Under the pieces are notes generated by a model. The model was not told the DNA's origin. It did no database searches and worked only from the letters and a program-made list of their open reading frames with translations. A DNA stretch of 64,000 nucleotides from Botryllus schlosseri (lineage: Eukaryota). The DNA lies in contig CM119377.1 of assembly GCA_051294905.1 (NCBI GenBank), positions 22,134,001-22,198,000 of the forward strand, given 5' to 3'. This document shows, piece after piece, positions 1 through 64,000 of this stretch. Both the position numbers and the translations under genes were made by a program. Within the stretch, counting starts at the first letter, position 1. The number at the start of each line of letters is the position of its first letter.

Positions 1-1064
1 GAGAGGTTGCGAACAAATTGAGGCACCTCTGTTCGAAATATTCGTTTTCTGAATATATTTACGCAGCCTTGTGCAAGTGCGCAATTGCGCATGCACAAAT
101 ATTCCTGTACAGCTAAACCCCATCAATGGGTATAGAATATGGGATATGATATCTTTTCACTGTGCATCTGTGCATCATTTGTAGCGGAGATTAGAGTACA
201 CAAATTGAAGTATTTCCTCATCATATTCAGTTCAAACGCGCAAAATTTACTTCAGAACTTTCTAGGTGCTTCGAATTTTATGAAATTGTTTCTATTCTTT
301 TGTAGTTCTATTCCAGTGATTCCATATTCACTATACAGTCGACTCGGGTTAATTCGGACACCGGATGACCAAGATAACCACTTTATTCGGTAAAAATGCT
401 CGGGAATCGAGCAAAAGTAGAAATTGCAGTTATAAAGTATTAATTCGGACACAGTGTCGCAATTCTTGTTTTTAGGTGGTCACTAGGGCATATTTTTGTT
501 GCACAAAAATCGCGAGAAAGTTGCACTTAGTTTTAACAAAAGTTGCAATAAAATGATGCATTTATAATTTTTTTTTCAATAATCAGGGTATGGGATACTC
601 AAAAGGTTCCGTTGTATAACCTAACAGTTTCGGATTTGCAGGAACTTACATTTTTTCCGGTACACAGCAAGAAAATAACGCAATGCTGAAATAGGTATCC
701 CCAAAAAGTCAAACAGCATAGCGAAAACCTATCCCCCCAAACAAGTCAAATACCACACCCCAAACCCCTAGGTCTGCAAACTTAACCCAAGTCATTGCAG
801 CAAAACTCACTGTTGGCAACTTTAAAAAACAATAACCTGTAAAAGGTGACCCAGTGAAAAAGTCATTTTCGGCGGTCTCGCATGGACGTCTATAAAATTG
901 AAACTACATTATAAACTACTGAATTACACTCAAGCACACCCTGTCCATTAGCCCAGCTGTAAAAGCTGTAAATTATGACGAATTGCCAACAGGAGGAGAT
1001 TTAGACGTCATCGGGGGACATTTTCAATATAATTTCCTGAAAGAAGAGGAACAATCCTCCCAAA

Positions 1065-1326
1065 GGAGGTCGTATGGCGGTATAATCCACAGCAGCAACA
1101 CCAATGGGTTGCGGGTTCGAGTCCGACCGAGGTCGACTTCGGAAGTGTTGGAGGTTTATCTAGGCTCCTCCTCGCCATATCATCCGTGTAAGCGATGCCT
1201 TATAAAAGCGTAGAAGTGGGCCATGCTAAAAGTCGGCAGCTACGGAATAAAATTGAAGAATATCGGCCTGGTGCAAATGACCATAGTAGTCGACAAACAC
1301 CATGAATACCATAAACAACAACAACC
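1065..1326 (+). mobile_element. tRNA-derived SINE, family A
   Basis: B box GGGTTCGAGTCC, body shared with the 11.2-12.2 kb, 34.9-35.6 kb and 41.2 kb copies, (CAA)n-like tail. Confidence 0.85.
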
Positions 1327-1380
1327 CTCTGACATAACAACATTATTTAAATCACCTTGCTCCAAGATGGACACTAACAG

Positions 1381-1758
1381 TTAGACTTGGACAACCATTA
1401 GAATTAGAATTACAGCTGCACAGTAATTTATAAATTAGGAAAAATAGAATTATAGCAACATGTTTTTTTTTAATTAGATTAGAATTAGAATTACCGAATT
1501 CGCAAAACCTTGAACATAGGATCAAGCTCCGTTAATGTCAAATCATAGCTCATTGTTATGAACATGAGAATAGCAAATGTCTGTACAGCAAGCTTGGTTA
1601 GTTTCGCAGTATACAGTCTTTACTTTTACAGGAATCCCAGGAATTTGATTAGAATTATAGCGAAGAAACATTTCACAAGTTAAATTAGAATTGGTTAACC
1701 GACATTTCCGTCGAATTAGTCTAATTGGACAACTAGAATTATCTAGTTGACAAAGTTT
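1381..1758. mobile_element. Degenerate MITE with (AGAATT)n subrepeats
   Basis: Imperfect TIR TTAGACTTGGACAAC / GTTGACAAAGTTTG; many TTAGAATT motifs. Confidence 0.45.
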
Positions 1759-1927
1759 GCTGAGAGTAAGCCTATCACCACACAAAAATATGCATTCCGT
1801 GACAGCCTACATAAATCGTGAGTAACTAAATTCATATTTTGGATTTTGTGTATTGCGACTCTTTTAAAACTATATTTTGCGATAAGCTGCTCGAACATAA
1901 AACAGGTCTAGTCATCCCTGGTATATA

Positions 1928-2354
1928 TTGGGTTGCATTTAAAACAAAAATCAATTTATAACAAACCTATTTAAAACAACGCCCTAATTTAAAACATGTT
2001 TTTTGTTTTTTCTAAGCCATGACGTCACGAATATTCAATTGTGACGTGAAACTGGATTAGCATTGACAGTTGAAAATATAGGGTAATTACAGCTCATTTG
2101 ATGAAATATCTGTACTATTAATGTTGAACCGGCTATTTTGAGGGTTCCAACCATCCCATATCGATCGGCTATATCGGGTAGTAATTGTCCGTATGCTCAT
2201 ACAACATGTTTTTGGGAAAATATTTAGACAATTATGGTATAATTTTACAACTTTAAAAAAATACAATTTTTTAAGGGCCTTTGTTTAAACCACTGTTTGA
2301 AACATGTTTTAAACAAAGTGTTTTAAAACACCGTTTGTTTTAATTGCAACCCTA
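1928..2354. mobile_element. hAT-type MITE (TTTAAAACA-repeat family)
   Basis: TIR T(T/A)GGGTTGCA(T/A)TTAAAACAAA; perfect 8-bp TSD GGTATATA. Confidence 0.88.
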
Positions 2355-2368
2355 GGTATATAACTTAC

Positions 2369-2588
2369 CCATTTACGCATAATGCGATTATACAACACGC
2401 TGACTCTGCTTTGTCCGGAAACTGAGTCATCTTTAATCACAGCGGCCACTACGAATAACGACCTCTTTGCGGCGTATATGAGCACCACAACATTAAGCTC
2501 GATGACCAACTGAAAGGAAGCCGTGAGACCCTTACGGAAACTCCATGATCGCATCGCCCAATTATGACGAAAGTCACTCCGGTTGTAA
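2369..2588 (-). CDS. GPCR paralog 1, coding exon 3 (ECL1-TM3-ICL2); later exons not found, presumably left of the window
   Basis: TTTTTCAG|T YNRSDFRHNWAMRSWSFRKGLTASFQLVIELNVVVLIYAAKRSLFVVAAVIKDDSVSGQSRVSVLYNRIMRKW |GTAAGT. 220 nt, phase 2->0, same length as paralog 2. Confidence 0.9.
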
Positions 2589-3297
2589 CTGAAAAAGGAA
2601 GAGATTTCACTCGAAAAACAATCTGAGGACTGCGTTTCTAGAGCTATGTGCCGGATAGGTCTGCCGTTTGTGGACAGTAGCTATTGTCTAACATAACATA
2701 ACATATAACATGGTTGGGTTATATTTTTGATCTGAACAAGTCACACACAATGTACAATGCGATAAGACATAATGCGATGTCATGAACAGATAGGAGGATG
2801 TTGAACGACACGCATCAGTAGCGATCCTTTACTCTAACATCCACCTCGGCCTAGAGTGCCCGATGTCACAGTTCTTTTTTCGATGTTGATCTCTTTGAAG
2901 CCGCGGCCCTTTCTACTGGTTCTTTCCATTCACTGTGGGTGCTTTCTTTTCGTCGGTCTCGGGTCGGGTCTATGCCGAAATTCAATTCGACATTCATGTA
3001 CAGCATGGGTTCTTAATCTTTTTATACCCATGGTTTCCCTGGGCTGCTCATCGCCGACGTCACTACTATACGGTAGTGCATTGAAACGTCCAGACTGAAA
3101 GTGAGCCGTGCTACAAGTCGGCAGATGAGACCACGATTGGGGCGCATGTTAGTGAGAGAGACTGAAGATTGACTGGGAGAAGAGGATAAAGCAGTCCCCA
3201 AGATTACGAAAAAGCAAGGACACTATGAACATTATCACAATTCTTGTCTTGGCAGCACATAACTTGAAAAAAGCGATAAGCGCCACTGTGTTGTACC

Positions 3298-3320
3298 AAT
3301 AATAATAATAATAATAATAA
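3298..3320. repeat. (AAT)n microsatellite
   Basis: Direct read. Confidence 0.95.
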
Positions 3321-4653
3321 GACCCCGAAACAAATCTGTGTTTTAGTGCCACCTCGCGATTGTTACGGGCATGTGTGGCATGGAAAATGCGCAGAAAACA
3401 GTTGTACGAGGCGCAGCTCTGTGAAACACAACATGTCTGGCACAAGGGATCCCAAATGCGCTTTCATTATTTTCCTCCGTGGGTCGCATTTGTGTTGCGT
3501 TTGTGCTACTGTCTGCCCAGATTACAAGGATGGGACTATTCGGTGCCGGCCATTTCGACGACCGGACTTATCAATATCGAAGGTTTGGTCAACCAGCGAC
3601 TGTCATGTTTGTCCAAGGTTTTATGGCCGCCGATATTTTGACATCGTATTTTTGCCCAGTCGTTGACCAAAACTTCATGCTTTCATGCGTCCCGGTGCGG
3701 AAAGGGTCGGCCCGGAAATACCAGAAGAATGAATGTCGGACAAATCTTATCAGGAATTCAAACTAATTTTTGCGATACAAAGGTCGGCCGATTTTCATTA
3801 TCAAGCCGTATTGTGGTAACTTTTCTAAGTATCTCGCTTGTTGGTTATAGTACCCAACGCAGTGCCCTGGGGTGTATACAAATTAACCACGCATTACAGG
3901 ATATCGCGAGAGGCGAGAGACTTTTTTTGCAATAAATTCAACAAATACTCTACACATATTAAAAGATAGCTCTAGTGTCTTTGCGACCCAAATTATACCC
4001 TTCGCGACCCCTACTTAAAGACCTTCAATATATAGCCTTGTGTTGTGTGCCTCGTAACTTGGAGACAAATGAATAGAGGAATTCCTAGAGTGTGAGTGAC
4101 TCATAAATACATTTAGAGAATGAGAGCAGTGTTGAACAGCAGATACGCCACAACTACGAAGTATTAGCTGGTTTATTGTCAAGGCAGGAACGCGAGTTAC
4201 TCACACAGCAGCAGAAAACAAGGAATAAACACGGTGTTAAGATAGCACGTGCGCAGTAACGAAAAGGGGCAACACTAAAGGTTGCTGTCCAGCACAATCA
4301 ATTAATCATGAATCATTCACATTACAGCAAACAGTTTTCGAAAATCTAAATAACACGGTAACTAATATTATCACCATGATATACATCCTATTTCAGTTCC
4401 TGGGTGTCGTATATGATGAATTCATACCTTCGAAAGCATATGCAGAACAAACTGTATATTATATAGTCCTCTACTGCTTACCTAAATATTAAACTGTGAA
4501 CTGTATTAGCATTTTAGTATACAGTTTTGGCTCGTAGATCCAATGCAGAAGACACTCACTTTATTACCAAATATTATGGCGTATACCATGATTCCTGATT
4601 CATGCCTGCTATAGCCGTGATAATTACCGAAAAACGAAACAAATAAATCTTAC

Positions 4654-4844
4654 TTTTGCAAAACTCCGCCCGCAATGAACCCATCATCAAAATGATAACG
4701 AGTGTGTAGTATTTCATAAAATGCAATGATGCTGAAGCTAATGACCGAGAGGAGGCAGCTCAGCAGGTAGACGTATATTCTGTTTTGACGCAACGTTGCC
4801 CAGTTACAGACAATTGTCAGAACTAGCAGACTGTTCCATACAAT
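4654..4844 (-). CDS. GPCR paralog 1, coding exon 2 (TM1-TM2-ECL1)
   Basis: TTGCAG| IVWNSLLVLTIVCNWATLRQNRIYVYLLSCLLSVISFSIIAFYEILHTRYHFDDGFIAGGVLQ AA|GTAAG. 191 nt, phase 0->2; 56/63 aa identical to paralog 2 by hand count. Confidence 0.9.
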
Positions 4845-5814
4845 CTGCAATCGATGATATTGTAAGAAATATTGGGAGGTTAGAATTATGGGTAGCTTAA
4901 ATACGAGTCCGCCTGACTACTATGGGCAAGAAGCGCCTAAACGTCCGTTCTTAAAACGAAGTTGTAAGGTCCTGGGAATTCCACATCCTAGTACACTTTC
5001 TTAATTGGATGTCAGTGACCAGAGGCTTTTGAGCCATTCTCACATTGCTACTGCTGCTGATGCAGGGGTTGTTCCTACAGCTATTGCGAGGTCTTTTCAC
5101 TATAGTTAGCGTGGACCTTTCGGTAGCTCGCGCAGCAATACTGAGCATAGGAAATATGAGACGAAAGGGCGATATTAACACCAAATCTAACACGACAACC
5201 CAAACTAATATTATGTGAAGTAATTAGTTACGAGCTGCGTGTTGACCTTGTTAATTTATGAATTTATTTCGGTCAGCGAGCGCGGGACACCTGAACTAAT
5301 GTAATTTGCCACCAACTGTATGCTACCATGCAACTTCACTCTGCGTTATAGCACGTCAAAAGTGATGTGGTTCACTCAACAATAAGTCCGGTCAAAATAC
5401 CCGTAAAAAACATATTCCGGAGTAAGTGATAAGCTGACAAATCAAGTTATTGTCTGGTGCTATATTTCTGCCCTGGGTCTTTTTAGATAGCTTTACAAAA
5501 GAGAGACATAACAGTCTTTGTCATTCGCGTCAGCACAATTGCAGTGCTTTGATGACGGAATGCGATAGAACCTTTATGTAAGTTTATCGAGTTAGCACCA
5601 GCATTTTCCTCCTCCATGCTGTTTCGAAATCATGAACGTCTAGCGCAGTGTTTCCCAAACTTTTTTGAGCTACCGCCCCATGGACAATGTATAAAGTGCC
5701 AGCGCCCCCGACCCCCCTCACCACACCAATAAGTCACAAAAGGAAAGTTGTTCTGAATTTATTACAGCTAATAATGTGACGGTTGAAGCTAGTGTATTAT
5801 TACCACCATCCTCG

Positions 5815-6905
5815 TCAGATTGGGTTTACGTTTTGATAAGAACAATCTCATTCTAAAATTTCCAGTCTCCACGTCCAGTAGGCCTACCGTCTAGTCGGTT
5901 TCTGCTGTGAGTCAGAAACTTTGTCACCGCAATGAAAATACGTTCCATCAACTATGAGCTGCGATGGTCAACCCGACTCCAGTACTGGGAAGGAAAAAGT
6001 CAACCCGACCCCAGTGAAAGTATTTCTATTTAATTTAATTGTGTATCCAGAACGATTGATTGGAGATATTGAACTTAAAATTGTTCTACACTACAATGTA
6101 ATCAGTTAATCGATCATTTCATGCTCGGAAACTTTACAAAATGGTGTGATTATTATTATTATGACATCAGGTACAATTGCAAGGCCAACCAAAATTTGAT
6201 TAGCATGACCGCGAAATTTGATGATGACTAAAAGAACAGTTTTGACGCATTGACGTATATCCAGGGGCCAGCCACATTTATCCCAGATCTTCGTATACGA
6301 CCATAAAGTAGAATATTTCATAGCAGATTTATTTGAATTGAAATTTTTCTCGGTACTTCGCATGATTCATTGTTACAAGAATTTTTGCATTCAGTATTTG
6401 AGCCCCCATCTGAAAATTATAAATACATATTAATCACAGAATTGAGTCTAACTATATTCGCAATTAGGAGATAACGTGTCGTCCAACATGCGGCTTCGCT
6501 TGTGCACTCGCAGCGAGGTCGACAAAACATTTGCACAAAATGATAGAGGCATGTTCACTGATACCGTCGATTTTGCTAAGTCTAAACGTCGAATAATTCT
6601 GTCCTTGTCAAATGAGCGCAGTGCTATACAGATGCGACCCCCAATGTATGTTAGCAACATATTTATTGATATAATTCAGTAATTGTCTTGCAAAAATTTC
6701 GCGCTTCGTGCGACCAGGGCCTGATTGCGCACTGCACAATTGCATGACATATTGTTATCAATTTTAGAGCGTATTAATACAAGTCTCGTTTGCAATGTTA
6801 CCTAATTCGGTTCGCTCCCATAGGACGACTAAAAACAGGTTATCAACATTCTAGTTGCCCGCGCAATGGTTCGTAAATCTCATGGGTCCCTTTGGCCGAA
6901 AAAGT
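5815..6905. repeat. Unclassified dispersed repeat; left part matches ~13740-14125, right part matches ~58100-58880
   Basis: Co-linear sequence similarity seen by eye; no TIR or TSD recognised. Confidence 0.7.
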
Positions 6906-7635
6906 TGCCCACCCCTGATATAGATAAAATTAGATATTATGCAATATGCGTTTTCTCGATGCAGTCAAAATTGATGCAATTTTTGGAATTATACCATGAT
7001 ACTGTGACAGAGCAAATGCATCGGCTGGGTTTGTAAAATTGTAAAAATTATGTAAATATGGACAAAACGATGCTTCCCACTTGACAAAATTAAAAATATT
7101 TGTAGTGTAGCTTAGCTGTTTGGGTCGAACGAATGATTAAGAAAGACTGCAAGTCCCAATCCATGAATATTTGATTAAGTACATGTAGACTAGACATAGG
7201 ATATGGTATTTGACTACTTAACCAAATTCCATTTATGACCAATGTCTATTAGTAGTAAGAGTGTGTGTGCTTGTAATCAGGATAGTGTGCAATTACAAAA
7301 TTAGTAAGTTCAATCTCTTTATTAGTTGCTGACTCATACACAAGAGCTACACTTTGATTTTTTATCTACATTTTTATTATACAGGATTGGATATCTGCCA
7401 TAATTGAATGATTCATATATTTCAGGATATTAGAGAGTCCATGTTACAAAAACTTGAAAAAGGAAGGATATTTAGGAATTCTTTCTTTCATGGTAATTGC
7501 ATAGTGGATAATTCGAGGTGTGCCACAATGAAACAATTTAGCATGCCACCGTTAATCATATGTTTAATGGTTGTATTATAGTTATTCAACCGACAATGTT
7601 GCATATAATTTTCGAAGTAAATTGGTAATAATGCT

Positions 7636-7793
7636 GGAGTCGGAGTCGGGAGTCGGAGTCGGTACGTTTACAGACCCAGGAGTCGGAGTCGGTACGTTTA
7701 AAGACTCAGGAGACGGAGTCGGTATATTGAATATGTGTGGAGTCGGAGTCGGAGCCGGAGTCGGTGGTAAAATTTAACGACTCCACAGCCCTG
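7636..7793. mobile_element. Right half of a (GGAGTC)n MITE
   Basis: GGAGTC repeats ending in CGACTCCACAGCCCTG, a hAT-like terminus; left end missing. Confidence 0.65.
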
Positions 7794-8129
7794 CTTGCAA
7801 TGAGCAATAACTTCTCAAATGCTTCGTAGCTCTAACAGCACACAATGAATGAACCACGCTTTCTAGGGATTCTGCCGACTGCTAAATTAGTCCATTGATG
7901 AGCAGGATCAACATTGTCTAGTAACAATGAACTTTTTCCGAACAGCTGATTTAAATACACGGGCGGCCCTAAATTGACTTGACACTTGACTGAATTGATT
8001 TTGCATTTTACTGCGTATTTAGGTGCTTTATTAATCAATCGTTTCACCACTACGCAGCAGTTGCCTTCTAAACCTACACGGACCCCATTTGCTCTCGGCG
8101 CCCCTGTACCGGTGAATTTTATAGCCAGC

Positions 8130-8280
8130 GCCCCCAATCGCTCATTTCATGGCCAGCGCCCCTTCACGCCCGCGAATGCCCCTAACCGGAAGGCCGCGTA
8201 TGCCAGTTTTACCTTCAAGTCTTTAGTCTGGCTACGCCAGGGATTGAACCCACAACCTACCAATCAAGCTGAGAGTGTTT
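8130..8280 (-). mobile_element. SINE family B-related fragment in GPCR paralog 1 intron 1
   Basis: Reverse complement reads GGTAGGTTGTGGGTTCAATCCCTGG...CTAAAGACTTGAAG, similar to family B. Confidence 0.55.
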
Positions 8281-8321
8281 CTATTGTATTCAAACACTAT
8301 CTCCATATAAATGCAGCTTAC

Positions 8322-8444
8322 CAGAAATGCTGAAAACGACAGAAATATGGCAAAATAATAGCTTCTCGGATCCTCAGTCAGACACGTCTTTTCATTTGGA
8401 CTTCCTGCGATCCCGGGATCATATTCTTTAGCGGTAGTATTCAT
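8322..8444 (-). CDS. Atypical class A (cannabinoid/EDG-like) GPCR paralog 1, coding exon 1 (N-terminus and start of TM1)
   Basis: ATG at 8444; MNTTAKEYDPGIAGSPNEKTCLTEDPRSYYFAIFLSFSAFL, then donor GTAAGC (phase 0). Same 123-nt length as paralog 2 exon 1; N-glycosylation sequon NTT. Confidence 0.85.
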
Positions 8445-8854
8445 ATCGAATCGCTCTTTGAGACACGAAATTGTTATGGAATATTTTGCTGTGAAGGATA
8501 GAATAGACATATGCAGGTTAGTGGTATGCAAGTGTACACATTTGAGTAAGAAATATCCAACTTCAGGTAGTGTTGATTTCGTTTGGAGGAAATGCTAGCG
8601 ATAATCATTTAAACGAAATGAATCAAAACCAGGTATGGTAAGTTTAATTTGAAGGATAATTAAAGTTAGGTTAGGATTGCGGGCTTGCCTACGTTACGGT
8701 TCGCATAAAGGGGTTGCGCATGGCGGTTAGATTCGATTAGGGATTGGACTCGAGTTTTCGAATAGATCTTGCCAAAGGGTCACTCGAAATATGTTTATTT
8801 CTGTCACTCAAACGGTTACTGCGATACTTTTCAACATACCACATAAATGAGGAG

Positions 8855-8862
8855 TATTTATA
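8855..8862 (-). promoter_or_regulatory. Candidate TATA box (TATAAATA) of GPCR paralog 1
   Basis: About 410 nt upstream of the ATG; exactly conserved in the aligned upstream region of paralog 2. Confidence 0.5.
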
Positions 8863-9577
8863 TCACTCAAACGAGCTGCGACTTAGTTGTTGAACAACGT
8901 TATGCAAGGTAATACTCCTGACACGATCACGAGATTCAAGAAATGTATAACCTGAGTGCTAAAACTGCTGAACCAACGACGATGTCGTGGGTTATAATCA
9001 TTCTATATCGTCCACGTTGACTAGTCTTCCAAAGAAGTGAAAATTGAAACTTTGTTTTGAATGGCATTTGTTTAAAACATTGTTTTAACTGCAACTGAAA
9101 ATATATACCAACGCAAAACGCAAACAACGCTTATACAACTTTGACTCTTTCACGATATGGTATCGTTTGACACACAGAGATACTGCGAATCGAGAGCCCT
9201 TGCTGAATGCGGCAGAGGAACTTGATAGCGCATGAGAAACCAGACGATTCAAGCCATGCTTTATATTAATACAATGATTATGTGATACTTAGAAATTCAA
9301 AGCCCCTTTTCAAGAAAACGAGCAGTCGCATAATACACAATGTGTACATTTACATTTAGAGTCATGGCAAGCCGACAAAAATAGTGACTGTTCACACGAA
9401 CAACATGAGTATATCTAATTCAGGAAAGAATTCGTAAATGAGAACAACTCGTGTAGATTATCGTGATGTGATTGGGCGTATATATCGACGAAATTATCAT
9501 GACCGCCACGCAGTTTTTCACGTCAGTCCATTCTATTCCGGTAAGACATATTCTGTAACTCGGATGACATTATAACG

Positions 9578-10083
9578 CAGAGGTTCCTAACTTTTTTATG
9601 GTCGCTACCACAAATTTCGTTTTGAAAATGTTCCGCGACCCCACCTGGCGTGCTGATTACTAAAAACTGGTCAGCACCTTCGCATAAACCTACACACGGC
9701 CTATGTGGAAGGAAGCTGGCAACTATGTGCGCAGTAAAAACATTTATGCAATTATGAACTCGTCAACATCCGTCAATCAAGACGATAGTAATGTGTATAG
9801 GTCTTTTGGAACGATTTCTATCTAGATCCTGTCGAAGTAGTGAAGTACAGTCACATGAAATTCTGCCGTCTTCAAGTTATTCGGACACGTTGAGCGAGTT
9901 TGTGCTGTTAACTGCTAGCACTACCGGTCACATGAAGTTTGTGGCGCTTTAAAATGACGCTTCGACTGATCTGTTAATTGTTATTGTTGTAACTGTTATT
10001 GCTATTTAATTATCGTCTCCGCGACCCCAGAGAGCAGGCAAACGACCTAAGTGCGGTTGCGAAACATAGGCTGGGAGCCCTTG
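9578..10083. mobile_element. hAT-type MITE
   Basis: Termini CAGAGGTTCCTAAC / GCTGGGAGCCCTTG; TSD TTATAACG/TTCTAGCG; the empty paralogous site TTCTAGCG is at 37414-37421. Confidence 0.75.
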
Positions 10084-11227
10084 TTCTAGCGCCTAGGCAT
10101 TCGTGTCTTACATCTGTTACTTCATAGTTCATACATCACAGACGACAACCTCTCCGACCACGGAACAGTGATGACTTTTTGTCTGTATCGTTTACGCGTA
10201 TACTTAGATGAGTAGTCTGCCTGTACTGTATAAGGACAGGATCGGAAACTTTTGGGTGCTGATGACCACATTAATAGCATCAAAAGTTTCGGCGGTAAAC
10301 ATTATTTTTCATTTTCAAATTTCGTATAAAAACGTCACGCACATGACTGACGATATGTCGAGCGGGAAGAGCATTATATGTAAATAATCATTAAATGGGG
10401 TGAATCATAGCATGTTTGCACTGAACACGTTGTCTTTTCAATTTTCATTTTAACATTCTCCTTTATGATTCTGTAGCGGAACAGATATGGAATGGGACCG
10501 CGTACGTACATTGTATATACTACACTAGGTTATTGAGACCGAACCAGAACATTGATTGCAGCATGGAGCATAGGTTTATAGCACATATTAGTTTTTCCAT
10601 CCCTTCTCGATGACCTCCTTTCCTCGCCTCGGCTATAGATCTTTCTGTTTGATATTTTCTCTTTCCGGATTCAGTACAATCTCATGATCCTGTCGGGGAC
10701 ATGGTGGTAGGCTACCACCGACCCCATATCAGGCTAACAGATCAGATTCTAAATTTCTCCAGATGGCAATAACAAAACATATATTTTGAACTAAAGCATA
10801 TGGGGAACGATCTGGCAATCGAATATTGTGTTACTACTTTTGCAATCCCTTTGAGACAGACATTGTGCACGTGGTGAATGACGCTTTGTTGCACGAACAG
10901 GAAATCAAGTCAGCCACTTTTATTCTTAGAAATCAATTATAAATACCAACAAGTTGCGTTTATTTCGTGGGCAAATTTATACAAACATAATATTACGCTA
11001 TACCGAATACTTTTACGGAATAACGACGTGGGTCACATGCCACAGCACGTTCCCCGCCCATAATTGCAATATGCAACATCTCTACTTGCACCAATTATAT
11101 ATGTCCAATCAATGCTGCTATACACGAAGGCGCAACAGGTTGAGGTAGGGGACTCATGTTTTCGAGGTGACATACAATCACAATGCCCTTAGAACAGTGG
11201 TTATTAACCGGTGCACCATGGAACAGT

Positions 11228-12224
11228 AACGGGTTGCTGGTTTTAGTCCGACGAAGGTCGACTCAAGAATTCCTACCTAAGTGTTGGAGGTTTATCTAGG
11301 CTAGGGTTGCCATACGTCCGGAATTTCCCGGACATGTCCGGAATTTCACTGAAAAATCTGCGTCCGGGAGGAATTTCTAAAATATGCCTAAATGTCCGGA
11401 ATTTTGAAGGCTTGAAGTAGGCTCAAAAGTTTTTCGTAAATCAACATAAACAGTATTATTTGCAAGCATATTTATGCTATTCAAAATTCTTCTTCGCACC
11501 GCGCGCCAGTTAATGCGACGTTTATTGATATTAGTATAGGCACCAGGCATCACCCTCGCCAAAAATGCAATCAAAATAAATATAATAACCATCATTTACT
11601 GAAATAAAATCTGATTGTGGTGGGCCGAAAATCAGTGCTTTTCGAGGCGGAAGGGGAAAGAAAAATTGTTGTTTCGGACCTGATTAAAACAAACAACTGG
11701 ATAACCGCGCCGATCTAACAGTATAACAGGGCTGTCAAATATCATCCCAACACGCCGGACGATTTCATCCTGCCTGTGGCGAAATTTATTGCAGACCCTG
11801 AGCAAGTAGCAATCACCAAAGCTCACATTACAGATGGCCCAATTCATGACCTATGTTCCACTCCATTCGCATACAGTAGATGGCCAATGCTTTGCTTGTG
11901 TGACTATTGACTATAGATAACTAACCTCCGTGGGTTAGTTATCTATAGTGTGACGTTATATTGATAGACCATGTGTAACATCTTATTTTGAATCCGCTAG
12001 TGGGCACCAAAGAGTGTCCGGAATTTGCTTCACGAAAATATGGTAACCCTAATCTAGCCTCCTCCTCGCCATCTCATCCGCGTAAACGGTGTCTTGAAAA
12101 AAGTCTAGAAGTGGGCCGTGATACAAGTGGGCAGATGCGAAATGAGGGATGCAGAAAATCGGCCTGGTATAAATCACCATTGTAGTCGACAAACACCATG
12201 ACTACCCCAAACCAACAAACAACC
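11228..12224 (+). mobile_element. SINE family A copy split by a hAT MITE
   Basis: 11228-11301 and 12052-12224 rejoin into the family body (GGAGGTTTATCTAGGC|TCCTCCTCGCC). Confidence 0.8.
11302..12051. mobile_element. hAT-type MITE inserted in a SINE
   Basis: TIR TAGGGTTGCCATA/TATGGTAACCCTA; TGTCCGGAA subrepeats; TSD ATCTAGGC/ATCTAGCC. Confidence 0.88.
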
Positions 12225-13382
12225 AACATGGAACACTAAGGTTTCGGGAGCCTGTCTCATGGGTCTGCTGGAGGTCGAGACACACTCTCCACTCATACAT
12301 ATGATATGTGATAATACGCCCGTCTTGGCCCCATCAGTACATCCAGTAGTCTAATTGTGACAGTGTTGGCGGTAGGTTGTGTGCAGCGGCGTACGCAGAT
12401 TAGGTTGGGGTTCGAACTTGAATCCCGTCCTTCTGAAATCGCAATTCTATATCCAATATTTATAAGGCTCATTTATAATTCAGTAATCAGTATCACGCTG
12501 CTGAGTTTCGACAAAGCAATATACGATGAATCATTCTTTCCTGGGTTTAGCCTCGCTTATCTGAACTGATATCTGGAAGGGAACAACGAAACTCATTCCG
12601 ATTTGCAATAAATATTCATTAAAATGATTTCGCGTTGTGTTAAATTATTTTTTATTGGTTTTGTTCATCAATACTCCGTCGCTGCAGAGTTAGTTTTGTA
12701 AACTTGTAAGCTACAGTAACGTATTACATGTTTATTGTGTGGGATCTTTGTTTTCATGACGGTGAAAATGTGAGCTTCAGCGGAGGCTTGCGGATTAGCG
12801 TAAGTGTTCCCCTGGTTAGTAAATGTATTAGAATAAATCTGAAATCTTGGCGCAGAGGCGAATAGAATGATTTAGACTAATGGCAATTATTGTAGCCTTT
12901 ACTAGTTCCAACCTCAGCCTCTCTAGTGATAGGCCTATATATACATATTACTAAAATAGCACTTCGTCAAACTACAGTAATCACAGGACTGTCATTTACA
13001 CAAACCACCTAATACAACTTATCATTGTATATAATTTCGCACATGCGGGCATCATGATTTCATGAATCTGAGTTCCTGACAATAAGCTCATGTTGATATC
13101 TGCTGTGATTATACGCCGACTATCCTACCACTATTGCTGCATTCGCTCCGGTCATAGAATAAGCATAATGACGTCGAATTCTGAGAGAACGATACGATCT
13201 TAAAATACCAACTTGATATGGAGCCTAGCATGAAAATGTTATCTTATCGCTACATGCTACTCAGCATGTTGGTGAAAAGGTCACTTCCGTAAGTAATCTT
13301 GTTGGAGTTGGAGTTTCCCGCTTGCCTTTGCTGCTGTTGTTATTGACATCTTTGTGTGTCTCTATCGGGTATAGTCTACTTT

Positions 13383-13384
<2 letters not shown>

Positions 13385-13430
<46 letters not shown>
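13385..13430. repeat. (GT)23 microsatellite
   Basis: Direct read. Confidence 0.98.
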
Positions 13431-13432
<2 letters not shown>

Positions 13433-16190
13433 ATGGGGGAGTGGGGGTCAGTCCATGGGGTTCCCTGTAGGTGACGCACTCAACTTGTACATATGATTTG
13501 TGATGATGCGCCCGCCTTGGCCATTATAGGTTGCAGGCAATTAACCCTGGTCAGAAGACTTCACTACACAGACATTTGGGGGTCCGCGAAGGCTTGTATA
13601 TTTACTGTATTAGCTTAAATGGCCCGCAAGTTCGTAAAGGTTAAGAGCATCTGGTCTGGAGCCAGAAGTTGAGGCTAAGTTTTTACTCTGAAAATCTTTT
13701 CATTGTGCTTTCCTAACGCTAGGCACGAAATGTTATCAGATAATTATCAAATATTTTTCTAATTCGTAATAAACTTCCTCGAAAAGTAGGCCTACCGTCG
13801 GTTTCGTAAAATGGTTTCGGCACCAAAACAATCTCATTCTAAAATTTTCAGTGTCCACGTCCCGTATAATCTCATGTCGGTTTCTGCCGTGAGTCAGAAA
13901 CTTGGTCACGGCACCGAAAACACGTTCTATCTTATATGAGCGGGAAAAGGCAACGACGAAAAGTAAGCCCGACCCTAATAGGAGTATTTGTATCTGATTC
14001 AATTGTGAATCCAGAACGAATGATTGGAGAAATATAGAGCTTAGGGTTGAATTGTTTTACACTACAATGCAATCAGCTTCTCGAATATTTCATGCTCGGG
14101 AACTTCACAGAATGGATAGATTATCCAATGAGGAATTTCTAATTGGAATATCTACTGGAATCAAATCACCATCCTCGTGCAATTTTCTGAAATTATGGAG
14201 TTATGTCTCTACATCAAAATCGGGTATTCGAACGGACTTCTGTTCGGTTTGCTGATTTTTTTTCGATAACTCGTAACCGACCAGACAGCAGTGTTGACTC
14301 TAGTCAAGTAAAGTCATTTTAGATTTATTAAAGTTAAGTCACGAGTCAAGTCTGACCAACTTTAAATGTTACTCAAGTAAAGTAATCTCATATTTTCGGA
14401 ATTTGAATAAATTTCAAGTCGTTCAATATTCTCTGTTGCTATCGCTGCTGCATGATGTTAATGTACGGTTTCATCTGCATAATTGCATATCACATATGTA
14501 ATAATCCACGGTAAACTAGTAAACTTGGTTACATGCAATTTCGAAATTAATCATCCTAATCACGTCGCGGGCTGGATTTATCCCGCGGGCAGTGAAATGC
14601 GTGAAATGTGAGTTCAACGTAATCGACGTATATTGACAGTGATAGTGCATGTAGAATGAAGACTATAAAAGCGGCGCCATCATCATTATTGTGTAGGAAA
14701 TAGTACAATATTTATCGTCTGTAAGAGAAATTTGCCATCAGATTTCAACAAACTCTCCGCGAGAGGACGAACTATATATTTTACACAGCTGACTAAACAT
14801 ATTTGCGCGTAATTGCCAGTCAAGGCAATTATGACAGCATGCTGAAGTTATTTTGTCCTTGATATAGCTTCTGATGGAATCAACTAAATCGAAAACGGAA
14901 TCCAATCAATGAACCGTTAGTATATTGATCACGCTGCTTTGCGATGTAGAACGTTTTTTGACTTGAAAAGTAAAATTTGTTCTACGCCGAGTACGAGTCA
15001 AGTCAATTCATTGTCGTGGGCTCCATAAATCGACCTCACGGGTGACTTGTTTAAGACCCTCTTCCTACTTCAACTTTGCTTTTCTTACTCGTGTGTAGAG
15101 GCGTTTAATAAAATAGAATTCTCATTATGATATATGCACTGTATTTACTTAGTTGAAATAAGTTTGCTCCTTATCATATTGACGATGACATGAACAATAG
15201 TAGACCATATATTTTGGTGTCTCCGATATTACTCGTTTGCCCTCTGAGTAATACATGTTGTCAAACAATGACGGTGTGAATGTCACAAAGCTGTGTTGTG
15301 GGCTATAGGCCTGTGCCTATAAAGAGGTTATGAGTGGTCATCGAGCCACTTCGAGCCACTTACCGAATTGACTTGGGTTTGATTGCCAGTAGAACCGAAC
15401 AGCAAGTGACATATCCAACAGAGCTGAGTGTGGATTTGGATTTGAGATAACCGGGATTGCGCTGGTCAGCGTGACTCAATATCACATAATTGTTACCGAG
15501 TGTATCTCGACTTCGGGCTATAGGCTACCTTCACCGGCGCGATGCGTTGCCCCAACCCTAACACGTAACACCAAATCAGTCAAATTAATAAATAGCATAA
15601 TGCCCGGACATGATCCTCGCTAGATCGCTCAGGGTTACAAAAACGTTAGTTTTGAACATCCGTATGTGTACAGCTCCGGTGACAGTCATAATAGCTTAGC
15701 TTTGAGAATCTTTTGCTTGATACGTGATTCGGTGACCAATGGCAATGAATTGCCAGTACCAGGATTGTGTTCAGGGTTCACTGTCAAAATGGAACTAATA
15801 ACAGGATATGGAATCACAATTCACAATTCACCTATCAAATAAACTAACAGTTATTGCAGGTTATGGTTTACTGGACTTTTGGTTCAGTGTGTCGTTCGTA
15901 TGTGACAAGATAGTAGTGAGCATCTTATCTCGCTTTTACATGTAAACTTGCGTTAGGTGTTTGAGTATTTGCATCCCATCCAGTGTAGGAGCTTCTAGAG
16001 AGCAACGCAATTTATAAGACTCTCCCGCAGTAGCATCATCTACCGCCGAGGCTACCCTGGTATTGCACTTTGATAAGGTTCAAATATATGGCTGTATCAT
16101 TCTTCAGCGTGACTCACTATTAGTTGTCAAAGTTAATGGCTTCAATTTTTAAATGTGATTTGGCGTCGCCTTTCGGCGTATTATCGAGAG

Positions 16191-16272
16191 GTCGTCGTGG
16201 CCGAGTGGTTAAGGCGACAGACTAGAAATCTGTTGGGCTCTGCCCGCGCAGGTTCGAATCCTGCCGACGACG
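16191..16272 (+). tRNA. tRNA-Ser-AGA: tRNA-Ser, anticodon AGA
   Basis: 82 nt; acceptor stem GTCGTCG/CGACGAC with discriminator G; A box TGGCCGAGTGG; anticodon arm ACAGA-CTAGAAA-TCTGT; long variable arm; B box GGTTCGAATCC; TTTT terminator at 16276-16279. Confidence 0.97.
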
Positions 16273-16421
16273 CACTTTTGTACATATGACTATTTTCCTA
16301 TTTTTTTCTACTACAGTGTTTCTTAACCTTCACTAGCCCTGCTAGAACTTTGCTGAACTAGAAGCATTCGACGAACACTAGATTTGGGCTGATATTCACG
16401 CAAAAGCATGATATTGTAATA

Positions 16422-16684
16422 GCGAGATGGTGTAATGGTAATGCGTCCGGCTTCTCGATCGGTAGGTCGTGGGTTCGATCCCCGGCCGGGTGTTACCAAA
16501 GGCTCGAAAATTGGTATCCGCAACTATGCTGCTAAGCGCTCAGCAATCGCGGATGTAGCATGGAGGAGGAAAAACGTGGGTGCAGACTAGATGACCTCAC
16601 GGGCGTATCGCAACTCCGTCGTCAAAGCATCTCGATGGTGCAGGCGAAAAAGAGTATCATCTCTCTCCCCCCTCTCTCTCTCTC
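16422..16684 (+). mobile_element. tRNA-derived SINE, family B
   Basis: A box TGGTGTAATGG, B box GGGTTCGATCC, (CT)n tail; homologous minus-strand copies at ~39957-40143 and ~8130-8280. Confidence 0.8.
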
Positions 16685-18048
16685 TTATAATTATTATTTA
16701 TTCTAAATCAGCGTGACTTCTGTTGTATTGTATTGTTCGCACGTGTCTTTTAAAGTTTGTACAGTTCATGCGGCTCATGTCGGATACCATAGTTGGCAGA
16801 CGTGTCTAGTAACGAATTACTTCTACTACCTCCACCCAAAAAGAACTCTGCTCTGTCTTGATTTACGAAATATTTTTGAATCACCTGCGAGCTTTTTCTA
16901 CTTTGAAAAGTCGTGTAGGCCTATCATTTTTTGCAACAAACATGGTTACAAAATCTCGTTTGCGTCAAATCATTTAGCGTGTCATGAAAAATCACATCGC
17001 GCGCAAATTTTGGCAATTATACCCGGGGTTGCCGGTCCAGTGTAAGCCATGATTCGCCCGGATAATTGTTTATTCCTTTGCGAGCTTGGAGAGAAGTGAC
17101 GCCGTTTCGCTTCCAACTAGACCAGCGCTCCCCAACCGGGGAGTCGCGAATTTCTAACTTTCGTGTTCAATTTTTCAAATATGACAAACACTCAGTGGCG
17201 GCTCGTGACAATATCGGGTGGTGGGGCAAGGGCTGCAAGCGACTTTTTATTAAGATGACGTCACAATGGCGTTTTCCAACGTAAACAAGTAACTTAATGA
17301 TGGTACGGTAACATGAATTTGCCGGCAACAGTGGTTTTAACGTATGTGCCACGAGAGGTCCACCGGTGAGCTGTGACTTGAAGTGTGGTAACTGCGTAAA
17401 CGGCGTACGGAACAGAGATTCAACACGGTTCATGTTAGCACTAGACCTGGAAATGACTAGAACTCGAGAGATAACGTAAGCCTAACTGGAAAGGTCAACG
17501 AGTTCGGACAGATACGCAATTGTTATCTCATAGATTGGGCCTGTCATATTGAATCCAAAACATCATTCTGAAGAACTAAGAATAGCAGCCTCGGAAATTC
17601 GGTCTCGGTACTGCATAGGAGATTTTGGCCTTGAAACTGGAGACTGTAACACGACACATACGGCTTTATTACTGTCTATAGGTCTGCTGCGAAATCGCCT
17701 TTGGAAAATATATTACCGAATAAATACGTGGATGAAAGCTTTAAACTCAGTACACTGTTACATGACATCATCGAGAAGTGGTCTCATGGCTCTTTTCGGT
17801 ATGGTACACTGTCAAAATTAATGCGAACAGACCAACACCGAATTTTGCGCAAAATTTACTGAGGAATAGGCTGATCAAGTGATCAGCTGTTAGCCGCCAT
17901 CGAAAACGAAATAGCTATCGCGCTTGACAGCAGGGGGTTGTGAGCAAATGGCTTGAAGGCCACAATTTCACGGTGAAGTTGACATTGGAGAATATAATAT
18001 CAAAGTAAATATTTGAATGCAAACTGAGAATGATATCATCATCTAAGT

Positions 18049-19912
18049 CAGTGGTTCTTAACCTTTTTTCTTCCAGCGCCCCCTTTCAAAAATTATCGTG
18101 CTCCAGCGCCCCCCAACTTCATATTGTGAGGAAAGTAATAAAGACAATGAGTAAGAGGGAGGGCCGTAAAAGCACTTCGTCAGCCCCCCTATAAACTATT
18201 GCCTTGCGCACCCATAGCGTGATAAACCAAACTTCTGAGGGCTTCGCCCCCACGAACCCCATAGCGTGATTTCGATGGTCAGCAAAGTTTGTGTGGCCTG
18301 GTCGCCAAAATCTCCTATAATGCATGAATGAATAGGTGGTAATTACATATATAAGTCGCTATAAACTTTTTATCCTCCCAGCCCACGTAATCAGATTTAC
18401 CAGTAGAGCTGAGTGAACTGTTGTATAGGAAAATAAAGGGCCCGTAAGTAATAATTAAACATATTCGGGCGTGCCCGTAGGTAAAATTATTCGTTACCAG
18501 GGCCGTAACAGCACTTCGTCAGCCCCCCCCCCCCCCCCAAACAGAAAATGTTGGTCCTGGGCCCCCATCGGGTGATAAACCAAACTTCCGGGGGACTTCA
18601 CCCCCAGACGCCCATTCGGCTGTCCGAATGCTGATACTAGTTATTTACATTAGGTGTCCATTTACTGAGGCAGCTAAGCTCACCTAGACGCGCGAAGCGC
18701 GGAAAATTGCACTAATTAATGATTGAAATTGGTCAATATGATCGGGAATTGCATGTATATTGAGATCAATTTTTATCCTCTCTCTGCTCACGTAAACAGA
18801 TTTACCGGTAGAACTGAGTGATGTGTGTTTGAAAAGGTAGGGCCCCTCAATAATAATTATACATCTTCGGGCGTATACCCGTTGGCAGGAACGAAACGTC
18901 ACTTCGTCAGGCCCCCGAAAAACTTGGGTCTCGGGCTCCCATAGGGTGATAAACCGACCGCCCCCCCCCCCCCATCACGTTGTTCGCTTTTGCCACGGAA
19001 TCAGCTGTACTGTTTAGCGAGCCAGTGCGAAGCGCGAAAACTTTCGATAATTCATGCTAAAGTCGGTCAGTAAGACCGGGGATTGCAAATATATTGCTAT
19101 CAATTTCTTGTCCTCTCTGCTCACGTTACCAGATTTACCGGTACAGCTAAGTGAGATGCAATGTTCCCTCAAAGCTGCGCACGTGCGCAGTGCTGACACC
19201 GTCTCTGCGCACAGAAAATCTACGTTGCTCACAACAAATCCGAAGTTATGACCTTTTTTTAGTCGTTACGCATTGTTGTCCAAGGATCAGCGCAGTGAGT
19301 TGTTGAGTGTGCACAGACTCATCAAAACTTGAAGCGAACATTGTGAGGTGTCTTGGAAACGGTAGGGCCCGTAACTAATAATTAAACATATTCGGGCGGG
19401 TGAACTCGTTAATATGACTTCGTTGCATGATGTTATTTCGTGACCTACTGTCTGCAATATCAAAAAATATAGAATCGCCTAACAGGGATATCACCCAACA
19501 GGAATATCCCTGTCGCCCAATCGTACTAAACTAAGAGACACACACGATTTCAAATTGGTATTTCTTCACTGGCATATAATTTTTCTCTGGCAGATGGAAT
19601 TCGTGTTCTTGGGTTCAGATTACCAAGACAGGAACATTCGGGGACAGTCATTTAGGCGGCCATGGACAATTAAACCTATATGTACTTTGAAGGCTATATA
19701 TAACGAAGTTTTCGGTGTTAATTTGCTCTGAATACTCATTAAGGATATGTCCTATCACCACATCATCTACTGCAAAGCCATTTTTCTCCAGCTCCCCCCA
19801 TACCGCCCCCCTGAGCCCAGCGCCCCCTATATCGCCCCCTGAGCGTTTCCGCCCCCCTTCAAAATCGCCAGCGCCCCCTGGGGGGCGCTGGGAGCAAGGT
19901 TAAGAACCACTG
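18049..19912. mobile_element. Composite non-autonomous hAT (Charlie/Buster-like) element
   Basis: TIR CAGTGGTTCTTAACC/GGTTAAGAACCACTG; perfect TSD ATCTAAGT; interior carries three tandem units of the 29330-30618 family. Confidence 0.9.
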
Positions 19913-19929
19913 ATCTAAGTTAACGTTAC

Positions 19930-20560
19930 CGCAGATACACCGGCTTTTGCGTGAAATCCGCAATGCGTTGTATGCTAAAGTGTCAGATCGGAGCACATCT
20001 CTACCATACTCGACCTTGATAACGAAATTACTGCCCTAATCACTGAGTGTCAACCTTGAGACTTGGCACAGCGTTCGATACTAAAACCAAGACATACCGT
20101 ACAAAAGCTTATGACGGATCTAGGTAAGGAGCACCGTTAAAATCAATAGATACCAATACCGGCTTTGCGTATAATCTGTTAGCGATAAATGACGAGTCAG
20201 CTCTCACTCGAATTAGGAAACGAAATTACCACTAACACAGTTCAGTGACAAACTTAAAACTTGGTACAGCGTTCGATACTAACATTAAGACTTACCGTGC
20301 CAAATTTAATAACCGATCTCAGTATTGAACATCGTCAAAATCAATGGATACCAATACCGGCTTTTGAGTAAAATCTGTTTGCGATGCATGACGGATCAGC
20401 ACACACGCAACTTCGGAAACGGAATTACTACCCTAAACTTTAAGTAGAAACCCTGAAACTTGGGGCAGTGTTAAATACCACCATCACGACATGCCATACC
20501 AAGTTTCAAGAGTTTTCATGGTGTGAAACACCATCAAAATCGACCTATACCAGCAAAGGT
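19930..20560. repeat. Degenerate tandem repeat, ~200-220-bp unit, about 3 copies
   Basis: The ACCGGCTTT anchor recurs at 19939, 20158 and 20356, with co-linear AACGAAATTAC, ACTTGG and CAGCGTTCGATACTA blocks. Confidence 0.8.
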
Positions 20561-21856
20561 CGACTCAACGCATATCACGGTATCCGAGTTCAGATATAGA
20601 TACGATTGTTACATCACACCTTAGGGGCGACAGGCATATATGCCCCGGTTGCTCGGCCATTTTACGAATAGGAGAGAGTATATCACCGTTTCTTAATTGT
20701 GCGCGACTTTGAGAGAATAGATAGTGAAAGCTTGTTATGAGAGCTACCGGGGCAAGCCCCGGCTAGGCATTCACAAAGCGAAAACACAGAAGAGACTTCG
20801 ATTTTCGCAGAGACTTCTCTATGTATGGGCATTTGCAAGCGAAAGCACAAGAAGAACGCGGGTTTCGCTGTGATCTCGGTATATATTGAGAGCTGTGCGT
20901 CTATAAATGGTTAAATTGTTAGTGAACAAAATTTTAGGTGGGGCAATGCCCCAGTTGCCCTATAGGACGAGCCGCCACTGCAAACACTTCATCTTGTCAT
21001 GATTCGACGAGCAAATACACGTTCTCTCCTTCTAAATGAAGTTGTTTTTACCCCCATAATCGCCGCGAGCCAGTACCTGTGCTCACAATAACTCGGGAAC
21101 CTGATTTTCGTGATTGTCATTTTGATGAGAGCGCGAAATTGGACAGTGTGTTATTGTGCATGCCAGAGAACTGGAATTATAATTCCTTCCTCCAAAGGCT
21201 TTGCGAATATTGATCGGTAAATGAAGTCATCCAGCCCGATTTGTTATTATAATCAGCAAACAACTGATGCCGTGAAGCAAGCTACTCAGAACGCTAACAA
21301 TTTCAAACTGGATATGCGGTTTCTCAATTGTAATCATCTGCTACGCGTATTAATTCTTGTTTACTTGATACACTCGAATTATCGCGTCTGCCTAAATATA
21401 TGTGTTGACCAAAATAATGTATACTATAACTATAACCGTCTACTTAAAATGAGTAATCTACTCCGAATGAAAAATGTAGCCATGATTCGCCTGTATATTT
21501 GTTCAATCCTTTGCGAGCTATGAGAGATGCCGTCTCGCCGCAACTAGACTAGAGTCTATAGCTCTATACTTACTATACTTACTAAGTAGACTATACTCTT
21601 TTAAGATACCAATCACAGCAGGTCGATGGATTATTGCAGATATCTTCACGTGCATTTTTGGCTGTGTTCATTAAATTTATCTCACTGGAAGTTTCAACAC
21701 TTTCGACCCCTTATCGTTACATGTAGGGCGCGGAAATGGTGTCGGAGACAAGGAGGGAACTTCAAGTCACGGCACAAGATGAAAAGAAATGGACTGTGAG
21801 TCGATTTTGCTATCTGTAAGAGAGATGAGATTTGGTTGAGTTGCTGAGTTCCGCAC

Positions 21857-22987
21857 CTGTACAAACTACTGGATTTTCGAAATGCTCGACTAGAACTAGA
21901 ACTAGAACTAGTCGATTTTCAAAATACGCAGACAGAAGTAGAACTGCTCTCATTTCGAAACTAGAAACTAGAACTAGAACTAGAACTAGGTCTATTCAAT
22001 TTTCAAAACTTCCAACTAAAGCAAAAATTACTCACGTTTCAAATTACGCCAGAGTGGGATGACTCGAGTCACATCTTTTTCAAATGACTTGACTTGACTC
22101 GAGTCCCTTTGCTAAAATGACTTGACTTGACTTGCCTCGACGTATCAGAAATATGGATTGACTCGTGACTCGGACCAAAATTCACGTGTCAATTTCAAGT
22201 CATCAAGTAATCGGTGTCGATAAAAATCACTGAATCTTGCATATGTTCGGATAGTTCCGAAACGCTGGTGTAACCGTGAAAGCGACTAATCATTCAATAA
22301 TCGTGCGTTTTACTGAGTCTCCATTGTTCCCTCACAAATAAAATGACCGCAAATGAAGCGATCGAAGCTTACACCTTACGTTGCCGTAAACTAGTATAGT
22401 AAAGTAATTAATCTCTGTTTTTACCTTAACCAAACCTCTTGTTTTATTGAAATTGAATTCGAATATATAGTTTATGCAGTCCGCAGGCTCGAATTGTATC
22501 ATATCGATGTGTAAATGGGTAATGTGAATTGCATCCTATCAATTCGTTTCTATTCTCTATTTTAGCTGGTAACTATAAACTGCGGTTTAGCAGTTCTACG
22601 TATAGGTATATGTGAGCGATACAGCTCCTTCTTGTGTGTATATTTACCTCTATATTCGTTCATCAGTTCAAAATGAATGACCACTCAGTCTGTATTTCAG
22701 ACAGCTAGCAAAATGCAATGACGTTATCATGCCCCATACTTCGAAAAGGCAACTTAACTTGAATTGTGACTTGACTCGTGACTTGACTTGACTTGACTCG
22801 AGTCACTTTTGAAAATCGATTGACTTGACTTGACTCGAGTCAAAATATGCAATGACTCGAAATGACTCGTGACTCGAAGGCAGTGACTTGATCCCAACAC
22901 TGAATTACGCAACTACAACAAGTGAAACTACTCGAAAAACCAGTAGTCAGTTGACCGTCAACTCGCTGTATTGTTAGTTTGTACAAG
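21857..22987. mobile_element. MITE with (ACTAGA)n subrepeats, hosting a nested element
   Basis: Ends (C/T)TGTACAAACTA / TAGTTTGTACAAG; homolog at 51241-51707; TSD not resolved. Confidence 0.6.
22050..22902. mobile_element. hAT-type MITE (GACTCGAGTC/TTGAC repeats)
   Basis: Termini CAGAGTGGGATGA / TGATCCCAACACTG; perfect TSD AATTACGC. Confidence 0.88.
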
Positions 22988-23428
22988 TCTGCCAAATCCC
23001 GTTGCAGGCTTTCCAGGAAATAAAATTCGGAAACGTGGATTTCCACAGAGGTCGGGATGAATACGTGAACGGATTCGGGACTCGTGAAGGATATCTGGTT
23101 CGACAGGATAGCTTAGAATTTCATTTACTTCCTTCAAGTTTTAGGATTTTGACGATCTGCACTTGGTAATCACATGAGTAATAAAGCGGATTCTGTGATG
23201 AATAATATTTTCAAGTAGAATTGAAAATAGCTAAATTATAGCCACATGGTGCTGTAGTGCAAGTATGCAAGTGCAAGTAAAGTAGAGCCTCCTTTATTAC
23301 TGACCACGCTCTTAGTGAAAAGACTTTATATTCCCATCAGACGGTACGGTACACGAAACAGAACCTAACTCAGAATTATATCGCGGTCACATAGGTTATC
23401 CTACGTGCCCACGTGAATACCCTCCTAC

Positions 23429-23764
23429 CAGAGATGAGCGGATTTGAAATTTCTATTTCCTTATCCAATACAAATCCGACGTTTCAAATCCTAATCCAGA
23501 AACTTCGTATATTCCAATCCTAAGCCTAATCCGTTCAAACTTAGAATTCCACTTGGAAAGCCTACATCTTATGCCTATAATTCTGAAAAAGGAACAAAAC
23601 TTTGTCGCCGTTCGCCACAGGACACCAATCTCCCCGAAAATCGGTAAATCCAATCCTAATGCTAACACATTGAAATAAATCTCGAATCCTAATCCAATCC
23701 TAATCCGTCAAAATTTCACTAATCCGGTTTTTCAAAATCCTAATCCTAATCCATGCTCATCTCG
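23429..23764. mobile_element. hAT-type MITE, AATCC-repeat family (deleted copy)
   Basis: TIR CAGAGATGAGC/GCTCATCTC; homologous to the 42505 and 54811 copies. Confidence 0.8.
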
Positions 23765-23838
23765 GGTGTATATTCACACCCGTACATCTCGAGTGGTACA
23801 CGGGTCTAAATTATATAGTGGGAGCGGGTCGACAGATT

Positions 23839-23908
23839 CTCTGGTCCTACTCCGATCCTGTTTTTAAAGCTCTGGTCCTAGTCCGATCCTGTTTTTAAAG
23901 CTCTGGTC
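23839..23908. repeat. 31-bp tandem repeat, about 2.3 copies
   Basis: CTCTGGTCCTA(C/G)TCCGATCCTGTTTTTAAAG at 23839 and 23870, partial at 23901. Confidence 0.85.
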
Positions 23909-24455
23909 GGACTCCTAGGTCGGATTCTAGGAATGACCGCGTTCCAGTCCGAAACACTGTGATAATAATTATCTACTCACAGGATGGTATTGAATATTGA
24001 TTGAAAGAATAGGAAATTGGAAACTCAAGCACACCCTTGTTTGAATCGTCAGAATCCGTTACCTAGCATGGAGCTAATTTAGTGCACCACGAAAATCCAC
24101 ACAGGTAGCGTTACGGGACACATTGCTCGCAGTGCTATCGGGGATATATATGTATCTGTATATCCTTAGGCGTTATATGTGTTGAGCATATAGCCATAAA
24201 GTGCGCTTGACCGCAATTTTACACATGGACTACGCGGCAGTATTTCGTCACGTTTTGTGCACGTCCCTGCCCCTAATGGTGTTGGTAACCAGATCCAGGA
24301 GACATGTTCTGCTCATGCCAGCAATGCTTCTCATGTAATCACGATTTTTTTTTGAAAACAAACATGATTTTAATGATACTCTAAGAGTGTGAAACACATC
24401 GCATTTAAACTCAACACCGTTCGCAGGATAGACCCGAGAATATAGCTTATCTTCA

Positions 24456-24712
24456 TTAGGTGCCTCTTCCGTCCACGACATTGTTCGGTTGCTTTGTGCT
24501 TTTTCGTTTCATTCGTCCGCTTGCAGTGCCTTGCGAATGTCGTTTTTTCGTCGAGTAGTTTTTGATTGTAACGCTTGTTAAGCACGGAAGCTTGAATATC
24601 ATGCTTTTGCAGGCCTGCTGCAGCCCGCCCATGTACTTGATCAATATTACGGGCATGATTAAGATGTGTAAAAACGAAACGATGAGAGTGGGATCGATGT
24701 TCGGTATTGGCC
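24456..24712 (-). CDS. GPCR paralog 2, coding exon 8 (TM7, helix 8, C-tail, stop)
   Basis: TCCTACAG|(G)PIPNIDPTLIVSFLHILIMPVILIKYMGGLQQACKSMIFKLPCLTSVTIKNYSTKKRHSQGTASGRMKRKSTKQPNNVVDGRGT*. 257 nt. Total CDS 1368 nt (455 aa); possible ATTAAA poly(A) signal at 24369-24374. Confidence 0.85.
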
Positions 24713-25454
24713 CTGTAGGAGTTACATAATATTATTAATGTGTATCAACATGCGCAATACTGCAGCAGTCTTGGGTGGGCAGTAAATATGGAAATCCACT
24801 TTTTTAATTACTCAAGCAATTTTCCACTACTTTAAGTACTTGCCGAAACAAATCGATTTTTACCATACTTCTACTTCGTAATATTTTGTGATTTACTTAG
24901 TTAGTTTCCGGCATTTACAGTTTGTCAAGTAGAGGTATTATGTTGTTCAAATCACCGAGAGATAGAGAGACAGAGAGAGGCAGAGATTGGGAAATTCGGG
25001 CGCTATAAGTTATCAAGGAGTACCAACAAGACTTTATTGTTCACAAGCATTGATGGAAGTCGAGAATTGTCGTTGTGCTTCCCGAAATGTATATGGAGTG
25101 ACAAATGTGTTTTCATGAAAGCTTCGTGAATTTCGACAATTATTTTCGCCCATACGACATGTTTCATCACAGTAAATATGAAGCAGCAAAACTAAAGTTT
25201 AGAACCGATTTTCCATTGAAAACTATCATTGCATCCCGTGATGCGGTCGAATTCGTACGCTGTGAAACATGTATTGTATATTTCCCAGCTCTCTTCATCG
25301 TCCGCATAAATCAGAGATTCCAGCTTTTCACAGTACATCAGAGAGGTATTTATGACGGCATTTCAGAACTACTAGCGAGTTTGCGAGCTACAAAGTTTGA
25401 CCCAACGGGTATATAGTGTGGTCTCAAGATTACTGCATATGTATGCATACAAAC

Positions 25455-25596
25455 CTTCCGGCGCAAGTACATCCACGACACTTGCCGTTATGAATGGAGT
25501 CACTGACAAAATCACGATCACGGTAAGTGCAATCAGAAGCTTCACTGTGGAGTGAAATGACACATGCGTGCAGCAGTTCTTCAATCCGCAATCCGT
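25455..25596 (-). CDS. GPCR paralog 2, coding exon 7 (TM6)
   Basis: GTTTTCAG| TDCGLKNCCTHVSFHSTVKLLIALTVIVILSVTPFITASVVDVLAPE G|GTTTGT. 142 nt, phase 0->1; P6.50 retained. Confidence 0.82.
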
Positions 25597-27624
25597 CTGA
25601 AAACAGCTGTTGTTACCGTGGCCGTATGATGTAAATCCAGGGTTGTAATGACTTGAGTTATGGCTCGACTTGAGCGGCGATTGTTGGTTGATTCAACTTG
25701 ACCCGAGTCATTTCGTTAAATGCCAAAGATGACTCGACGAAGTCATATGACTCGAGACTCGGGCGGCCGAGCCAGGCATTTCAGTGTAACTTTGAAGAAA
25801 AGTGAAGTTCCACATTATTGGTATTTCCTCTCTCAGTAATCGCACATGAATATTAGGGCCATAAATTATTCGGAATTTAAAAAATTAGCATATAAGGAAT
25901 GGAAGGAAATCTATATCACCCAAGCAGGGTTGTAAAAATTGGGCTGAATATTACTTGAACTCCGACTCGAGTCTTAACACGATGACTCGGAATGGACCAT
26001 CCGCACCCTGACTTAGACTCGGACTTGACTCGGTAATGAATTGAAAAGGACTCGACTCAAATCTATGAAAGTAAGATTGAATTGCGATTCGTAACCTTGT
26101 GACTTGGTTACCACCATGCTTAAAACCAAGGGGGTTGCCGTTTTACCCATCCTGATGTCAGATTCAGCGAAACCATTTTCCTATTCATGACGCCATAGTA
26201 GAATCGAGACGCTCTATCTGGAAATCTTTCTTTTCGTTCAATGAGCCAGATAATGAACCTGTATTGTTTATTGTAATTCCCAAGAAGCCATATCATATTG
26301 TCAGTCAACTTTATTGTTATGTCATGGGGGCACGAAATCGAGGTTCCCCACATGGGATTCGTGCTCCTAGTCATATTGTCAGTAATAAAAGCTGTTATGA
26401 TGTTGTAGCACCCGCACTAATCAAGTCATTTAGTCAGACTTCTTGTGTCACTATGCGATCAGTGCATGCTGTGCATCACAATATCGCTTTCCACTAGATA
26501 TCGAATAGTTGAAGATTTGATATTTGTGCGTTGACTAACGGTTCGAATTGGAATATCGAAAGTACTGATTACACACGTCAACAAAATGATTTATTTTTTG
26601 GCAGAACAGCAAGGAATGTTTTCTGTTTTTTTAAGGCTGCTGATTACTATTATTATAAATATGACATTACTTTTGCAAGATTGGATCTAGTTTACAAGAT
26701 AGGTATGCTCCTGAATAAGTCCAAATTTCTGTATTTACCCATAAATATTTCACATAGTAGAATAAGTAAATTATAACCTTTTCGACGTCTATAATGCGGA
26801 TAAAAATATAATTGACTATGGCGAAGTGTCACGTGGCTCTCGGTTAATCAATCAATCTGAACTCGTCCTGGTGCGAGATGTTTCTTTGTCAAAAAAGCAG
26901 TCTTGTCAAGCCTAAACATCGTACTTTTGTACAAAGAAAATATATTTTCTCCTGTACCAATCGGTCATTCTACCAAGATGAAAGAGAAGTATGAGGCTGT
27001 CAAATTCGACGTTTAAAAGCGTAACTACAACACTCATATATGGCTGATTTCTGTTGACTTTTACCTAGTCAATTTTCTGCTGGCCAACAAAATGGATATA
27101 TACCAAGTAATCTGTGTTTTTAAGTTTGTGGGACGTGAGGACGAGAATGAAGCACTGGCGCAAAACGTACTGGCCAGAATGAACCAGTCTTCCAGTTTGA
27201 ACAGTTGTGTAACCAATGAGCAATCAGGACCGTAACTGCCCCCCCCCTCCCCAAACCCCCAAAGAGGTGGGCGAGCTCGAAGGAGGGGGGGCAAAATTAC
27301 TTCGTGAATTAACATAAATCATATAGTCTTTTTCGGAAATTTATGCAACAGTTTCATTTTTTACGCGCTGCTCGCGCTTTAATGTTGTCGAATATCTTGA
27401 TTAATGGGTACCCTTACCCAACAAAAAATAAGCATGATTTATAGAAATGAGCACTTCGGTGTCGGCCATTACCGCACCACGACGCACCAAATCATATTAA
27501 TTTACAGGCCATGTGACATACGACTCCGAGAAGTGTGCCAGAACGATCAGTAGCGAAAAGACCTTGGCCGAAAAGGACTGCCCTTGTGCTGACCGAAAAC
27601 TTCTATATATACAATACATATATG

Positions 27625-28901
27625 CAGAGGTGGTCAAAGTAGTCCAGAAAGCTACTCAAGTAGACGCAGAAGTAGCGACGAAAAAATCTACTCAAGTACG
27701 AGTAGAAGTACTTCTTCCAAGAGCCATCTAAAACTACTGGAAGTAGAAGTAGAATTGACTGACTTTAAATCTACTCAAGTAAGTAAGTAGTTTTGAAAAC
27801 AGTCTTAATTCGTTCGCATGGACTGTCAAAAGCTGGAAATTGAGCTACGCGAAAGGTGCACAGACTTGATTCGTATTGATGCATCCGCCCAGGAGGTATC
27901 AATTTTCGACAGAATAAACACTCTTTCGCATCATGGGATGCAAATTATAGTATTGATATGAAAATGCGATACTAACTATTTTTTTACTAGAAAACCCCAT
28001 TTTAGACAATATCATGGCATGGCGCCCTATACCCCATATTATAAGGCACCAAGTTTAGGCGAAGAGCAATACGGAAAAGCTGTATCGGATACGGTTTCAA
28101 CACTTTGCGCGCGATTAGTATACGTTAATAACAAATATTATGGATCGTAAAATTTATATTTAGTATAGCTTTATTTTAGGAAAATAGAGGCATTACTACA
28201 CTTGCTTTTATGCTTCAACATGTATGTTCTGCAGACAAAAGAACTGAAAGTAATTAGAACGCAAAGTATTATACTCGGGATTGAAAGTGAAATATACAAA
28301 TACTACTTCTAAAAAGCGGAAAATATATTTCATGTCTTTTGTCCATAAAGCTTCAAAGGTGAAATGCTAAAACAGGAGTAACGTTGAAAAAGCCGGATTT
28401 TCCAGATCAGCAGGACACGTCATGGGCTGCTAGAATACGATACAATACGTAATTGCTGGATTGCGAAACGGTAGTTTCAAACGTTATGGGAGGCCATATT
28501 TACTTTGATGAAATATTTGATATGGGCGACAATGCGGTGTGAGTGGAACCAAGCAACCCGGTACCTAAATACTTTCGTGAAAACATATTTGGCACTCCAT
28601 AACTACTGCGCGCGAAGCACAACAAAATTTCTGGGCTTTACTTGACTTTTATGAATATTAAAAGTTGGTACTCCGTGAAAACAGCCCCGAAATTCCTCAG
28701 GCTATCTTTCGTATGGGGGGATTAAACTACTCCTACTTGACAAACTGAAAAAAGCGAAAAGTAAGTAAGTAGATCACAAAATATTACGAAGTAGAAGTAG
28801 AAGTAGAGAAAATCATATCTACTTGATTAAGTACCAGAAGTAGAGGAAAATTACTTGAGTACTTCCAAAAGGTAGAAGTACTTCGTTACTGGCCACCTTT
28901 G
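27625..28901. mobile_element. hAT-type element with AGTAGAAGT subrepeats (nested)
   Basis: Termini CAGAGGTGGTCA/TGGCCACCTTTG; TSD CATATATG/CATAAATG. Confidence 0.8.
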
Positions 28902-29329
28902 CATAAATGTTTAATTGTCCACAGGCGCCTAAATAGCTGGCGCCGAATGTTCCTGTCCTGGCGATCTGAGCTCCACAAGATAAATGCCATCTCGAGGGAA
29001 CATTATTTACCGGTAAAGAAATACGACTTTGAAATCGTGTACGTTTTTTAGTATAGTACGTTTGAGCGATTTCAATATCTTTTGAAATAGCAGATAGGAG
29101 GTCACGAAATAGCATCATTTAACGAAGTCAGTAAACCAACGGGTACGCCCGAAGAAGTTTAATTCTATTATTCAGGGGTCCTGCCTTTTCCAACACACCT
29201 CACTCAACTGTACCGGTAAATCTGATTATGTGAGCAGAGATAGGATAACATTTATAGCAACCCTGATATGCCAAATCATTAATTATAGATATACATGCAT
29301 GAGTATATGTAATTGGTATTGCATATAGG

Positions 29330-30618
29330 CAGGGCCGTAACAGCACTTCGTCAGCCCCATAAAAAAAAAAAAAACTTTGGTCTTGGGCCCCCCACAAGGT
29401 TATAGACCTAACTTATGGGGGGCGTCGCCCCCCAGACCCCCCTCCGGCGATACACTCTTTGCCGCTATTTACCATATTCATTGGGACTTTGTTTAGTGAA
29501 TCAGCTTTTGTCGCCTAAGCGCGGAAAAATTTATAGAATTCATGATTGAATCGGTCAGTATGATCGGGAATTGCCTATATTGTTATCAATTTTTATCTTC
29601 TCTCTGCTCACGTAATCAGATTTGCCGGTAGAGCTGAGTGAGGTGTGTTTGAAAAGGTAGGACCACTCCATTAATAATTGAACATCTTCAGGCGTATACC
29701 CGTTGGCAGGAACGAAACAGCACCTCGTCAGGCCCCCAAAAACGTGGGTCTTGGGCTCCCATAGGGTGATAAAACGACCCCCCCCCATCTCGTTGTTCGC
29801 GTTTGTCACGAAATCATCTGTACTGTACTGTGAGCCAGCGCGAAGCGCGAAAATTTTCGATAATTTATGATAAAATCGGTCAATCAGATCGGCGATTGCA
29901 TATAAATTATGCTATCAATTTATTTTCCTCTCTACTCACGTAATTAGATTTACCGGTAGAGCTGAGTGAAGTGTCTTGAAAACGGGATGGCCCGTAAATA
30001 ATAATTAAACGTTTTCTGGCGGGCGGACCCGTTGGTATGACTTCGTTACATGATGTTATTTCGTGATATCCAGTCTGCTATATCAAAACATATAGAATCG
30101 CCCAAACGTAGGCTTCTAAACTAACAGACGCACACGATTTCAAATTGGTATTTCTTCACTGGCATAATTTTTTTCCCAGCGGGATGGTATTTGTCTTGTG
30201 AGGTTCAGATTGCAAAGACAGGAACATTCGGCGTCAGTCATGTAGGCGCCTATGTACAATTAAACCTATGTGTATTTTATATATAGAACGCGGTCTTCGG
30301 TCAGCATAAGGGCATAGACCTTTTCGGCCAAGGTTTTATCGCTGCCGATCGTTCTGGCACACTTCTTGGAGTCGCATGTTATAGGGCCTAAAACTTGATT
30401 GTAGGTCTTGGTGGTTCGTAGCGCGGTAATGGCCTAATAGCCAATAATAAATATAAATGGCTTCTTGAATTCGCGCGCAGCGCGAAAAAATTTTGAAAAA
30501 TTGGCATAAATTTTCAAAAAATACTTTATGCTTTATGCTAATTCACGAAATAATTTTGGGCCCCCTTCGAGCTCGCCCCCCCCAATTGGGGGGTTTGGGT
30601 GCGGCAGTTACGGTGCTG
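29330..30618 (+). mobile_element. Non-autonomous hAT element (CAGGGCCGTAAC family)
   Basis: Termini CAGGGCCGTAAC/GTTACGGTGCTG; perfect TSD CATATAGG; internal ~377-bp tandem unit. Confidence 0.88.
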
Positions 30619-30658
30619 CATATAGGCCAATGTATATGGCTGTCTGTATAATGTATGA

Positions 30659-31655
30659 CAGGCGTCGCCAACTCAAATCGGGTCGCGGGCCACTTTTCAA
30701 ATTTCGCAGCGGCCGCGGGCCGCATGAATTCAATATCGGTATAAACTAGGCAACCATCGTTTTGAAACTCTACGTCAGTACAACGCCGTGCTACTTAATT
30801 TAGGCAATGGGCGTAGTGACCACAAAATAAGTAATATTTTATCAAAGGAATACAAATACAACAAAAAATCATTATCATTCATTTCATTTTATTTTGAAGT
30901 CTGAGCTGTGCACGATACTGGAAACGATTTTCAGCGAATAAGGCCTCGATATTGGGGCTAGCGAGATACGTTACTAGCTGAAATACCATCTCCATGTAAA
31001 GTTTGATATTGTGGGGAAGCCCTAAGCCAGTGGTTCTCAAACATTTTTAGACACCCCCCCCCCCCCCTTAATGATACTGAAAACTTTCGCTCCCCCCTCA
31101 TCGTCATATCACAAAATGCAACCAGAATGCTAGCAATCCCAACAGATAGTTTGATGACATTGAAGGTTATGACTGTTGATATACACAAAATATAAATTTG
31201 ATGTAAATCGCGCGGGGCGCGAGAAATTTTTCAGTTGACCGCAGCTCCGCGCCCTCTTAAGATGCTTTCACGCCCGCACAAGAGGGGCGCGCAGTCCAGT
31301 GAACCACTGCCGTATGCCGTTTTATAGGCGTCTCGATCTTGGCAGTGTTTTGGCCATTGCACGTCAAGGCAATATGCCCAGCCCATTCATTTCAGCAGAT
31401 TATTCTTCCTCGATGGAATGCTGTTGCCATCTCCAAAGCCGTTTTTGCTAGTAACGAATGGTGATGTTGGGCAAAGGAGAATAAGCTAAGCTATAGCTTA
31501 TTTCGAAACAACAACAACTACAACAACAATGCTTGAAACTGCATTTCAAAATCGTTTTCTCAGTTTTCTTCTGAAATCTCAAATCACGTCGCGGGCCGCA
31601 AAATATGACCTCGCGGGCCGCATGCGGCCCGCGGGCCGCGTGTTGGTGACCCCTG
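30659..31655. mobile_element. hAT-type element, hosting MITE 31028-31309
   Basis: Termini CAGGCGTCGCCAAC/GTTGGTGACCCCTG; perfect TSD ATGTATGA. Confidence 0.88.
31028..31309. mobile_element. Charlie-like MITE (nested); homolog at 38418-38736
   Basis: CAGTGGTTCTCAAAC...GAACCACTG; TSD CCCTAAGC/CCGTATGC; body aligns with 38418-38736. Confidence 0.75.
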
Positions 31656-31812
31656 ATGTATGAGGTGACCAGATGACTTGAAGGCCTGTTGGTCGTATCG
31701 CTGGCCACGATTTCACAGCATTACTTTATTGCACCTGGAAATAAACTTCTGTCTGTCTGTCTGTCTGTCTATCTGTCCTATTAGGTCTTACATACTAACT
31801 CACTATTATTAC

Positions 31813-31895
31813 CTCCGACCCAAGTCTCGATGATATGTCGTGTTCGGATACAGACCATGAACGAGCCTCCTTTGCTTCAACAGGGTTCCGCGGCT
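31813..31895 (-). CDS. GPCR paralog 2, coding exon 6 (ICL3); alternative donor would extend it to 31804
   Basis: Follows a 67-nt intron: TTGTTCCTTGCAG|(E)PRNPVEAKEARSWSVSEHDISSRLGSE|GTAATA, or +VII|GTGAGT. Both donors are phase 0. Confidence 0.72.
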
Positions 31896-31962
31896 CTGCA
31901 AGGAACAAAAGCAGGAAATTCGTAACATGAGTAGCTCGTGTGTAGCTATTATTCATATTCAC

Positions 31963-32157
31963 CTGCTGAAGTTCGAGGAGAGGAAGCTGCTTGATATTGC
32001 CTTATCACAAAAACCAGGGTAACAATCATATACGCCACAGAAGCAAAATAGATTGATCCCACCACAACGAAGAAACTCTTCCTCATTGGCAACCAGACAC
32101 GTGAACAAATGACGGCTGCATCGTCTGTGTAAACAAGGTGATGCTGCGAACACGCTT
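31963..32157 (-). CDS. GPCR paralog 2, coding exon 5 (ECL2-TM5)
   Basis: AACGCAG|(E)ACSQHHLVYTDDAAVICSRVWLPMRKSFFVVVGSIYFASVAYMIVTLVFVIRQYQAASSPRTSA G|GTGAAT. 195 nt, phase 1->1. The acceptor is weak but is the only AG downstream of an in-frame TAA. Confidence 0.82.
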
Positions 32158-33201
32158 CTGCGTTGCAGGTTTATTTAGCTCGGAGGTGGGCGAACAGAAT
32201 CCGCACCTAAATTGGCTCTGCTGAAATTCCTCGCGCTGTCGTTGCAGCAATTTAAAAATGCCGCTGAAATTGCGTCCAAAATCTAGTCTTATTTGAACTT
32301 CAATATACAATTGAATAGTATATTCATATTGAAGTGAACCCGAATACTTTCGGCTGACACCTCGTAGAGGGTAATCGTCAGCAACTAGCAGAGAATTGGA
32401 AAGAATATGGTATGTTTTATGGAAATTGAGGATAATTAATTGTAAATAATTTTAAAATATATACATGCTTGCCACATGAAATAATTAGGTAACATTGCCT
32501 AGAACGTAACAGTATATGACCAACATCATCTCAGTAAAGATATATTGTAGAATTCTAGTGATTTGTGTCTGTGATTACAAGAGCCCGACAACGGCGACCA
32601 AGCATGTTAAAGTGGTTTCGACTGCTTAAAATCCCAATACCGCGTAGCGGAAATGTTCGAGTTATATCACCAGTCACCATTTAAATGGGTAACTACCGGT
32701 AGTTGTTTAGCAAGCCAGGAAAGTTATTATAGTATCAGTGAAGCATTTAGTTATAAGACTGATGCTTGGTTTGTGGCGATTCAGTCACAGTATGCGATGG
32801 CAGGTAAAGAAAGTCTGTAATAAGCTGGTCATAGCAATCTGAAAAGCGAAATGTGGAAGAAAGGCTTTGTATATAGCTTTGACAGCCCGGCTACTGGACA
32901 GGCACAACTAATAACCGCCATAAATGACGCGAAATGACGCGTGGATGTTCGGGCGTTTTTTAGTTAATTTGATCAATACCAAAGCAGCATTATTATAAGT
33001 GGGTCATTCGGGTGTCGAGTAGGAAAAATTACTTTTTTTCTAGTCTACGCAACAGGATTTTCCGTAAAGAATTTTAGAATCAGCAGTTTTCTAGTCTAGC
33101 AGTCTAATTTTTGTGATTTGTAAATAGTGTCCAAATATGGTAACCCTAACGACATGGGTTATGGCCTTTGTAGTCCATACAAATGATGATGCATCACTAA
33201 C

Positions 33202-33358
33202 CTGATATGCACGTTGAGATCAACTTGAAGCTGGGAAGACATTTGCAGTGTTCGAGACAGTTCCACTCGAATGCTGTTGGGATTGAAATACCAATAGGAA
33301 GAAGCCACGTCACTGTTATTATAAGAGCTGCCTCGCGATCTTTCGAAATTTTGGCTGT
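33202..33358 (-). CDS. GPCR paralog 2, coding exon 4 (TM4, start of ECL2)
   Basis: GCTAATACTTCAG| TAKISKDREAALIITVTWLLPIGISIPTAFEWNCLEHCKCLPSFKLISTCIS G|GTTAGT. 157 nt, phase 0->1; W4.50...P and WNC motifs. Confidence 0.88.
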
Positions 33359-33911
33359 CTGAAGTATTAGCATAATGACGAATCAAGGATAATTAGGCTC
33401 ATGTAATTATGATCAAAGTCACAAAGATGAAGCTTGTCCAGTCCTTTTCGCATTTGATTCGGTTTACTGGCGCCAAATTTACTTCAGCACTCATAGTTCA
33501 GTTATTCCCAACCTCGGCTCTTATTATTCCAGGAAAATCCCACGAAAATATAATAGACAGTTATAGTTTGGTTCTGTGAATAGTTCTCGTCAATTGCTGT
33601 ATGGCAATGCTGAATCAAACTAGAAATGTCTATTATATATTTTAATTTGGTTTTAGCCGCTCATTGCAGTTTCTGAAAGCCGGGAAGAGAATTTCTGCAG
33701 ACTACAGTACTTATTAACTAGCATTAAGCGCATGGATGGATACCCTTCAGATAATTTGATATATCTTGAATTTTAATGGGGATAGACCTTTATAGATTAT
33801 TTCTGTATTGAGCACATCCCCATACAATTTTATTAGCATCAAAATGACGGCTACTAGTCAACTATAAATTGCAATAACTAAAATATGCATACGGTGTATA
33901 CTACAACTTAC

Positions 33912-34131
33912 CAACTTGCGTATAGTGCGATTATACAACGCCATAACTCTGCTTTGTCGGGAAACTGGGACATTTTCAATCACCGCGGCCACTACGAATA
34001 ATGACCTCTTTGCGGCAAACACGAGCACCACAATATTAAGCTCCATCAGCAAATGAAAGGAGACCGAGAGGGCCTTACGGAAACTCCATGATCGCATCAC
34101 CCAATTATGACGAAAGTCAGTCTGATTGTAA
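33912..34131 (-). CDS. GPCR paralog 2, coding exon 3 (TM3, long ICL2)
   Basis: CTTTTCAG|T YNQTDFRHNWVMRSWSFRKALSVSFHLLMELNIVVLVFAAKRSLFVVAAVIENVPVSRQSRVMALYNRTIRKL |GTAAGT. 220 nt. Confidence 0.9.
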
Positions 34132-34527
34132 CTGAAAAGGAAGGATGGATTTTTTTTACTCGAGTACCATTCTGAGGATGATCTTTCTGCTGCAATGACA
34201 AGTTGCTCAACCCGGTATGCCGAAATCCAATTCCACTTTCATACAACTCATATAGTCTTGTAGCAGATCAAAAGCAATCATTATCACCATCCACCCCATG
34301 TCAGTAGGCTACCCAAGTGTCACGGGAATGGGTGGATTCACACCTTTAAAACGTACAGACCAAACTATAAAATCCTATTGTTTTCATTCAAAAGTAAATT
34401 CTAATGCCATGTTGAATTGACTTTTACTCCACAAGACACTCACTTCACAACCAATTTCAATTAGGGTATGTATTATGATTCATGAAGTCTACAAGCCGTG
34501 CTTGTTACCAAAAAAAATATGTCTTAC

Positions 34528-34718
34528 TTCTGCAGAACTCCGCCCGAAATAAACCCATCATCAAAATGATAACGGGTGTGAAGTATATCATACAATGCAA
34601 TAATACTGAAGCTGATGACCGAGAGGAGACAGCTCAGCAGATGTACATATATCCTGTTATGGCGTAACATTCCCCAGTTGCAGACAATTGTCAGAACTAG
34701 CAGACTGTTCCACACTAT
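34528..34718 (-). CDS. GPCR paralog 2, coding exon 2 (TM1-TM2)
   Basis: TTTCAG| IVWNSLLVLTIVCNWGMLRHNRIYVHLLSCLLSVISFSIIALYDILHTRYHFDDGFISGGVLQ AA|GTAAGA. 191 nt; class A N1.50 in WNSLLV. Confidence 0.9.
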
Positions 34719-34904
34719 CTGAAATGGACGATATTGTAAGAAATTATAACAGCACAGTCCAATATATCAGGACTCAGGAGTGACTAACTTCCGTTATATT
34801 GGAATTGACCGAAATGTTTTGCAAGACCGGCGATCGATCATTTGGTTAGAGAGAAGTGTCACTGATGTACTTTTTTTCTGATACTTGTACCGTGGAATAA
34901 TTCA

Positions 34905-35635
34905 TGTTACCTGTTTGGGGTTTATCTAGGCTACTCCTCGCCATCTGATCCGCCTATGCTGTGCGTAACAAAAGCCTAGAGGAGGGATTACCAAGATTTC
35001 AATCTCGTGGATCCCTTCGGCGAATATTTGAACCGAAATTACCCCCTAAGAAAAAGTAGCCCGGTGACTAAAAATGTCATCTTTCCCGCACAAGCAGTCG
35101 TTGACTAAATTCACCGATTTAGCTTAACGTCATGTATTTTAAATCGATGAATTTGGCATATTTGTTCTTGGCCGGGAAGACGTTGACTTGAGAAAAGAGA
35201 TGAACAGTTTCACATGACTTTTACGAGCGTAAGCAATTTGGTCGAGAGGCAGTCGCGTGACGCACAAAATCGTCTCGCAAGCCGCAGTTTTGTTAAATTT
35301 GGGCTGGTTTCAAAAACACACTGGAAACGAAAACGGTAGATTTTAAATAGCATTTAAACATACCGGAAGCTATAAATCAGTCAAAAAGCACATTCATATG
35401 CAATAGTTTGGCCATAAATGAGAAGCTTGATGAGTCCATAGGTGTACCTTCCATTATAACCCGACAGTCAACCCCCCCCCCCCCCCTTTAGTGGGGAATC
35501 TACGGTTGGGAACCACTTGGCCTTGATCGAAAGTGGGTCGTGGCTACAAGTCGGCAGATCAGGAATCCCCTGAAATCGCCTTGGTGTAATATGACCAAAA
35601 CAGTCGAAACACCATGACTACCAAACCAACCATAA
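34905..35635 (+). mobile_element. Headless SINE family A copy split by a hAT MITE (34982-35519)
   Basis: The SINE body resumes after the MITE; degenerate TSD GCCTAGAG/GCCTTGAT. Confidence 0.6.
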
Positions 35636-36281
35636 GAAAAGTAAATGGTCGTTGGCACACCTGAACTAATCTAATTTGTTACTTATGGCATGTTACTATG
35701 GTATAGGTATGTACGGACCATGATTTTTTTTTAGAATGCGGGTCCAATCCTGTTCGATAAAATGAAATCCGGATCCAAAAATTTTATGCACAAGTTTGAG
35801 CATCTATTTGCTCCTGTCGTCGATATTTTATAATCACACCTCGTCAATGCATTTTGATTTTCTATTAGTTATTTTTCGAAATGCTGAAGTCAGCTGAGTC
35901 CAAGTTCCTACAAAACATCGAAGTAAACGAACATAAAGTCACTTCCATGCACTAGAAATTTAGAATCCCGTCCTGATCCGGATCATGCAGTCGGGAAAAA
36001 TGTGAACCCGGATCTTGGATCCCGGAACCCGAAACTTGCCGGATTCTTGTCCGGTTGTAATCAAAAGTCATGATCCTGTAATTGTGTACAATGTACATCT
36101 CCAGTCTGGTACTCTTGGTGGCGCCCAAAATTGATATGGTTTACTGAGTGCAGTTAAAAGCCGACAATGCATTGTATCGTATGTTGCTTCATTTCTCTCC
36201 TGAATCTTTTGACAGCTTTACAAACCCAAATCAAGTGCTTGTATATTGTTTCAATACTATTTCCATATAAATGCAACTCAC

Positions 36282-36404
36282 CACAAATGCCGTGAAAGAC
36301 AGAAACAGGGCAACATATTGGCTTCTAGGATCCTCAGTCTGGCACGTGATTCCATTTGGAAGTACTGTCGTGGCGGAATCATATTTTATGGTGGTAATAT
36401 TCAT
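36282..36404 (-). CDS. Atypical class A (cannabinoid/EDG-like) GPCR paralog 2, coding exon 1
   Basis: ATG at 36404 with an in-frame TGA 6 nt upstream; MNITTIKYDSATTVLPNGITCQTEDPRSQYVALFLSFTAFV |GTGAGT. 123 nt. Confidence 0.85.
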
Positions 36405-36693
36405 ATAGCATCACTCTTTGTTACAAGTGATTGTTCTGAAATATTTGTGTGCAATCGATATGCAGATGTGGATTAGGTCTACAGCGGGATACACGTTGAA
36501 ACGAGCGGCAGCTCATTTGAGGGACCTATAATTCAAGTCAGGGTAGGTTCAATTTGATTTGAATGACAAATCAAAGATCAGGCTAATAAAACCCATGGTT
36601 GCGGGTTAACTACGATGATTCAAATATAGATCGCGCCACTTTATTCTCAAACGGTTAAAACGTTACTCTTCAAAGTGTCACTTAAATGAACCG

Positions 36694-36701
36694 TATTTAT
36701 A
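36694..36701 (-). promoter_or_regulatory. Candidate TATA box (TATAAATA) of GPCR paralog 2
   Basis: About 290 nt upstream of the ATG; orthologous position to 8855-8862. Confidence 0.5.
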
Positions 36702-38417
36702 TCCCTCCCGTGAGCTGTCACTCGATCAGTTGCTGCATGTCCAGTCCATATGCAATGTGTTTATTTTGTTAATATCATTTCATGATATGTACTACGTTAG
36801 ATCTGATGTCACTAACGGTTACCTAACGGATAAAAAGACTACCTTTCTTCCTGATCTATGATAATAGTAATCCTTTCGAAACCGAGAGAGATATTTGCTC
36901 TGAACCATGTGTATCAAATCGAATTGAAGATGGAAAAGTCCTAGAAAATAAAGCATTGACTCTTTCTTAAAAATACGTCTTTATGGTGCACTTTTAAGCC
37001 TAGAGACATGCTATGGATCTGAAGCCTTACTGCGAGTATCGTTGGCATTGCATGAGGACATAAGAACATTTATACCACGCTTCGCTTATATTGATGCACT
37101 CGTGCTTTGATTCGTAGATGCGCCTTCCCAATAAAATAAGCAGTTGTTCAAATGCATGTACGTTAATACTATTTTAAGACATTGCAAGCCGAGCGAAACA
37201 GCGACTGTTCATCTGAACAGCCTTTCGACCGCTCTGCTCGGCATTCAGTATCTAATTCGGAGATGCGTAAATGTCACGCCGCGTGCGATGACAATAAGTC
37301 GTGCAGACGATCGTGATGCGATTGGATCGACATATTCGCCATGAGCGACACATAGTTTTTCGCATTGAAGCATCTCCTGCTCTAGCAAGACATATTCTGT
37401 GACTAGGATTATATTCTAGCGTCTTGGTTTTCTTGACTACACGTCACTTCATTGTAATATTGTTATATCGTTCATGTCAGTAGTTTTTATGAGTAATCAT
37501 ATCCGCGGTCTACCTGTAGTTTAGAAAGAAATACAACAAGAGTCGGAAACCCTTTGAGAACTGCGGGTCACATAAATGACATAAACATTTTCAGCGGGCC
37601 ATAATAGTTTTTTTTATTTTAAAATTTTGTACAGAAAGCCCAACGGCCAACATGTGACTATCGAGCGGGAAGAGCTCTCTCGGAGATGGGTGAATGATCG
37701 TTCCGTTATATCAGTCATATTGCGTTCACTCTAACTCAGGGATGGGCAAACTTTTGAGCTCGCGGGCCGCATTCAACATCTGAATCCATTCGCGGGCCGC
37801 ACTATATAAAATTGAGATTACAAACCAAAACGCAATATTGGTATTTGATTATATAGTGAGGAAATGGAGATAATATATATGCTTTTTAAAACAAACTAAA
37901 CATTGCTTTGATGATATTGTACACGCGTCAGAAACAGTGGCGAGATTTATAGGCTGGTCGACCTCAAAACCAATTTGTCAAAACCATAGCGATAAAAGTC
38001 TTAGAACTCTTAGAACAGGGTTGAAATTTAAATCTGTGAGGAGCGATATATTCATAGGTTTACTATATCCACTTTTGGTTCAATTCCAAGACACACAATG
38101 CCGACAGCATCATAACCATGTTAGCTTCAAACACGCTTCTACTATGTGTAGATAAAATATAAATACCCTGATTTTACGCATACAGATAACGAATCTACCT
38201 AAGACACGCGTGAATCGTTTTTTTATAAGGTAATTATTTAAATAATTAAAACTGGAGTGGCCAATCTAAAATCACACTCGTGATCTGAATTATGGCAATC
38301 TCATTTAGGATTTCTGTGATGTTTAACAGTTGAAACCTTTCAAACTGCATGGGCCTTGAGATCGGGCTGTCGCGACAGAAATTAAACATAACAAATAATA
38401 TAGGAAGTACCTTAAAA

Positions 38418-38736
38418 CAGTGCTTCTCAAACTTTTTAAGACACGCCCCCACCCTTATGATGGTGAAAGATTTCGCACCCCCGTATCGTCATATATCACA
38501 AAATGCAACCAGCAGGACGCTCGCGAACCTAACGGATAGTTTGATGGCATGGCAGGTGATGACTGTGGATGAGAGATTTTGAAATATGAAATTCAGACTA
38601 AATACAGAGCCATAATTATGAATTGGATGTAAGTCGCGCGGGGCGCGAAAAAATTTCAGTTGAGCTCAGCTTCGCGCCACCATTCAGATGCTTTCGTGCC
38701 CCCAAGGAGGGCGCGCTCCCAGTTTGAGTACCACTG
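38418..38736. mobile_element. Charlie-like MITE
   Basis: CAGTGCTTCTCAAAC...GTTTGAGTACCACTG; homologous to 31028-31309. Confidence 0.78.
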
Positions 38737-39956
38737 CATTAGTATTATCATGGTGAAATATACCAAGAAAAAGTTTATTCAAGTCCCTGCATTGATGTGA
38801 TTTTTAGTACGCATTTTAGCAATATTTTTAATAAGTTTCTTTAGACTCTCGTGAGCCGCACAGAATGGTGTTGCGGGCCGTAGTTTGCCCACCCCTGCCT
38901 AACTGAACATGTTGCAATTTGCAATTTCCATTTCAACCTCTTCATAATTATCGCTGTTATGGAGCATAAACAGAATTGCAATGTGCTGGTTGCTAAGTCC
39001 GAGCCCGAATGTTCTTGCAGCACTATTTGAGTCCGTAAACCATTACAAAATATGTATATCGTTGTATATCGTTAAATATTCGAAAAACTATTAACCTTAG
39101 TTGGGCTCGACTTCCACCTCTGTTCTGCGGAATGACATGAGGAAGAACTCCACAAAACAGTAGTAGTTTTTTATCCCTCTCAAAGACCTACCTTTCATAT
39201 ATATCTTTGGATTTATCATTTCTCTTCTAGGAGTTAGCGTAATCTGACGACCCTGCCACTAACACGGCCGTAGTGCCACTGCCAACTATACACCGTTTCA
39301 TATCAGGCTATGCAACCACGGTGCTAAATATACGAATAACATACCTGGGTCGGAATTTGTACAGATGGCATGACGAATTCGTAAAAATCGACATCCCGAA
39401 CGATCTAACACTCGTAAATTGCGCTAATACCATGACAGTCCCCCGTTGAAACTGACATCATTTACATGCACACGATAAATGGCGTTTTACTGCAAGAACA
39501 GGCAGTCGGGAGATTGTGTCAGAAATACAGACAGTGGCTGAATGTGTCACATGTTTTGCGGAAGTTCTACGTCATCAACAATTGGTTTAGTTTATTCCAT
39601 GGACAAATCTGTACGAAGCGATTTATTTGACTATGCTGAATATTTTCGTAGATACGTTGCGGGTGACATGTAAAAGCAAGCGAGTCACAGGCTTACCACT
39701 TCCAATTAAGGGGATGCAACGTCTCAATCTGATCTGTATGCGGTCAAGCAATACTGATTAGCACGAAAGTGCAGCACGTGGTAGTAGGCGACTGATGTTT
39801 CCGAGGTTCTGTAGAATAACAATGTCAATGCAATACGTCTAAAGCCCATAGGGTAAGCAAATCGAATCATTTCGGTTGTAGTAAATTATATCCCTTTCAG
39901 ACAGTTTTCCTTTTGGTATGCGCGATCGAATTGCTTGGACGATGGAGATGAGAATA

Positions 39957-40143
39957 GACCGTTAGGTTATGGGTTCAGCACTCCCATTTTCATCTCCTCG
40001 CAGTACATTGTGCGTTCCTGATGGCTAGCGGAGAAGCCGCCGATATCGACTTTGAGATCAGGTGTTTGGTTTGACCTGGCCGGGGACTGAACCCACTGCA
40101 CACTGATCAAGAAGCTGGATGTTGTACCATTACGCCATCTCGT
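39957..40143 (-). mobile_element. SINE family B, reverse copy
   Basis: Reverse complement aligns with the head and body of 16422-16600. Confidence 0.7.
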
Positions 40144-40182
40144 CGCCTTTACGATTTAATCCCCAACATTTCCAGTGATACC

Positions 40183-40728
40183 CAGGGTTGTAACCTAGTC
40201 ACAAGGCTCCGAGTCACTAGTCAATCTCACTTTTATAGTTTCGACTCGAGTCAAGACGAGTCATTTTCAATTCACCACCGAGTCAAGTTCGAGTCCAAAT
40301 TATGGTAATACGACTCGAGTCCGAGTCCAAGTCATTATTTTGACTGATCAGTTTTCAGTTAAAGTATTGATAAACCCACTTTTTATAACTTTGTTTGGTG
40401 ATATCGAATGGTTCGCATTTATTATATACTAAATTTTCCTCAGTTTTAGCAGTTTCGGTCGCATTTTCAAGTACCAATACCAATAGACGAAATCCCAATA
40501 GGGTGGATACTTTACTATTCTTCGAAATTACAATGGAATATCGGTCTTGGCCATCTGAGTTTCGAGTCATACGACTTCGTTCGAGTCATGCGCAAGGAAT
40601 CGAGTCCAAGTCGAGTCAATAATACACAGATTGACTCGAGTCGAGTCGAGTCATTTCCGTATTTTTAAAAAATGACTCTGGTAAAGTCGAGTCATCAGAA
40701 AATCGTGACTCGAGCCATTACAACCGTG
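40183..40728. mobile_element. hAT-type MITE (GACTCGAGTC repeats)
   Basis: TIR CAGGGTTGTAA/TTACAACCGTG; perfect TSD GTGATACC; related fragments at ~25638-26110. Confidence 0.88.
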
Positions 40729-41242
40729 GTGATACCAGACTTGTAGCCTACTAAATACATGTTTTCTGAAAATGCGCAATTACAACTAGAACGGCGGTTC
40801 TCAACAGGAGATCCGCGAGGCCTCTAAATTTGAAAATTGATTTATAACCTGATTTGTACTTTTAATTGTAGGGAAATCACGATGCAGTTTCGTTTCGTAC
40901 CCGCTAAACTTCAGGACTAACATGAGATGAAACATCCTACTATATCCAGACGTGTATTAATTGTCAAAGTGCCAATAGCCTACTGATACAAGCATATTGT
41001 GGTTGATGGGTGTTTTGATGGAATTTGTGGAAAAAAATAGCAAGTTGCAGTAGTAAAGTCAATCAGGGCGACTTCGAAAGCTTATCATCTTGGATTTGAA
41101 ATCGTCAGTGTCAGCAAATTAGTGAACAGTAGTTTGAAATAGAAATTTCGTATTTCTATTTTCCATTTTCATCTGTGGGTTAATATACAATACCACTATT
41201 CCAGAATAAATTCAGGGTGAGCTGCTACATGGAAAGGACTTT

Positions 41243-41496
41243 GCGAGATAGCGTAGTGGTAAAATCCACGGCTGCAACACCAATGGGTTGTGGGTTGGAG
41301 TCCGACCGAGGACGACTCCAGAATTCCTACCTAGGTGTTGGAGGTTCATCTAGACTCCTTCCCGCCGTGCAATCCACATAAGCGGTGTCTATAAAAAGCC
41401 TACAAGTGGGTCGTGCAACAAGTCAGCAGATACGAAACAAAATTGAAGAATATCGGCCTGGTGTAAATGACCATGAATTCCACAAACAAACAAACA
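41243..41496 (+). mobile_element. tRNA-derived SINE, family A (near full length)
   Basis: A box TAGCGTAGTGG, degenerate B box, same body, (AAAC)n tail. Confidence 0.85.
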
Positions 41497-42504
41497 TGGA
41501 AATGACTGGGCTTAACGTTCATTAAAAATCTGTTTGTCAATTTTGGTGCTATATATGTTGCTATCACACACAAAGGTGTCGTCGGAGGCGTTACGCGTGA
41601 ATATTACATCCGCCACCTGCCCACCACCTATCTTTATGGAAATGGGTTCCAGCAATCGTTTATATCAAATCGACGGAGCGGATTTCCGAGACGCGACTGC
41701 GTACTGATACCGAAACTTTATACATACTATGATATTATCTCCACGTAGAGTAATCTTGTTGCTATTTATCACTACCCTGTGAGTAATATTTCCACAAGAC
41801 AGATGACGGTTACTTGATAATCGAGATAAATTTCGACTGAAACTTGCGGGGGTCCGCGAGGGTTCGTGATGGTCTAATAGGGGTCCGCGAAGACAAAAAG
41901 TTCGAGAACCAATCGTTGCTGCCGTGAGCTCAGTCGAAAGTGTGCTCCTATGGATTTAGCAGCTTGTCGAGATGAATGTATTGAATAATTATCGAAGGAG
42001 AGTGCTTCTATGTTGTGTACAGGGTCTATATTGGTTGTACGAAGAAATATGTGATATGAGAAGGTGAGTTTACCGGTAGGATGTGTAGATACGTACCAGA
42101 CGGCATGCCGGTATGATGGTACTGCCATGCAGTAATCTACACTCTGCAGTAGCAACCAGTCGTTTTGTTATGTATGCTCGCCAGTTGTGGTTATTCTATC
42201 TTACTATGCGATGAGTGTTTTGCGTCTGGCAACGATATTGCGATTAGGCTGACTCAGTTGCACATGTTTCTACAGCAGTCTGTTTTCTGCATACCTGATA
42301 AATCACTGCTTGTGATCACAGGGCTGCCTGCTATTCACTTATTCTGGTTCAATGTGTGTGTCTGATTGAAGGACTGCTACAAGTTATTTCATAACCTTGT
42401 TATCCTTGTATATACGTAGTTGATGTTAATTATTTGCATTTGACATTTTAACCTAGAATTCCATGTCCTGTGTTGTGATTATCATGTATCAAATGAGTAC
42501 CTAG

Positions 42505-42931
42505 CAGGGATGAGCGGATTTGAAATTTCTATGTCCTAATCCAATCCAAATCCGAACCTTCAAATCCAAATCCAAATCCTAATCCATAACTTTTTCATAG
42601 TCAAGTCCATGTCCAATCCTAATCCAATTGCAACTGGAATTTCAGAAAAAATACTAATTTATGCAATGGAGGGATTCGAAAATTTTCTTTCACAACCAAC
42701 GATCCACTTGATTCAAGATAACTTAGTAACCATAAGTACATTAATAACTGATCTGAATAAAGTTTGTCGCCATTCGCCACACGACATTTCAATCTCCCAG
42801 AAAATATGTAAATCCCATCCAAATCCTAATCCGTTCTGAAAAAAATGTCTAATCCAAATCCAATCCAAATCCGACAAAATTTCACAAATCCTGTTTTTTC
42901 AAAACCTAATCCTAATCCATGCTCATCTCTG
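42505..42931. mobile_element. hAT-type MITE, AATCC-repeat family
   Basis: TIR CAG(G/A)GATGAGC/GCTCATCTCTG; perfect TSD GTACCTAG. Confidence 0.92.
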
Positions 42932-45900
42932 GTACCTAGTTGGTTGATAGAAGCTGGTAATTTATTCCTGCAACACTATTTCATTTTATCAACTAAAATG
43001 AGTTCAGATTCACATTATATTGATGCATGCATTTTTACTACATAATGGTGTCTTTTCAATCTTACTACATCTGTTTACAGAAATTGTACTCTATAATCCT
43101 TTCCACTAGTAAAAAATCAGGCCAGTTGTTGATAACAGCCTACATCAACATCAATTGCTGATGTACTGCAAACATCTGGTATGTCCATTTCCATTCATTT
43201 CTAATCTTCATTTTAGTATTACTGCTGTAATTTCATTCAGTGGGGCAAGTGAAAACTCGATGGTCGCTTTGAGGAGCAATTTTCGGGAAAGGGGGAAACA
43301 TATTCATTTACTCCTAGTTGAAATGCTGCATTTGCACAAGATAGGACGTCATACTAGCAGAAAATGTTTCTCGCATCCAACGCAGAGAATAGGCCGTGAT
43401 AAAGTATAAATTTTTAGCTTCTTTGTTGACCATACTCATCTGTGTATCACTGTTGACAACCTGCCAGATATTGAAAAAGTTCACTACTCTGATAGTTTGA
43501 TTACTGCAGCAGAATAAGTTGAAGCAATGATTGGTTGAAGTGAAAACATCAGATATTGTGAATTGTGGTGTATCTTTGCATGAAGTAAAATTCCTTATGG
43601 CATATTAAATTTCAAAGGCATTGCTGTAACATAAGCTTTCAAATGTTTTAATATTGGGATTTAGAAACCACTGCGAGAGACAAATGATGTGAAACCAGCT
43701 GATGTGTAAACTAGCACTGCTACGTGATCATTTTGCGAACTTTATGGCGGCACAGTTGTGAGTCAACAGAGGCTGTGTGTGCTGCTGCAATAATGAAGGA
43801 CATTATGCAAACTTTTCCAAGTTTATGATCACAAGAACCAGTTGAAAACTAGCACTGTTATTTCATGCATATGTTTTGTCTATTATGATTATTACTGCAT
43901 CGATTTAATTGGCACCGTTGTATTGCATATTATTCTTGTTTCTTTCTTCAAATGTATACATTCTGTATTTGCAGATGTTGCTTTCAAGTGTAACCATTTC
44001 ATTTTATTGTTCATCATTTCTTCGTATAACATGATTGAAAATTCAATTCTGTATTGTAAGGCACACTTGATTTCTCGGAATGATCAGGAATAGGTGACTA
44101 TTTATCCAAGGTGGTCAAAATATTCAGCGTTGCTACTCATACATTAGTATTGCTGTAAAGTTGTACTCGCCTTCAAGTAGAATTAGCAATTTCAGAGACA
44201 CATGGAAACTACTTCAAGCGTAGGAAATGAAGAAATGAAAGGTGATCAAGTAGTTTTAAATAGTAGATTTGGTTGATAGCTCGAATAGTTTTAACAGAGG
44301 TGGTCACTTTTAAATTGCAGGGTGCATATTTGTGACTATCGCAAACTGACCTGTGACACTACGAATAGGTGCAAATATTACAAAGTGCAAAAAGTAGATT
44401 AGTAATGTTGTTGCGTGAAAGTGATATAAAACCCAACCTATTGAAAAAGTAGACAAAACCTCTGAGTACTCCCTACCTGAGCTTTATATATGTCTGTCAT
44501 ATTTCAATATGTTGAAAAGAGGCATAGCAAACTGGAATGGAATCAGGGTGTACCGCTTGCAACCGTGGTTGATCGACCGCGGCAGTGTGAATATACGCCC
44601 GGTTGGTCGTCGCACGGCTACCGTACAGTGATCGCGTATAATCGCGAGTCGTGAATGTGTGAATTGAGTCTTGCGATACGTGCGGTACGCGCGAATTTAC
44701 CGTGCGAACCGGGTATGTGTGAATTCGCCTTTAGAACGAACGACCGCAACTAACTATAGATTAAATTCCAAAGCAACTTTAATTATTTTTATTTTACTGG
44801 AATCGAATCGGCTAGCCACGTTAGCATCAGTTCAAGTTAGAAATGGAAGGGAATTCGACCCTCAAAATCCACCTTTTGGCTACGCCACTGTATGTGTAGT
44901 ATAGCCCATAGGTGTGATAGCTCTAGTCGAGCAATGGCTGCAAGAACATCGCACAACAGAACACCGGAGAACGACAGCTGTTTTCAAGTTGTTCGGCAAC
45001 CAATTCTTTTAAACTAGAACAACTCGAACCAGGATACTCGCTTTTCAGGATCGGGAACCACAACTGATAGAGCTACTCAAAGTCTGAGGGGTTCCATAAA
45101 AGGTTACTGACGTTTTGACTCCGTATATACATATCAAAACAATGTTTTATGCAGACTACTACATGTAAGATTCCCTTCCCGCTAGCTAGTCGGAAGACTA
45201 TGCAATACAACTTTACATGGAATAGAATTTCGCAAGCTCATATATCACGATTCAAAACCAATCGGAGTTCTCCGCAATATTGTCATGTTAATACTTGCTA
45301 TGACTATACGCCAACTATCCCATAACCATACTTGCATTGTCTCAAGTCATCGCATAAGCGCATGATATGATTCTGCGGGCAACCATTACGGCAAAACGAT
45401 ACGATATTAGAATACCTACATGATCTATCACGTAAATCTGTGGCAAACTAAACAAGCTACTGAACGTGTCGGTGTATAGGTCACTTCCGCAATGTTGTCG
45501 GAGTGTTGTTTGACTAATCAACTAATCTTCATATTATGCGCCAGCGACCAGGAATACATTCTCTCTATGCCAGTGGTTCCTGACCGGTGTTCCCTGAGCC
45601 AATCTTAGGGGTTCTAGTTAGGTCAAGACACTTACTGAACATCGGTGATTTACTTGATTTATTCACGTAAATGTTTTAATTAAATTATAAGCCACATTTC
45701 CTAATAACTATAGATTCGAAACGCAATTAATTACACTGAGATGGGCGCGAATGGAATTAGTACGGTAATCCAATATTTGATCGTTGAAACTTGATTATAT
45801 GCGTGGAGCTAGCCTAAACACATAACTTGGCAAACTTGATTACTCCCAAAATGTGGGAGTACTCCGTCCCTTGTCACCCTTGTCGTTTTCGTAGTTTCAG

Positions 45901-46313
45901 TTTTTCGAGCGGCTGACATGAATGTTAGATCGACAGGCTTTATAGAATTTTCACCTTGTCAAATTTGGTATAAATAGCGAGAGATTTGAACCATATCGCC
46001 TACCTAAGCCTAGATGATTGAAGTGCATGCAAAAACTACTTTTTCTATGACAGAATTAAGTATAGGTTACCACTCTAGTATTTCTGCATCAAAACGGTTT
46101 AGCACAATACGAAGCAGTAGACGAAAAATCTACTTGAGCTGACATACGTTGTTGCAAATGAACACTGGCATTTACCGGGCAGACACATGTCGAGCTTGAA
46201 AGGGAGAGATGAGCAAAAAATAGTTTGAGAACCACTGATGTAAGCTTCCAGTCACGGAAACGCTAGCTTGAGCTGAACGTGACTCATACCCATACGACGT
46301 GTGCGCGTATGAT

Positions 46314-46568
46314 TCAGAGTAGTTTTCTGTGATTGGAACTTTTGCTATATTGTTCACTCGCGGAAATCCCGTTTCCATTGACGACCGGTCTTTTGTCTTT
46401 AGCTTCTGTGATATGGCGTCTTCGACTGTACGTTTTGAAGTAGAAATTCAAAAATAGCACGGCCAGAGTTACGGCATATAAGAAAAGGAATTTGTTCAGC
46501 CAGGTCGGGAAGTCACATTGAACTCTCAGGTTGTTCACACTGAAGACGCCTAGAATGAAGAACTGACT
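46314..46568 (-). CDS. ELOVL4: ELOVL4-like elongase, coding exon 6 (terminal)
   Basis: TTTTTCAG| SQFFILGVFSVNNLRVQCDFPTWLNKFLFLYAVTLAVLFLNFYFKTYSRRRHITEAKDKRPVVNGNGISASEQYSKSSNHRKLL*. Completes TxxQxxQ and LFxNFY; K at -3 (ER-retrieval-like). Total CDS 876 nt (291 aa). Subfamily assignment is tentative. Confidence 0.93.
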   Translation of the reverse strand, partial: SQFFILGVFSVNNLRVQCDFPTWLNKFLFLYAVTLAVLFLNFYFKTYSRRRHITEAKDKRPVVNGNGISASEQYSKSSNHRKLL

Positions 46569-48283
46569 CTGAAAAATGATACAAAGAGGTGGTATTAGGC
46601 GAAGAATAGCGAGATCTTATCCGAATAACTATTTATAAACCAATGGTACACCCACACAACCATGGTAACTACATTGAACGTGTTGACACTAAACTGGATT
46701 GATTCTTACATTACTTATAACCCATAATTATAAGGTGGCACGAAATAACACGACATAATTGTTAGATTAATTAGATTAAAGCTTCTCAAAGTATTCCCAC
46801 ATTTTTGCTCAATCAGATGGTGGTATTTCCATTGCCTTTAATACTCAGGATTATCAATTGGCATCGTTGGAAAAGACTGTGTGACATGTCAATATAAATA
46901 AAAATTGTTAACAAAGTAAAATATTTTTGCAACCTGCATTTCATTTGTATCGTAGATGTTTGCATTGTTGGTGGTGTCATTCGGGATGTATACATCGGGC
47001 TCGAGCCAGATGGTATGAGCGCGTACCCAATGGTTGTTATAATAGTCTTGCTTCGATCCCGAATATAGCGCATACAATTATGATATCGTGAATTAGTCGA
47101 GTGGTCCTCGGGCGCGATTTAATTTATTCAATTTAATTTATGGCTACTTCAACATGTGTCAGTGCTAGTACCTAGTTACCGCCACCAAGCGATGGTTTAC
47201 ATTGTAAAATTCAGACTTATCATCGCCATATTGCGGTGAATCCATTGATTTATTAAAGTGATGTTGCGTTTTACAGGCTTCGAAAGGGGTAAGTGGTTGA
47301 ATTATTCCGTGATCGTATTACTACAGTGAACATATCGTGTACATCACTGGAGGCCAGCCCGCTATCCGCGAGCTGGTTTTGCGTGACTCGCGTGGTAATT
47401 TCATTAAAAAAAAGCTATATTATCGAAAAAAATCACACACGCTATGTATTGTGATCTTGCAAGATCAAGCAACAATATGATTAGCATGGGAAGAGTTTCG
47501 ACGCATTGGCGTAGCCAGGAGTGGCGGACAGGTTCATGCCAGATGCTAACCCCACATTCATAGTAAATCATTAAAATTGTGTCATAAAGTAGACTATTTC
47601 GCGGCAGATTTCCTGATGTTGAATTTGTTGATGGCTATATCCGCTGTTGCAGGCCCATATGTAGACCATTCGCAGGTTTCTTCGTTTCATGGGTGTACCA
47701 GTTTTTGAAGTTTTGTCCTTGATCTGTGTATATATTCGAAGACGCATAATAATCATATAACCAATCTACTTCTTGGCGTGCGAAATTCTTGTCGCCCATT
47801 TACGGCTTACGCAGAGCCTGTATATCGACTCTAAGTATGTCATTGAGTTCATATTGAATACGGGTCTGCGGTTGATTTTGTTAGCGTCAAAACACTGCAA
47901 CACATAATCTATTTTGATAATTGTGAGCGGATTCATGCCGAAATGTGTATTCGTTGCACTAAGTACAAACAGGATGATGAAGGCAGTATAATGCCGTATC
48001 AAGAATTACAAATTAGCGAAGGAAATTGATGCCGATGTCCGCGATTGAACTCAATCAGTAATCCTTCGTCAAATATTAACTTTCCGGTTGTCAGGCGTAG
48101 AACGGGATGTCGTTCACCAGCTGTGCGTTGCGTAGGAACGATCGACATATTGCGTTGCTGCTTTTCCGGAGACATTTCGCGTGCGTTACACACAATTCAA
48201 AGCACAAATATCTAACGGAAAGGCCTAAATGAGATATTTGCAGAGGTGATCAAAGCAGCGTTCATACTCAGGTAGAACTTTAA

Positions 48284-48673
48284 TAGCGTTACCATACGTC
48301 TTCTTTTAAGAGGATTTGTCCTTTTTTTGCAAGTGTCCTCGGAGGACGCCCAAATGTCCTCTTTTTTGAGCTTTTGTCCTCTTTTTTGCGAATATTGGTT
48401 AAATATAGGGCCAAATCCGACTGAGATACAGTAAATCAGTTCCGGCGGCTATTCCGGGAGCTGAGCCGGAAAGCTGACCTTTATTTAGTCAACCAAAGGA
48501 TAATGTGAAAGAAAAATTGCATTTCGGGACTTTAGCCGGTCGACCCTTTTTTTATTCAACCGACCACGAAGTGGGGAAAATCTACCATTTTTCAGGATTT
48601 TCCTCCGGTATTAGAAGTGTTAAAATTTTGAAAAGGTGTCCTCCTTTCACATTTCCAATATATGGTAACCCTA
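48284..48673. mobile_element. hAT-type MITE with the same TIR as 11302-12051
   Basis: TAGCGTTACCATA/TATGGTAACCCTA; TGTCCTC repeats; TSD not recognisable. Confidence 0.65.
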
Positions 48674-48936
48674 ATAAGCAACTGTATAAATTTATACTGA
48701 AGTAGCCTACAAGAAGAAATACTGATTTCAAGGACAGGTCAAAATGATTTAAATTGGGAGTAGACATGAAGATCTGTAAAGAACACAAGTAGATTCGGTC
48801 GATGTATCGCATACTTTTAGCGCAGGTAATCGGGGGTGGGCACTTTCCAAATTGCCTGGTGCATCTTCGCGACTATTAAGCCAAATGACCATAACTCTAC
48901 AACTACGCGCAATTATCAAAATGTATTCAGTTACTG

Positions 48937-49596
48937 CAGTGTTTCCCAAACTTCTTTTTCAACACAACGCTCCCTTGGGTTGCACATCAGGTGTCAAACG
49001 GCTCCTAACCCCCTCCTACACCAAACAAGTTGTTTGGTTCCTTCTACTGTCACTACGTGGTTGTGTAGACTTTTTGTGTTGATCCAATTTATTGGCATCC
49101 TGATATACGTCATGTACGTTATATATGAATCACATTTTGTTCAAATTTCTGGGACAGACCCAATCAGTGAAAACATTCGTGCCAGACAATTTCTCTTCCA
49201 AATAACCGTACTTCGTTTTGATGTGATCTGCGCTTAAAGTGTCATCGTTGTCGTTTTTCGTGCGGTTAAATGTTTGTACATAATTTTCGTTCAATATGTG
49301 CCACAGAATAATTAGCCTATTCTTGGTTTGATCCATTCTTTGTTTAGTTGTAAACGAAATGTTTTACAACAATGAACATTTGCGGAGAGCGTTGGAGACG
49401 ATTTTCGATTAATGCACCTTGTACGACCGCGAACGATGTGACCAAATATTAATAAATCTGACTTTGGTGCACAGAGAGAGCTAGGAACGACCAGATTTTC
49501 CCATATTCCATAGCGCCCACGTTTACTCTCAGCGCCCTCTTACATGTCGCAAACGCCCAAAAGGGGGGACGCCGGCGCACACTTTGTGAACCACTG
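48937..49596. mobile_element. Charlie-like hAT element
   Basis: CAGTGTTTCCCAAAC/CTTTGTGAACCACTG; TSD AGTTACTG/AGTTACTA. Confidence 0.8.
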
Positions 49597-50275
49597 AGTT
49601 ACTATGATACAGGGACTCTTTCGTCCAGTTGTCATGATAATAACTAAGCAGTACAAATAGGCCTACTCGAGTATTGAGAATAAGTAATATTACTTTGTTA
49701 TTGACGAGTGACCACCTCTGTGTGTAACGTATCCATGAAGATCAATTCATTACGTGGGCAATTGTGGGCGAGTTAAGTTAACCAATGCGAAGTATTAAGT
49801 CGGACGATAAGAAAGTCTACCAACCCATTCAGATGATCACGTCAATAATCAATGGCTCACTGTGCGGAAAGAAAAATGAGATGCGGATTATTACCAAACG
49901 GAAATGCTACGAAATTGATCGTCAGCGATTGAAATATCAAATTTCGAGATTTCAGATGGGGCTAGGATTGGATTTGTTGCCTGTCGCGTATTTACATTAT
50001 CTTAGCGCAGTGATCGAATGTATGAAACCTCTAAAATAAGTTATATTTGTTCTCGGCTACCCATTAACTAGCTTTAAATCGATATCGCCGAATTCTTCAT
50101 ATATTCACCATTCTCGTAATTGCCATATTATCTATGGATAGGTGACACTCAGAAATCCGAGTCTCTTCTAAATTTGTTCACGTTGTAGTTTCGCAATTTC
50201 ACGACGGGATTTTGCGTTATCATCATTGGGATACAAAGAGCAAAGCATTTGAACTATGGTGAATCACAACTAGTG

Positions 50276-51037
50276 CAGGGGTGGCAAACTTTTTTGCCAT
50301 TCACGGCCGCATTTCGACTACTCATGTAGCCTACGGCCGCATTCCAGGGCATAGTCGTAATGAACGAGCTGGACACCAGATACCCATGTTGAAGTGTCTA
50401 TGTCCATTTCCGATGAACTCCGGAAACTAATCTATTTTAAGATGCAAACACCGAAATCGCAAACGGTCACTGGTAATGTTAAGGGATCGTACATAATCGC
50501 GCCAGGCGCGAAATTGATTTCAGATTTATCACTGAATTTCGTCATTAATATTAGTAGTTTTACATATTACTATCAAATATTTTTCCTTTCTCGGCCCATG
50601 TGATCAGATTCGGCGGTAGACTTCATGGAAGGGGTATTTTCGAAAATTTAGGGCAAGTTATACATTATGATGCATCTTCAGGAGGGCCAATTGTTTTAAA
50701 TCACTTTGTTGCATGCTGTTATTTCTTTATCTCCCATCAGGATGGTCGGTATAAGGAGAAGCAACACGATTCCGAGTTGGTATTACTATATGAGGCGCAT
50801 CATTTTCCTCTGGTGTTGGCATCTGAACTGTGTGGCTCTGGTTGCAAAGAGCGCCACTATATTAAAATCGAAAAATGGAGTCACATTGAATCGGGATTTA
50901 ATAAAACCTTCCGAGTAATCGGGAGTCAATTCGAAAATTCAAATTGCATGTCAACGGCCCCCAACACATACTAATTTAATTATACGTGTCCACGGCCGCA
51001 CAAATTTCCTTCTACGGCCGTAGGTTTGCCACCCCTG
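50276..51037. mobile_element. hAT-type element in ELOVL intron 5
   Basis: TIR CAGGGGTGGCAAAC/GTTTGCCACCCCTG; TSD degenerate. Confidence 0.75.
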
Positions 51038-51061
51038 ATCTATATCGTATCTTTCACGTAC

Positions 51062-51189
51062 CAGTTGAATAATCGTTATATACTTTTTCCACCAAAGATA
51101 CTTTTGCATGTGCGGTCCGACTGCACTCAATCCGTAGTACGTGTACATGATCGCATGAACAATTGAGTTGATCAATCCGAATAGAAACG
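51062..51189 (-). CDS. ELOVL4: ELOVL4-like elongase, coding exon 5
   Basis: TTCCAG|(T)[42 protein letters not shown]|GTACGT. 128 nt; HxxMYxYY motif. Confidence 0.96.
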
Positions 51190-51240
51190 CTGGAACAGAA
51201 ATAAACAGATTGGGCATCTATCCCGCCAGTTGTATCTAAA

Positions 51241-51707
51241 CTTGTACAGTCTACTGGATTTTCGAAATGCACAACTGCAACTAGAACTAGAACTGCACAC
51301 TTCTCAAAACTCAGAACTAGAACTAACGACATTTTAAAATCATCGACTATAACAAGATTCGATTACGCAGAAACTCATACATATTCATTTGATCGGAAAC
51401 GTAATAAGTATTAGTGGCTGAATCACCATTTCAAAAGGGCGGGGTTTCCTGTCTGAAATGGGCTGGATTTCGACCTCAAAAACCCACCGCTGGCACCACC
51501 CCCACCACTGTTATTAGTGATGACCCCGAACTAGAAACGGTTGCAAGAAAATCACACAGCGGAACACCGGTAGCACGATTCACGCCAAACGACGTCATGT
51601 GTTTCCATTTGTTGAGAAACTATTTTTTAAATGCGTAGCAAGAACTACTCAAAATAAAGACAGTAGTTCGTTGACCGTCAAATACCTAGATTGGTGGTTT
51701 GTACAAG
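51241..51707. mobile_element. MITE with (ACTAGA)n subrepeats in ELOVL intron 4
   Basis: Homologous to the outer parts of 21857-22987. Confidence 0.6.
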
Positions 51708-52183
51708 TCTGGTTGGGTCCATTCGCAACAAGAAGATTATTAAAGAATCAAATTCGAATTTTTCTTGAACTTTCAGTGGATTTCAATTTACTACAGCATT
51801 GGTTTCGCTTAAACATTATGCCCTACCTCGCCCAGACATTGCTTCACTGATCATTTGCTACCATCGCTTCATCTTTTTTTCTATTTTTCTTTTTTAACTA
51901 AACATTTTACAGTCAGATTGTTTAGAGTCAAGTGTACCTGTTTGATGCTGGTGTGATCGGACTAGATCACCTTCACGGTCTGTGCATGTCTATTTTTTGT
52001 ACCACCAACATTGCCGTTTGTTATGTATTTTGGTTGGATGAAAAATAAAGACACTCTATCTATATATATATATATATACGTCCCAATTGTATTAATATTC
52101 TATTGGGCGGCTTGATAGGCTTTACTATATAAATAACCACTCGCTGTCCAGAAAGTTGACTTCCTACAACTGATTCCACTTAC

Positions 52184-52355
52184 TCTGTCCACCCGCGACA
52201 TATTTCACGCCTGACCACCAGAGTAGTATCATCGAAGAATGGTGGTAGACGTGCAACACTGATATTTGATTAAATTTCTTCCTTAGAGCGAAGAACAACG
52301 TTTCCAATAATTCCACGTATTTTGAAAAGTAGTAGCACCAACACACCCGAGCCAT
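52184..52355 (-). CDS. ELOVL4: ELOVL4-like elongase, coding exon 4 (HxxHH box)
   Basis: TTTTTAG| [58 protein letters not shown]|GTAAGT. 172 nt. Confidence 0.96.
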
Positions 52356-53107
52356 CTAAAAAATAGGGAAATATTTATCTAAAATCATGCGCAATGATTG
52401 TGTGAAACTCTGAGACTCCAACGGTTTTGTGAAACTATGAAAATATAAGCTTTTACTGAATAGGCTTCATTGCCTTCGGACGAATACAGACATGGCCAGG
52501 ACGGCCGAAGAATATGTGGACGCGATTTATCCACTGTCTATTTTTGCTATTCATGGTGTGTCGACTACATGGTCGTTTTAAAACGAGGGGTTCCCAACTT
52601 TATTTACTTTAAAACCTTCGAAATATTTAAATATACTATTTTAATTTGAAAAAACCACTCTTGCATACGCTAATAGTGGAGTGGACACTTGAGCGAGTAG
52701 CTTCAGTAAGTAAATCTTTAAAAGTTGTTAAACTCGGCCGACAGAATGAAACTTGATTGTTTGCCAGGAACTATTTTCAAAATAATTACGAGTGGTGTGA
52801 GATTTCTTCATTCATGTTCCGCAAACGTAGTGAAAATGTTATAAGAACAATAACGAAATGAATTCCGATTTCTGATCATGTATAAGAGAAATACAATCAC
52901 CCTGAATTTACTACGGCATTGTTCCTTTTAATACCATCGATAAAAGTTCAATGTTGATGTACGTTGATGTATTCGATATGACTACAAGAGGTTGCTGATT
53001 TTACAAATATCGTTAAGAGGCGTTTCTATAACGGTTGAGCGCAACTGGCTTAGAACATTAGTAGTGTCCAGACGTATGCATTTATCCAATCTTGATCGAA
53101 TACATAC

Positions 53108-53188
53108 CCGCAGGGCCAACGGATTGCTGTCGTAGTCGACTGGTTGACACGTCAAACTATATCTTGCATAATAAGCCGAGAAGAAAAA
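53108..53188 (-). CDS. ELOVL4: ELOVL4-like elongase, coding exon 3
   Basis: TTGTTCAG| FFFSAYYARYSLTCQPVDYDSNPLALR |GTATGT. 81 nt; CQPVDY motif. Confidence 0.92.
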
Positions 53189-53247
53189 CTGAACAATGAA
53201 AGGGAACGGTTAATGGTATGCAAAATTTCAGTGTATGGATAACATAC

Positions 53248-53435
53248 CTCATACGTCATATACAAGGAAGCTAGCACCATAAAGAAGTTGTACAAAACTA
53301 TGATTGATCTCAATTTTAAAGGGTGCAGTGCGCGCGTAATCTCTCTCGCGTTCCAACATATCACATTGTATACAACGACGGTGAGTATCGGCCCCCACGG
53401 ACTGTGAACCAACAGCCAATCAGCAGTGCGCGGAT
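53248..53435 (-). CDS. ELOVL4: ELOVL4-like elongase, coding exon 2
   Basis: TTTTTTCAG|(D)PRTADWLLVHSPWGPILTVVVYNVICWNAREITRALHPLKLRSIIVLYNFFMVLASLYMTYE|GTATGT. 188 nt. Confidence 0.92.
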
Positions 53436-54810
53436 CTGAAAAAATTACTTGCTTATATATTGGATAATATTGCTTGAGCTTGAGATGCCTAGTGGGACCG
53501 GTAACCTTTGATAAAGTGATAGAGTCTATAAAATGCGCGGGAAAATAGCGACGGTCATTTATGAGTGCAAGTTTTCGCAGCTTTTGTAACTTTTTTTACA
53601 GCTTCCTAGATACTCAGAATTCATGTACTATGATGTTTTAAGGTGTTTGGAGGGATCTTATAGCGCAACTTTTTGCAACTTTTCTCTATTTTTCATGTCA
53701 AGTTTTACTGCAACTTTTATCAAATATTGCGTAATAATGTGAAAGACTGATTTAAAAACATGCTGTAAACTATTTCTAGTATGGTTCTATTCTCTTTGAT
53801 TTGCATAACAAAGAGGTATATGATGGGTTAGCTGCATCTCATTGCTATATATGACACAATTGCTGGCAAGCAAGAAGTTCAACTCCCCCAGCTAAGCACG
53901 ACCGTGGCCGAACAATAAGTATAAATAGATCGCTTTATTAATTCAGTCGTTTAAATTTTTGAGGTAGTTTCCCATTTCACAAACGCCAAGGCGAGACCTC
54001 CGAAAACTACATTTTCACTTGGTCACTTTATTCAGGTTATTGATTTTGTTAAAGTCGCCGAGAGTGAGTTTTTCCGCAATGCCTTGGGTTAAGTTTGCAG
54101 ACCTAGGGAGTTTGGCATATGTTATTTGACTTGGTTTAGGGGGCTATCGCTATGCTGTTTGGCGTTTCTTGATGTATATTAATCCCGCATTGCGTAATTT
54201 TCTTGCTGTATGCCGGATATAAATGTCATTTTTGGTGGTTTCGGCAGTTCGTCCGTGAAATGGCAAAGTGAAAATAAATTTGACAGCTCTGTAGGAGGTA
54301 GGTTACACAACGGAACCTTTCGAGTATCTCATACCCTAATATTTCAATAAAAATTACAAATGTAACTTTTTACTCCAACTTCCGTTAAAATTAAGTGCCA
54401 CTTTTTCGCGATTTTAATGCAACAAAAACTTGCGCTATTTATGACGAAATATAGATCGATAGATGATGTCTTGATTAATTAAACATTACACTTGAGCAGC
54501 TGTTCTTATTCGGTGTTCCCTGGAAACCCAGAGATTCCCTGAAGGTCAATTCAACACACTCAGCTCATACACATGATTTGTGATGACCCGCTGGTTATCG
54601 GCGTCATTGGTAGTAGGCAATTAGGCCCGATTAGTAGACGAGTTGTGACTGCTGCGGCGGCACGCCGTGTGCAATGACGTACCAGAAGGAGGTTACGTTC
54701 GAAATCGAAACCATGTCCTTGTGAAATGCCAGTACAGTGCTTCAATATACAATTGCATAATATATATTGATATTGAAATGAACCCGTCAGGGATAATCGT
54801 CAGCAACTAG

Positions 54811-55244
54811 CAGAGATGAGCGGATTTGAAATTTCTATGTCCTAATCCAATCCAAATCCGAACCTTCAAATCCATATCCACATCCTAATCCATGACTTTT
54901 TCATATTCAAGTCCATGTCCAATCCTAATCTGATACCAGCTGGAAATTCAGAAACAATACCAAGTTATGCAATGAAGGGATTCGAAAATTTTCTTTCACA
55001 ACCAACGATTCACTTGATTCAAGATAACTTAGTAATCACTAATCATAAGTACATTAATAACTGATCTGAATGAAGTTTGTCGCCATTCGCCACACGACAT
55101 TTCAATCTCCCAGAAAATAGGTAAATCCAATCCAAATCCTAATCCGTTCTGAAAAAAATGTCTAATCCAAATCCAATCCAAATCCGACAAAATTTCACAA
55201 ATCCTGTTTTTTCAAAACCTAATCCTAATCCATGCTCATCTCTG
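54811..55244. mobile_element. hAT-type MITE, AATCC-repeat family
   Basis: Near-identical to 42505-42931; TSD GCAACTAG/GCATCTAG; empty homologous site at ~32370-32410. Confidence 0.92.
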
Positions 55245-55833
55245 GCATCTAGTAGAGAATTGGAAAGAACATTGTATGTCAACAATCGTATCACAAAAGA
55301 TGACGTCACCAGCGATGAGAGCGCTTAAGCTCAATGTACTATTTTTTGATGGTACACGAACTCTTTATGTGGGCACAGACTTGGTTGGCGTATTTTGATA
55401 TAATTCGATTCGAAGGAATACAAATGAAAGTGTGAACGGTCTCTCCCGACAGCAAGAAATCTATCGTCCCGCTAATTTGTCGAGTAGGATTATCCAACAA
55501 ATGTTTGCCAATGACAGAATTTATGACCTTGTTCTGTTCTGAATCAAGTTTCAGGGGATGGGTCAAGGACAAGGGTGAGCCTTCCACAGAGCGTGATGCG
55601 CGTGTTCTAATAAGTCTAGGGACGTGCTGTTTTATGCAGTTCTGCAAACGTTGCTGCGTTTTCCTACGGAGCCACAATCACAGTGACACCTATATTCATA
55701 AACTACATTACTTTGTTGACGTGCAGGAAGAACGTCTTTGCGTGTTGCAGTGAGCAGTTGGGTTGTCGTAAAAATAAGCCTATCCGCAATTGAGCAATTG
55801 CAATCACGATGTTGCGTTCCGAACGAACAGTAC

Positions 55834-56337
55834 TGGTGGCATTTGAAACAAACGGCGTTTTAAAACACCTTGTTTAAAACATGTTTTAAACAAATGCCTT
55901 TATGTAAAAAAATGCGTTTTTTCAAACGTTGTGTAAGTATGCCATAATTGTGTAAATACGTCCAAAAACCATGTAGTATGAACCTACAGACGATTTGCAC
56001 CCAATATAGTCAACGTATACGATACGAAATCGTCGTCGGTCCAACAGTTTTGCTCGTAGATATAGATCATTGGAACGGAATGGGTGTTCTAATGATGATG
56101 ACCGCCGACCGTCAAAAATGCAGTGTAACGATGTAGACATTTTCGGTCTGTTTATGACAGTGATCGGAAAGCCCTTTTCGTCGAAGGAGCCATATTTATT
56201 GTATATTTCCAATTGTCAATGCAATCCACTGTGACGTCATAATTGAATATCCGTGACGCCAGTGCTAAAAAAGCAGTAAAATACATGTTTTAAACAAGGG
56301 CCTTGTTTTAAAATAGTTTGTTTTAAATGCAAACCTA
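55834..56337. mobile_element. hAT-type MITE, same family as 1928-2354
   Basis: Same subterminal TTTAAAACA repeats; TSD AACAGTAC/AACAATAC. Confidence 0.75.
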
Positions 56338-57811
56338 AACAATACGATGACACTTTAAAGACGAAGCCTCGCGTTTCCAAACTGGTATCCGAAAGTGTAC
56401 AGCAGAAGTCACACTGTTTTCCAATAAATATGCATTATAGTGTTTTCCTTTTGTGTGAAAATCATCCTATATTAATGGTTTTGTTCCTTTAACATGGTTC
56501 ACGCACAGTTCATTTTGTGCACCAGTAGTCTATAGTAATGTATTGCACGTGTACTTGGTTTTATATCGAGGTCGATTTTTGTTGACTCGGTGAAAATTTG
56601 GGATTTGCGTCGACTTGCAGATTAGCGTAAGTGTTCCCAGGGTTAGTAAAAGTTAAGCGCTGCAGTTATTGCCCAATGACCGGAACATTGTCAGTGTCTC
56701 AAATCGGATATTGCGAAATATCTACCCAAATAGAGATATCCAAGTGTTGAGAGGTGAATGTACGATACAAGTAAAATCTATCCCGTCACGAATAGGCTAT
56801 TGTCGCGAAAGTGACAATGCTGGTGTGAGTAGGAACTGAGCAACCCCGTGTCGACAGCTGTACTGAGCGTGGCCCATATATATGGTGCCCTTCCTTTAAT
56901 TGTAAACTTGCATCCGTTACAATTATCAGATACCGTTTATAGCATTCGTAAGCATTCAGGTGTCATGTCCGCAATCCTCTCGTGAAAGCAATACACAATA
57001 TGTAATTATTTATATATGGTTGGTTATATTGACCGCACTCATGGTCACATCAAATAAACCACTAAACGATTGCTCTCACCTCCACGCTCTTCCACAGCAG
57101 TATGATACGTACTACGTATGGTATGCCAAATCTCGGTCATAATAACATACAGCTCTTAATGACCTGGCTCTTCCCACTATAGCCGAAATGGATCAACGTC
57201 AAGCAATCAATTGATTTATCCAACCGTTATGAAGCCAAGCAGCTATACTTATACAGTAATATAACGCCTTCAAATGGAGATGATATATACATTATACACC
57301 TTTCTACACAAAATTGATGAACAACGTCTATTTTCTATAGCACTATAAAAGTAATGAACATGCATACTGAACAAAATTGCTTTAGAAACACAACGCCGCT
57401 CATGTTATAAAACTGCTGTCTGCATTATATTATGTCGACGACTATATCTAACGAACGTTCCTAGCCCAGAACTTCTGCCTATTAGCCACGCTCCTGACGA
57501 TATCAAAGCTTGAGCAATGGGACATCTACCCGCTGGCCAGAAATTTATTGGAATGTAAACTTTCCATATTCTCCCTGTATATTTGCCCAACAGTTTTGAG
57601 TCATGATATGACGATTAATGTACGGTCGGCGCTAAACACTCACGATTTGATAATATAGTTCAGTCTTCTACAGCATATCTCGCCACGCTTGATGATTTAC
57701 CTAATCTCAAATACATCCCACCGCCGTTGCCGCTTCCTGCATTCATTTCCACGTATGTAAGCGCCATTTCGATAGCCGAGCACAATGAGCAGTGAGCGAT
57801 AACTCGCATAC

Positions 57812-57863
57812 CAGCGGTATCGCGTAGGATTGCTGAATCGAGATACTTCCCGGCCTCGTACAT
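57812..57863 (-). CDS. ELOVL4: ELOVL4-like elongase, coding exon 1
   Basis: CAAATG MYEAGKYLDSAILRDTA G|GTATGC (52 nt, phase 1). Joins the next exon to give ...RDTADPRTADWLL, resembling the ELOVL N-terminal ADPRxxxW motif. Confidence 0.7.
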
Positions 57864-58903
57864 TTGAAAGGAGTTTCCTAGGTTTTTTCCTATGATTCTC
57901 GATCAGCAAATGTAGTGATTAAAAGAATGCGTATGTGTACTATACTACTATATATTTTGAATATTACGTCGGTATCGACGAGTCAGACAATACCTGTCTA
58001 CAGCTCAGGACTACTAGTATACAAACAACATATTACACCAGGGACGGCAAACCCGTGGTCTGCGGGCCAAATGTCACCGGCGACAAGGTTTCGTGTTGCG
58101 CGCGAGGTAATGATCGAAATTAGTTATAACATCAGGTAAAATTGCAAGGTCAACCAATATTTGATGATGATGACATCAGTTCCGACGCTTTGGCGTAACC
58201 AGGGACCAGCCACATTATCGCAGATCTTCGTATATATGACCAATGACCATAAAATAGAATATTTCGTAGCAGATTTATTTGACTTGAAATTTTTCTTGGC
58301 ACTTCCCATGATTTCATATCACTCGATTTCTTGCATTTAGTATCGGAGCCTCCTCCTGGAAATTATCCATAGCCCTACGCGTAATTTGCAGAATTGAGTC
58401 TAACTATAGGCTATTCGTAATTTAGAGATAACGTGTCGTCCAACATGCGACTTCGCTTGTGCGCTCGCAGCGAGATCGTCGGCGATGAAACATTTGCCCA
58501 AAACGATAGACGTATGTTCATGTTCACCGAAACTCTAGATATTGCTATATCTAAACGCCGAATGATCCTGTCATTGCGAAATGAGCCCAGAGGTATACAG
58601 AGGCGACCCCCAACACATGCAAGTACCATATTTGTTGATCAAATTCATTCATTACCTATGAAAAAATCGAGCGTAGCGCGACCAGGACATGAATGCACGC
58701 TGCACTGCACAGTTTTCATGTCATAATTGTTACCAATTTTAAAGCGTAGTAATGTAAAGTCTTGTTTTCAACTTCACCTAATTCGGTTCGCTACTATCGG
58801 TCGACTAAAAAAGGGTCATCAACATTAAAGTGGCCTGCGCAATGGTTCGTAAATCTCATGGGTTCCTTTGGACGAAAGGGTTGGCAACCTCTGCATTACA
58901 CAG

Positions 58904-59075
58904 CAGAGTTGGATCAATTACATTATTTCAGCTCAATTACAATTACAATTACTTCCATGCATGTTTCAATTACATTGCAATTACTCCTTGCTAAAAATAT
59001 CAAATTAAAATTAAAATTACAATTACATGAAAAAATGTAATTAATTACATTCAGCCAATTACAATTACAATTGTG
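58904..59075. repeat. (AATTAC)n MITE-like fragment
   Basis: Starts CAGAGTTGG; multiple CAATTAC units. Confidence 0.5.
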
Positions 59076-59424
59076 TGTACAATGTGCAACTTTGGATTTG
59101 AGTACTACCTGCTGTTTTAATGTCAGAGCTTAATGAATGACTTCTCAAGTTTTAATTTATACCTTATTTGGTCAATGGAAAATAATGCCCGCTGCTTCAC
59201 AGCGACATAATCTGGTATTTCACGACCAGGACTATTTGTACACAAGCAAAACCCCGAACATTGAAATAGCGCTGATAAAGTAATCATCATATTCAGTGAA
59301 TGACTGCTGACAGAACTAATCCGAAATCGACAATGGGCTACGGAAAAACTCATCACCGCGGCTGATGAGCAACATAAAATTACTAAACCAATAATTCTTC
59401 GAAGCGATTAACGTTATACAGCAT

Positions 59425-62054
59425 CAGGGTCGAAACAGCACTTCGTCAGCCCCCCAGAAAACGTTGGTCTTGGCCCCCTACATAGGGTGATGGACCAAAC
59501 GTCTGGGGGATGTCCTCATCGCACGAAAATTTTCTATAATTCATGATTGAATCGGTCAGTAATATTGGTCATTAGTCATTACATCTATATTTTGCAAGAA
59601 ATATTTCATCCTCTCAGACCCCACGTAATCAAATTTACCGTTAGAAATGAGTGAGGTGTTGTCTTAGAAAATTTAGGGCACGTAATTATTAATTGAACAT
59701 ATTCGGGCGGGCCCGTTGGTATAATTACTTACTGCCAGTTCAAGACACCCCAACTGGTTGGTCGTTCGGCATCCCCCTATATCTGTTCATTACATCGCAT
59801 TGTGTATCTTGTATATCGCATTGTACATTGTGTATGTGTCTTGGGCAAATGAAAATATAATCTGTCGATTGATTGATTGTTTGACATGCTTCTATTTTGT
59901 ACTTTCTGTCTGCCGCATAGTTAAAAAAATGTTGAGATCGCCAAACGTACTAAACTAAAAGACCCACACGATTTCTAATTGGTCTTTTTTTACTGGTAAG
60001 AAACTTTTCTCTGGAGGATGGTATTTGTCTCGTGCCGTGCAGATTGCCAGGACTCAAAAATTTGTCGCCAGCTATTCAGGCACCTATGGACCGTTATAAA
60101 TATATATATATATATATATAGCAGTTTTCGGTCATCATTAGGTCAGTCCTTTTTGGCCAAGGTTTACCCGCTGCCGATCTTTTTGGCACACTTCTCAGAG
60201 TCCCATGTTTACCTAAGCTTCATGTCTTGGCACACCGTGGTGCAATAATTGCCGATGCTGGAATGCCTATTTATATAAATCAGAGGTTTCAAACAAGCAG
60301 CTCGCGGTTCGGATGCGGCTCGCGAGACTATTTAGTGCGGCCCGCGAAGGCATTTTGGAATTTCAATTATTTGACAATATATTCAAATGTCATATATCTT
60401 TTTTAGATTTAAGAACTTGAAGTTCACTCTAAAACTACTACAAAAACCTGTAACCTCAACAAACTTTACTATCACATCACTTCTAAAATCTACCACGCGG
60501 TGGAAGATCGCTATTACGGCACATTTCTAGTTCATAATGATCAAACATGACCCATTGATGATTCGTGACTCAAAATTGCGATTTTGTTTGGTGCGACCTT
60601 TCGTAAAATTACTCGATTTGGATAAACTGGGTGATAAACTAAACAAGACACGAGTTGAGTCGGGTCACACGTTGAGATTAGAGAAGGACTTGCGCGTCGG
60701 AATAGTGACTTGGTAATCCTACGGACGCAACAATCTATATGAAACTGTCATGGGGAATCGTAATATATCAAAAGGCCGTAGCTTGCGTTGCGTGGGATAT
60801 ATAGATATCTAATCAGGTCAGTATGGAAAAGATTGGTATTCTGTGGCCCCCGTGACGTATATTTGGTTAAATCCAAAGTATTGTTTGTTCTCTTTATCCA
60901 TTTTATTATCAGTGGCGAGTAAGGTAGTGTTACGCTCCACAGATATAACACCAATGGATTCCTCGGCCATTGGACATTCTATTGGAGGGGTTCTTAACCA
61001 GGGGTCCGTAGCCCCTTCGCGGTACGAAGCACCACATCTGGGGGTACGAGATGCATCCTATATGCTGTGGAATATTTTCTGGGCCAATTTATTCAATTGA
61101 AAAATATTCTTTGCGATACGCGCGATTTTATGTGAATGGGCTTTCTGATTTTTATATAAGTACCATCAGAAATTGTGTTGAAAATGGACAGGGGGCACGG
61201 GAAATATTATTGAAAGCACAAGGGGTATGATCGCTAAATAGGTTAAGAAACAATGATTTTACTATGGCACAATAATGATTATATTTAAGCTGTTATTGAT
61301 CTGTTCCAATATTAATCGAAGAAAATCTAATGCTGGTTTAATTTGACTTTGGCAATGGCAGTAACAATAGCCTACGTATCACGATTATATCAGAAACCCG
61401 GATTAGGCTACACCGCTCACATGCTCTGATACCAGATCAATCTTTAGTAAATTATAAAATATTCTACATAAAATTGTGGCCCGTCAAAGTTCCACCAGCT
61501 GCAATATTAAAACCCGACAGCCTTTACGATGCCATCACGCGTCCTCTCGCATGATGTCTACAACTCATTATTTTAACAAATTATGCCCGGCCAAAAATTA
61601 TTTTAATCAAATATTTGAAAATATGATTTTTTCGTTCCAAGCGTGAATAGTATAATGGTAAATTACATTTTCACGATGTTTATTGAATGCCTGTCTGCAA
61701 GTAGCCGTCAAATAGGGCCTACTTGGATATTATAGATTGAATACCCCGATTATTGATGCTGCGGCCCGCGGCGTCATCAGAAATTAGGAAATTGTCCCGC
61801 GAGTACATCTGAGTTTGAGACCTCTGGTATAAATCATGCATAGCTTTTCTTGGGGGAAGAGTACCCAAAAATCAATACACTTAGCAGCATTAAATCGGCA
61901 TAAATTGAAATTTTTTGCAAATTTCAAAAGAATACTCTATTATTCGGGTTCATTAACGACTTAGTTTTGGGCCCTTCGCGAGCTCGGGCTTCCCCCAATG
62001 ATGCCGTGTGACTAATAATTGGGGGGTTTTGGGGGTGTGGCAGTTACGGCTCTG
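59425..62054 (+). mobile_element. CAGGGCCGTAAC-family hAT element with nested insertions
   Basis: Termini CAGGGTCGAAAC/GTTACGGCTCTG; body aligns with 29330-30618. Confidence 0.75.
60281..61826. mobile_element. Nested hAT element (itself containing a ~60985-61260 MITE)
   Basis: TIR CAGAGGT(T/C)TCAAAC; TSD ATATAAAT/GTATAAAT. Confidence 0.82.
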
Positions 62055-63236
62055 CACAACAAACAGCCCAATTATTAGTCACACGGCATCGCGGCTCAAG
62101 CCCTAAGGGCTGCAGTTGGCAAGCCCAAGCTTTTTTCTCGCTTGACACATAAACCTTGAAATTGTCACAGTGACTGTGTACTAGGTGAATTTGCTCGCGT
62201 AGCCTACTCCAGTTTGATGATCCCTGACCTAGACGATGTAAAGAACAGGCATGTACACAGTGAATTAAAAGCAACAGAAGATAACAAAAAAGCAAGCGAC
62301 GGAAAGGAAGTGGCATGTGTAGGAACCCTAATATCTCCCAACCGTAACCCTAATATCCCGCAACCACAACACCAATGCCTACGCGAAAAACAACTATTTA
62401 CGTTTATAAATTTTGACATGTTGATGGGCAACAGTTATTAGTGTCACGGTGAACACTGATTGGCTGTTGGTCGTTTAACGAAGAAGCGTCAATTATTTTG
62501 TGTTGTAGGGGAGATGTGGTACCGATGGATCACTGGGACCGAAAATAATTTGAAAATTCTCTATGATAATTCCATGATTACACTCCGTGAACTTGTCTAC
62601 AATTGCATGCTGTCAAAATCTTTCCTCCCATACAAAAAAATTTGACGTGCGTGAGCCATGGGGTCTCTCACATATGTTTTTTGTTTTGGGGGGTGTAAAC
62701 TAAATTTAGATCGACATATATATTTTTCTTTGTAGCCGTCAACACGAACAAACCAGCAATCATTTTTATTGTGAAGTTTAGGGCTTGTATCAGGCTATAT
62801 AATGGCAACTATTATTTTTTCAGTACTTTCCTTGAGTGGAATTTTTTTCGATTCATGTATAAAATTCGTAGGGTGGGGACCGATGATACAATAGCCAAAT
62901 CAAGCAAATTAATCAAGCATACTTATCATGAAACAAATGAAACATGCCTACGTACAGAAAATCTTTATGTAATAATTGCATATGATGTTTTATCGCTATA
63001 ACAAGGTATTTGGAAGTCACACTGTCGATTTTCGGGCAATATGTATGTACCCTCAAATTTATATGTCCGAGCCTGAATCGAATCGTGATTTTATGACAAC
63101 ATTTGAGTTAATATTTATTTTATTTTTCGACGGTTGCGATCAAACATTCTTCGTTGGCTTGCTGTAGCTTGGATTATTGTACTGAGCAAGAAAAGTTGTC
63201 ACATCTGAGTTTTTTAGTGTATATGTGTCATAGGTC

Positions 63237-63369
63237 CAGACATGGGGTAATCGCGATTAGTAATCGTAATCGATTACGACGATTACAGCATTCTGAAGTA
63301 ATCGTAATCGGAATCGATTACATTCGGAAAAAATCCGAAGTAATCGTAATCGACTACTTCCCATATCTA
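63237..63369. repeat. (GTAATC/GATTAC)n MITE-like element
   Basis: Imperfect TIR CAGACATGGGGTAA / TTCCCATATCTA; repeated GTAATCG units. Confidence 0.5.
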
Positions 63370-64000
63370 ATCGATTTCTTTGTGAAAGAACGATTACTTT
63401 TTACTTGTACAAGGACTATGACATTAACTGAATATTCGTGAACAAGAATGAGACCACGTTAGCGATAGCACAAACGTCTGATTTTCAAACGCCACTACTC
63501 ATTTTACGTAAGAAGTATTAGCTCCGCTCGTCATTGCGTAAGAAGTAGGCTATCTACACATAGTAAACAGACATGCGATGGAGACATTGTAGTATGATTG
63601 TAAGAACACCCCCGTGGTGTATATCAGGTTATCAATACACTACAGAAGCCCCCACCTCGCAGCAGGATATTGATCACCACTCTGCCTAAAGTTTCAAATA
63701 GTAACTTATGTATTGATGTTTGGTTGAGCTTAGTTAAACGCAGTTTCATCGTTTCTGCTTGGCGAGCAGTAGGCCTACGTACGCACGTACCGCTGACAAA
63801 AATTCGGAATTTTGTACTCGTCAAATAAAACATTGCAATTTCCAAAACGAAGCATTACAAATAAACAGCTGCTGATATATATCATAACCGAGCCGTGCTT
63901 AGCCGTTTCTCGTAACAGCAGCTCGCAGTATCTGTATTAAGTTGAATGCAGAATTTTTGTGTTCACTATATCTTATTCTCATATAACTACTTGAAACGGG

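What the first reader, a model, noticed from the sequence alone, without database searches (positions are those of the whole stretch)
24456..36404. Hidden 8-exon, ~455-aa atypical cannabinoid/EDG-like GPCR, tandemly duplicated
Seen: eight phase-compatible GT-AG exons give one stop-free ORF with seven hydrophobic helices, N1.50 (WNSLLV), W4.50 (TWLLP..SIP), P6.50, P7.50 and a helix-8-like segment. A second copy (8444-2369) has identical exon lengths (123/191/220 nt). Established: WxxR(Q/E)G at the top of TM3, WNC...CSxxxP in ECL2 and absence of the TM3 C3.25 cysteine characterise LPA1-3, S1P and CB1/CB2 receptors. Here these read WSFRK(G/A)L and EWNC...CSRVWLP, with no TM3 Cys. A cannabinoid receptor orthologue is known in Ciona, and ascidians lack vertebrate-type olfactory receptors. 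Inference: a lineage-expanded, highly divergent lipid-receptor-like family, possibly lipid or chemical sensors, that ORF-based annotation misses.
Basis: partly seen in the sequence, partly recalled or inferred. Interest (0 to 1): 0.85.

Follow-up and report, generated by a model that had tools for sequence, protein, structure and literature searches.

The report
Divergent orphan seven-helix receptor gene pair
Two neighbouring, intron-rich genes, probably in a sea squirt, encode a very divergent rhodopsin-type membrane receptor kept intact by selection, but nothing I could run ties it to cannabinoid or lysophospholipid receptors, and no transcript was seen.

Summary
The sequence observation holds. 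On the minus strand, eight GT-AG, phase-compatible exons (36404 to 24456) give a 458-aa open frame with seven hydrophobic helices. A second copy has exons 1-3 at 8444-2369 with the same lengths (123/191/220 nt) and then leaves the window. The copies align only in and just around exons, without indels. dN/dS is 0.36 (p = 2e-5), so both have been selected as coding genes.

Class A membership has modest support, all from exon 4 (TM4): Pfam 7tm_1 at E = 0.0038, PDB hits almost all class A TM4, and protein-atlas hits all 7tm_1 at score 0.95. Exon 7's only two PDB hits are class A TM6 at E of 1 or more. Exons 2, 3, 5 and 8 match no receptor.

The cannabinoid/EDG reading is not supported. No S1P, LPA or CB receptor appears at E up to 10 for any exon, and the cited motifs are inexact. 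The real shared trait is a TM3 without cysteine plus a six-cysteine ECL2.

Exon 3 has no relative among 1.84 billion representative proteins. Four bulk RNA runs gave about zero exon depth and no splice joints. The spliced protein could not be given to any tool, so no whole-protein profile, fold or tree was run.

Earlier scan notes on this gene come from this same window. The look-ups I made showed none on other DNA.

The parts
36282..36404 (-). Copy 1 exon 1: ATG, N-terminus with NIT sequon, first half of TM1
   Evidence: ATG and GTGAGT donor are conserved in copy 2; model
34528..34718 (-). Copy 1 exon 2: rest of TM1 (WNSLLV, N1.50), ICL1, TM2, start of ECL1
   Evidence: CAG acceptor and GTAAGA donor are conserved; 89% aa identity to copy 2
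33912..34131 (-). Copy 1 exon 3: ECL1 end (NQT sequon), TM3 without cysteine, KRS in place of DRY, long ICL2
   Evidence: Splice sites conserved; 70% aa identity to copy 2; no homologue found
33202..33358 (-). Copy 1 exon 4: ICL2 end, TM4 (W4.50), EWNC and first four ECL2 cysteines
   Evidence: Pfam 7tm_1 E = 0.0038; PDB hits are class A TM4; atlas 7tm_1 score 0.95
31963..32157 (-). Copy 1 exon 5: rest of ECL2 (CSRVWLP), TM5 without proline, start of ICL3
   Evidence: Only phase-compatible acceptor that keeps the hydrophobic frame; no receptor hit
31804..31895 (-). Copy 1 exon 6 (least certain): hydrophilic ICL3 segment after a 67-nt intron
   Evidence: Best of 11 phase-compatible candidates: 85% pyrimidine tract, GTGAGT donor; no RNA or paralogue support
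25455..25596 (-). Copy 1 exon 7: ICL3 end, TM6 (SVTPF, P6.50)
   Evidence: Its only two PDB hits are TM6 of GPR65 and XCR1, at E = 1 and 2.5; phase fits
24456..24712 (-). Copy 1 exon 8: ECL3 end, TM7 (MPVIL in place of NPxxY), helix-8-like stretch, basic tail, TAA
   Evidence: Phase fits; ATTAAA lies 81 nt past the stop, at 24374; no receptor hit
8322..8444 (-). Copy 2 exon 1 (123 nt)
4654..4844 (-). Copy 2 exon 2 (191 nt)
2369..2588 (-). Copy 2 exon 3 (220 nt); the later exons lie beyond the start of the window
   Evidence: tblastn finds no E4-E8 match in 1-2368

Best explanation
These are two tandem paralogues of a fast-evolving, lineage-restricted orphan receptor of the rhodopsin (class A) type. 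Earlier scan notes suggest the animal is a sea squirt; I did not check that.

Shown: the protein has seven helices, and its N-terminus faces outward. It appears to keep the landmark residues N1.50, R3.50, W4.50, P6.50 and P7.50. These positions were assigned by eye, without an alignment. It appears to have replaced the activation switches: there is no acidic residue in TM2 at the expected D2.50 position, DRY reads KRS, CWxP reads SVTP, and NPxxY reads MPVIL.

Inferred: the outer face is a 35-aa ECL1 plus a 49-aa ECL2. The six cysteines of ECL2, with no partner on TM3, would form disulfides within the loop and make a rigid lid over the pocket. A ligand from outside would be sensed there. Signalling inward would use the retained R3.50, a long basic ICL2 (about 23 residues longer than usual), ICL3 and a basic Ser/Thr-rich tail, possibly with non-canonical coupling. 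Expression is probably rare or confined to few cells, as with chemosensory receptors.
For: Gene reality: exon-limited conservation, conserved splice sites and identical exon lengths between the copies. dN/dS is 0.36 with p = 2e-5. The frame is intact over eight exons.

Topology: seven hydropathy peaks. Lys+Arg against Asp+Glu is 2/0 in ICL1, 8/2 in ICL2 and 12/1 in the tail, against 0/3 to 5/4 in the outer loops. The N2 and N107 sequons lie outside.

Class A: exon 4 hits Pfam 7tm_1 at E = 0.0038 on profile positions 86-143, the region before and through TM4 as I place it. Its 41 PDB hits are nearly all class A receptors at TM4; the exceptions are seven cytochrome b559 chains and one toxin. Its atlas neighbours are 7tm_1 fragments, with score 0.95 and 178 shared features. 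Exon 7's only PDB hits are class A TM6.

Lineage restriction: exon 3 has no hit at E up to 0.001 among 1.84 billion representatives, and metagenome scans and the exon 4 search found nothing. Ascidians are known to carry many lineage-specific 'Other Rhodopsins' (PMC2396169).
Against: Only one exon of eight reaches a suggestive score. No piece reaches the Pfam gathering score (17.2 bits against 30.5). Exons 2, 3, 5 and 8 find no receptor at all. The atlas found nothing for exons 3 and 7.

There is no RNA support. Exon bins had about zero depth and there were no joints in four bulk runs, each sampled at 6-13%, and no RNA run was listed as holding the stretch.

Exons 4-8 have no paralogue check, and a codon-usage test did not separate their frame from a second frame. 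The whole protein was never profiled or folded. Ligand, coupling and expression are inference.
Confidence: 0.7

Rival explanations
1. One reading: a highly derived offshoot of the lysophospholipid/cannabinoid (EDG/CB, GPR3/6/12) branch of class A, possibly still sensing lipids.
For: TM3 has no cysteine and ECL2 has several, as in S1P1/3, LPA1 and CB1/2 (PMC8779880). WNC follows TM4, 14 residues after W4.50, though by my recollection that spacing is general in class A. TM5 has no proline; from memory, this is also true of EDG, CB and melanocortin receptors. GPR6 is among the exon 4 hits at E = 1.2-2.
Against: No S1P, LPA or CB receptor appears at E up to 10 for any exon, although I expect many to be among the solved structures. 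Opsin, D2, 5-HT1A and D3 outrank GPR6. Exon 3, which carries the WSFRK motif, hits nothing. The motifs are inexact in spacing and register. As I recall, EDG/CB receptors keep E/DRY and NPxxY, and this protein does not.
Confidence: 0.12
2. The model is partly wrong or the gene is silent. Exons 6-8 may not belong to the same transcript, or the locus may be a recently inactivated or unexpressed relic.
For: No reads and no joints fall on the exons. A 6.2-kb repeat-rich intron precedes exon 7. Exon 6 rests on splice signals alone. The codon test is ambiguous for E4, E6 and E8.
Against: All eight exons are open and in phase, and they supply exactly the missing TM6 and TM7 in the right order. Exon 7 hits class A TM6. 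No other TM6/TM7-like exon lies in the intron. dN/dS below 1 argues for long-term function of at least exons 1-3. The RNA sampling was shallow and from bulk tissue.
Confidence: 0.12
3. A seven-helix membrane protein that does not belong to class A, such as another receptor or transporter-like fold.
For: Most exons have no similarity to class A, and nearly all class A switches are absent.
Against: Three independent methods assign exon 4 to 7tm_1 at the correct position. No other Pfam family was hit by any exon.
Confidence: 0.05

Closest known systems
Ascidian 'Other/Unclassified Rhodopsins' (Kamesh et al. 2008, PMC2396169)
   Same: Both are rhodopsin-type receptors of sea squirts with no reliable orthologue elsewhere, thought to be lineage-specific or fast-evolving. 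Sea squirts lack vertebrate-type olfactory receptors.
   Different: I could not compare sequences, so membership of any described Ciona group is untested. No relative of exon 3 turned up in the 1.84-billion-protein library.
Lysophospholipid and cannabinoid receptors (S1P1-5, LPA1-3, CB1/2) and GPR3/6/12
   Same: Both lack the TM3-ECL2 disulfide and have cysteines within ECL2. Both have WNC at the end of TM4. TM5 has no proline (the comparison here is from memory).
   Different: There is no detectable sequence similarity. DRY, NPxxY and D2.50 are lost. ECL2 carries six cysteines and about 30 extra residues, and ICL2 is about 23 residues longer. The motif spacing differs.
Class A alpha-group receptors (opsins, dopamine and serotonin receptors)
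   Same: These are the best matches for the TM4 exon: SWS1 opsin at E = 0.018, then D2, 5-HT1A and D3.
   Different: The match covers about 45 residues only. There is no retinal lysine context and no aminergic D3.32, and the rest of the protein is unrecognisable.

Membership tests
Class A (rhodopsin-like) GPCR, Pfam PF00001 | Seven transmembrane helices, N-terminus outside | tested here: met
   Seven hydropathy peaks. The charge balance of the loops and the position of the sequons fit an N-out, C-in topology.
Class A (rhodopsin-like) GPCR, Pfam PF00001 | Profile match at or above the gathering score | tested here: inconclusive
   Only single exons could be scanned. Exon 4 scores 17.2 bits (E = 0.0038) against a cut-off of 30.5, and the other exons score nothing. 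The whole protein could not be submitted.
Class A (rhodopsin-like) GPCR, Pfam PF00001 | Landmark residues N1.50, R3.50, W4.50, P6.50, P7.50 | tested here: met
   WNSLLV, KRS, TVTW, SVTPF and MPVIL were read from the model. The W4.50 placement is backed by the alignments. The others were placed by eye.
Class A (rhodopsin-like) GPCR, Pfam PF00001 | Activation switches D2.50, D/ERY, CWxP, NPxxY | tested here: not met
   TM2 has no acidic residue at the expected place. KRS, SVTP and MPVIL replace the other motifs, and KRS is identical in both copies.
Class A (rhodopsin-like) GPCR, Pfam PF00001 | Class A fold by structure | not testable with these tools
EDG/cannabinoid (MECA-type lipid) receptors | Sequence or tree grouping with S1PR, LPAR, CB | tested here: not met
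   None of them is hit at E up to 10 by any exon or two-copy profile. A tree could not be built because no reference sequences were obtainable.
EDG/cannabinoid (MECA-type lipid) receptors | No C3.25; disulfide within ECL2 | tested here: met
   Neither copy has a cysteine in exon 3. ECL2 has six cysteines. The trait is described in PMC8779880. The bonds themselves are inferred.
EDG/cannabinoid (MECA-type lipid) receptors | WNC...CSxxxP in ECL2 and WxxR(E/Q)G at the top of TM3 | tested here: inconclusive
   WNC is present. CS is followed by four residues before P where I recall three, and it lies 35 residues after WNC. WSFRK(A/G) lies 27 residues before R3.50, against 25 in S1P1 as I recall it.

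The most novel reading that the evidence does not exclude
A sea-squirt-specific family that descends from the lipid-receptor branch of class A. On this reading it has shed every canonical activation switch, gained a three-disulfide ECL2 lid, and serves as a chemosensory family in animals that lack vertebrate-type olfactory receptors.
Probability: 0.1. Interest if true: 0.65.

Novelty: new variant of a known kind. Interest (0 to 1): 0.35.

Why it matters
If the gene is expressed, it adds a receptor family to sea squirts that ordinary similarity searches cannot see. It would also be a natural example of a rhodopsin-type receptor kept under selection after losing nearly all the residues thought to drive activation. 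Its ligand and coupling would bear on how chemical sensing works in the closest invertebrate relatives of vertebrates. As it stands, this is an orphan gene pair with no known expression or ligand.

Tried and rejected
- Pfam on each exon found only exon 4.
- An exhaustive HMMER search with exon 3 gave 0 hits.
- PDB searches with exons 2, 3, 5 and 8, and with two-copy profiles of exons 2 and 3, gave no receptor. The NprR hit for exon 2 (E = 0.11) is to a soluble protein and I take it as chance.
- The atlas found nothing for exons 3 and 7.
- Metagenome scans with the exon 2 and exon 3 profiles found nothing.
- A word-index search with exon 4 found nothing.
- RNA: no run was listed as holding the stretch. 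In the one read-laying run (window 30700-36650), reads fell only on intronic repeats. A handful of X15 reads fell in bins over E2, E4 and E5, too few to interpret.
- A codon-usage test trained on exons 1-3 scored E4-E8 above all 2000 intron samples, but it did not separate frame 0 from frame 2.
- Joining E5 directly to E7 was rejected because the phases clash. The only in-phase alternative donor (GTGATA) would cut TM5 short.
- No third copy lies in the window.
- The sandbox holds no profile library.
- Left out: whole-protein Pfam scan, structure prediction, fold search and a tree. The spliced protein has no reference, and I did not type it in.
Full report
**What is there.** The window has about 40% G+C and no gaps. 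On the minus strand between 36404 and 24456, stop-free segments carry hydrophobic stretches in the order expected of a seven-helix protein. I fixed the exon ends from splice signals, reading phase and comparison with a second copy. The model has eight exons: 36404-36282, 34718-34528, 34131-33912, 33358-33202, 32157-31963, 31895-31804, 25596-25455 and 24712-24456. All introns are GT-AG, with lengths 1563, 396, 553, 1044, 67, 6207 and 742 nt. The frame is 1377 nt, or 458 aa, and ends in TAA. An ATTAAA signal lies 81 nt further on.

**The second copy.** tblastn and blastn find exons 1-3 again at 8444-8322, 4844-4654 and 2588-2369 on the same strand. Their lengths are exactly 123, 191 and 220 nt, with the same splice sites and no indels. 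The later exons of this copy lie beyond the start of the window. Similarity between the copies is confined to the exons, short flanks and a few interspersed repeats. Over 178 codons the copies are 73.6% identical in protein and 83.3% in DNA. dN is 0.139 and dS is 0.386, giving a ratio of 0.36. Synonymous changes are enriched, with Fisher p = 2e-5. Both copies have therefore been kept as coding sequence since the duplication. Exons 4-8 of copy 1 have no such check. Exon 6 was picked as the best of 11 phase-compatible candidates, with an 85% pyrimidine tract and a GTGAGT donor 67 nt after exon 5.

**Transcription.** No public RNA run was listed as holding the exon 2-3 stretch. The one read-laying run covered window 30700-36650 (exons 1-6) in four bulk RNA runs of the same species label, each sampled at 6-13%. 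Depth over the exon bins was about zero and there were no joints. Reads piled only on intronic repeats such as 32292-32490, and most matched only in part. This neither confirms nor refutes splicing. It does show that the gene is not abundantly expressed in those samples.

**The protein.** There are seven hydropathy peaks. The loops fit an N-out, C-in topology. Lys+Arg against Asp+Glu is 2/0 in ICL1, 8/2 in ICL2 and 12/1 in the tail, against 2/3, 3/3, 5/4 and 0/3 in the N-terminus and the three outer loops. The N2 and N107 sequons lie outside. Read by eye, the class A landmarks N1.50 (WNSLLV), R3.50 (KRS), W4.50 (TVTW), P6.50 (SVTPF) and P7.50 (MPVIL) are present. D2.50, D/E3.49, Y3.51, W6.48, N7.49 and Y7.53 are not. 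KRS is identical in both copies. ECL2 is 49 aa with six cysteines, and exon 3 has no cysteine in either copy. The distance from R of KRS to W4.50 is 49 residues. Rhodopsin and S1P1 have about 26, as I recall their sequences, so ICL2 is about 23 residues longer than usual.

**Is it class A?** Tools refuse proteins read through stops, and the spliced protein has no reference, so only single exons could be searched. Exon 4 hits Pfam 7tm_1 at E = 0.0038 (17.2 bits, below the 30.5 cut-off) on profile positions 86-143, which I take to be the region before and through TM4. Against solved structures it returns 41 hits at E up to 10. Nearly all are class A receptors aligned at TM4: SWS1 opsin at 0.018, then D2, 5-HT1A, D3, GPR6 and 5-HT2B. 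The exceptions are seven cytochrome b559 chains and one toxin. In the protein atlas its neighbours are 7tm_1 fragment clusters, with score 0.95, 178 shared features and recognition 2500. Exon 7's only two PDB hits are TM6 of GPR65 and XCR1, at E = 1 and 2.5. Exons 2, 3, 5 and 8, and the two-copy profiles of exons 2 and 3, find no receptor. The atlas gives nothing for exons 3 and 7. Together with the topology and the colinear order of the hits, I rate class A-type membership as likely but not proven.

**Is it cannabinoid/EDG-like?** The literature confirms that S1P1/3, LPA1 and CB1/2 lack the TM3-ECL2 disulfide, and that S1P1 has a disulfide within ECL2 (PMC8779880). This protein shares that trait. 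But no S1P, LPA or cannabinoid receptor appears at E up to 10 for any exon. The one relative of that group on the list, GPR6, ranks below opsin and amine receptors. The motif matches are loose. CS is followed by four residues before P, where I recall three in EDG/CB. CS lies 35 residues after WNC. WSFRK lies two positions off the EDG register counted from R3.50; this comparison is again from my memory of S1P1. The W4.50-to-W spacing of 14 is, as I recall, general in class A. I therefore treat the lipid-receptor link as a resemblance with about 0.12 probability of kinship.

**Relatives and context.** Exon 3 has no hit at E up to 0.001 among 1.84 billion representative proteins. Metagenome scans with the exon 2 and exon 3 profiles confirmed nothing. 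A word-index search with exon 4 found no candidate. Earlier notes of this scan call the genome a sea squirt, and one names Botryllus schlosseri. I did not test this. Sea squirts are reported to have many lineage-specific "Other Rhodopsins", one "unclassified EDG/CNR-like" receptor and no olfactory-type receptors (PMC2396169). A divergent orphan receptor pair fits that known pattern.

**Verdict.** This is a real, selected, tandem pair of genes for a very divergent rhodopsin-type receptor. The specific cannabinoid/EDG assignment, the family expansion and the expression all remain unsupported. Whole-protein profile, fold and tree analyses are the decisive missing steps.

Noticed in passing
window 53155-53595 (-): An exon of a fatty-acid elongase (ELOVL) gene: Pfam ELO at E = 3.4e-9, covering profile positions 2-66.
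   Followed up: partly
window 16191-16273 (+): A tRNA-Ser(AGA) gene lies between the two receptor copies.
   Followed up: partly
window 32292-32490: An intronic stretch reaches RNA depth of 25 to over 300 (both mate orientations summed) across all four runs. Reads match only in part and have loose ends on both sides. Pieces of the stretch recur at 54740-55279. It is probably an interspersed repeat transcribed elsewhere.
   Followed up: partly
window 35472-35674: Many RNA reads end here, with a run of C as the loose part before 35472. The stretch also has diverged copies at about 1214-1319, 3097-3129 and 12109-12216, so it is another repeat.
   Followed up: no
window 36646-36700 and 8807-8861: A 55-nt block upstream of both start codons is 76% identical between the copies. 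It may be a shared promoter or 5' UTR element.
   Followed up: no
window 33912-34131: ICL2 is about 23 residues longer than in typical class A receptors. TM3 carries a conserved Glu-x-Asn (ELN) in both copies, while TM2 has no acidic residue at the expected place.
   Followed up: no

What the first reader, a model, noticed from the sequence alone, without database searches (positions are those of the whole stretch)
33912..34131. Class A activation microswitches are lost, yet the replacement is conserved
Seen: no acidic residue at the TM2 D2.50 position (LLSCLLSVI). The D/E-R-Y position reads A-A-K in ungapped register with LPA1, or K-R-S with a 2-residue gap. CWxP reads SVTP, and NPxxY reads MPVIL. 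The replacement AAKRSLFVVAAVI is identical in both paralogs. ICL2 is about 40 aa, unusually long. Established: these motifs form the Na+ pocket, ionic lock and G-protein activation path, and their loss typifies atypical or scavenger receptors and some chemoreceptors. Inference: constitutive, arrestin-biased, decoy, or modulatory heterodimer function.
Basis: partly seen in the sequence, partly recalled or inferred. Interest (0 to 1): 0.72.

Follow-up and report, generated by a model that had tools for sequence, protein, structure and literature searches.

The report
Sea-squirt receptor family without class-A switches
The stretch is exon 3 of an intact eight-exon receptor gene from a small sea-squirt family related to the cannabinoid/lysophospholipid receptors; the family has replaced all the usual class A GPCR activation motifs yet evolves under purifying selection.

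Summary
The sequence facts hold. Window 33912-34131 (minus strand) is exon 3 (TM3 and a long ICL2) of an intact 8-exon, 444-codon 7TM gene. TM2 has no acidic residue (SCLLS). No D/E-R-Y exists in any register. CWxP reads SVTP and NPxxY reads MPVIL. No alternative exon restores these motifs.

The gene is one of ten paralogues in this genome. Five close copies are all intact, with dN/dS of 0.19-0.53.

New here:
- The family is homologous to the Ciona cannabinoid-receptor homologue CiCBR in TM4-ECL2 (hhalign E 1.8e-10) and at the start of TM3. CiCBR keeps all canonical motifs.
- A Ciona gene filed in 2008 as "Other Rhodopsin" (ci0100136241, with cDNA and ESTs) is a relative. It lacks the same motifs, so the loss predates the Ciona/Botryllus split.
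- AAKRS is conserved only in the five-gene subgroup. Older paralogues and the Ciona relative read D/E-N/S-A/T-x-F-V-(S/G)-R, so K-R-S is a later charge reversal.

The decoy, arrestin-biased or heterodimer reading is untested. No reads lay on the exons in the bulk RNA runs sampled. I could not fold or search the full spliced protein.

This is a diverged orphan receptor family of moderate interest.

The parts
36282..36404 (-). Gene A exon 1: start codon, N-terminus with an N-glycosylation site (MNIT), first half of TM1
   Evidence: ATG, GTGAGT donor in phase 0, conserved in paralogues A-E
34528..34718 (-). Gene A exon 2: second half of TM1 (N1.50), ICL1, TM2 (SCLLS, no acidic residue), ECL1
   Evidence: AG/GT sites; same 191-nt length in all eight cluster members; SCLLS invariant in 8 of 8 aligned copies
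33912..34131 (-). Gene A exon 3, the finding itself: TM3 (WSFRK, MELN, AAKRS) and most of the long ICL2
33978..34016 (-). AAKRSLFVVAAVI, at the cytoplasmic end of TM3 in place of D/E-R-Y
34614..34640 (-). LLSCLLSVI in TM2; Cys aligns with D2.50 of CiCBR
33202..33358 (-). Gene A exon 4: end of ICL2, TM4 (W4.50), WNC and the start of the cysteine-rich ECL2
   Evidence: Pfam 7tm_1 E 0.004; S1P3/S1P2 E about 0.02; CiCBR hhalign E 1.8e-10
31963..32124 (-). Gene A exon 5: CSRVWLP and TM5 (no proline). The acceptor at 32124 is the one conserved in all paralogues. An upstream acceptor at 32157 would add 11 residues in gene A only.
31813..31895 (-). Gene A exon 5b: serine-rich ICL3 segment
   Evidence: found through paralogues B and C; phases fit
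25455..25596 (-). Gene A exon 6: TM6 with SVTP in place of CWxP
   Evidence: register supported weakly by XCR1 and CiCBR
24456..24712 (-). Gene A exon 7: TM7 (MPVIL in place of NPxxY), helix 8 (YMGGLQQACK), C-terminal tail, stop codon
8322..8444 (-). Paralogue B exon 1
4654..4844 (-). Paralogue B exon 2 (TM1b-TM2-ECL1)
2369..2588 (-). Paralogue B exon 3 (TM3-ICL2, same AAKRSLFVVAAVI). Exons 4-7 lie beyond the left end of the window.

Best explanation
The stretch is exon 3 of a functional orphan 7TM receptor gene. It belongs to an ascidian-specific family that branched from the cannabinoid/lysophospholipid (CNR/EDG) lineage of rhodopsin-like GPCRs.

The family keeps several features of that lineage:
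- the extracellular architecture: an invariant basic residue in the W-x-F-R-(K/R)-G motif at the top of TM3, WNC after TM4, a five-cysteine ECL2 ending in CSRVxxP, and no proline in TM5;
- the helix landmarks N1.50, W4.50 and P6.50.

It has replaced the whole class A activation core:
- D2.50 by Cys;
- R3.50 by Asn or Ser;
- W6.48 by Val;
- N7.49 by Met, Val, Leu or Ile;
- Y7.53 by Leu, Val or Ile.

The replacement is old, because a Ciona relative shares it. The K-R-S version in the window is a later charge reversal at position 3.49 (D/E to R), fixed on the stem of a five-gene tandem subgroup.

Inferred mechanism: the receptor probably still binds a hydrophobic or lipid-like ligand. It would transmit the change through family-specific polar residues, namely the near-invariant Glu and invariant Asn of MELN in TM3 and a His five residues before the TM7 proline. 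The signal would reach an intracellular partner contacted by the cytoplasmic end of TM3, the long basic ICL2 and the very strongly conserved helix 8. Whether that partner is a G protein is unknown.
For: Shown:
- Gene A has an 8-exon GT-AG model giving an intact 444-aa ORF.
- Five paralogues at 59-85% amino-acid identity all keep intact ORFs with identical exon phases. Pairwise dN/dS is 0.19-0.53, with dS above 1 between the two subgroups.
- Regional dN/dS: helix 8 0.03, TM1 0.10, ECL1 0.11, TM2 0.14, the TM3 motif 0.14, TM6 0.15, C-terminal tail 1.0.
- There are seven hydrophobic segments. K+R counts are 28 on the inside and 10 on the outside.
- The genome holds ten members with an exon-4 match; the next best hits are at E of about 5e-4.
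- Motif states across the ten members are given.
- Homology to CiCBR: TM4-ECL2 E 1.8e-10; the start of TM3 E 1.1e-4; SDLLS aligned to SCLLS; CWMP aligned to SVTP.
- Homology to Ciona ci0100136241 in four collinear segments: E 1.5e-6, 2.6e-5, 2.9e-4 and 2.9e-4. An unrelated Ciona GPCR used as a control gave 0.64 and 0.68.
- That Ciona gene reads DDSTYFVGR, VCSPF and ICPCLLLKY, and is listed with a cDNA and ESTs.
- The best PDB matches of the TM4 exon profile are S1P3 and S1P2.
- The tree makes the KRS subgroup monophyletic (100/99) on a long stem.

Inferred: the lipid-like ligand and the rewired polar network. These rest on my own knowledge of R/K3.28 in S1P1, LPA1 and CB1, and on the Na+-pocket positions 2x50, 3x39, 7x45 and 7x49 given in PMC6954041.
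Against: - No RNA reads lay on exons 1, 3, 4 or 5 in four bulk RNA-seq runs, of which 6-13% was read. A few partial reads lay on exon 2.
- At exon level, Pfam 7tm_1 is reached only weakly and only by exon 4 (E 0.004-0.02, below the gathering score).
- The profiles of exons 2, 3, 5 and 7 find no GPCR in the PDB.
- Exon 3 found nothing among 1.84 billion representative proteins.
- The TM3 register rests on pattern matching, not on a structure.
- dN/dS reaches 0.53 between the youngest pair. One paralogue has a stop codon, and one copy is a 3' fragment.
Confidence: 0.7

Rival explanations
1. One reading: a non-canonical regulator. The protein would be a decoy or scavenger, a constitutively active or arrestin-biased receptor, or a silent partner that modulates a canonical receptor (for example the true cannabinoid-receptor orthologue) by heterodimerising.
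For: All G-protein activation microswitches are absent. ICL2 is long and basic, ICL3 is serine-rich, and the tail is rich in K, R, S and T. These could serve kinases or arrestins. A better match to the CiCBR TM4-ECL2 segment lies elsewhere in the genome, at C6:27520469, so a canonical cannabinoid-receptor gene probably exists as a possible partner.
Against: There is no direct evidence. To my knowledge, known decoy receptors keep D2.50, CWxP and NPxxY. Ten paralogues with conserved ECL1, ECL2 and upper TM3 look like ligand-binding receptors in their own right. Other 7TM families lacking these motifs, such as the bitter-taste receptors, still couple to G proteins (own knowledge).
Confidence: 0.15
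2. A lineage-specific chemosensory receptor family. The tandem duplicates would detect environmental or conspecific cues in a group whose chemoreceptors are unknown.
For: The genes lie in a tandem cluster of at least eight copies plus pseudogenes. dN/dS is moderate. TM5, ECL3 and the N-terminus are variable. Reads were absent or very few in the sampled bulk RNA. Tunicates lack OR, V1R, V2R and TAAR orthologues, and their chemoreceptors are unidentified (PMC7776563).
Against: The family has only about ten members. ECL1, ECL2 and the top of TM3 are among the most conserved parts, whereas in odorant-type families the ligand-binding pocket is usually variable (own knowledge). The Ciona relative has ESTs from many libraries, which does not suggest expression restricted to rare sensory cells.
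Confidence: 0.1
3. Decaying or non-functional gene copies, or a 7TM protein that is not a GPCR, whose similarity to receptors is residual.
For: No reads lay on most exons. Pfam does not recognise most exons. One paralogue carries a stop codon and one copy is a fragment.
Against: Five intact 8-exon ORFs persist although synonymous divergence exceeds 1. dN/dS is well below 1 and falls to 0.03 in helix 8. The family is conserved as far as Ciona, where a cDNA exists. Homology to CiCBR is strong in TM4-ECL2.
Confidence: 0.05

Closest known systems
CiCBR, the Ciona intestinalis cannabinoid-receptor homologue (ci0100149095; Elphick et al. 2003; sequence taken from the supplement of PMC2396169)
   Same: Both have S-W-x-F-R-K-A at the top of TM3. 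Both share TM4 with W4.50, and an ECL2 that begins WNC(V/L)(Q/E)HC-x-C and ends CSRV-x-x-P with five cysteines. hhalign gives E 1.8e-10 for TM4-ECL2.
   Different: CiCBR keeps D2.50 (SDLL), DRF, CWMP and NPWLY, and its D3.49-to-W4.50 spacing is 28 residues. This family has none of those motifs. It has three extra residues in the outer half of TM3 and about 21 extra in ICL2. TM5 to TM7 are no longer alignable with confidence. A better match to CiCBR lies elsewhere in this genome.
Ciona 'Other Rhodopsin' ci0100136241 (Kamesh et al. 2008, PMC2396169; cDNA AK112513)
   Same: Four collinear segments (TM1-2, TM3, TM6, TM7-H8) align with E values from 1.5e-6 to 2.9e-4. It shares the motif D-(N/S)-(A/T)-Y-F-V-(S/G)-R in place of DRY, x-S-P in TM6 and x-P-x-L-L-L-K-Y in TM7. 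TM2 has no acidic residue.
   Different: It is a single gene in the 2008 Ciona catalogue, and its published model deviates from 7TM (no clear TM4-ECL2). It has D-D-S, not the K-R-S of the window's subgroup. It was never linked to the CNR/EDG group or described further; two literature searches found nothing.
Vertebrate lysophospholipid (S1P/LPA) and cannabinoid receptors (the MECA cluster of class A)
   Same: S1P3 and S1P2 are the best PDB matches of the TM4 exon profile (E about 0.02, aligned through GWNCL). All share a basic residue near 3.28, the absence of P5.50, and an intraloop-disulfide type of ECL2 (own knowledge).
   Different: All solved members keep the canonical microswitches. Similarity outside TM4-ECL2 is undetectable at exon level.
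Atypical chemokine (scavenger) receptors
   Same: The G-protein-coupling motif at the end of TM3 is altered.
   Different: They are not homologous beyond class A. To my knowledge, atypical chemokine receptors change mainly DRYLAIV and keep D2.50, CWxP and NPxxY.

Membership tests
Rhodopsin-like (class A) GPCR, Pfam PF00001 7tm_1 | Seven transmembrane helices, N-terminus outside | tested here: met
   Seven hydrophobic segments. K+R counts are 28 inside and 10 outside. There is an N-x-T site at residue 2.
Rhodopsin-like (class A) GPCR, Pfam PF00001 7tm_1 | Match to the 7tm_1 profile above the gathering score | tested here: inconclusive
   Only single exons could be submitted. Exon 4 scores 14.8-17.2 bits against a cut-off of 30.5; the other exons score nothing. 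The spliced protein has no reference, so it could not be scanned.
Rhodopsin-like (class A) GPCR, Pfam PF00001 7tm_1 | Helix landmarks N1.50, W4.50, P6.50, P7.50 | tested here: met
   The TM1 Asn, the TM4 Trp and the TM6 Pro are invariant. The TM7 Pro is present in 8 of 10 copies; D and E have Ser.
Rhodopsin-like (class A) GPCR, Pfam PF00001 7tm_1 | Microswitches D2.50, D/E-R-Y, CWxP (W6.48), NPxxY (N7.49, Y7.53) | tested here: not met
   The states are SCLLS; KRS or (G/S)(D/E)N; S(V/T)(T/S)P; and (M/I/V/L)(P/S)xx(L/V/I), in all paralogues. No alternative exon carries the motifs.
CNR/EDG (cannabinoid/lysophospholipid) branch of class A | W-N-C after TM4 and a cysteine-bridged ECL2 ending C-S-x-x-x-P before TM5 | tested here: met
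   WNC and C-x-C are invariant. CS and the Pro before TM5 are invariant. hhalign against CiCBR gives E 1.8e-10. S1P3 and S1P2 are the top PDB hits.
CNR/EDG (cannabinoid/lysophospholipid) branch of class A | Basic residue at 3.28 at the top of TM3 and no Cys3.25 disulfide | tested here: inconclusive
   Arg is invariant in W-S-F-R-(K/R)-G and aligns with CiCBR SWVFRK. Three extra residues before position 3.39 leave the exact numbering open.
CNR/EDG (cannabinoid/lysophospholipid) branch of class A | Orthology to CB1/CB2 or to an S1P/LPA receptor | tested here: not met
   The best genomic match to the CiCBR TM4-ECL2 segment is a different locus (C6:27520469, E 3.6e-5). Family members follow at E 1e-3 or weaker. 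No full-length tree was possible.
Atypical/scavenger chemokine receptors | Chemokine-receptor homology with an altered DRYLAIV box and other motifs kept | tested here: not met
   The only chemokine-receptor match is one marginal TM6 hit (XCR1, E 0.1). All the other motifs are lost as well.
Known chemoreceptor families in Pfam (TAS2R, V1R, nematode Sr*, 7tm_4 and others) | Profile match | tested here: not met
   No such family appeared at E up to 1-10 for any exon or paralogue. This was tested at exon level only.

The most novel reading that the evidence does not exclude
An ascidian-wide receptor clade descended from the cannabinoid/lysophospholipid lineage has rebuilt the class A activation core with different residues. 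A Glu/Asn pair in TM3 and a His in TM7 would stand in for the Na+ pocket, and D-N or K-R-S would stand in for DRY. The clade would signal through a coupling mode not used by canonical class A receptors. The D/E-to-R reversal in the five-gene subgroup would mark a switch of intracellular partner. The family could also supply part of the missing tunicate chemoreceptor repertoire.
Probability: 0.2. Interest if true: 0.7.

Novelty: new variant of a known kind. Interest (0 to 1): 0.42.

Why it matters
Class A receptors are thought to share one activation pathway built on D2.50, DRY, CWxP, PIF and NPxxY (PMC6954041). This family gives a natural test of how far that pathway can be replaced. It has a close canonical relative, CiCBR, and it has been kept under selection since before the Ciona/Botryllus split.

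The result also assigns a Ciona "Other Rhodopsin" of unknown affinity, together with a ten-gene family in this genome, to the cannabinoid/lysophospholipid branch. That adds candidate lipid or chemosensory receptors in a group whose chemoreceptors are unknown (PMC7776563). Without expression or functional data in this genome it remains an orphan family of moderate interest.

Tried and rejected
- Exon 3 (73 aa) against 1.84 billion representative proteins gave 0 hits.
- ESM Atlas features for exon 3 gave no usable hit.
- Pfam on every exon of gene A, and on all paralogues' exons 3, 4 and 6, gave only weak 7tm_1 on exon 4 of A. The other weak hits (DUF2375, ABHD16_N, AtpZ, holin) are chance matches.
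- PDB profile searches with exons 2, 3, 5 and 7 found no GPCR. The hits were TrkB TM, NCX1, Fas TM and UvrC at E of 0.08-0.7, which is hydrophobic noise.
- RNA reads from four bulk runs showed no splice joints and essentially no exon coverage. The coverage peaks are a repeat in intron 4 and a poly-C artefact.
- I rejected I-E-N as the DRY equivalent, because it is not conserved even among the five close paralogues.
- I rejected the ungapped A-A-K register. It puts no class A consensus residue at 3.39, 3.40, 3.43 or 3.54, whereas a 3-residue shift fits all four.
- I rejected the upstream exon-5 acceptor at 32157, which gives 455 aa, because only gene A can use it.
- I did not run full-length Pfam, PDB or AlphaFold on the spliced protein, the search for homologous proteins (length window), or a local alignment of whole Ciona sequences. 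None of these sequences has a reference, and long sequences may not be typed.
- Literature searches for the Ciona gene identifiers found nothing.

Full report
WHAT IS THERE

The window comes from a 495.5-Mb animal genome (window = C7:22134001-22198000). Earlier notes of this scan call it a sea squirt, Botryllus schlosseri. I did not verify that.

The finding's coordinates, 33912-34131 on the minus strand, are exactly one exon. It is bounded by a ttttcag acceptor and an AAGTTG|gtaagt donor. Using the paralogue in the same window and three more upstream, I built an eight-exon model with GT-AG at every junction:
- exon 1: 36404-36282
- exon 2: 34718-34528
- exon 3: 34131-33912
- exon 4: 33358-33202
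- exon 5: 32124-31963
- exon 5b: 31895-31813
- exon 6: 25596-25455
- exon 7: 24712-24456

This gives an intact 444-codon ORF. All other paralogues use the site equivalent to 32124.

The protein has seven hydrophobic segments, an N-glycosylation site at residue 2, and 28 K+R on the predicted inside against 10 outside.

THE OBSERVATION

- TM2 (exon 2) reads LLSCLLSVI and holds no acidic residue in any register.
- TM3 (exon 3) ends AAKRSLFVVAAVI.
- TM6 (exon 6) has SVTP.
- TM7 (exon 7) has MPVIL.

A scan of all three minus-strand frames across the gene found no hidden exon with DRY, NPxxY or CWxP after a hydrophobic run, so correct splicing does not restore the motifs.

ICL2 is long. There are 48 residues from the K-R-S serine to the TM4 tryptophan, against 27 from R3.50 in the canonical relative CiCBR (my count on the sequence). 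The distant paralogues show the same excess.

THE FAMILY

Exon-level searches of the whole genome find ten members:
- five close paralogues, A-E, at C7:22.03-22.17 Mb, all on the minus strand;
- three more distant ones, F-H, at 21.95-22.02 Mb;
- two outliers, I at C7:16.16 Mb and J at C8:5.23 Mb.

There is also a 3' fragment with a stop codon, and F has a stop in place of a Trp in exon 6.

A-E all assemble into intact ORFs of 425-450 residues with identical exon phases. Nei-Gojobori dN/dS is 0.19-0.53, and dS exceeds 1 between {A,B,C} and {D,E}. Five eight-exon ORFs would not stay open at that divergence without selection.

By region, constraint is strongest on helix 8 (0.03), TM1 (0.10), ECL1 (0.11), TM2 (0.14), the TM3 motif segment (0.14), ECL2 and TM6 (0.15). 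It is relaxed in ICL2 (0.33), ICL3 (0.31), TM5 (0.42) and ECL3 (0.44), and absent in the tail (1.0).

IS "THE REPLACEMENT IS CONSERVED" MORE THAN CHANCE?

Partly.
- AAKRSLFVVAAVI is identical in A, B and C, and 10 of its 13 positions are invariant in all five. However, 12% of 13-residue windows do as well, and A and B share five identical runs of 13 or more residues. The segment is conserved like the other helix cores, not exceptionally.
- Across all ten paralogues the TM2 string SCLLS is invariant. TM6 is S-(V/T)-(T/S)-P.
- TM7 is (M/V/L)-P-x-I-L, except I-S-(L/V)-I-L in D and E. It is followed by a conserved (K/R)-Y-M-(G/A)-G-L-x-x-A.
- The TM3 motif differs between subgroups. F, G and H read A-V-G-D-N-A-Y-F-V-S-R, I reads G-V-S-D-N-T-H-F-V-G-R, and J reads A-V-S-E-N-A-V-F-I-G-R.
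- A tree puts A-E on a long, well-supported stem (100/99, length 0.76). K-R-S is therefore derived from an older D/E-N state, a charge reversal at one position.

WHAT IT IS RELATED TO

At exon level the family is nearly invisible to standard tools.
- Pfam gives only a sub-threshold 7tm_1 match on exon 4.
- PDB profile searches give S1P3 and S1P2 (E about 0.02) for exon 4 and one marginal XCR1 hit for exon 6. That hit aligns SVTP with SWGP. The other exons give nothing.
- Exon 3 found nothing among 1.84 billion representative proteins.

The decisive lead came from the FASTA supplement of the Ciona GPCR catalogue (PMC2396169).

The Ciona cannabinoid-receptor homologue CiCBR (ci0100149095) has canonical SDLL, DRF, CWMP and NPWLY. 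It shares with this family the TM3 start S-W-x-F-R-K-A and an ECL2 that begins WNCVQHC-x-C and ends CSRV-x-P. Comparing the family's exon profiles with short CiCBR segments by hhalign gave:
- TM4-ECL2: E 1.8e-10;
- the first 17 columns of TM3: E 1.1e-4;
- TM2: E 0.0097, aligning S-D-L-L-S with S-C-L-L-S;
- TM6: E 0.089, aligning C-W-M-P with S-V-T-P;
- TM7: nothing.

A second Ciona protein, ci0100136241, was filed in 2008 under "Other Rhodopsins". Its best human hit was OXTR at E 0.029, and it is listed with cDNA AK112513 and many ESTs. It matches the family in four collinear segments:
- TM3: E 1.5e-6;
- TM7-H8: E 2.6e-5;
- TM6: E 2.9e-4;
- TM1-2: E 2.9e-4.

The same profiles scored against TM3 and TM7 of an unrelated Ciona receptor gave E 0.64 and 0.68. 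The Ciona protein reads D-D-S-T-Y-F-V-G-R, V-C-S-P-F and I-C-P-C-L-L-L-K-Y, and has no acid in TM2.

The loss of the microswitches therefore predates the split between Ciona and this genome's lineage, and the family is transcribed in Ciona. In this genome the best match to the CiCBR TM4-ECL2 segment is another locus (C6:27520469, E 3.6e-5). Family members come next. The family is thus a separate branch, not the cannabinoid-receptor orthologue itself.

REGISTER OF THE DRY POSITION

That register, however, puts no class A consensus residue at the conserved TM3 positions.

A shift of three residues does fit. It places:
- the invariant Asn at 3.39 (Ser in CiCBR);
- I/V at 3.40;
- L/M/I at 3.43;
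- D/E (older paralogues and Ciona) at 3.49;
- Val at 3.54.

It also matches F-V-S of the family with F-V-S of CiCBR DRFVSV. I therefore read R3.49-S3.50-L3.51 in A-E and D3.49-N3.50-A3.51 in F-H, with one extra helical turn in the outer half of TM3. This is inference from sequence patterns; hhalign stops aligning before this point. In no register is there an Arg preceded by an acid.

HOW IT PROBABLY WORKS

Shown: an intact, selected, ancient 7TM family of CNR/EDG descent without the canonical core.

Inferred: the family keeps the upper-TM3 Arg, which corresponds to the lipid head-group contact R/K3.28 of S1P1, LPA1 and CB1 (my own knowledge). It also keeps the lid-like ECL2 shared with CiCBR, a very conserved ECL1, and a TM5 without proline. 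Together these suggest a membrane-derived hydrophobic or lipid-like ligand.

Three polar residues lie where the Na+-pocket residues 3x39 and 7x45 sit (PMC6954041): the near-invariant Glu and invariant Asn of M-E-L-N in TM3, and the His five residues before the TM7 proline. They are candidates for a replacement polar network.

Extreme constraint on helix 8 and on the cytoplasmic ends of TM3 and TM6 implies a conserved intracellular partner. Its identity is open.

To my knowledge, known scavenger receptors keep most motifs, so the analogy is loose. A chemosensory role is a second rival. It is attractive because tunicate chemoreceptors are unknown (PMC7776563). It is weakened by the small family size, the conserved extracellular face, and the broad EST record of the Ciona relative.

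EXPRESSION

Four bulk RNA-seq runs labelled with the same species were laid on 31900-36450, with 6-13% of each run read. They gave no reads on exons 1, 3, 4 and 5 and no splice joints. Run X7 gave a few partial reads on exon 2, possibly from a paralogue. Strong signal came only from a dispersed repeat in intron 4. None was listed as holding the stretch. This does not show that the gene is silent.

LIMITS

I did not type the sequence in. The Ciona comparisons used short segments copied from the paper's supplement.

VERDICT

The sequence observation is confirmed and extended.

The thing itself is a diverged, ascidian-specific branch of the cannabinoid/lysophospholipid receptor lineage with a fully replaced activation core. 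It is a new variant of a known kind. One Ciona member was already catalogued but left unclassified.

Noticed in passing
window 42496-42940 and 54802-55253: A direct repeat pair of about 450 nt, 92-97% identical and 12.3 kb apart, with no ORF over 133 aa between the copies. It may be a decayed LTR element or a local duplication.
   Followed up: partly
window 32204-32507 (intron 4 of gene A): RNA reads pile up here (to about 115x in run X7), but 82-88% of laid reads continue into unlike sequence. This is a transcribed dispersed repeat, not an exon.
   Followed up: partly
window 35396-35547: A read pile with poly-C loose ends at 35472 in all four RNA runs. It looks like a low-complexity artefact.
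   Followed up: no
window 19526-19688, 30116-30278, 59950-60112: Three copies of a 163-nt dispersed repeat, 71-84% identical. One copy lies in the large intron of gene A.
   Followed up: no
window 31963-32157 and 33202-33270 (ECL2 of gene A): With the exon-5 acceptor conserved in all paralogues (32124), ECL2 has five conserved cysteines, not six, plus one conserved N-terminal cysteine. The same WNC-x3-C-x-C...C...CSRV pattern is present in Ciona CiCBR. The cysteine module is therefore inherited from the cannabinoid-receptor lineage, not inserted.
   Followed up: partly
outside the window: C7:22008499-22017163 (paralogue F) and C7:21999452-22003693: Paralogue F has a stop codon where H has Trp in exon 6. 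A separate 3' fragment (exons 6 and 7 only) has a stop in exon 7. Both are likely pseudogenes within the cluster.
   Followed up: partly
window 25596-31813 (intron between exons 5b and 6 of gene A): This intron is 6.2 kb in gene A but only about 330 nt in paralogues B and C. It has probably been swollen by repeat insertions.
   Followed up: no
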